Assembly (NCBI RefSeq): GCF_016806735.1
Contig: NZ_CP060530.1
Span: 360,001 to 392,000, forward strand
Length of the DNA: 32,000 bases
Reading direction: 5' to 3'
Source: Candidatus Micrarchaeum sp.
Lineage (GTDB): Archaea; Micrarchaeota; Micrarchaeia; Micrarchaeales; Micrarchaeaceae
Part shown: piece after piece, positions 1 through 32,000 of the stretch
How positions within the stretch are numbered: position 1 is the first letter of the stretch
Layout: the number at the start of each line of letters is the position of its first letter
Notes under the pieces: model-generated
Databases searched by the model: none
Told to the model about the DNA's origin: nothing
What the model saw: only the letters and a program-made list of their open reading frames with translations
Program-made: the position numbers and the translations under genes

Positions 1-1697
1 TCTGCCTGCTTGAGCGCCGGTGCATCGTTGACTCCGTCCCCAGTCATTCCTACTATATAACCGTCTTTCTGCAAGGTTTTGACTATTGTGTATTTGTCTT
101 CTGGGTAAACGTCTGCGAATCCTTCTGCGCTTACTATCTTTCTCTGAAGCTCCTTCTCGTTCTTGCGCTCAGCAGTAATGTCATATATCCTGTTTCCCAT
201 CCCTACCTCGCTGGCTATCTGTGTCGCAACCTTTATGTTGTCCCCGGTTAGCATTTTTGTCTTGACTCCAAGCCCGTGCAGTTCGTCAACGAGCTCCTTT
301 GCATCTTCTCTAGGGGCGTCGTATAAAGCCATGAGCCCGCAAAGGCTCCAGCGTTTTCCATCCTTGCTTTTGGCTATTGCTATTGTCCTGAATCCCTTGG
401 AAGCATATTCTTCTACGGTCTTTAAAACTTCCTTCTTGTTTACCCTGCCTGTAATTCCGAGTGTCATTACCGTGTGTACTGCGCCCTTGGTTACGTAATA
501 GCTGCCCTTCCCTGAACCTATTATGGCAGATGTCCTCTTTGTGGAAGGGTCGAACGGATAGAATTTTTTCTGCTGGCTCGTTTTTATCTTCTTTATGCCC
601 GCATATTCTATCACTGCGTTGTCTATCGGGTCGTTGTCTTCTTTGCGCGAAGCCTCTACCGCATATTTTGCAATCTCGTCCTCAGAACTTCCAAAGCTTT
701 TTATGGCCCTGACTGTTATCTCGTTCTTGGTTATCGTGCCGGTCTTGTCCATGCACAATATCTCCATGTTTGAAGTGTCCTCTATGGCTTCCAATTTGGT
801 AACCAAAACGCCCTTCTTCGCGAGCTTTTCGGTTCCCAGCGCCATAGAAACTGTAAATGCTGCAGAAAGTGCAACTGGTACTGATGCTATCAAGAGGACG
901 AGCAGGAACTTTATTATTATCAATATGTTCTGATGCAGCACGAACAGGCCGAACACAAGCATTATGATAAGTATTATCCCGTCGCCAAGGAGCAGGTATT
1001 TCACTATCCCCATTATCGCCTTCTGGAGATGCGACTTTACTCTTGCGTTCTGTACCAGCTTTGCAGTCTTGCCATATACTGTGTTATAACCAGTACCTAT
1101 GACTATGCATAAAGCCTCTCCTCTTTTTGCCGTCGAGCCCTGCCTTAAAAGGTCGCCTTCCTTCTTTCCTTGCGGCATAGATTCTCCTGTAATTATGGAC
1201 TCGTCAACCTGCAGCTCCTCTGGCTCTATTACCTTGCAGTCTGCTGGTATTATGTCCCCGAGCTTTACCTTTATTATGTCCCCAGGTACAAGCATCTTGG
1301 CCTTTATAACCTGCCATCTGTTGTCCCTCAAAACGCGTGCAGAGCTGGAAAGCCTTTCCTTCAGCGCATCTACGGATTCATCGGCCCTGTATTCTTCTAT
1401 GAAGCCTATTATGGCGTTGAAAACGAGAAGGGCAGTTATTATATATACGTCCCTGATGCTGTTGAGTATATATGAGAGTATTATTACTACTATTAGGATT
1501 AGCTGTACTGGGCCTGTGAACTTTCTTAGGAATATGAGCGCGTAGTTGGGCTTCTTTCCAACTATCTCGTTGTAGCCGTATGACCCTATGCGTTTATCCG
1601 CCTCCTTTGATGAGAGCCCTTTCGTGCTCGAACCAAGCGCCTTGTAAGTCTGCTTAAGGTCAAGCTTCTCTATCTTTTCAGACTCTATCTCCTCCAT
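1..1697 (-). CDS. Cation-transporting P-type ATPase (P2/P3-like, possibly a proton or cation efflux pump). About 565 N-terminal codons are visible and the 3' end runs off the window.
   Basis: Absent from the ORF track because the frame is open to the window edge. My translation from the ATG at 1697 reads MEEIESEKIEKLDLKQTYKALGSSTKGLSSKEADKRIGSYGYNEI... It contains the TGES actuator motif (IITGESMP), the phosphorylation motif CMDKTGTITKNE and, at the window edge, MTGDGVNDAPALKQA. The + strand ORFs at 163-1545 are antisense shadows. Confidence 0.9.
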   Translation of the reverse strand, partial: MEEIESEKIEKLDLKQTYKALGSSTKGLSSKEADKRIGSYGYNEIVGKKPNYALIFLRKFTGPVQLILIVVIILSYILNSIRDVYIITALLVFNAIIGFIEEYRADESVDALKERLSSSARVLRDNRWQVIKAKMLVPGDIIKVKLGDIIPADCKVIEPEELQVDESIITGESMPQGKKEGDLLRQGSTAKRGEALCIVIGTGYNTVYGKTAKLVQNARVKSHLQKAIMGIVKYLLLGDGIILIIMLVFGLFVLHQNILIIIKFLLVLLIASVPVALSAAFTVSMALGTEKLAKKGVLVTKLEAIEDTSNMEILCMDKTGTITKNEITVRAIKSFGSSEDEIAKYAVEASRKEDNDPIDNAVIEYAGIKKIKTSQQKKFYPFDPSTKRTSAIIGSGKGSYYVTKGAVHTVMTLGITGRVNKKEVLKTVEEYASKGFRTIAIAKSKDGKRWSLCGLMALYDAPREDAKELVDELHGLGVKTKMLTGDNIKVATQIASEVGMGNRIYDITAERKNEKELQRKIVSAEGFADVYPEDKYTIVKTLQKDGYIVGMTGDGVNDAPALKQA

Positions 1698-1730
1698 TCA
1701 AACGTCTATACTCCTTTTCTACTAAACCTA

Positions 1731-1738
1731 TTTATAAA
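1731..1738 (-). promoter_or_regulatory. Candidate box A/TATA element for the P-type ATPase gene
   Basis: Palindromic TTTATAAA lies 34-41 nt upstream of the ATG at 1697, in the 61-nt spacer after the aglH stop. Confidence 0.3.
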
Positions 1739-1758
1739 TTCAGAGAAACCGCTCAAAA

Positions 1759-2799
1759 TCAGAGAAGAGCGAAGGACTTCATAACAAACGCAAGGACTAC
1801 GAAAAGTGCCTCTATGACCCACATGTAAGCCGATATCTGCCATTCATTTGGCTTTCCAATCTTCATTATTAAGTGCGTCCAGCTGTATACCTTCTTGCCG
1901 TACTTAGATACGAAGCTTCCATCTGGCTGCAGCGTTCCAAGATCGCTGCTGTGGAACTTCTTCTTTGCGTGCAGGAGAAACTCTATTATCCATGGCATGA
2001 AGACTATTATCCCGAAGGATTCCATGTTGCCTATTACCATGTCTGCTATTATTGCAGCCCCGAAGAAATAGGTAAAGCTGTCCCCCGGGACCATCCTTGC
2101 AGGGTATATATTGAAAGCTGTAAAAACGAGCATCGACGCAAAGAGTATTGCAGAAACCAAGGCTCCTGTATAAGTTCCGAAGATTAAGCTGTAGATTAAA
2201 AGCGCAAAAATTGCAACGGTTCCGGTTCCTGTTGCTATGCCGTCGAATCCGCCCAATAGGTTGAACGCGTTGGCGCCGAACATTATTGCAAGTGGCACTA
2301 CGACAAGCGGGTAGTATACGGAAAGGGCTATGTTTCCTACAAGCGGTATTCTCACAATCGAAATGCCTGCGTTTATGGCCATTAAAGGTATTGCGCCCAT
2401 AAACGTGAGTATCGGCTTCTGCCACTGCTTGAGCCCTGCCCAGGACCCTACCTTGTCCTCCGTATTTGCATTGCTCATCCTTATGTTTATATCGTCAATG
2501 AAGCCGACTATTGTTATGAGCAGCACGGCAGTTATTATGCCAAAAAGGTCTTCAAGCGAAGCTACTGGAGTGTAAAGCCCGAAGCTGCTCCCGAATATAT
2601 ATACCATTAGCCCTACGGAAAAGCCAAACGCTATGGCGAAGCCCAATCCCGTCGGGAGCACTGGCTTGGACTTTTTGTTATGGTCCACAAGGGTTATTCC
2701 AGAATACCTCATGTACTTCATTAGGAACATTGTGGCAACAAGCGTCACTATGGCTCCAACTACTGAAGGTATCAGTATCGTAAGGTAAGTGTGGAACAT
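1759..2799 (-). CDS. aglH: UDP-GlcNAc:dolichyl-phosphate GlcNAc-1-phosphate transferase-like protein (glycosyltransferase family 4, MraY/WecA/AglH family)
   Basis: 346-aa polytopic membrane protein. Family motifs are GFIDD (Asp-Asp), NAFNLLGGFDGIATG (NxxNxxDGxDG-like) and PGDSFTYFFG. ATG at 2797-2799, with a TATA-like GATATAAAC about 35 nt upstream. Confidence 0.8.
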   Translation of the reverse strand: MFHTYLTILIPSVVGAIVTLVATMFLMKYMRYSGITLVDHNKKSKPVLPTGLGFAIAFGFSVGLMVYIFGSSFGLYTPVASLEDLFGIITAVLLITIVGFIDDINIRMSNANTEDKVGSWAGLKQWQKPILTFMGAIPLMAINAGISIVRIPLVGNIALSVYYPLVVVPLAIMFGANAFNLLGGFDGIATGTGTVAIFALLIYSLIFGTYTGALVSAILFASMLVFTAFNIYPARMVPGDSFTYFFGAAIIADMVIGNMESFGIIVFMPWIIEFLLHAKKKFHSSDLGTLQPDGSFVSKYGKKVYSWTHLIMKIGKPNEWQISAYMWVIEALFVVLAFVMKSFALL

Positions 2800-2957
2800 T
2801 CAAGGCCCCGTAAGCATTGGATAAGTAAGTTTATATCAAAACGGAGATTATAAAACTTTTGTTTGCTTTGCAAAACCGGAAATGCCCATAACCAATTGCC
2901 ATACTGTTAAGCTTATTAAAGATAAGTCGGCAAACTACTTACTGTTAAGTATGCTAT

Positions 2958-3031
2958 GCCCCTGTAGTATAACTTGGATAGAACACGAGCTTGCGGAGCT
3001 TGTGATCCGGGTCCAAATCCCGGCAGGGGCG
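2958..3031 (+). tRNA. tRNA-Arg (anticodon GCG at 2993-2995), no encoded CCA, with atypical D stem and T loop
   Basis: Hand fold gives a perfect 7-bp acceptor stem (GCCCCTG/CAGGGGC) and discriminator G. The anticodon stem is CGAGC/GCTTG with loop TTGCGGA. The T stem is CCGGG/CCCGG. Deviations are a T loop of TCCAAAT (C where the near-universal U55 is expected) and an A/A mismatch in the D stem (2969 versus 2982). Confidence 0.75.
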
Positions 3032-3032
3032 T
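3020..3032. repeat. Left copy of the 13-nt direct repeat CCGGCAGGGGCGT (tRNA-Arg 3' end), candidate att core
   Basis: Exact match, in the same orientation, to 5157-5169. Confidence 0.7.
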
Positions 3033-3169
3033 ATAACCCACAGTAAGGAACCCTTATATAACGATTTAAATAAGTAAAGGCAACACCGCACTTAAAGAAA
3101 AGGATCCGCTACTATACCGATTTATATAGGACTTGATGGAGGAGATGGAAGAATAAAGACCATCAAGTT

Positions 3170-3547
3170 TTAGGTTAGTCTATGACCTCTCCATTCAAAA
3201 AACCAAGCTAAGCCTTCTAACATTACTAAAGCACTTCCAATAAACCAAAATACTAAAAATAAAATATCAATCAATGAAATACCTACTAAACTTTTGAGCT
3301 TTAAAAGTAAGGCTGATTCAATTAATGTAAGAGCTAACAACATAAAGCTTAAACCGATCAAAATTTTATTATGCCTTTTTGTGTTGTTGTTTAGTTCTTT
3401 GATTAGGGACAATAATTCAGAACTACTTCCAACATTGTTTATATTGTCTCGCACTTCTCCAGTAATTGTTATTAATCTTTCAAGAGAATCTTCAAGTTTT
3501 TTACTTCTATCAATGTCCTCATTTTTATTTTTCATAGAAAAACCCAT
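3170..3547 (-). CDS. Hypothetical membrane protein: hydrophilic N-terminal half followed by two C-terminal TM helices
   Basis: ORF track 3170-3562 begins at a TTG; the first ATG is at 3547 (MGFSMKNKNEDIDRSKK...). TM segments are ILIGLSFMLLALTLIESALLL and LIDILFLVFWFIGSALVMLEGLAWF. It is last in a three-gene minus-strand unit. I recognise no family. Confidence 0.5.
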   Translation of the reverse strand: MGFSMKNKNEDIDRSKKLEDSLERLITITGEVRDNINNVGSSSELLSLIKELNNNTKRHNKILIGLSFMLLALTLIESALLLKLKSLVGISLIDILFLVFWFIGSALVMLEGLAWFFEWRGHRLT

Positions 3548-3571
3548 ACCATCCGAATACAATAAACATTA

Positions 3572-3835
3572 TTAACTTGTCCTATTTCTATTGGCAAGCC
3601 ATCTAGCACCCTTTGGATATGCTAAAATCAATCCTATAGCAATCAATACTGCACTTATAAGTATACCTACTAAATCCCAGAATATGCCAGAGAATAAGAA
3701 GGTAAAGTTAGAGGTGCTTATCGTTTTGTGATAACTAGTTATGTAAGCATTATATGATAAGACAAGGATAACTATCGCTATGATGGTGAGAACAAGGCCT
3801 GTAATCTGTTTTAGGTGCAACATAATATCAGCCAT
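3572..3835 (-). CDS. Hypothetical small membrane protein (87 aa, 2 TM)
   Basis: Its ATG at 3833-3835 overlaps the stop of the upstream ORF by 8 nt (ATGGCTGA), which suggests translational coupling. It has two long hydrophobic segments. No family recognised. Confidence 0.5.
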   Translation of the reverse strand: MADIMLHLKQITGLVLTIIAIVILVLSYNAYITSYHKTISTSNFTFLFSGIFWDLVGILISAVLIAIGLILAYPKGARWLANRNRTS

Positions 3836-4388
3836 TTAATGGCAATATTCCTGCAATGCTCAATATTAATATTAATTCAAGTATGATTAAAAAAATAAAT
3901 GCCAAGTATGAAACAAATTTACTTTTAGAAAAAATCTTTTCCGATTTTTTGTGTTGTAGCCTTAGGGCTATACCTGCAAACAAAATAATAAGAAACATGA
4001 TTAAGAATACACCGTATAACTCACTAGTGATTGGAATAATGAAACTACAACTATGTATTTTTATGCTATTGCTACTGTTACTACAGATGGAACTATTTAA
4101 AAAATCTAAAGAAGTCAAAGAAGCAAATAATAATATGATTATTGAGATAATGGTGTTAAAAAATACTCTCTCTTCTTCAATGTCTCCATTTAGTTCAAAA
4201 GTATACATTATTAGGTATGTGGCCCCTAAACTAATTACTGATGCATAAATTATGTTGGCACTAAGGGATTCTTTAAGAAGTAAATAAAGGATAACTACAG
4301 TCACGATTATCGAAAAAAGCACTATTAATTCTTTTGTTTCTATAGTTGCCTGCTTAATCTTTTCTTTTAGGTACCTTATGTTTATCAT
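3828..4388 (-). CDS. Hypothetical polytopic membrane protein (186 aa, about 5 TM)
   Basis: ATG at 4386-4388, first gene of the minus-strand unit. Multiple hydrophobic helices and a Ser/Asn-rich loop (NSSICSNSSNSIKIHSCS). No family recognised. Confidence 0.55.
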   Translation of the reverse strand: MINIRYLKEKIKQATIETKELIVLFSIIVTVVILYLLLKESLSANIIYASVISLGATYLIMYTFELNGDIEEERVFFNTIISIIILLFASLTSLDFLNSSICSNSSNSIKIHSCSFIIPITSELYGVFLIMFLIILFAGIALRLQHKKSEKIFSKSKFVSYLAFIFLIILELILILSIAGILPLNG

Positions 4389-4448
4389 AGGTATACAGAA
4401 AGATATATCACCAAAATCAATAAAAGCCTTACACGCTAAGTAGTTTTG

Positions 4449-4886
4449 ATGCGTATGGGTGCTGGAGCAAAGATAGGAGGAGTTATATTTCTTCTAATTA
4501 TTCTCGCAGGTGTATACTACCTTTATTCTATAGGGACTTTTGCTACACTATTATCAACACCTATATCATCAATTGTAAATAATCCTGCTAGTTATTTAGG
4601 AAAACAGATTACAGTAACAGGAGATTTAGGAGACGGAGATATAAGTGGAATAAACTGGTATGGTCTTTATAGTACAGTGGGTTATGTAGAAGTTTATATA
4701 AATAACGAAAGTCCATATGCTATCTACGATTTTGGTTACAATTATACTATGACTGGATTATTTACAAAAACGGTTGGTTGTTCAGAATTTGGGATAGTAA
4801 GTCTTGGAAATTGCATTGGAGGTTTTGGTAGTAATACAGAGATTTATTACTTGAATGTAACTTCTGTAAAACCCGCTACACCTTAA
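4449..4886 (+). CDS. Hypothetical N-terminally anchored extracellular protein (about 145 aa)
   Basis: The track start at 4446 is a TTG and an ATG follows at 4449. An N-terminal TM or signal anchor (IGGVIFLLIILAGVYYLY) precedes a Gly/Tyr-rich, probably beta-rich domain with N-X-S/T sequons. It is divergent from the 4388 unit. Confidence 0.55.
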   Translation: MRMGAGAKIGGVIFLLIILAGVYYLYSIGTFATLLSTPISSIVNNPASYLGKQITVTGDLGDGDISGINWYGLYSTVGYVEVYINNESPYAIYDFGYNYTMTGLFTKTVGCSEFGIVSLGNCIGGFGSNTEIYYLNVTSVKPATP

Positions 4887-4896
4887 ATGTGACACT

Positions 4897-5091
4897 ATGG
4901 TTAATTGGAAATTTGCTTTGTTTTTTTATGGTCTGATAGTGGCGGTTATATTTCTTGTATTTCTGACATTTATAGAAATTTCTTATTTTGGGATAGACTT
5001 TAATACAATATTTATGAGCATACTCATTATATCAAGCTTATACATTATAATAAAAGTTGCAATAGAAAAGCGACCAAAACTCAGAAAGTAA
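4897..5091 (+). CDS. Hypothetical small membrane protein (64 aa, 2 TM)
   Basis: ATG lies 10 nt after the stop of the preceding ORF. Two hydrophobic helices and a basic C terminus (EKRPKLRK). Confidence 0.45.
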   Translation: MVNWKFALFFYGLIVAVIFLVFLTFIEISYFGIDFNTIFMSILIISSLYIIIKVAIEKRPKLRK

Positions 5092-5156
5092 TAATTATCA
5101 ACTTTGCCAGAGGTAAGATACAAATAACAGCAGGTTCCTTATCGAGAAGAGGGCAA

Positions 5157-5169
5157 CCGGCAGGGGCGT
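5157..5169. repeat. Right copy of the 13-nt direct repeat CCGGCAGGGGCGT, candidate att core
   Basis: Exact match to 3020-3032. It lies in a noncoding spacer at the point where composition returns to normal. Confidence 0.7.
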
Positions 5170-5227
5170 CGCTGATAACAATTTCCTGCTTCAAAAAATC
5201 CGTGCTCTTTGCTTTCCGTGCACAAAA

Positions 5228-5419
5228 CTACTCCGATTTGGGGTGCTCTTTCATGAATAGCGAGACCACAATGAATATAATGCTAAGGACAAATTCAAAC
5301 AGTATCAGTTCAACCTCGGTAAATGTGCCTCTGGCTTTCCAATAAGCTATCGCGCTTGTCGCCCACGCTATTATCAAACCTACACCGACGCCACGGACAT
5401 AATATTTTCTTATTTTCAT
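5228..5419 (-). CDS. Small 2-TM membrane protein, paralog of 5432-5647
   Basis: 63 aa. Its N-terminal helix YVRGVGVGLIIAWATSAIAYWKAR matches the C-terminal helix of the upstream ORF. An AGGAG Shine-Dalgarno-like motif sits in the 12-nt spacer. Confidence 0.6.
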   Translation of the reverse strand: MKIRKYYVRGVGVGLIIAWATSAIAYWKARGTFTEVELILFEFVLSIIFIVVSLFMKEHPKSE

Positions 5420-5431
5420 TGCTTCGCTCCT

Positions 5432-5647
5432 TTACTTTGACCTCATCCTTACGCTTAAGTACGCTATCGCGCTAGTGACCCATGCTATTGTGAGCCCAAT
5501 CCCCACTCCGCGTATATAAGCATTATCCCTAAAATGGCCAATCATGTAAAGTATCACGCCCAAAACAAGCTCCAGCATTATAAGAGCAAGTATCAGCTTT
5601 GGATAAGTATCTATCGCGCCGATATTGGTCTTTATTTTATCCGGCAT
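5432..5647 (-). CDS. Small 2-TM membrane protein, paralog of 5228-5419
   Basis: 71 aa. Its C-terminal helix YIRGVGIGLTIAWVTSAIAYLSVR matches the downstream ORF, and the similarity is also visible at the DNA level. Confidence 0.6.
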   Translation of the reverse strand: MPDKIKTNIGAIDTYPKLILALIMLELVLGVILYMIGHFRDNAYIRGVGIGLTIAWVTSAIAYLSVRMRSK

Positions 5648-5789
5648 AAGATTAACCTGTTGTTTTTCTAGTTTGCATAATGAGCCAAGCGCATATATAA
5701 GCTTATTTATACTGCTTTAGCCATTAAATTTTATTATCCTGATCCATTAAGGGGTTGGATTCTTAACTACTTTTGCGCCTATAACTGGT

Positions 5790-6530
5790 TTATCGGTTGA
5801 CCGGTGTTATATTAAGCTCTATCTGGATCGCTATGCGGTCTGTCGTATTTGTGTTGCCTACGCTAAGCTGCAGCCTGCCAGGGGAATATACGCCGGATAC
5901 TGTGGCATTGGTCCCTGCCATTACAAGAACTTGCTGCGATGCATTTTCCGAAGCATTCGCCAAGGAAGATTCTCCAAATATAATAACGCCTGAATTTTTC
6001 TGGTTTGCCTCTGCTGTCAATTTGACATAGGATACCTGGCTTATGTTGAAAGTCAAATTCGAATAAGCAATGCTTACTGTCTTAAGTATCAGGTACTTGC
6101 TGCCTTTCATATACGTAGACTGCGATGCTACTGTCGCATTTTGAAGGAATAATGTCTTGTTAAACAGTGTCGATTTTGGAGTACTTGCCCTGCTGGTATT
6201 AAATCCGGCTTTGGTTGAAGAATTATAATTATCATTGCCCATGCCGCTGCGGTTGCCTGCAGCCAAGGCGTCTGTTGCATTAACCGAGGTACGGTTTAAA
6301 AATTGCACCCGGCTGCCATTATGCCCATTGCCAATTGCGCTTGAATTAACCTCGTGCATTCCATGGCTGGACGAGTTTGAGTAATTAATATGGCTTGTTG
6401 GCACCGGCATGCCTCCAGAGTGCGGATAGATCTGCCCAGAGCTTATCGCTCCGTATAACATAAGTGCAATTATCGGGATCGCAATAACGATGCCTAAAGC
6501 TCTGGCGTGGTATTTTGTCTTTTTCATCAT
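5790..6530 (-). CDS. N-terminally anchored, Asn/Ser-rich, sequon-rich extracellular protein (hypothetical)
   Basis: The track ORF extends to a TTG at 6656. The likely start is ATGATG at 6530 (MMKKTKYHARALGIVIAIPIIALMLYG), giving a basic N terminus plus signal anchor. Many N-X-S/T sites follow (NYSNSS, NRTSVNAT, NKT, NAT, NLT, NIS...). Confidence 0.6.
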   Translation of the reverse strand: MMKKTKYHARALGIVIAIPIIALMLYGAISSGQIYPHSGGMPVPTSHINYSNSSSHGMHEVNSSAIGNGHNGSRVQFLNRTSVNATDALAAGNRSGMGNDNYNSSTKAGFNTSRASTPKSTLFNKTLFLQNATVASQSTYMKGSKYLILKTVSIAYSNLTFNISQVSYVKLTAEANQKNSGVIIFGESSLANASENASQQVLVMAGTNATVSGVYSPGRLQLSVGNTNTTDRIAIQIELNITPVNR

Positions 6531-6860
6531 GTCGCCTGACGAACATTGCCGAGTAAGCGCAGCAGAAAGCGCATCTTGACTGAAAGCACCACTTATTTTC
6601 ACCTTTGGGCTTAAATAGGCTCTTGTATTTAGCGGGAATTCTTGTATTCGCATCAAGCTTTTGGTTATATAAATGGATTATTGGGAGTATTGCAGCCTAA
6701 TCGAGTTGCCATAAACAAAGTTTATAACTGAGCCTTTCTTTCCATAAGCAAGCCGTAGTGGTTTGGCGATGGCACAAATTTTTCCAAAAGCAGCCAAAAC
6801 GCCTTGCCAAGTAACAAATAATTGCGATAAGTGTTAATATCCATTGCAGGATATGCTATT

Positions 6861-7400
6861 ATGCCTAAAAGCCAGAATCCAATATATGCGTTGGGCTATT
6901 CGAATCTCGAAATAGCCAAGTTCATAAAAATTCTCAAGTCACATTCGGTTGATACGCTCGTCGACGTTCGAACAATCCCGAAATCAAGGCATCAGCCGGA
7001 TTTCAATGAGGCAAGGCTTTCATCACGCTTGAAACGGAACGGCATAGAATACGTGCACTTCAAGGAGCTTGGCGGCCTGAGGAAGCCATCAAAAGAATCC
7101 ATAAACATGGGATGGAGAAACGAGAGCTTCAGGGGATTTGCAGACTATATGCAGACCAGAGCCTTTGCCAGCGCCGTATTGAAACTCATAGGGCTAAGCA
7201 GGAAGCACACGCTGGCTATGATGTGTGCAGAGGGCAACCCATTCAGGTGCCATAGATCGCTCATAGCAGATGCGCTTACGGTAAGGGGAAGGAAGGTTTA
7301 CCACATATCTGGTATTTCAGGATCAAGGCCGCACGAACTTACATCGTTTGCCAAGGTAAAGGGTACAAAGATAACATATCCGAAAAGCCGGAGCGCATAG
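6861..7400 (+). CDS. DUF488 family protein
   Basis: The track start at 6831 is a GTG and an ATG lies at 6861. The motif pattern fits my memory of DUF488: IYALGYSN, LVDVRTIPKSRHQPDFN, FKELGG, RGFADYMQT, MCAEGNPFRCHRSLIADAL. Confidence 0.7.
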   Translation: MPKSQNPIYALGYSNLEIAKFIKILKSHSVDTLVDVRTIPKSRHQPDFNEARLSSRLKRNGIEYVHFKELGGLRKPSKESINMGWRNESFRGFADYMQTRAFASAVLKLIGLSRKHTLAMMCAEGNPFRCHRSLIADALTVRGRKVYHISGISGSRPHELTSFAKVKGTKITYPKSRSA

Positions 7401-7428
7401 TGCCACACCAATCGATGCAGGTGATGTT

Positions 7429-7992
7429 TTGAAATACAAAAATATACGCTACAAGCTTTCAAAGGATGCGCTGATAATGTTCGTAGGAATAAATCCCCAT
7501 CCTGGTTCCTATGAAAGGGGCGTACCGTTCTCGAACAACAAGATGTTCTGGTATCTTCTGAGCAGAGCGAATATAATAAATGAGCCAATCTCACTTCTAA
7601 AAAACGATTCTGAGCTCAGTGAAATGTATGAAAAAAGGTTTGCCGAAAAGTATCAGCTCAACTTCATAAACCTGATAAACAGGCCTACTGTCGATGTCTC
7701 AAAGCTCAAAAAAGCAGAAGCCGCTTACGGAATAAGGCGAATGCTCATGGCTGTTAAAACTTACAAGCCTAGAGTTGTGTGCTTCATAGGCAAAGTCACT
7801 TATCAGATGTTTGACGGTTCCGGAATCCCTGATTACGGTCCAAAAGAAGCGCTTTTCGGATCAAAGGTTTATCTATGCCATTTTCCAATAAGAGGCTACG
7901 CGTCCATACGGATAAACGAATTGAGAAAAATCATGAAAGTCGCAAAGGATCTGGACAGCAAAAAAACGCAATTGAAAAATAAGCACGAATAA
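7429..7992 (+). CDS. Uracil-DNA glycosylase superfamily protein, Mug/TDG-like (family 2-like)
   Basis: VGINPHPGSYERGVPFSNNKMFWYLL aligns with E. coli Mug [27 protein letters not shown]. The C-terminal motif is divergent. The start is a TTG at 7429 or an ATG at 7477. It lies 28 nt after the DUF488 gene. Confidence 0.6.
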   Translation: MKYKNIRYKLSKDALIMFVGINPHPGSYERGVPFSNNKMFWYLLSRANIINEPISLLKNDSELSEMYEKRFAEKYQLNFINLINRPTVDVSKLKKAEAAYGIRRMLMAVKTYKPRVVCFIGKVTYQMFDGSGIPDYGPKEALFGSKVYLCHFPIRGYASIRINELRKIMKVAKDLDSKKTQLKNKHE

Positions 7993-8000
7993 GGATATCT

Positions 8001-8396
8001 TCACGCCTTGCCGGCAGCCTCCATGACTATGGCGTTAAGAAGGCCCGAAACCTTGTTTATAACGTCAAGGTTGCGGTCAAGTCTGTGCTCCTTTGCCATG
8101 TGCAGCGGGTTGTAATAGCGCAGTATCGTCTTGTTGTCTTCGCTGCTTATCAAAATCCTGAGTGGAAGGTCTATGGCTATGCTGAGCTTGTCCTGCATAA
8201 GCTTTGTGCCAGCTTCTGGGCTGCCGAAAATTATCACAGTAGCATTATCCATATCCATGCCTGCGTCCCTTGCGTTCTTCTTGTGGTCTATAACTGCGAA
8301 GATATGTATGCCGCGCTTTTCTATTGCAGCGGTTGCCCTCTCAAGCACAGTATCAAATGCATCTTCGCTGCTGACCTTCACGAGCCCGTCAACCAT
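8001..8396 (-). CDS. DUF302 domain protein
   Basis: 131 aa. The pattern IIFGSPEAGTKLMQDKLSIAIDLPLRILI...YYNP is typical of DUF302. Confidence 0.7.
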   Translation of the reverse strand: MVDGLVKVSSEDAFDTVLERATAAIEKRGIHIFAVIDHKKNARDAGMDMDNATVIIFGSPEAGTKLMQDKLSIAIDLPLRILISSEDNKTILRYYNPLHMAKEHRLDRNLDVINKVSGLLNAIVMEAAGKA

Positions 8397-8413
8397 GTCA
8401 AAACCAGTAGAGA

Positions 8414-8650
8414 TTACTTGTCGTCAGTATGCTCTGGCAGAGAGAAGATTACCTCATCCATTTTGTCCTGCGAGCCCTCCTTCAGCACTTCGCTCTTGCG
8501 TATTATGAAGTTGTTGCCTCCGGATTTCTGAGCCACTTCGTATATGTGCTTCATATAGAGAAGGAGTGCCTCTTTGTTTTTCTTCTTTATCTCCTTTTTG
8601 TAGGATTCGCAGGCAAGGCACGTATGTCTCTTCTTGCCAGGTTCGGTCAT
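8414..8650 (-). CDS. Hypothetical small Lys/Glu-rich protein (78 aa)
   Basis: Likely ATG at 8650 (MTEPGKKRHTCLACESYKKE...); the track ORF is longer. It ends 17 nt upstream of the DUF302 gene on the same strand. No family recognised. Confidence 0.4.
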   Translation of the reverse strand: MTEPGKKRHTCLACESYKKEIKKKNKEALLLYMKHIYEVAQKSGGNNFIIRKSEVLKEGSQDKMDEVIFSLPEHTDDK

Positions 8651-8801
8651 CAAGCTTATTACTATCTTGTCTTCCAACAACCCACCCTTTATATAGATAA
8701 AATAATACACGATACCTATATTTATAGTTTTGTTTTTGGGGTGATGGCTAACAAAACATATAAATATTATCTACTTTTTAGTTAGGTTTAAAGGTGTTAA
8801 A

Positions 8802-9752
8802 ATGGTGGAAAAGGAACTGAATAAGGATGCAGGTATACAGACTAAGTCTGTGACATCGCAGCAGTCTATATCTAATGCATCCCAGAATGCGCAAGGCACG
8901 GTACACAGATACGCTTGGATGTTGAATGGCGAGCAGGTTGTCGCAACACTGCCTGTAAAATACGCACTGGTCATAGGCTCGGTTCACGATACAAAACTGG
9001 GTCCACAAACGAGCAAGGTACAGCCAAAAAAGGTAAAGGTAAAAAACGTTGTCGCAACCAATTACAGGATCGCTTACCTTGATGGAAACGACGAGCTTTT
9101 CATGGACAAGAAAAGGGAGAAAGTCGGCCGCAACGGAAGGCAATTCTTCTTCTACAACAAGGACGCTTTCGAAAAATATCTCTCTGACGTCATAAAGCAC
9201 AACGATCAAATTCTTGAGGCCTACAAAAAGCAGGATCAGAAATTTGCGGACTATTACAGCAAGAAGCATACTCCTGGAAAATTTGCGAAGAAGCTTTTCA
9301 AAGAGGGCTATATAACATCCGTATACCTGCTCAACGACGTTGCCGAGGCCACAGAAGCGAGGTTCAAGAAAGGCACGATAAACAAGGGCATGATGGGCAC
9401 ATGGCTGACAAACAGGACTACCTCAAGGAACGCAAGCTTCCTTGACAGGTTCAAGCACGGCTTTGCCCTAAACGGTGTTGAGCTATATCTCCCGACTCTT
9501 GAAACAAACAAGTTTCTGCACGATTCCGGGAAGAATTTCCTTGAAGGGCTGACAAAGATAAAGATTAATGATGCAAAGAGCTCCATCACTAGGAAGGCGG
9601 AGTTCTATGTAAGGCCAAGCAAGGCATCTGCAGAGCAGATTGGAAAGCTCATAAGCGACATACTTGACAATGTCGTCGAAATGCGCGCCTACAGCGACAA
9701 GGACTTCGTGGCTGAAACATATCAGAATCTGGCAAGGAAGGACAATCCGTAA
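8802..9752 (+). CDS. Hypothetical soluble Lys-rich protein (316 aa), no recognised family
   Basis: ATG preceded by a GGTG motif (AAAGGTGTTAAAATG). No TM segments, a long clean ORF, followed by a pyrimidine/T-rich tract. Confidence 0.6.
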   Translation: MVEKELNKDAGIQTKSVTSQQSISNASQNAQGTVHRYAWMLNGEQVVATLPVKYALVIGSVHDTKLGPQTSKVQPKKVKVKNVVATNYRIAYLDGNDELFMDKKREKVGRNGRQFFFYNKDAFEKYLSDVIKHNDQILEAYKKQDQKFADYYSKKHTPGKFAKKLFKEGYITSVYLLNDVAEATEARFKKGTINKGMMGTWLTNRTTSRNASFLDRFKHGFALNGVELYLPTLETNKFLHDSGKNFLEGLTKIKINDAKSSITRKAEFYVRPSKASAEQIGKLISDILDNVVEMRAYSDKDFVAETYQNLARKDNP

Positions 9753-9789
9753 TTTCCTTCCCCTTCTTTTTCTTTTTGCTTTTGTTTTG
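9753..9789 (+). terminator. T-rich tract, candidate archaeal oligo-T terminator
   Basis: TTTCCTTCCCCTTCTTTTTCTTTTTGCTTTTGTTTTG follows directly after the stop of 8802-9752. Confidence 0.45.
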
Positions 9790-9796
9790 CGCTTGA

Positions 9797-11254
9797 TTAT
9801 CCCTTAGCCACGCCAATGGGCAGCAGCTGAGCAACTATTTTTGTTATTCCGGCACCGGCTACGCTTGCAACGACATCGTCAACGTTCTTGTACGCGAGCT
9901 CGGATTCCTCGCTTACAAGCTTCCTGTCCCTTACTCTGAGCTCTATGTCCTTGTCGCGCATGCTTCCGAGCGTCTTTGCCGCAGGTATCTCGCGTATGGC
10001 CTGGTGCCTGGACATTAGCCTTCCGGAACCATGGCACGAAGAGCCGAAGCTCTGCTTCATAGCTCCTTCAAGGCCTGCAAGAACGTAGCTTGAGGTTCCC
10101 ATGCTTCCGGGTATCAGGACAGGCTGCCCGTAATCGCGGTATATCCTTGGTATCTCTGCCCTTCCTGGGGCGAAGGCCCTGGTGGCTCCCTTCCTGTGCA
10201 CTATAAGCTTCATCCTTTTCCCGTCAACGTCGTGCTCTTCCTCCTTGGCTATGTTGTGGGCCACGTCGTAAACGAGGTGCATGCCAAGCTCGTCCCAGCT
10301 CTTCAAGAAAACCTTTTCGAAGCTCTTGCGTATGGAGTCCATCATAACCTGCCTGTTTGCAAACGCGAAATTGACCGCGCACTTCATGGCCTTTAGGTAA
10401 TCTTCGGCTTCCTTGGATTCCGTATGCGCGTAGCTAAGCTCAGGATCTACGAGCTTTATGTTGTTCTTGGCATTGTAGTCATTGAGCACCTTGAGGTAAT
10501 CGCTGCATACCTGATGGCCGTAGCCCCTGGAGCCGCTATGCACCATCACTACTACCTGGTCTTCATAAAGCCCGAAGGCCTTGGCTGTTTTCTCGTCAAG
10601 CACTTTTCCGACGCGCTGCACTTCAAGAAAATGATTTCCTGCTCCCAGAGTGCCAAGCTGCGGCACTCCTCTTTTTTTTGCCAGGTCGCTTACCCTGTCT
10701 GGGTCCGCTCCTTTCATGCATCCGTTCTCCTCGGTTCTTTCCAGGTCTTCTTCCACGCCGAAGCCCTGCTTTATGGCCTGTGCGGCTCCTTCGACTGCGA
10801 CCTTCTCCAGATCGCTTCTGGTAAATCCTTTTGCCGCCTTGCTTCCGACTCCGCTTGGAACCATATTGAAGAGCGTGTCCATTAAGCTGTCCAGCTTGGG
10901 CTTTACCTCGGCGAAGCTGAGATTGGTCCTTATGAGCCTGACTCCGCAGTTTATGTCAAATCCTATCGCCCCGGGTGAAACTATGCCGTTGCTGGCAGGG
11001 AACGCCGCAACGCCGCCTACCGGAAACCCATAGCCTTCGTGGCCGTCCGGCATTATGAGCATGTTCTTTACCATTGTCGGCAGCCCGGCTGCATTTATGG
11101 CCTGCTTCAGCGTCCTGTCGCGCTGTATGTTGTCAATTATGTAATCGTTGGCGAATATCTTCACTGGAACGTTCATGGATTTTTCCTGCGAAGCATCAAT
11201 CTGCCATTCGAAATTGCCCATCTTTTCTATCTTAATCTCTTTCCCTTCCATCAT
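9797..11254 (-). CDS. rtcB: RNA-splicing ligase RtcB (3'-phosphate/5'-hydroxyl tRNA ligase)
   Basis: Near-collinear with Pyrococcus RtcB as I recall it: MPDGHEGYGFPVGGVAAF, DINCGVR, GNHFLEVQ, HSGSRGYGHQ, IPGSMGTSSYV, CHGSGR and C-terminal PIGVAKG. Start is uncertain (ATG at 11254, 11251 or 11272; TTG at 11284). No intein. Confidence 0.95.
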   Translation of the reverse strand: MMEGKEIKIEKMGNFEWQIDASQEKSMNVPVKIFANDYIIDNIQRDRTLKQAINAAGLPTMVKNMLIMPDGHEGYGFPVGGVAAFPASNGIVSPGAIGFDINCGVRLIRTNLSFAEVKPKLDSLMDTLFNMVPSGVGSKAAKGFTRSDLEKVAVEGAAQAIKQGFGVEEDLERTEENGCMKGADPDRVSDLAKKRGVPQLGTLGAGNHFLEVQRVGKVLDEKTAKAFGLYEDQVVVMVHSGSRGYGHQVCSDYLKVLNDYNAKNNIKLVDPELSYAHTESKEAEDYLKAMKCAVNFAFANRQVMMDSIRKSFEKVFLKSWDELGMHLVYDVAHNIAKEEEHDVDGKRMKLIVHRKGATRAFAPGRAEIPRIYRDYGQPVLIPGSMGTSSYVLAGLEGAMKQSFGSSCHGSGRLMSRHQAIREIPAAKTLGSMRDKDIELRVRDRKLVSEESELAYKNVDDVVASVAGAGITKIVAQLLPIGVAKG

Positions 11255-11390
11255 GATCACTTTCAAAAGCATATGCTGGCGCAAACGCCGTGCTGCGCCT
11301 ATTTTATGGAGTCTTTATAAATCTATTCGTTGCAAAATTAATTGTTTGTATTCATTAGCACGAGATTAGTTATCTATGCTTGTTAATTTA

Positions 11391-11398
11391 TTTATATT
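11391..11398 (+). promoter_or_regulatory. Candidate box A/TATA element of the atp operon
   Basis: TTTATATT lies about 38 nt upstream of the atpK ATG, which fits a short leader carrying GGTGA at about 11421-11426. Confidence 0.4.
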
Positions 11399-11431
11399 GC
11401 TACGTTAAAGCTTAATGATTTGGTGAAAAAC

Positions 11432-11659
11432 ATGGTAGTAGCGGTAAGTCCGTTATATGCTGTTGCTGCATCTATAGCAATAGCCGGAGGATTGATAGGA
11501 ACTGGAATGGCGCAGCAGGGAATCGGAGCTGCAGGAATGGGAATAATAGCCGAAAAGCCTGAAAAATTTGGACAGGTGCTATTCTTCTTCGTGATACCAG
11601 AAACGCTTTGGATAATAGGATTCGTGCTCGGCCTCATACTGCTGCTGCAGATACTCTGA
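11432..11659 (+). CDS. atpK: A-type ATP synthase subunit K (proteolipid c subunit, single 2-TM hairpin)
   Basis: Gly/Ala-rich helix 1 (GGLIGTGMAQQGIGAAGMG) and helix 2 with the conserved carboxylate (FFFVIPETLW). A GGTGA motif 6 nt upstream supports the ATG at 11432; the track start at 11420 is a TTG. Confidence 0.9.
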   Translation: MVVAVSPLYAVAASIAIAGGLIGTGMAQQGIGAAGMGIIAEKPEKFGQVLFFFVIPETLWIIGFVLGLILLLQIL

Positions 11660-11677
11660 AGTTAGCCAGTGGTGCAA

Positions 11678-12256
11678 ATGGGCCTCGAAGAGATCGTGGC
11701 AGGCATAGAAAAGCGCAGGGAGCAGGAAACATCCAAGCTCCTCAGCGAAGCCAGGGCCGAAGCGGATAAAATAATAAACGATGCAAAGGCACGGGCGGCT
11801 TCGGAATCAAAGGAAACGATTTCCCGGGCCGAGTTCGAGGCTTCGCAGATAAAGGCAAGGGAGCAGTCCAAGGCAAATATAGAGGCCAAAAGGATACTCT
11901 ACAGCTCGATGGCTGAAAAGCTCTCAGCAGCGGAAGCCGAGCTCAAGGCTTCGATATCGGAATACAAAAATACGGACGATTACAAGGCCTTGCTGCTTAA
12001 GCTGTACTCCAACGCTCTTGATGCACTAGGGGCCGACTGCGAGGTACATGCTGCCAAGGACGACATGCAGCTGATAAAAAAGAAATTCCCGAAGGCCAAG
12101 CTTTCAGAAGCCCCCGAAGGCTTCGCGTTCGGCCTGTACGCAAACTCTTCAGACGGAAAAATGGCAATAGACTATGGCCTTGACAGCATGCTCTCAAAGG
12201 TAAGGGATGGATTCTATTCAAGGCTTATCAAGGTTATAAATGGTAAAAATGACTGA
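11678..12256 (+). CDS. atpE: A-type ATP synthase subunit E
   Basis: The N-terminal Ala/Glu/Lys-rich coiled region, a C-terminal globular part, its size and its position after atpK all fit. The ATG at 11678 is preceded by GGTG; the track start at 11669 is a GTG. Confidence 0.85.
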   Translation: MGLEEIVAGIEKRREQETSKLLSEARAEADKIINDAKARAASESKETISRAEFEASQIKAREQSKANIEAKRILYSSMAEKLSAAEAELKASISEYKNTDDYKALLLKLYSNALDALGADCEVHAAKDDMQLIKKKFPKAKLSEAPEGFAFGLYANSSDGKMAIDYGLDSMLSKVRDGFYSRLIKVINGKND

Positions 12257-13316
12257 TTCAACGTATACTGGGAAGTACGGCAGCCTAAGGGCGATGGCAA
12301 CCTCGCTTCTCAGCACTGGCTTCTACGAGCAGGCTTCTGGGAAATCTCCGGAAGAGATACTCAAAATGCTCTCGGAGACCAGATACAGGAAGCAGATAGA
12401 CGAGCTTTCGCAGCTGTACCAGATGCCAGACCTTTTCGAGGCTGTAATAAACGCCACAATGGCAAAATCGCTGCAGGAAGCCTATATCGCAATGCCGCCG
12501 CTGGCTCAGCCGTTCGTAATGGCCTACATAAGCAAGTGGGATATAGAAAACATAAAGGTTGTGCTCTCTTCGAAGACAATGGGCTACGAGCTTACAGATA
12601 CATCGCATTTCATGCTGGCCGTTAAGAATCCAGTCGGCATACTTGCGGGCAGCATAAGCAAGCCGGACTATGCCAACCTGCTGGCGCAGAAGGACGTAGT
12701 TTCGGTAGTCAATTATCTTGCAAAGTTCGGCTACGGGACAGTGCTGATGTCACACATAGACGACTATGCAAAGAACGGATCGCTGGCACCCATGCTCACC
12801 GAGCTTGGCTTCTACTACTATACGCATCTTGCAGAGTCGCTGCGCTTCTACAAGGGCGACGAGGGCCCGGTGTACGAATATGTCATAGCGATGATAGACG
12901 CTGAAAACGTGCTAAACGCCGCCAAGGCTGCATATTCCGGCGTGCAGGACATCCAGCAATACGTAATAAAAGGAGGCAGCATAAGCGCCTCGCAGATCGC
13001 CGAGGCGGTCAATGGAAAAGCTTCCGAAGCCCTGTCTAAGCTGCTGGGAGATGGCGCGCAGGACTCGCTTTCCAGGTACATTACTGCAGGAAAGCTCTCA
13101 GAACTGGAAGCGGTGCTGAAAAGGTCGCTGTATAAACGGTTCATGCCGACTTTCTCCTCATCCTCGCAATCATTGTCTTATATAATGAGCTACATACTCA
13201 GGCTCGAAGCCGAAAGGGACGCGCTCAGGGCGTTGCTGTTGCAGGGCTATTACGGGATAAAGGCCGACTTTGCGCTATACGCGCACAACGAAGCGGTGAA
13301 GCAGAATGGAAGCTAA
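12240..13316 (+). CDS. atpC: A-type ATP synthase subunit C (V-type d homolog)
   Basis: About 355 aa, helical, positioned between E and F. It overlaps the atpE stop; an alternative ATG lies at 12249. Confidence 0.85.
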   Translation: MVKMTDSTYTGKYGSLRAMATSLLSTGFYEQASGKSPEEILKMLSETRYRKQIDELSQLYQMPDLFEAVINATMAKSLQEAYIAMPPLAQPFVMAYISKWDIENIKVVLSSKTMGYELTDTSHFMLAVKNPVGILAGSISKPDYANLLAQKDVVSVVNYLAKFGYGTVLMSHIDDYAKNGSLAPMLTELGFYYYTHLAESLRFYKGDEGPVYEYVIAMIDAENVLNAAKAAYSGVQDIQQYVIKGGSISASQIAEAVNGKASEALSKLLGDGAQDSLSRYITAGKLSELEAVLKRSLYKRFMPTFSSSSQSLSYIMSYILRLEAERDALRALLLQGYYGIKADFALYAHNEAVKQNGS

Positions 13317-13635
13317 ATTCGGAAAGATAGCAGTCATAGGCGAGCGCGAGATAGCCCTTGGGTTCAAGCTTTCAGGGATAAAGGATGTTTTCATCAGCGA
13401 GGGCAAGGAGGCTTCGTCGACGCTCCTGAGGCTCATGGCCTCTAAGGAATACGATTTAGTAATAGCTTCATATTCGATAAAACTGTCGCTCAGCCCAAAT
13501 GCGCTCAGGGCCACGGAAACGGCGATGAAGCCTTTGGTAATATTCATACCTTCGGAGAAGGAGCTATCCGAGCAGTCGGAATCGGTAGAGGCGCTGGCCA
13601 AGAGGGTCCTGGGCGTCGACATATACAAAAATTGA
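13306..13635 (+). CDS. atpF: A-type ATP synthase subunit F
   Basis: 109 aa. KIAVIGEREIALGFKLSGI is typical of subunit F. It overlaps the atpC stop by 11 nt. Confidence 0.85.
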   Translation: MEAKFGKIAVIGEREIALGFKLSGIKDVFISEGKEASSTLLRLMASKEYDLVIASYSIKLSLSPNALRATETAMKPLVIFIPSEKELSEQSESVEALAKRVLGVDIYKN

Positions 13636-13675
13636 TATGACACTTGATTGAACTTTGAATTGCAAGTTGATTTGA

Positions 13676-15430
13676 ATGAGCGGATTTATATATAGAATTT
13701 CGGGCCCGGTCGTAATAGCGGGAGGTCTGGAAAACCCAAACATGTACGACGTGGTGAGGGTTGGCAAGGAGGAGCTTATCGGGGAGATAATAAAGCTGGA
13801 AAAAGGCATGGCCACCGTGCAGGTGTACGAAGATACAAGCGGACTCAGGCCAGGAGACATAATAAAGAGCACAGGAATGCAGCTCTCCGTTATGCTTGCG
13901 CCCGGCATCGTCGGTTCCATATTCGACGGAATACAGAGGCCGCTGGACAAGATAAGGGCCGAGAGCGGCGACTTCATAGCCAGGGGCATAAACGTAGAGT
14001 CTATTGACACCAAGAAGAAATGGGCGCTTAAAGCCGTGCAGAAGAAGGGTGCGCACGTAAGCGCAGGCGACATTATAGCAGAAGTCGATGAGACGAGCCT
14101 TATAAAGCACAAGGTAATGGTCCCGCATGGTGTGTCTGGCACTATAAGCTCAATAAGCGACGGCGAGTTTACAATAGAAGAGCCGTTTGCGACTATAAAA
14201 ACGGAAACTGGAAAAGATGTCAAAGTGGCAATGCTGCAGAGATGGCCAGTGAGGATGCCAAGGCCGGTAAAAGACAAGCTCCCCATGGAAGTGCCGCTTA
14301 TAACCGGACAGCGAGTCGTAGACACGATGTTTCCAGTCGCAAAGGGCGGAACCGCAGCGGTTCCAGGCCCGTTCGGAAGCGGCAAGACCGTAATACAGCA
14401 CCAGCTAGCCAAATGGTCGGACGCAGACCTGATTGTATACGTAGGCTGCGGAGAGCGCGGCAACGAGATGACAGAAATACTTACCACATTCCCAGAGCTC
14501 AAGGACCCAAAGACTGGCCAGCCCCTAATGGACAGGACAATACTCATAGCCAACACTTCGAACATGCCCGTGGCTGCCAGGGAGGCGAGCATATACACTG
14601 CCATAACTCTTGCAGAATATTACAGGGACATGGGGTATGACGTGGCGCTCATGGCAGACTCGACAAGCAGATGGGCCGAGGCGCTAAGGGAAATATCCGG
14701 AAGGCTCGAGGAGATGCCTGGAGAAGAAGGCTATCCTGCATATCTCGGAAGAAAGGTCGCCGAATTCTACGAAAGGGCAGGCAGGGTTCACGTCCTCAAC
14801 GGAGGCATAGGCTCAATAACTGCAATAGGTGCAGTATCCCCGCCAGGAGGAGACATATCCGAGCCGGTGTCGCAGAACACGCTCAGGGTCACAAGGGTCT
14901 TCTGGGCTCTTGATGCAGCCCTTGCCAACGCCAGGCATTTTCCTTCGATAAACTGGCTAAACAGCTATTCACTTTATGCTGACGACCTCGCCAAATGGTA
15001 CGAGGTCAACATAAGCCCCGAATGGTCGGGCCTGTACAAGAAGGCAATGGCCATACTGCAGAAGGAATCCGAGATAAACGAGATAGTGCAGCTCGTAGGC
15101 TACGATGCGCTTCCGGAGCAGGACAAGGTCACTCTGGATACGGCGAAAAGCCTTAGGGAGGACTTCCTGCAGCAGAACGCCTTCGACGAGGTTGATACAT
15201 ATTCGTCGATGCGCAAGCAGTACCTTATGCTGAAATCGATACTTCAGGTCGGCGACGAGGAATCCATGGCTGTAGACCATGGCGTGCCAGCCGAGAAGAT
15301 GTCAAAGCTTGAAGTCAAGCAGAAAATCGCAAAGATGAAGTTCATTCCCGAGGAGCAGATAGAGGAGTATTCCAAGGAGATTTCCAAGCTTGCCATGGAC
15401 ATGCGCAACATAAAGGCTTCTGAAGAATGA
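13676..15430 (+). CDS. atpA: A-type ATP synthase catalytic subunit A
   Basis: Walker A GPFGSGKTV, plus SRWAEALREISGRLEEMPGEEGYPAYL. 584 aa with no intein insertion. Confidence 0.97.
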   Translation: MSGFIYRISGPVVIAGGLENPNMYDVVRVGKEELIGEIIKLEKGMATVQVYEDTSGLRPGDIIKSTGMQLSVMLAPGIVGSIFDGIQRPLDKIRAESGDFIARGINVESIDTKKKWALKAVQKKGAHVSAGDIIAEVDETSLIKHKVMVPHGVSGTISSISDGEFTIEEPFATIKTETGKDVKVAMLQRWPVRMPRPVKDKLPMEVPLITGQRVVDTMFPVAKGGTAAVPGPFGSGKTVIQHQLAKWSDADLIVYVGCGERGNEMTEILTTFPELKDPKTGQPLMDRTILIANTSNMPVAAREASIYTAITLAEYYRDMGYDVALMADSTSRWAEALREISGRLEEMPGEEGYPAYLGRKVAEFYERAGRVHVLNGGIGSITAIGAVSPPGGDISEPVSQNTLRVTRVFWALDAALANARHFPSINWLNSYSLYADDLAKWYEVNISPEWSGLYKKAMAILQKESEINEIVQLVGYDALPEQDKVTLDTAKSLREDFLQQNAFDEVDTYSSMRKQYLMLKSILQVGDEESMAVDHGVPAEKMSKLEVKQKIAKMKFIPEEQIEEYSKEISKLAMDMRNIKASEE

Positions 15431-15445
15431 TATAACGGTGTAAAA

Positions 15446-16840
15446 ATGGGAGATATTTACTACAAAACAATAAGCCAGATAACAAATGTGCTTCTTTTTG
15501 TTGACGGCATAAAGGATGCGGCGTACAACGAGCTCGTAGAAATAAAGCTCGAAGACGGAAGGACTGTCACTGGGCAGGTTCTCGATACTAGGGATGGAAC
15601 AGCCATAGTGCAGTCGTTCGGCGAAACGAGGGGAATGAACACCGGCAACACTGCGGTAAGGCTTACCGGCACAACCGCCAAGCTCAAGGTCAGCACCGAC
15701 ATGCTCGGGAGGATATTCAACGGCATGGGCAAACCAAGGGACGGAGGCCCGGAGATAGTGCAGGGTGAAGAGATAGACATAAACGGCAGCGCCATAAACC
15801 CATATTCAAGGGAAGAGCCGTCGGAGTTCATAGAAACGGGCATATCTACAATAGACGGAATGAACACTTTGGTCAGGGGGCAGAAGCTCCCGATATTCTC
15901 AGCTTCCGGACTGCCGCACAACAGGCTTGCGGCGCAGATAGCCAGGCAGGCAAAGATACTCAACAAATCCGAGGGCTTCAGCGTGGTTTTCGGCGGCATA
16001 GGAATAAACAGCGAAGAGGCAAACTTCTTCAAGACCGAATTCGAGGAAACCGGGGCCATTGACAGGGCAGTAATGTTCATGAACCTCTCATCGGATCCAT
16101 CTATGGAAAGGATAATACTGCCTAGGTTAGCGCTGACTACCGCAGAATATCTGGCTTACAAGGAAGACATGCACGTGCTGGTAATACTTACTGACATGAC
16201 AAACTACTGCGAAGCGCTCAGGGAGATATCGGCCGCAAGGCAGGAAGTTCCTGGAAGAAGGGGCTTCCCCGGATACATGTATACCGACCTGTCGACGATA
16301 TACGAAAGGGCCGGAAAAATAAGGGGCAGAAAGGGCTCGATAACGCAGGTGCCGATACTGACCATGCCTGGAGACGACATAACGCATCCGATACCCGACC
16401 TCACGGGCTACATAACTGAGGGCCAGATAGTGCTGAGCAGGGAGCTATACAGGAAGGGAATATACCCGAACGTCGACGTGCTGCTGTCCCTTTCCAGGCT
16501 GATGAACCAGGGAATAGGCAAGAACAGCACGAGGGAGGACCACAGGGGCGTAGTGGATCAGCTTTATGCCGCATACGCAAAGGGCAAGGACCTCAGAAGC
16601 CTAACCGAAATAGTGGGAGAAGAGGCGCTCAGCCAGGGCGACAAGGCATACTTAAAATTCGCCGACCTGTTCGAAAGCAAATTCGTCAACCAGGACTATT
16701 ACGAGGACAGGAGCATAGAGAAGACCCTGGAGCTTAGCTGGGAGCTTCTGTCGAACATAGACAGGAACGACGTCAAGAGGGTCAAGGAGGAATACATAAA
16801 GAAATACGGAAAGTGGGAAGAGAAGAATGGCCCAAAGTAA
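15446..16840 (+). CDS. atpB: A-type ATP synthase subunit B
   Basis: [31 protein letters not shown] and the overall A/B family pattern. 464 aa. Confidence 0.97.
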
Positions 16841-17459
16841 TATAAGGACTACAAGGCTGGAGCTCATAAAGACAAGGGCACGCATAAAGGTGGCAGCCAA
16901 GGGGCTCAACCTGCTCAAGATGAAAAGGTCAAGCCTGGTTCTGGCATTCTTCGACATGGCAAGGCAGATACGGCTGATGAGGGGCAACATGCTCGAGAGC
17001 GTGCGCCTGGCTGCAGATTCCGTAAAGATCGCAGATATTATGTCAGGTAGGATAACCATGGAGCGCATTGCCGCGGAAAACGCCGAGGCCTCTGCAAGAG
17101 CTTCATCAAAAAACATAATGGGGGTGAAGATACCGGATCTTGAGATAAAGTCCAACGGAACGGAAGATGCAGTTTACTCAGTAATATCGATGCCGGCATC
17201 CGTGTTCGACGCGAAGAGGAGCTACGAGAACCTGTTCAAGCTGCTCATAGAAGTGGCGGAAAAGGAGAACGCGCTGCGCCTCCTGCTTTACGAAATAGAG
17301 AAGCTCAACAGAAGGAGCAATGCAATAGAAAACGTTGCAATACCAAAGCTTAAGGAAAAGGCATCATACATAAAGCAAAGGCTTGACGACATGGAAAGGG
17401 ACCAGATAGTTTCAATAAAATACATAAAAGGCAAGCTGGAGAGCGAAGGTGAGGCCTGA
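16827..17459 (+). CDS. atpD: A-type ATP synthase subunit D (central stalk)
   Basis: [26 protein letters not shown] at the N terminus and a coiled-coil C terminus. It overlaps the atpB stop by 14 nt. Confidence 0.9.
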
Positions 17460-17641
17460 TGCAAAGCAATTACGCTATGGACAAGATAATGCATAAGCAG
17501 CACAGGCTCAAGATGACCGAAGAGAGCACCCGTGCGATAATGAAATTTCAGAGGATAATGTACGCAGTAATGGCGATAAACATAGCGGTGGCGGTATTCG
17601 CCGTGCTTATGCTAATGCTGCTGTCAGGGGTAGTAAAATGA
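17459..17641 (+). CDS. Hypothetical Met-rich small membrane protein (60 aa) embedded in the atp operon
   Basis: Its ATG shares one base with the atpD TGA (TGATG at 17457-17461). Its TGA overlaps the atpH ATG (ATGA at 17638-17641). It has a basic N-terminal half, one C-terminal TM helix (IMYAVMAINIAVAVFAVLMLMLLSGVV) and 9 Met in 60 residues. Confidence 0.55.
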   Translation: MQSNYAMDKIMHKQHRLKMTEESTRAIMKFQRIMYAVMAINIAVAVFAVLMLMLLSGVVK

Positions 17642-17967
17642 GCGATATTTCTACATTGGAAAAAATAAAGGAAAGCGAGGATTCATACTCGAAAGCCATA
17701 GAAAAGGCAAAATCCGAAGCCGAAGCCATAATGAAAAACGCGCACACGCAGGCGGAGATAATACTTCACGATGCAAGGGAGCGTTCGACAGAGCAGGCCG
17801 ATTCGATAAAGGTGGAGGCGCTTAAGGATGCAAAAAAAAGCGCGGAGGCGCTGATAGAGGCGCAGCAGTCAAAGGTCTCTTCGCTTAAAGAAGTATCGGA
17901 GGATGAAGCGCTTGAGGCGTTTGCCGAGGCTGTTTCGGAATATTTTGGAATCCAAGGCAAGAAGTAA
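17638..17967 (+). CDS. atpH: A-type ATP synthase subunit H (peripheral stalk, V-type G-like)
   Basis: 109-aa Glu/Ala/Lys-rich predicted coiled coil lying immediately upstream of atpI. Confidence 0.75.
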   Translation: MSDISTLEKIKESEDSYSKAIEKAKSEAEAIMKNAHTQAEIILHDARERSTEQADSIKVEALKDAKKSAEALIEAQQSKVSSLKEVSEDEALEAFAEAVSEYFGIQGKK

Positions 17968-17979
17968 AACGGTGCGATA

Positions 17980-19920
17980 ATGTTGTTGAAACCTGCAAGG
18001 ATGTCAAGGGAGCGCATAATCATATCGAAGGAGCACCGCCAGCCGGTAATTACGGCCCTTCATGACCTTGGCGTCATGCAAATAGAGCAGCTTCCGGAGA
18101 ACGTTGCCGAGATGCTTAACAAGAGCGACGACCTTGATTACAGGCAGATAAGCGATTACGACCAAAAGTTCAGGAGCCTCGAATCCATGCTCTACAAATA
18201 CGAGCCCAAGGATAAATACTCCATGGAAGACACTGCAGAGCTGATAAAGAAGGCCGATTCGGTAACGATAACGGAAAGGGTCGCACAGATAACAAGGGAA
18301 ATGGCATCAGCGGAAGCCGAGCTCAAGGAGCTCAGGGACACCATGAACCTTTTGAAGCGTATGCCGCATACAAGGCACGATCTGGCGATATTTGGGACCG
18401 ACAAGATTGCATCATTCTTGGTGGAGGGCAGGGACTTGCAGAAATTCAATTCGGAAGCGCACAAAGAGATAAAGGAGTGCGTGATCCTGAAGGGAGAATA
18501 TTCAACAATAGCGAGCATAAGCAGGGATTCGGAAAAGGAGTTTGGCAACTATGTAAGAAGCATGAAACTCTCAGTGGAAGCCATACCGAAAATGTCAGGG
18601 CCCGTGTCTGCAAACGAAAAGCTCATAGAATCCAAAATATCGGAATCGGAATCCAAGTACGAAGCCCTCAAATCAGAGCTTACCAACATATCGGAAATAC
18701 ACTATCCTCTTGTAAGCGCCATTCGCGAGCAATTAGACTTAGAGATGGAAAAGCTTGACGTAGTGTCCAAGTTCGGCTTTGGAATCAACGTCATAGCAAT
18801 CGAGGGCTGGGTGCCTGAGGAAGACCTTCACAGGCTGAGGTCTGCGCTTAAGCGCATAACCAACGACGGCTTCATAATGGAGAAGATACACACCAAGGAG
18901 CTTCCTCCAACAAAGCTTTCAAATCCCGTTACGACGAGGCTATTCGAGTTTTTCATAAGGTTCTATTCGCTGCCAAAAAGCGACGAGTTCGACCCAACGC
19001 TCATATTTGCGGTAGTGTTCCCGATATTCTTCGGCTTCATGATAGGCGACGTAGGATACGGTGCCGTTATGCTTCTCGGCTCAATATGGCTTCTTCACAG
19101 AATAAGACACCCGCCGAAGAAAAGCCACATACCGAAACCGATAAGCAAATTTGTCAACACAATAATAAGCAACAACGGCCTCACGGTGCTGGCAAAATCC
19201 ATAATGCCGGGCGCAGTGATAGCCATATTTCTCGGCGTAATATTCAATGAATACTTCGGTTTCCAGCTTCCTTATACTGCAATCTTCAACGTTGAGACTG
19301 GATTGCCGACACTGCTGCTCGTATCCGGCTGGATAGGCGTTGCGATGGTATCTTTCGGGTTCGTGCTGGGATTCCTGAACAATCTTGCAATAGGGCACAA
19401 AAAGCATGCAGTCGGAAGGATAGGCTGGCTCATGGCTGCATGGGGCATAGTCATATTCGGCCTTGCAGTTCTCCACAAGCAGCCGCTATGGTTCCCTAAT
19501 TATTCCGTGGTGCTTGCATACTTCCTGCTTATCGGCGGAATAATAATGTTTCTTGTCACTGAAGGCTTTGAATCGCTCATGGAACTGCCATCTCTCATAA
19601 GCCACATACTTTCATATACTAGGCTCATAGGCATATTGCTGGCTTCGGTCATACTCGCGCAGGTTATAGACTTCATATTCATGCATTCACTGACGCATTC
19701 AATACCTCTTGCCATACTGGGCATAGTGATACTCATAGTGGGCCAGCTCTTCAATATAGCCATAGCGCTATTCGAGCCAGGAATACAAGGCGCAAGGCTT
19801 ATATACGTGGAATTCTTCTCCAAGTTCTTCTCTGGAAACGGCAGGGAGTTCAGGCCGTTTGCGAGCAGGAGGCAGCGCACCGTAAGCACGGTAAAAGACG
19901 AACAACTCATACAGCGCTGA
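17980..19920 (+). CDS. atpI: A-type ATP synthase subunit I (stator a-subunit homolog)
   Basis: A hydrophilic N-terminal domain of about 330 aa precedes a polytopic C-terminal domain. HILSYTRLIGILLAS contains the conserved stator Arg (compare V-type SYLRLWALSLAH). A GGTG motif lies upstream of the ATG. Confidence 0.92.
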   Translation: MLLKPARMSRERIIISKEHRQPVITALHDLGVMQIEQLPENVAEMLNKSDDLDYRQISDYDQKFRSLESMLYKYEPKDKYSMEDTAELIKKADSVTITERVAQITREMASAEAELKELRDTMNLLKRMPHTRHDLAIFGTDKIASFLVEGRDLQKFNSEAHKEIKECVILKGEYSTIASISRDSEKEFGNYVRSMKLSVEAIPKMSGPVSANEKLIESKISESESKYEALKSELTNISEIHYPLVSAIREQLDLEMEKLDVVSKFGFGINVIAIEGWVPEEDLHRLRSALKRITNDGFIMEKIHTKELPPTKLSNPVTTRLFEFFIRFYSLPKSDEFDPTLIFAVVFPIFFGFMIGDVGYGAVMLLGSIWLLHRIRHPPKKSHIPKPISKFVNTIISNNGLTVLAKSIMPGAVIAIFLGVIFNEYFGFQLPYTAIFNVETGLPTLLLVSGWIGVAMVSFGFVLGFLNNLAIGHKKHAVGRIGWLMAAWGIVIFGLAVLHKQPLWFPNYSVVLAYFLLIGGIIMFLVTEGFESLMELPSLISHILSYTRLIGILLASVILAQVIDFIFMHSLTHSIPLAILGIVILIVGQLFNIAIALFEPGIQGARLIYVEFFSKFFSGNGREFRPFASRRQRTVSTVKDEQLIQR

Positions 19921-19982
19921 AGTTTCTCTCTGTCAAAGCTGTGGCTTGGCTCGCATAAAATAAGCGTGCACAAAATTTGTTT

Positions 19983-20483
19983 TCAGGTAACTTTTTCCAG
20001 CACGGTTCCTGATATGGTATGCGGAAATCCTGTTTGTATGTCGGTGTAGTTTATAACTACATATCCTTTGAAAAGAGCCCCGGGATTGCCGGTGAACACC
20101 GTATTGTTGCTCCAGCACTGCAGTGTTGCCGTGCTGTTTCCTGTTATTGTGACGTTGGATCCTATCTGCACATCTATGCCGTTGGGGAAATAAACCATGT
20201 GGTTGAGCGAATCGTTTGAATTGCAGCCTATTGCGGTTATATTTATCGGAGAACTTGTTGACTGCTGCATGTTTACTGTAAGCATCCCGTTGCTGCTGAG
20301 AGTGCTGAATATGCAGCTGAAATCTGCAGGGAATATGCAGCTGGTGCTGACGAATGAGCTTGGGTTGAACAGGCCGAGCTCAAATAGTACTCCGAGAGCA
20401 ATTGCGATTATGAGTATGGCCCACCCGTATGTTATGAGGTATTCCATGGCGCTTTGGCCTTTGGCCCCTCTGCCGTTTTTCAT
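19983..20483 (-). CDS. Class III signal peptide (archaeal type IV pilin-like) protein
   Basis: MKNGRGAKG/QSAMEYLITYGWAILIIAIALGVLF shows a short basic leader, a G/Q cleavage-type site and a hydrophobic helix. The mature part is Ser/Thr/Asn-rich with sequons. The track ORF starts at a GTG at 20513; ATGs lie at 20501 and 20483. Confidence 0.75.
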   Translation of the reverse strand: MKNGRGAKGQSAMEYLITYGWAILIIAIALGVLFELGLFNPSSFVSTSCIFPADFSCIFSTLSSNGMLTVNMQQSTSSPINITAIGCNSNDSLNHMVYFPNGIDVQIGSNVTITGNSTATLQCWSNNTVFTGNPGALFKGYVVINYTDIQTGFPHTISGTVLEKVT

Positions 20484-20593
20484 AGCGTTTGCAGGTTCCA
20501 TAAACACACGCACAAAATTCTCAGCAAAAAGCTAAATTACTTAAGCAGTGCAGTGGTCATTCCAAGCGCAGAGCACGCAGCAGTATAATGCCC

Positions 20594-22240
20594 TCAATAC
20601 TTTATTTTTGATAGTATTATCTCGCACCCTACAACAGGTTCCTCTATCCCGAATCCGTTCAGTATTTTCGGATGCACCTCTCCGATTATTCCTATATCCT
20701 CGCCTTTAGAAATTATCCTTGCGCACCTTCCAGGTATAAATTCAGTCCCGGAGCCCTCCTCAAATCCCACTTCAATTCCTAGAGAGGCCATTGCAGATAT
20801 TATTACGGATTTTGCCTCTGCAAAATCAGCCTTTGAGTGCTCAGATACGAAAGCAAATGACTTCCTTTCTTCTGCCTTGCCCTCTGAAACGCTAAAGGTA
20901 TCCCCTATTTCAAACATCTTGTAAGGCATCTGCTCCGATGCAGAATCCTTCAGGTTGTTGATAAGCGATGGCAGTATGCTGCTGCGCATTATGCTTATGT
21001 TTTCGGTTTTGGAATATTTTATGCTTACGACTTTTTCCATTTCGGGCTCCCTGCCCATCATCTCGAATTCGGATTTCTCGTTTGCCAGGTAGTTGTTGTA
21101 CGCTTCGGTATATCCGAGCCCTAGCATAATCTCTGTAAGCTTGTCGGAAAAGATAGTAAATGCAGTTTCGCTTCCCGCATTTACGCTTGGCACGGGCCTG
21201 GATTTTACTGAATCGTATCCGTATGCGAAAACCAGATCCTCGTAAACATCCTGTTCATTGAAAACGTCGTAGCGGTATGGCGGCACTGCCACGGACAGAT
21301 ATCCCTTTGCTTCCTCGGAAATGACATAGCCGCTTCTTACTGCAAGCTTTTTTATGTCGGCATCATTCGCCTTGTAGCCCAGCACTTCGCTGAACCCGGA
21401 AGCCTTGATCTTTATGCTGAACGAATTGAGCCTTGGATATTCGACATCTTTGCCATTTTCAGAAACGACTTTAACCGAATAGACCTTTGCACCAGCATCG
21501 ATGAACCTGCATGCGAACATATCGGCTACTTTCGATACCGTATTTGGATCTGTCCCTGTAAAATCTATGAAAAGCGATTTTGTTTTTGCGGTTACCCTGG
21601 TTTTTTCGGAATTTGTTATAGGTATAAGCGAAATGGTCTTCGAAGAGTCCCTAAGGAACGGATATAGCTGCCTGCTACCTTTTCTCGGTGCAATTGTATT
21701 TGCGTAGGCTATTCCCTTCTGATTTTTCTCCATTACCTCGTCGAATCCGGCTTCCGCATTTTCCCCCAAAGGAGTTATGCTTCCTTCATAAGAGGCGTCA
21801 TAAATAAGATTTCCATCTATTGCAGAAAGGTCATGGATCCCCATTGCAAGCTTCTTCCTGTTCCTGCCCAAAGTGCTGCCGAGCTTCTCCGAGAAGTTTA
21901 TCAGGTACTTCAAAGAGGCTTCAGTAAAAGAAACGTCTTTTACAACAATCCCTGCAATATTGGGCCTGACCCTGCTTACAAGTTTACCAGCCTTTATGGA
22001 AATTCCACTGCTGCCGCTTGCTTCATACCTTCTGGGTTTTCGCAAGCCTTCGTAAAGGGCCAGCTGCCTTCCCAGGCCTATTATATCTAGCATGTCCGAC
22101 CTGTTTGGAGTTATGTCAACAGTTATCTCACCGTCGGCATCGCGTTCAACCTCCATGCCAATTTTAGGTATGGTGTTTTCCGGCTTTTCGATGCCTGACT
22201 CCTCGACAAGGTCCTTTTTAGCGAATGTTACGGTTGCCAT
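20594..22240 (-). CDS. pheT: Phenylalanine--tRNA ligase beta subunit (archaeal type)
   Basis: 548 aa, 4 nt downstream of pheS. Length and N-terminal pattern (MATVTFAKKDLVE...ITPNRSDMLDIIGLGRQL) are typical of archaeal PheT. Confidence 0.9.
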   Translation of the reverse strand: MATVTFAKKDLVEESGIEKPENTIPKIGMEVERDADGEITVDITPNRSDMLDIIGLGRQLALYEGLRKPRRYEASGSSGISIKAGKLVSRVRPNIAGIVVKDVSFTEASLKYLINFSEKLGSTLGRNRKKLAMGIHDLSAIDGNLIYDASYEGSITPLGENAEAGFDEVMEKNQKGIAYANTIAPRKGSRQLYPFLRDSSKTISLIPITNSEKTRVTAKTKSLFIDFTGTDPNTVSKVADMFACRFIDAGAKVYSVKVVSENGKDVEYPRLNSFSIKIKASGFSEVLGYKANDADIKKLAVRSGYVISEEAKGYLSVAVPPYRYDVFNEQDVYEDLVFAYGYDSVKSRPVPSVNAGSETAFTIFSDKLTEIMLGLGYTEAYNNYLANEKSEFEMMGREPEMEKVVSIKYSKTENISIMRSSILPSLINNLKDSASEQMPYKMFEIGDTFSVSEGKAEERKSFAFVSEHSKADFAEAKSVIISAMASLGIEVGFEEGSGTEFIPGRCARIISKGEDIGIIGEVHPKILNGFGIEEPVVGCEIILSKIKY

Positions 22241-22244
22241 TACA

Positions 22245-23756
22245 TCACAGCTTGATCGGCTTGCGTTTTCTGAGCCATCCTATGTCGTTCTTGTAAAGTT
22301 CGCTCAGCGAGTTTATGCCTAAATATTTGAACATCAGCCTGTCCAGGCCCGCGCCCCACGCTATAACGCGCATGTCGGTCCCCAGGGCCTTGGTTATCTC
22401 CTTCCTTATAATGCCGCCTCCGCAGAGCTCTATCCAGTCTCCGTGCTCATCGTCGTAATAGCTGGCTTCGAGCCCAGGCTCGACGAACGGGAAGTACGAG
22501 GGCTTGAACTTGACCTTGAAGCCCAGCCCTTTGTAAAACTGCTCAAGCGTACCTTTCAGGTCAGCCACACCCAGGCCTCTGCCTATGACTATGCCGTCCA
22601 GCTGGTGAAGTTCGGCCAGGTGCTTGTAGTCTATGCTCTCGTTCCTGAAGACTTTCCCTATCGAGAAAAGCTTTATCGGATATTCGAGCATGCTGGAATT
22701 GCCGTATTCTTTTATGTTGTGGGCCGAAACGCTTGTTGTATGCGTCCTGAGCACTGGCTGAAACGAGATATCTTCGTTCCAGCTATTCCATCCCTTCTTG
22801 TGCATCCTTGCTACCCTTTTCAGCAGCTCCTTTTCTGCGATTCCGAGTATTTCAGGATTTGACAGGAAGAACGTGTCCTGCATCTCGCGCGTAGGATGGT
22901 CTTGAGGTGAAAAAAGCGCATCGAAATTCCAGAAAGACGATTCTATCATGGGACCTGCAGTTTCAATGAAGCCCTGGCTTACCCACATGCGCCTTACGAG
23001 CTCCATGAATTCTTTCATCGGATGCCTCCTCGCAGGATACGCTTCGGCTACCGGCGCCTCAACATCATATGGCCTGAATCCTGACTCGGTCCATGCTCTG
23101 GATTTTATTATGTCCCTGGTGAGCTGCCCTATTCCGCTTGCCGTCTTTTCTCTGGAAAGCATCTCCATGCCAATATCGGTTATTGATATCGAGGCTATCC
23201 TTGATTTAGGCTTAATCAGCAGCAGCTTCCTATGCTCAAGTTCCTTGAGTGTCTTTTCTATTCCTGCCATTTCTTCATCACTGACATAGGCAACGTTGTT
23301 CCCATTGCTTCCGATTTTGGAAAGAAGCAGCTTTAGCACGCTCTCCTGTTCATATCGGCTTCCTAGGGCCTTCCTGCCTTTCTCTGTAATGTGGAGCTTT
23401 CCGTCACTGATGTCAGCCCAGCCGTTCCTCTTAACCCATGCCAGCGCTATGCCATTTATGCTTCCATCCAGCTTCTTTGGGCCTTTTCCAAGTTCCGCAA
23501 GCAGAGCCTGCTCAGGAAACCCTTCGGCGTAGCCAAGCGCCTCTGGTCCGAGCTCTACCTCGGCTCCGCTGTCGATCTTAATCTCAACCGCACCCTTGGA
23601 TTTTAGGCTTTCGGAAGCCCAAAGGACTGCGTCACGCCCAAGGCTGGTGCCGCTCCATATGCTTTCCACATCTGCGCTCTTTTTATCTTTGAGGAACGAT
23701 AGCAGCTTAAATTCGTACTCATGCAATGCAAGCACCATCTTATCTGGATTTCGCAT
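22245..23756 (-). CDS. pheS: Phenylalanine--tRNA ligase alpha subunit (archaeal type)
   Basis: Class II motifs are present: FRNESIDYKHLAELHQLDG (motif 2) and AWGAGLDRLMF (motif 3), with N-terminal winged-helix-like repeats. An alternative start is the ATG at 23738. Confidence 0.92.
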   Translation of the reverse strand: MRNPDKMVLALHEYEFKLLSFLKDKKSADVESIWSGTSLGRDAVLWASESLKSKGAVEIKIDSGAEVELGPEALGYAEGFPEQALLAELGKGPKKLDGSINGIALAWVKRNGWADISDGKLHITEKGRKALGSRYEQESVLKLLLSKIGSNGNNVAYVSDEEMAGIEKTLKELEHRKLLLIKPKSRIASISITDIGMEMLSREKTASGIGQLTRDIIKSRAWTESGFRPYDVEAPVAEAYPARRHPMKEFMELVRRMWVSQGFIETAGPMIESSFWNFDALFSPQDHPTREMQDTFFLSNPEILGIAEKELLKRVARMHKKGWNSWNEDISFQPVLRTHTTSVSAHNIKEYGNSSMLEYPIKLFSIGKVFRNESIDYKHLAELHQLDGIVIGRGLGVADLKGTLEQFYKGLGFKVKFKPSYFPFVEPGLEASYYDDEHGDWIELCGGGIIRKEITKALGTDMRVIAWGAGLDRLMFKYLGINSLSELYKNDIGWLRKRKPIKL

Positions 23757-24507
23757 AGGCGTATGCTATGAGTCCAGCTATTATCGCGGCTATTATAATA
23801 TAAGAGAAAATTCCAAGGGCGTTATAAGCGCCAGTGAAAAAACCGGTGACCTCGGCCGTGAGGCTCTCGCGCATTATGAAAACTAACGTGAACTTTGAAA
23901 GCGGCTCACCATCGAACCAGGAAAACTGCGTCGTATTGGAATAGCCATTAGTGAAATTGGCAACAGGGGCATCCGGTATCGGATAAATTGCTGATACCTG
24001 TGACCCGGAAGGCAGAATTATGGTGAGCGTAGTGTTTGACGGAAGGACCTCTCCGCTAGTTGCATGCTCGAAATTAAAGACGTTCCTGCTGAACGAGTAT
24101 ACAAACTCTCTTGGTGCGGTCTGCTTGACGCTTGTAACGTTGTTTACATCGTAGCTCATTATGAGCTTAGCCACTCCTCCATTGTACTGCGGCACCAGCG
24201 GCCCTGGCAGATATTTGAAGTTGTAGACCCCGCTCTTCGGATTTATTATGTGCTGGACCAGCATCGGCCCTATGAAACCCTGCCATGTGCTCAGCGTCAG
24301 GTTAAGGGCTATCCTATTCGTTTCGTATTGGTTTACCGAGCTGTTGCTTACAAAGACGGTAAGCACCTCCGTAACCTGCGCGCTAGTGTTCTTATTGAGC
24401 GTTACGGTCGTATTAAGGTGGGTCACAGTATAAGAGCCGTAGCTGGAGCCTGCGATTGCAAAAATCATAAGCACGGCGAGCGCAAGAGCCGCAATTACCA
24501 TTTTCAT
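23740..24507 (-). CDS. Hypothetical secreted protein with an N-terminal signal peptide and a C-terminal TM anchor, sequon-rich
   Basis: N terminus MKMVIAALALAVLMIFAIAGSSYG and C-terminal anchor IFSYIIIAAIIAGLIAYAYAKSR. Many N-X-S/T sites. Its stop overlaps or abuts the pheS start. Confidence 0.65.
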   Translation of the reverse strand: MKMVIAALALAVLMIFAIAGSSYGSYTVTHLNTTVTLNKNTSAQVTEVLTVFVSNSSVNQYETNRIALNLTLSTWQGFIGPMLVQHIINPKSGVYNFKYLPGPLVPQYNGGVAKLIMSYDVNNVTSVKQTAPREFVYSFSRNVFNFEHATSGEVLPSNTTLTIILPSGSQVSAIYPIPDAPVANFTNGYSNTTQFSWFDGEPLSKFTLVFIMRESLTAEVTGFFTGAYNALGIFSYIIIAAIIAGLIAYAYAKSR

Positions 24508-24758
24508 ATGATCACAACAGCACTATGATTATATTATAGAGTGCTTAAATAACTTAGCCCGCATAGCGCTGGCATTGATACAATTGATGCCGAAACTACA
24601 TCAAAAACAGGCGCAAAACTGCTGCGGGCCCAGGATTTATCTGCACATGTGCCGATGCCGATATATACAAAGCTTTAAATATAAGCGCAGTCGCAATATC
24701 ACTATATATGTAGTAAGGCAAAGAAATGAACCAAGCCTACATATGAGCAAAGATACAG

Positions 24759-25064
24759 ATGGAAGAAGACGAAAGTTTCGGACAGGAAAGAAATGAAGAA
24801 GGAATGGAAGGAGAAGAGCAGAGAAGGCCAAGACGCGAAGGAAGGGACAGGGGCGTATCAATAAAACCCTCGTACTTCTTGCAGAAGCCCGTAAAGGCTG
24901 GCGATGAGGTCGACGTGACCATAGAAGCGGTTGCCTCAAAGGGCGACGGCATAGCAAAGGTCAACGGCTTTGTTGTCTTCGTGAAGGGCGCGAAGCAGGG
25001 AGAAAGCATGAAAGTCAGGATAACTGACGTCAAAGCAAGGTTTGCATTGGCGGAAAGACTCTGA
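24759..25064 (+). CDS. TRAM domain protein with a charged N-terminal extension
   Basis: The C-terminal approximately 65 aa (PVKAGDEVDVTIEAVASKGDGIAKVNGFVVFVKGAKQGESMKVRITDVKARFALAERL) match the stand-alone archaeal TRAM pattern. The N-terminal approximately 35 aa are Glu/Arg-rich. Confidence 0.8.
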   Translation: MEEDESFGQERNEEGMEGEEQRRPRREGRDRGVSIKPSYFLQKPVKAGDEVDVTIEAVASKGDGIAKVNGFVVFVKGAKQGESMKVRITDVKARFALAERL

Positions 25065-25100
25065 TTGCGATTAGCTTTCACAAAGAGATAAAGGATTAGT

Positions 25101-25130
25101 TTTATTTTTTACTATTTCTGTTTTATTTTT
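25101..25130 (+). terminator. Oligo-T tracts, candidate archaeal terminator after the TRAM gene
   Basis: TTTATTTTTTACTATTTCTGTTTTATTTTT lies 37 nt after the stop and is followed by the hairpin GGGCTC-TTAGCG-GAGCCC (25131-25148). Confidence 0.45.
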
Positions 25131-25195
25131 GGGCTCTTAGCGGAGCCCATTCAGATTCCTACTTTTTAAATATCATTAGCCCTGCCAAGGATACA

Positions 25196-25225
25196 GTAAA
25201 AATAAAAAGTGCCGCTAAAGCGGCA
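25196..25225 (-). terminator. Hairpin plus T-run, intrinsic-terminator-like element after the 25234-25611 gene
   Basis: On the minus strand, TGCCGC-TTTA-GCGGCA (25225-25210) starts 8 nt after the stop and is followed by CTTTTTATTTTTAC. Confidence 0.45.
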
Positions 25226-25233
25226 AAATCAAT

Positions 25234-25611
25234 TCAGCACATTGCCTTTGCGTATGCTGCTCCTGCGGACGCTATCACGAACCCGATTATCGCAACAACT
25301 ACCATTAGCGGATTTCCAGCTGTCATTGCCACGAAGGAGAATCCTCCGGCGCACGCTGGTGCTATGGCTGCCCTGGCTATCGGATTGTTCTTGATCAGGT
25401 TGGTAAAGCTGAGTATGAATAGCGATACTGCGCTGAGAACTCCGACCGCGTATAGGAGCGGAAGCCATACTGCCGTTATTGCTGTTGCAAAACTTCCAGC
25501 CGCTGCAGTGCCTGAAGAGGTAACATATACCAAAGCGAGGTATATCAAGCTGCCTACGAATTCAAGGGCGAATGCCCCCGGGTTTGTCTTGCCAGATGGT
25601 ACTTTAGACAT
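25234..25611 (-). CDS. Hypothetical membrane protein (125 aa, about 4 TM, Ala/Gly-rich)
   Basis: Clean ATG at 25609-25611 with a TATA-like element about 35-45 nt upstream. Four hydrophobic segments. No family recognised. Confidence 0.6.
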   Translation of the reverse strand: MSKVPSGKTNPGAFALEFVGSLIYLALVYVTSSGTAAAGSFATAITAVWLPLLYAVGVLSAVSLFILSFTNLIKNNPIARAAIAPACAGGFSFVAMTAGNPLMVVVAIIGFVIASAGAAYAKAMC

Positions 25612-25778
25612 ATTTTCACCATATACTACTGCTCAGGGATTGTTTTTATACAAGTCAATATCCTATTTATACAAGATTACATTTTTTGCAGCCTAAAAAT
25701 CCAGTTTTTGGTAGAGAAGTAAATGTGCGTGCATACAATGATTTTATTGATTGTTTGCGCAATCAAATCGTGGTTGTT

Positions 25779-26777
25779 ATGAAGGCGCTCATTTTCGAAA
25801 AGCAGGGAACTGAAAACCTTAGGGTTGCTGATGTAGAAAAACCAGCACCAAAGGAAGGCGAAATCCTGATAAAAGTTGCAATGGCGGGCGTAAATCCGAT
25901 AGACAACATGATCATAAACGCAATACCTGGGATAAAGCCAATGCCGCATATAGCCGGCGCTGAGTTCGCCGGTACTGTAGAAGCCGTAGGCCCTTCGGTC
26001 AAATCCGCAAAGCAGGGTGACAGGGTCGCGGTATTCAACAGGTATTTCGATGGCACCTGCGACATGTGCAGCAAAGGCATGGAGATGCTATGCAGAAATG
26101 GCTATATAACCGGAGTCATGAACAACGGCGGTTTTGCAGAATACATATCAGTCAACGAGAGGAATGCAGTAAAGCTCCCTGATGAAACAAGCTGGGAGAT
26201 GGCGGCTTCGCTGCCTGTAGCTGCACTTACGTCATATCACGCGATTAACCGCGCAGGTCTTAACAAGGGTGAAACAGCAGTCATACTCGGCGCTTCTGGC
26301 AACACCGGCAGGTTCGCCCTTCAGTTTGCAAAAGAACAAGGCGCAAAAGTTATAGCCGTATCAAGGAAGCAGTCGATGGCGGATTTCGGCGCGGATTATA
26401 CCGTATCTTCGGAAAACGCCATTGAAAAGATAAAGGAAATAACAAAGGGCAAAATGGCGGATTTCGTTCTAAACTCTCTTGGAGAGAAATTCTGGAACGA
26501 AAGCTTTTTGATGATGGGGAGCAATTCCAGGCTCGCCACATTCGGAACGCTTACGGGCCCGCAGGTAAGCCTGGATCTTTCAGGCGTGTACTCAAAACAT
26601 GCCACGATAATGGGTTCTACAGGCGGTTCCATGCGCGAGTTTAAGGAACTGGTTTCGAAATCGCCAAGCTACAAGCTCAAAGTATGGAAGAAGTTCAGGC
26701 TTGAAGATGGGCAGGCAGCGATAAGGGCGCTATCCTCTAGCGATAGGGACGGAAGGGTAATGCTGCAGATAAGCTGA
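25779..26777 (+). CDS. Zinc-type alcohol dehydrogenase / quinone oxidoreductase-like protein (MDR superfamily)
   Basis: MKALIFEKQG...GEILIKVAMAGVNPID, GAEFAGTVEAVG, a CDMCSKGMEMLC zinc-lobe remnant and the nucleotide-binding motif LGASGNTGRFALQFAK. The track ORF from 25686 is an upstream extension through the promoter region. Confidence 0.8.
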   Translation: MKALIFEKQGTENLRVADVEKPAPKEGEILIKVAMAGVNPIDNMIINAIPGIKPMPHIAGAEFAGTVEAVGPSVKSAKQGDRVAVFNRYFDGTCDMCSKGMEMLCRNGYITGVMNNGGFAEYISVNERNAVKLPDETSWEMAASLPVAALTSYHAINRAGLNKGETAVILGASGNTGRFALQFAKEQGAKVIAVSRKQSMADFGADYTVSSENAIEKIKEITKGKMADFVLNSLGEKFWNESFLMMGSNSRLATFGTLTGPQVSLDLSGVYSKHATIMGSTGGSMREFKELVSKSPSYKLKVWKKFRLEDGQAAIRALSSSDRDGRVMLQIS

Positions 26778-26801
26778 CAACAATAATATGGCATTCGAGC
26801 A

Positions 26802-26898
26802 AGCCTCGAGAGGGATTTGAACCCTCGACCCCCTGTTTTCACAGCCCAATATGCTGAGCGTACGAGACAGGTGCTCTACCAGTCTGAGCTACCGAGGC
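26802..26898 (-). tRNA. tRNA-Thr (anticodon CGU at 26864-26862) with a 23-nt intron at the canonical 37/38 position
   Basis: Hand fold of the minus strand gives acceptor GCCTCGG/TCGAGGC (G7-U66 wobble), D arm GCTC-AGACTGGTA-GAGC and anticodon stem CCTGT/ACAGG. The T arm is GAGGG-TTCAAAT-CCCTC and the discriminator is U. Removing 23 nt restores the 7-nt loop CTCGTAA and a 74-nt tRNA. Confidence 0.85.
26838..26860 (-). other. tRNA-Thr intron (bulge-helix-bulge substrate)
   Basis: Intron sequence is CGCTCAGCATATTGGGCTGTGAA. It folds with an inner helix GCUC/GGGC, 3-nt bulges UA^C and AA^A at both splice sites, and a 4-position central helix CUCG/UGUG containing one U-U mismatch and one G-U pair. 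Confidence 0.7.
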
Positions 26899-26985
26899 AA
26901 TAAACGTTTTTATAATTCAAACAACAAACTATAAATTCATTTATAAACAAATCTGAAAGTGGCGAATACGCTGCCGGTAGAGTAA

Positions 26986-29979
26986 GTGTCAATACTTCAG
27001 AACGATCAAGGATCAGAAGGGCCTGGGAGCCCAGCCACACCAGGTGGCTGGAACGAGGTTCCTAGCACGGAACCAAAAGGATACAAAGTGGATGTTACAC
27101 CAAGCAATCCATTCGAGCAGCAGAAGCCCTTATCTCCGGTCCCGTTGGCAAAAAAACCTTCAAAACAAAAATTTTCACTAAAATACCTCCTTATTGTCAT
27201 AGTCATAATATTCATAGCTTTAATTGCGGTTATCACGCTTCACAAGCAATCGCCAACCACTACCGTGCTTACAACTTCAATAAGCCCTGATGTTTATACA
27301 ATGTCGGCATGTGGCACATTGGGCAAGCCAGGGTCATATTACCTTAGCTCAGACGTAAGCAGCAACATAACTTCCGGTTCATGCCTTTACGTCAATTCTA
27401 GCAACGTCGCGATAATCTGCAACGGCAAATCCATAACCGGTTCAGGGCCATTCAGCAACAAGACCCCGTATACTTATGCGATATACGCTTCTGGCAAGGA
27501 CAACGTTACTGTAAGCGGATGCACGCTTTCCGAATTCTCATACGGTATAGCGGCTGTAAACTCTACGGACGTCAGGGTTGCAGGAAATAAGATATACAAC
27601 AATACTATGTCAGGCGTTTACTTTTCGAACACTTCGTCCTCTTCCATATCCGGAAATAAAGTTTCTGGAACCTCAAGCCCGCAGGGTGCCGTATATTTGG
27701 GCTATGGATCTGCGGGAAACAAGGTGTCAAACAACACAATATTATCAAATGGCAACATAGGCATAAACATATACTCAAGCGGCGAAAATCTCTATAACAA
27801 CATAATAAATTCAACGCCTAATTCATTGGCATGCCATGGGCTTTCCGGCCTGATAAACGCCAGCTCGGCCCATGGCAATGTTTGTGCAGTAAATCTTGGC
27901 TGCGACTTTTTGTCGTGCACTGAAACCAACTATCCAATAAATGTTTCCCAGATCTCTTTGGGCAGCGTCATAAATTCATGCGGCACGATAAACTCGCCTG
28001 GCAACTATCACATAGCCCAGAACATAAATGCCAATGCATACTCAAAAGCAGTGGGCTTCATCAACGCATCTGCAGAGGTCCCATGCATAACGATAAATGC
28101 CCCGGACGTGCATCTAGATTGCGAAAGCAACAATATAACCAATGTTACTTCTGGGTATGCAATATATGCGAATTCAGAGCCTGGTCTGAGGATTGACTAT
28201 TGCGGGATAAACTCTTCGAAGGGCGGCATAATGCTCAGGGATGTCAGCGGTGCTGAGCTGTCAAACGTAAGCATATCCAATACAAGCACTGGAATAATGC
28301 TCGTCAATTCCAACTCAAGCAAGTTCTACAACGTAAGGGCCGACAACGGCAAGATAGGGCTGTACGTTGGCTTTTCAACGCTGGACACTTTCGACTCATT
28401 CAGGTTTACCGGAAACAGCTATGGCATATATGTAAACGACTCCATAGGCAACGTCTACAACAACGGGGTGGCGACAAACAATTCAAGGATGGACCTTTAT
28501 GCGACAAACAATTCAATAAAATCGGGATACTCGCTCATGTCGGATACGCAATGCGGCCTTACCGATGCCGATTGGACAACATGCACTAACGTGGCGAAAC
28601 CGCAGCTCAAATTCTATCCGATAAATTCCTGCGGCACTATAAGCTATGAGGGCAATTATTCGCTGAGCCAGAACATACTAGCCTCTTCCACTAATTGTAT
28701 AACGATAAAGTCAAGCAATGTAAAGCTGTCATGCGGCACGTATAAAATATCCAGTCAGACGCGCGGGCTAGGGACCGGCATATCAGCCAGCAATGTGAAA
28801 AACATAACGATAATCGGCTGCGGGGCAACGGGTTTAAAATACGGGTATTACTTGGATAACGTAACCAACTCTTCAATAACAAATGCCATTTCTTCAGGGG
28901 ATACTTTCGGGGTTTACATGAAAGCCACGAAGAGCACAAAGGTTTACAACATCACCGAAACCAACGTTGGCAATTCCGGCCTTTTCATTAACTCGTCAAG
29001 ATCGGACCTTATAGAGGGCTCTTCATTTAATTCCGGCGCATATGGGATATACCTTTACAACGCCAGCCTCAACGAAATCTCAGGCAACAACGGCACTGGC
29101 GATGGAACCGGAATATATGCAAACACTAATTCGACCAACAATACAATCTCTTACAACATGTTCTCCGGCTCTTCAAATTACGATTATGCATGCGCCGGCG
29201 GAGCTTCAGGGATTGCTTCCGAATACGGTGGCATAAACTACGGCCAGAGAGTATCCAACTGCATGTGGCTTTCAGGCATAAGCAAGAGTTCCGGGCCGAT
29301 AGCATGCAATTCCTTCTTCAGCTCGTCTTCATACGACATTGGAACTGACGGTTATTACGGCCTAGGCGCACTGTGCAACGGGGTGTATTCAAATTCTACC
29401 ACAATAAACTGCAACTACAATACCATAACTGCTACGCACGGAGGCACTTTTGCAAAATTTGACAATGTAAAGAGCGGAGTTATAGAAAACTGCATGCTGC
29501 GCGGATTCACCACGCCAATAATAATAAAGAACTCAAGCGTAAAGGTCATAAACGACAGAATATACGTGAACGCAACTGGTGCGAGCACGCCTTTCGAGTA
29601 TTTTGGCATAGGGGTCTACTCTTCGAAGGGCTTTACGATTTCTAATGTGTCGGTAATAAGCAACACTACCGGCATTTTAATAGAGAACTCTGCATCTGGG
29701 ACTGTTTCAGACAGCAACTCTACTTCGCGCCAGATAGGGTACTATGCCGGCAACACAACGGATGTGCTCTTCAAGAACGACGTTGCCAAATCTCCTGGCG
29801 TGGGCCTTTCCATGGCCAATTCTACATCCAACGTTTTTTCAGGCGATTCGTTCAATGGCTCTGTGACAGGTGCGCTTTGCATGGGTACATCGGAGTCAAA
29901 TTCATCCAATACCAATTCAGGTGCGAATTACTGCTCGGTTAATTCCGGATGCTCATGGCTTAAGAGCCCGGATTGCTGA
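26986..29979 (+). CDS. Large N-terminally anchored surface protein with tandem right-handed parallel beta-helix (PbH1/NosD-like) modules; candidate S-layer or adhesin glycoprotein
   Basis: 997 aa. A GTG start is inferred, since there is no in-frame ATG for about 100 codons. A Pro/Lys-rich N terminus precedes the TM helix YLLIVIVIIFIALIAVITL. PbH1-like repeats follow (eg VSGCTLSEFSYGIAAVNSTDVRVAGNKIYNNTMSGVYFSNTSSSSISGNKV). Three modules open with SCGT(I/L)xxPGxY, at about 27304, 27976 and 28627. I count about 40 N-X-S/T sequons by hand. Confidence 0.8.
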   Translation: MSILQNDQGSEGPGSPATPGGWNEVPSTEPKGYKVDVTPSNPFEQQKPLSPVPLAKKPSKQKFSLKYLLIVIVIIFIALIAVITLHKQSPTTTVLTTSISPDVYTMSACGTLGKPGSYYLSSDVSSNITSGSCLYVNSSNVAIICNGKSITGSGPFSNKTPYTYAIYASGKDNVTVSGCTLSEFSYGIAAVNSTDVRVAGNKIYNNTMSGVYFSNTSSSSISGNKVSGTSSPQGAVYLGYGSAGNKVSNNTILSNGNIGINIYSSGENLYNNIINSTPNSLACHGLSGLINASSAHGNVCAVNLGCDFLSCTETNYPINVSQISLGSVINSCGTINSPGNYHIAQNINANAYSKAVGFINASAEVPCITINAPDVHLDCESNNITNVTSGYAIYANSEPGLRIDYCGINSSKGGIMLRDVSGAELSNVSISNTSTGIMLVNSNSSKFYNVRADNGKIGLYVGFSTLDTFDSFRFTGNSYGIYVNDSIGNVYNNGVATNNSRMDLYATNNSIKSGYSLMSDTQCGLTDADWTTCTNVAKPQLKFYPINSCGTISYEGNYSLSQNILASSTNCITIKSSNVKLSCGTYKISSQTRGLGTGISASNVKNITIIGCGATGLKYGYYLDNVTNSSITNAISSGDTFGVYMKATKSTKVYNITETNVGNSGLFINSSRSDLIEGSSFNSGAYGIYLYNASLNEISGNNGTGDGTGIYANTNSTNNTISYNMFSGSSNYDYACAGGASGIASEYGGINYGQRVSNCMWLSGISKSSGPIACNSFFSSSSYDIGTDGYYGLGALCNGVYSNSTTINCNYNTITATHGGTFAKFDNVKSGVIENCMLRGFTTPIIIKNSSVKVINDRIYVNATGASTPFEYFGIGVYSSKGFTISNVSVISNTTGILIENSASGTVSDSNSTSRQIGYYAGNTTDVLFKNDVAKSPGVGLSMANSTSNVFSGDSFNGSVTGALCMGTSESNSSNTNSGANYCSVNSGCSWLKSPDC

Positions 29980-29987
29980 AGTGATGA

Positions 29988-31766
29988 ATGGTGAAGTTCG
30001 AAAAGCTGGCCGAATACTACGGCGTATTGGAAGGGGTTTCCTCAAGGCTTAAAATGATAGAGATAATGTCGGAAACCTTCAAGGAGGCCGAGCCATCAGA
30101 GATAGAGCAGATAGTATACATTACCCAGGGAGTTCTGGCTCCACCGTTCGAGGGCAAGGAATTCGGCGTTGCAGAAAAAATAGCAGCAGAGGCGATAGCC
30201 CTGGCAACAGGATACACCAAGGAGGACGTAGAGGCCGACTTCAGGAAGACCGGAGACCTGGGTAGCACGGCAGAGAATCTGGTGTCAAAATCAAAGCTCA
30301 AGCGCATGTCATCTTCGAAACCAAACGTTTCCGATGTTTATTCGTCCATGGTTAAAATATCGGAATCATCCGGCAAGGGCAGCAAGGACCAGAAGATAAA
30401 GCTGCTTGCAAATCTGGTGGCAAGCTCCAGCCCAGTCGAAGCCAGGTACATAATAAGATATCCGCTTGGCCAGCTCAGGCTTGGCCTTGGCGACGCTACG
30501 ATGCTGGAGGCATTATCAGTAATGTACAAGGGCGACCGCACGCTCAAGGAACACTTGGAAAGGGCCTACAACATATGCAGCGACCTAGGGCTTGTAGCCA
30601 AGGAGCTCAAATCAAAGGGGATAAAAGCCATTGAAGACTTTTCCGTATCCATATTCAAGCCGATAAGGCCCGCATTGGCCGAGCGCCTTCCCACTGCAGA
30701 AGAAATACTCGAAAAGATGGGCGGCGAATGCGCGGTGGAGCAGAAATACGACGGCTTCAGGTGCCAGATACACAAGATGGGCAAAAGGGTGGAAATATAT
30801 TCTAGGAGGCTGGAAAGGACAACGGACATGTTTCCCGACATAGCAGCAGCTGCCATAAAGGAAGTTTCTTCAAAGGAGGTCATATTTGAGGGGGAAGCCC
30901 TGGCATACAACGACGTAACTGGGGAGTTCATGCCTTTTCAGGAGACAATACAGAGGAAAAGGAAACACGGGATATCAGAAAAAGCGGTGTCCCTTCCGCT
31001 CAGGCTAATGGCTTTTGACCTGATGTTTGCCGAAGGCAAAAGCTATATGAACGAGCCGTACGAGCAAAGAAGGCAAAAGCTCGAGCAGGTCCTCAATGGC
31101 AGTGAAACCATAAAGCCGTCAAAGCGCATAATCACTCGCTCGGCCAAGGAACTGGAGGACTTCTTCAATTCTTCGGTATCGGACGGCTTGGAAGGCATAG
31201 TGGCAAAGGATCTAAAGTCCCCGTATATAGCCGGGGCAAGGAAATTCTCGTGGATAAAGCTAAAGCGCAGCTATCAGGGCGAGCTCTCGGACACTCTTGA
31301 CCTGGTGATAGTTGGATACTATCGCGGAAAAGGATCAAGGACCGAATTCGGCTTCGGGGGCCTGCTGTGTGCAGTATATAACGAAAAGCGTGATATCTTC
31401 GAGACCGTTTCCAAGCTTGGCACGGGCTTTACCGAAGCCCAGATGCAGGAGCTCAACAATCTGCTATCCAAAATAGAACAGAAATCAAAACCAGCCAGGG
31501 TAGATTCCATAATCGAGCCTGATTTCTGGGTATACCCTAAATACGTAGTCACCGTCAAGGCGGACGAGATAACAAAATCGCCAATGCATACGTGCGGCAT
31601 GTCCATTCAGGAAGATGGAAGCAAATCAGGGTATTCGCTCAGGTTCCCGAGGCTGGTCGGCGAAACAGCAGTAAGGGAGGACAAAAGCCCAGAAGAAGCA
31701 ACGACTACCAAGGAGATAATCGAACTCTTCGGGCAGCAGAAAAAAGTAAGGGTTTCAGACAGGTAA
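29988..31766 (+). CDS. lig: ATP-dependent DNA ligase
   Basis: Adenylation motif I EQKYDGFRCQIH (KxDG), then EGEALAY, LEGIVAKD and WIKLKRSY. The length of 592 aa is typical of archaeal Lig. Confidence 0.95.
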   Translation: MVKFEKLAEYYGVLEGVSSRLKMIEIMSETFKEAEPSEIEQIVYITQGVLAPPFEGKEFGVAEKIAAEAIALATGYTKEDVEADFRKTGDLGSTAENLVSKSKLKRMSSSKPNVSDVYSSMVKISESSGKGSKDQKIKLLANLVASSSPVEARYIIRYPLGQLRLGLGDATMLEALSVMYKGDRTLKEHLERAYNICSDLGLVAKELKSKGIKAIEDFSVSIFKPIRPALAERLPTAEEILEKMGGECAVEQKYDGFRCQIHKMGKRVEIYSRRLERTTDMFPDIAAAAIKEVSSKEVIFEGEALAYNDVTGEFMPFQETIQRKRKHGISEKAVSLPLRLMAFDLMFAEGKSYMNEPYEQRRQKLEQVLNGSETIKPSKRIITRSAKELEDFFNSSVSDGLEGIVAKDLKSPYIAGARKFSWIKLKRSYQGELSDTLDLVIVGYYRGKGSRTEFGFGGLLCAVYNEKRDIFETVSKLGTGFTEAQMQELNNLLSKIEQKSKPARVDSIIEPDFWVYPKYVVTVKADEITKSPMHTCGMSIQEDGSKSGYSLRFPRLVGETAVREDKSPEEATTTKEIIELFGQQKKVRVSDR

Positions 31767-31778
31767 ATCATACTGCTT

Positions 31779-32000
31779 TCACATGCAGCTTTCAACTACT
31801 TTCGAAGCTTTCTGCAGGCTTTTTATCATGTCCTTGACCTTAGGGTTAAGCTTGTAGCCCAATCCATATCCGTTCGTTGTCCTTATATGTGTGGGCTGTA
31901 TCACGTTGAGGTCAAGCGAGAGCTCCCTGAGTGATATTATAAGCGTCTTCCTTGTGAACTTTTTCTCAAGCACGGAATATATCTCCTTTGTGGTTCTTGG
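31779..32000 (-). CDS. Partial ORF, C-terminal approximately 73 aa, possibly a winged-helix DNA-binding protein
   Basis: The frame is open to the window edge (PRTTKEIYSVLEKKFTRKTLIISLRELSLDLNVIQPTHIRTTNGYGLGYKLNPKV...). A helix-turn-helix plus beta-wing-like pattern is visible. The family call is weak. Confidence 0.35.
   Translation of the reverse strand, partial: PRTTKEIYSVLEKKFTRKTLIISLRELSLDLNVIQPTHIRTTNGYGLGYKLNPKVKDMIKSLQKASKVVESCM

Follow-up and report, generated by a model that had tools for sequence, protein, structure and literature searches.

What is the AT-rich islet of about 2.1 kb that separates a tRNA-Arg gene of Candidatus Micrarchaeum from a second copy of that gene's 3' end, how did it come to lie there, and could it still move? 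The initial annotation of this locus proposed an integrated element or its remnant, with no integrase of its own and hence either decayed, mobilised in trans or of an undescribed type. Below, "the window" is the whole 32-kb stretch of DNA that was analysed, and coordinates are those of the window unless a relative is named.

Boundaries and composition of the islet

The direct repeat on which that proposal was built is present where it had been placed, and consists of the last 12 nt of the tRNA-Arg gene plus 1 nt. The 13-mer CCGGCAGGGGCGT occurs twice in the window, both times on the + strand, and no third copy is found even when one mismatch is allowed. Its length is exactly 13 nt, as the bases just outside the two copies mismatch (C/A on the left, A/C on the right). 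ARAGORN gives slightly wider bounds for the tRNA (2957-3032, anticodon GCG) than the Rfam match listed here.

2958..3031, + strand: tRNA-Arg(GCG), the integration target, on the attB side of attL (Rfam RF00005, 52.4 bits)
3020..3032, + strand: attL core, the left-hand CCGGCAGGGGCGT, which takes in 4 nt of the T-stem, the acceptor 3' strand, the discriminator and 1 further nt
5157..5169, + strand: attR core, right copy of CCGGCAGGGGCGT, beyond which host DNA restarts

The low G+C that had been estimated by hand between the two copies is borne out by computation: 31.1% for 3033-5156, compared to 47.4% for the remaining window. The sliding profile falls at ~3000 and is back up at ~5200, in keeping with the recovery noted after the second copy. 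Third codon positions follow the same pattern, with a GC3 of 17%-34% in the five islet ORFs and 46%-66% in nine host genes. The synteny of GT4 and tRNA-Arg is kept in about 25 Micrarchaeota loci.

An empty site and other occupants of the locus

A related genome, L007 (GT4 95% identical at the amino acid level), carries the empty site that the initial annotation had suggested looking for, and the islet is on this comparison an insertion, because in L007 the same tRNA adjoins the downstream host genes directly. Just 26 nt separate the L007 tRNA block from the downstream host block (L007 9331-9740), to which the host genes of the window align from 5228; the window has 2,210 nt in place of this gap. 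Other relatives have the site occupied: L008 holds a decayed copy in the same tRNA-Arg gene, and L067 holds a different family member there, with a flank 94.8% identical to that of the window.

A family of mini-elements in Micrarchaeota

DNA 88%-98% identical to the islet is found in L050, L054, L055, L060, L061, and L062, and similar DNA lies at other tRNA genes, which together with the L007 site upholds the reading of the islet as an integrated element or remnant. Judged by these alignments, the islet is demonstrably one of a family of Micrarchaeota mini-elements, 1.5-3.5 kb long, that have in common their left end (TAACCCACAGTAAGGAACCCTTA) and right end (GGTTCCTTATCGAGAAGAGGGCA), together with a single gene under strong conservation, which encodes a protein with two transmembrane (TM) segments. 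Members occupy tRNA-Arg(GCG), tRNA-Thr(CGT), and tRNA-Thr(TGT), and are flanked by repeats of 11-13 nt of the tRNA 3' end. Complete copies were recovered in tRNA-Thr(CGT) from L057 (3.5 kb, repeat CTCTCGGGGCT) and L062 (1.5 kb), and in tRNA-Arg(GCG) from L066 (2.4 kb); the tRNA-Thr(TGT) copy is a composite of L060, which has the right junction and the left arm before its contig ends, and L054, which has the junction of tRNA and left arm. In L019, which also carries an element, the product of the conserved gene is 87% identical to that of the window although GT4 is only 58% identical.

The window element is itself, as its segments align, clearly a mosaic. Positions 4298-5121 are 97.8% identical to an element at a tRNA-Thr site in another organism, whereas the final 34 nt, unlike that segment, follow the tRNA-Arg lineage, as L066 does (Fisher p = 0.0015). 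L066 also has an internal pseudo-end; accretion together with a helper is seen only indirectly, through this pseudo-end and tandem arrays of the core in L050.

Wider searches returned no further relatives. Viral and metagenome contigs gave 0 exact-pattern matches to the conserved left end, the metagenome set evidently being one without these acid-mine samples; scans of metagenome and viral collections guided by the alignment of the conserved 2-TM protein confirmed none, and a scan of the viral collection with the integrase described below found none. The short contigs showed no terminal overlap, and the collections scanned yielded no circular or excised form. Contigs of ~2.1-2.3 kb (L056, L060, L061) were considered as free circles, but are integrated copies or fragments, with no terminal overlap in those tested.

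Terminal arms

The two ends of the islet are conserved across the family, and both are probable binding sites for an integrase.

3033..3073: left terminal arm, predicted integrase-binding site, carrying the inverted-repeat arm TAAGGAACC (3044-3052)
5122..5156: right terminal arm, predicted integrase-binding site, carrying GGTTCCTTA (5133-5141) and ending ...GAGAAGAGGGCA(A)
3131..3168: 9-bp hairpin, ACTTGATGG (3131-3139) and CCATCAAGT (3160-3168), just past the stop of the 130-aa ORF (- strand)

On the left, CAGTAAGGAACCCTTA stands beside the tRNA in the window, L008, L019, L054, L057, L060, L061, L062, L064, L066, L067, and L068, and with one mismatch (TAGTAAGGAACCCTTA) in L071, the full-length relative described below; window 3034-3072 is 92% identical to L071 18629-18667, a segment with the tRNA on one side and the start of the integrase on the other. 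On the right, CCTTATCGAGAAGAGGGCA directly precedes the tRNA-derived core in the window, L050, L055, L057, L060-L063, L066, and L071, and the right end of the window element is 90% identical to L071 9155-9185.

The 9-nt inverted pair reported earlier, TAAGGAACC and GGTTCCTTA, is real and lies 11 and 15 nt inside the element ends. Considered alone it is only suggestive, given that 195 of 20,000 pairs of random 40-nt islet stretches (~1%) contain a 9-nt inverted match by chance. Both of its arms, however, are kept in every family member found, the integrase-bearing L071 included. The hairpin that had been pointed out near the left end is likewise present. Its 3' arm occurs only in L054 and L060, both of which have the 130-aa ORF, and it is probably a lineage-specific feature outside the mobility machinery.

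A full-length relative and the deletion scar

The one autonomous relative recovered, L071, is 9.5 kb long and has the same right arm, the same 40-nt left terminus, and an 11-nt repeat of a tRNA 3' end. Its target is most likely tRNA-Thr(GGT), not tRNA-Arg (ARAGORN gives Ser-GGA under another intron placement). It encodes a tyrosine integrase (PF00589, 85.5 bits; phrog_1, 6e-33) that is Xer-like in sequence, starts about 70 nt from attL, and is intact rather than split; a helicase-like AAA_25 ATPase is also encoded, and neither a transposase nor Cas1 is. The L071-type layout comprises the integrase just inside attL, the ATPase, ~12 small ORFs, and a membrane-protein module on the attR side; the hallmark 2-TM gene of L071 is 90% identical at the nucleotide level to that of the window.

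As the initial annotation had stated, no integrase is present in the islet, nor is there one in the 32-kb window as a whole; tblastn with the L071 integrase gives no match in the window, and none of the five islet ORFs has a recombinase match in Pfam, PHROG, or NCBIfam. A different trace of the larger element does remain:

3088..3155, + strand: inner left block, 3' gene stub (...LKEKDPLLY...) lacking the 5' part and the start codon, and interrupted by a premature in-frame stop at 3127-3129

This stub is 88% identical to L071 11226-11293, which lies 7.3 kb from the L071 left terminus, and it marks the deletion junction at ~3073/3088 in the window element. The mini-elements retain just this C-terminal stub, without a start codon, of a small gene present in L071 and L055, which argues that they derive by deletion. 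About three slightly different types of junction are seen among them, so that repeated independent deletions are possible. The stub also accounts for the conservation of a left region that appears non-coding, in which Rfam gave no structured RNA other than the tRNA.

Cargo genes

The cargo amounts to five small membrane-protein genes (Micr_00388-00392).

3170..3562, - strand: i130 (Micr_00388), soluble N-terminus and C-terminal TM segments; variable cargo
3572..3835, - strand: i87 (Micr_00389), 2-TM protein; hallmark gene of the family
3828..4388, - strand: i186 (Micr_00390), polytopic membrane protein; variable cargo
4446..4886, + strand: i146 (Micr_00391), N-terminal TM anchor followed by a beta-rich domain of about 110 aa
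4897..5091, + strand: i64 (Micr_00392), 2-TM protein that accompanies i146

These are real genes, as indicated by the dN/dS of i87 (0.05-0.31) and i146 (0.14-0.21), and by transcripts, which are reported at a low level (TPM 0.15-0.93) for Micr_00388-00392 in PMC8975820 Suppl. Data S5. i87 is found in all family members, full-length L071 included; its relatives form 44 clusters with 67%-92% identity around an invariant core, SYNAY..YHKTISTSNFTFLFSGIFWDL. The rest of the cargo varies. Relatives of i186 fall in seven clusters (78%-93% identity, dN/dS 0.3-0.5), and the gene is deleted in L061 and L062 and missing from L057, L066, and L071. i130 has a homologue in L054 and L060 (78% aa identity) and is not homologous to the 285-aa membrane protein of L071; with a dN/dS of about 1.3 in the one pair available, it appears to be under weak constraint or no selection. 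For i64, dN/dS is about 0.4.

Searches of Pfam, PHROGs, PADLOC, and NCBIfam for cargo functions returned sub-threshold noise only. An exhaustive HMMER search of 1.8 billion proteins found only eight representatives of i146, which has no homology to the 192-aa protein of L071. The AF2 model of i146 is of low confidence, with a pLDDT of 62, and its top Foldseek matches are all OB folds, at E-values of 1.5e-3 or weaker, a weak hint that the beta-rich domain may be OB-fold-like. The idea that a 389-aa protein of L057 might be a recombinase or replicase in disguise was set aside, its matches being of the coiled-coil type only.

Origin and mobility of the islet

We conclude that window 3033-5156 is probably a non-autonomous element that arose by deletion from a tyrosine-integrase element and is integrated in the chromosome of Candidatus Micrarchaeum of the A_DKE/ARMAN-1/AZ1 lineage. 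The option of an undescribed type thus falls away, the islet belonging, with an internal deletion, to a conventional family of tyrosine-integrase elements represented by L071. Insertion would have proceeded by site-specific recombination between the 3' end of the tRNA gene and an att site borne by the element, in the predicted order of right arm (GGTTCCTTATCGAGAAGAGGGCA), core of 11-13 nt (a copy of T-stem, acceptor 3' strand, and discriminator), and left arm (TAACCCACAGTAAGGAACCC); integration would restore the tRNA and duplicate the core. That tyrosine-recombinase chemistry acted at the tRNA-Arg site is likely. The window copy has lost an integrase-replication module of ~7 kb while keeping its arms, its cores, and the five-gene cargo with the hallmark 2-TM gene, and its cargo has been reshuffled through homologous recombination with relatives.

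Because the integrase module is gone, the window copy could move only in trans, with a related integrase supplied from elsewhere. Three different tRNA genes and distantly related hosts carry mini-elements, and occupancy of a site turns over between close relatives; on balance we lean slightly toward spread as helper-dependent mini-elements rather than independent decay in place. That the window copy can be mobilised today is rather doubtful.

The main alternative is a fossil: a single integration of the full-length element in an ancestor of this species would have been followed by loss of the module on the spot, and the resulting mini-element would never have moved and would by now be ordinary chromosomal DNA, perhaps kept for useful cargo. 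Several observations are compatible with this. Six assemblies of this lineage, from different samples, encode islet proteins with 100% identity, which fits a fixed, currently immobile copy. A helper integrase is absent from the window, and none is annotated in the portion of PMC8975820 Suppl. Data S5 that spans about Micr_00001-00640 of A_DKE; the short contigs include no circular form. The L008 copy decayed where it sat, and junction types vary slightly among mini-elements. Against it, the same architecture, with arms kept and the junction within about 50 nt of attL, recurs at three tRNA genes; the hosts of similar mini-elements are as distant as 58% GT4 identity; the L066 genome has several copies; and the window copy retains two intact arms and a perfect 13-nt repeat. 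The near-identity of the right half to the tRNA-Thr element of another organism moreover points to a recent exchange. We therefore regard a single fossil as unlikely.

Far less probable is a non-autonomous transposon or casposon-like element, in which the 13-nt repeat would be a target-site duplication left by a staggered cut, and the free form would have no core. Casposons, too, target tRNA 3' ends, with duplications of 14-15 bp. Their preference is shared by the islet family, which has near-identical arms beside differing, target-specific repeats of 11-13 nt (a pattern that mosaic structure explains only partly), as well as subterminal inverted repeats. Yet these repeats are not at the termini, the length of the direct repeat is not fixed, and the sole autonomous relative has a tyrosine integrase. 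The attL and attR cores differ within L066 and within L061, and the attR core of L066, GCCGGCAAGGGCGT, departs from the CAGGGGC of the L066 tRNA itself and agrees instead with a foreign allele of tRNA-Arg, the A variant found in L019 and other Micrarchaeota, so that a fresh target duplication is excluded as its source. The core arrays of L050, in addition, resemble successive site-specific insertions. We rejected target-site duplication mainly on the foreign allele in L066 and the integrase of L071. Finally, the absence of a recognisable mobility gene from the cargo would suit a chance 13-nt repeat beside native AT-rich membrane-protein genes, with no mobile element involved, but the probability of this is negligible, as shuffles lead one to expect 0.03 copies of the repeat where two are observed, the composition breaks at both copies, L007 has the empty site, and the same DNA lies at other tRNAs with their own repeats.

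Comparison with known systems

One close parallel is with the integrative plasmids and proviruses of archaea that have an intact, pNOB8-type ("class II") tyrosine integrase, which also target the 3' part of a tRNA gene and restore the tRNA with a duplicated core; in L071, likewise, the integrase gene adjoins attL and stays whole after integration, and its sequence is Xer-like. The window copy differs in its 2.1-kb size, in having no integrase or replication gene, in the 11-13-nt core of its family, and in its DPANN host. The analogy drawn in the initial annotation with SSV1, a class I element in a Sulfolobus tRNA-Arg gene, holds for the target and for the direct repeat of the tRNA 3' part, but not for the integrase. 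In SSV-type elements attP lies within the integrase gene, which integration splits into two border fragments; a split integrase of this kind was sought at the islet borders and rejected, the border ORFs i130 and i64 being membrane proteins with no recombinase signal, and the integrase of L071 is whole.

Among non-autonomous elements, bacterial CIMEs (cis-mobilisable elements), which are linked to conjugation, are integrase-less derivatives of ICEs or IMEs, flanked by att sites, derived by deletion, found in tandem at tRNA sites, and in need of a related integrase. The islet resembles them in its att flanks, lack of recombination genes, and origin by deletion from an autonomous element; the Micrarchaeota mini-elements differ in being archaeal and in forming a diversified family, marked by its conserved arms and a single hallmark gene. 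MITEs are likewise short deletion derivatives that retain the ends on which an enzyme supplied in trans can act, but they are transposase-driven, usually non-coding, and found at many sites, whereas the islet family inserts specifically at the 3' ends of tRNA genes, has genes of its own, and is linked to an integrase.

The islet also recalls the "dark matter" islands of archaeal genomes described in PMC5498576 (citing Makarova et al. 2014) as AT-rich, rich in small and mostly transmembrane ORFans, and associated with XerD-family integrases. At 2.1 kb it is smaller than surveyed islands: IslandViewer-type surveys report islands of at least 4.2 kb (PMC12302457), above the size of insertions like the islet, and Ca. 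Mancarchaeum has five islands of up to 36.5 kb (PMC5498576). We found no description of the islet or its family in the searchable literature.

Implications

The islet is a clear and mechanistically conventional tRNA-site integrative element in a little-studied lineage. Micrarchaeota are ultrasmall, host-dependent DPANN archaea with ~1-Mb genomes, and their mobile elements have barely been characterised. As the islet lies in the cultivated Ca. Micrarchaeum harzensis A_DKE lineage, predictions about it can be tested in laboratory co-culture. The family supplies precisely mapped att sites, arms and core together, for an archaeal Xer-like integrase, and natural examples in which the target has switched among tRNA-Arg and three isoacceptors of tRNA-Thr. 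Both may inform the specificity of archaeal integrases, and could possibly provide a tool for a lineage without a genetic system.

More speculatively, the mini-elements may be no debris but a successful satellite lineage of DPANN archaea, without integrase or replication genes and pared down to the two integrase-binding arms and the membrane-protein module. Such a lineage would depend on a 9.5-kb helper for its integrase and perhaps also for its transfer vehicle, and would swap cargo by recombination and hop from tRNA-Arg to tRNA-Thr genes, or back, in different Micrarchaeota species, a scenario that we advance only tentatively. If it is true, the membrane module centred on the highly conserved i87 would be a selected payload, for example of virion or vesicle membrane proteins, or of surface proteins that change how the cell contacts its Thermoplasmatales host.

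Borders and composition of the islet

From sequence comparison, the AT-rich islet 3′ of tRNA-Arg(GCG) (window 3033–5156) appears to be a non-autonomous derivative of an integrative element, one that has no integrase of its own. The initial annotation had proposed an integrated element without integrase, and this is upheld by an empty site in a related genome, by related copies at other tRNA genes, and by an integrase-bearing relative with the same ends. The features concerned are the following.

2957–3032, tRNA-Arg(GCG) by ARAGORN (2958–3031 by Rfam)
3020–3032 and 5157–5169, the two copies of the direct repeat CCGGCAGGGGCGT (attL and attR cores)
3044–3052 and 5133–5141, 9-nt inverted pair
3131–3139 and 3160–3168, arms of a 9-bp hairpin
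3170–3562, − strand, ORF i130
3572–3835, − strand, ORF i87
3828–4388, − strand, ORF i186
4446–4886, + strand, ORF i146
4897–5091, + strand, ORF i64

The repeat, inverted pair, hairpin and AT-rich composition first noticed by eye were all recovered. No third copy of the repeat exists in the window, even with one mismatch allowed (shuffles expect 0.03 copies), and its length is exactly 13 nt because the bases flanking the two copies differ. G+C is 31.1% in the islet versus 47.4% in the rest of the window, and third-position G+C is 17%–34% in the five islet ORFs versus 46%–66% in nine host genes. A 9-nt inverted match is found in ~1% of random pairs of 40-nt islet stretches, and the pair by itself is therefore suggestive at most; as the conserved heart of both arms of the element family described below, it gains a significance that the statistics alone withhold.

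The empty site and its host context

The islet lies among archaeal genes, which encode a GT4 glycosyltransferase, RtcB, A-type ATPase subunits, PheRS and DNA ligase; GT4 itself has the same sequence as proteins recorded under Candidatus Micrarchaeum sp. In a scan of species-representative genomes, the pairing of GT4 with tRNA-Arg is kept in ~25 of 43 Micrarchaeota loci. The empty site sought in related genomes is present in L007, a locus with a 95% identical GT4, where 26 nt separate the tRNA block from the downstream host block, versus 2210 nt in the window. In L008, a close relative, ~49 nt of the left end of the element remain after tRNA-Arg (locus 4644–5265); a deletion removes the rest of it together with host genes as far as the middle of a UDG gene, and 575 nt with a 147-aa membrane ORF take their place. 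At L067 the flank shares 94.8% identity with the window, yet the element there is a different one with the same ends. Occupancy of the tRNA-Arg site is therefore polymorphic, with turnover between close relatives. Within the lineage, the islet proteins are 100% identical in six assemblies from different samples, and the islet is identical in all of its assemblies, which fits a currently fixed copy. Krause et al. 2022 annotate the islet genes as Micr_00388–00392 (i186 is Micr_00390), with 100% matches to ARMAN-1 and AZ1 proteins (PMC8975820).

Two further features lie beside the right border.

5228–5419 and 5432–5647, − strand, tandem paralogous small membrane proteins (63 and 71 aa) directly after attR, host-like G+C, common motif GVG[VI]GL.IAW.TSAIAY
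5790–6656, − strand, 288-aa Ser/Asn-rich, probably secreted protein, normal G+C

Since L007, with its empty site, conserves the two small genes as well, they belong to the host and not to the element. The 288-aa gene is missing from L007, where DUF488 directly follows the small proteins, and is a separate indel beside the islet. Other genomes mark the GT4-linked tRNA-Arg site as a hotspot: in L023 it holds an unrelated AT-rich island (~6300–9840) with a 386-aa ORF that, by eye only, looks like a radical-SAM/SPASM-type maturase; in L030 three tRNA-Arg genes stand in tandem (8525–8871), and in L012 GT4 lies between tRNA-Arg(CCG) and tRNA-Arg(GCG) (9768–11168). In two Micrarchaeota genomes the RtcB tblastn match comes in two pieces with more than 1 kb between them (L010, 2730–5681; L034, 4693–7632), which suggests an intein or other insertion in RtcB.

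A family of mini-elements at tRNA-Arg and tRNA-Thr

Homologues of i186 (78%–93% identity) and i146 led to loci carrying islet DNA at 88%–98% nucleotide identity away from tRNA-Arg. The target tRNAs of the family copies were confirmed by Rfam.

Complete copies resolved at their junctions, with their targets
L057, 3.5 kb, intron-containing tRNA-Thr(CGT), repeat CTCTCGGGGCT
L062 (and L061), 1.5 kb, tRNA-Thr(CGT)
L060 and L054, ~2.0 kb, intron-containing tRNA-Thr(TGT), core CTCTCAGGGCT
L066 and L067, 2.4 kb, tRNA-Arg(GCG)
L050, inside a tandem array of core repeats, tRNA-Thr(CGT)

The tRNA-Thr(TGT) copy was assembled from the tRNA–left arm junction of L054 and the right junction of L060, whose contig ends at the left arm. 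All copies share a left arm, (A/T)TAACC..CAGTAAGGAACCCTTA, directly 3′ of the tRNA, a right arm, GGTTCCTTATCGAGAAGAGGGCA, immediately ahead of the second core, and the i87 gene. The arm motifs of the family are CAGTAAGGAACCCTTA and CCTTATCGAGAAGAGGGCA, and TAAGGAACC is a motif of the arms. The i87 family comprises 44 clusters at 67%–92% identity; one segment, SYNAY..YHKTISTSNFTFLFSGIFWDL, is almost invariant. L019 has the left arm and an i87 87% identical to that of the islet, while the adjoining GT4 is just 58% identical; the element must therefore be far younger than the split between the hosts, and was thus transferred horizontally. No family member was found in the public viral and metagenome collections scanned, and our searches recovered neither a circular form nor a full-length element specific for tRNA-Arg.

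Several neighboring features are recorded here in their own right.

L057 1419–2588, − strand, 389-aa protein (novel domain at the N terminus plus a long coiled coil), no family assignment, weighed as a possible hidden mobility protein
L057 2593–2760, − strand, 55-aa protein, ribbon-helix-helix-like by eye, no family match
L054 7907–9313, IS200/IS605-type and DDE transposase genes breaking the right part of a family member at tatacaggctatt|aggaagttgac
Window 26802–26898, − strand, intron-containing tRNA-Thr(CGT) (Rfam, 55 bits), overlooked by the default ARAGORN run

The 3′ end of this last tRNA, CCCTCTCGAGGCT, is the site type used by the family in other genomes. It is unoccupied in the window, and the adjacent host gene ends at 26777.

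An integrase-bearing relative and the origin of the mini-elements

L071 carries the same right arm as the mini-elements and the 11-nt core CTCCTGGGGCT at ~9143–9185, and the same left terminal 40 nt at ~18629–18790, abutting a two-intron tRNA. This target is most likely tRNA-Thr(GGT); ARAGORN gives Ser-GGA with another intron placement. The two ends lie ~9.5 kb apart. A 394-aa tyrosine recombinase begins ~70 nt from attL (PF00589, 85.5 bits; phrog_1, 6e-33); it is XerA-like at 111 bits, under the equivalog cut-off.

Other contents of the L071 element
381-aa AAA_25, helicase-primase-like ATPase
About a dozen small ORFs
Block matching window 3088–3155 (88%)
285-aa membrane protein
i87 (90% nucleotide identity)

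When all left ends are aligned, each mini-element consists of the 40–55 nt on the attL side of L071 followed by the inner block listed above (window 3088–3155). L071 and L055 have in full a small gene whose C-terminal end (...KDNIALKEKDPLLYEFIQDLMEEVEE*) is this block; the mini-elements retain it as a stub without its 5′ part and start codon, and the window stub also has a stop at 3127–3129. The change was therefore from full-length to mini-element, with ~7 kb lost. The left side of L055 matches the L071 inner region, which accounts for its odd flank. The deletion junctions of the mini-elements are of about three slightly different types; the mini-elements may have a single origin followed by spread, or may stem from recurrent deletion.

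L050 encodes a second tyrosine integrase next to tRNA-His (19579–20561), with 32% identity to the L071 enzyme; integrases of this kind are thus common among these genomes. The window contains no integrase homologue, in agreement with the earlier reading. A scan of a viral collection with the L071 integrase returned no relative, and no integrase is annotated among roughly the first 640 proteins of the table for A_DKE, the cultivated Ca. Micrarchaeum harzensis lineage that carries the islet (PMC8975820).

Probable site-specific recombination at the tRNA 3′ end

The islet ends have the anatomy of a classical att site: two inverted arm motifs lie 15 and 11 nt from the core, and the core copies three parts of the target tRNA, namely its T-stem 3′ strand, acceptor 3′ strand and discriminator. 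An element-borne core would recombine with the tRNA 3′ end, leaving the core duplicated at the islet borders. A transposase-type insertion at the tRNA 3′ end could also leave a target duplication, but two loci disfavor it. In L066 the attR core is GCCGGCAAGGGCGT, while the tRNA of that locus reads CAGGGGC (pairing with GCCCCTG); other Micrarchaeota, among them L019, itself host to a family member, naturally have the A variant as their tRNA-Arg allele. In L050, in an array at tRNA-Thr(CGT) (9450–12925), the tRNA 3′ core occurs at least five times, as copies or variants, and these form a series of imperfect cores between a 248-aa gene segment, two ~65-nt repeated units, an islet-like element and a further segment. 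This is the pattern that successive site-specific insertions would leave. Both loci favor recombination of an element-borne core with the tRNA.

Mosaicism

Window 4298–5155 and the tRNA-Thr elements of L061 and L062 share 97.3% identity, a puzzle in view of their completely different cores. Mismatches are unevenly spread (18, or 2.2%, in 4298–5121 versus five, or 14.7%, in the final 34 nt; Fisher p = 0.0015), and these final 34 nt resemble L066, an element of the tRNA-Arg lineage. The uneven mismatches resolve the puzzle at least in part, and the window element is therefore recombinant: an Arg-type backbone with its ends and core has recently exchanged a cargo segment with a Thr-type relative. 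Other cargo variation agrees with such a mosaic; i186 is cleanly deleted in L061 and L062, and i130 is replaced elsewhere by unrelated membrane proteins. In L066, a pair of paralogous 140-aa genes flanks a degenerate right-end motif inside the element, and three i87 copies or fragments surround one tRNA-Arg (8929–12874), one of them fused to the tRNA upstream region. This suggests accretion or fusion of two units.

Cargo genes

All five islet proteins have predicted transmembrane segments, and searches of Pfam, PHROGs, PADLOC and NCBIfam gave nothing over noise. The dN/dS of i87 is 0.05–0.31. The predicted product of i146 is a membrane-anchored beta-rich domain whose low-confidence model (pLDDT 62) matches OB folds only, and weakly; its family has eight representatives among 1.8 billion proteins. 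In the part of the expression data that covers Micr_00388–00392, transcript levels in culture are low but non-zero (TPM 0.15–0.93; PMC8975820). Purifying selection on i87 and i146, together with these transcripts, indicates real genes. ORF i130 may be decaying (dN/dS ~1.3 in the sole pair available).

Relation to known elements

Bacteria have integrase-less, att-flanked derivatives of integrative elements (CIMEs), and by analogy the islet would be a comparable archaeal case. It also resembles, in miniature, the archaeal integrative plasmids and proviruses that occupy tRNA sites with an intact integrase. The parallel drawn earlier with SSV1 holds for the tRNA-Arg target and fails for the mode of insertion, since the split integrase of SSV-type insertion is absent. 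Encoding no integrase, the islet does not qualify as an autonomous integrative element; the tests run agree with a non-autonomous derivative. It does not qualify as a casposon or transposon derivative. Nor is it of an undescribed type, as had been considered: it belongs, with an internal deletion, to a tyrosine-integrase family. The publications searched, on Micrarchaeota and Mancarchaeum genomes and on acidophilic archaeal islands, report larger islands and give no description of the mini-element family (PMC12302457, PMC5498576). The islet matters mainly for its host, a DPANN archaeon that can be cultivated, and for the att sites and target switching that it defines in a family of archaeal integrases.
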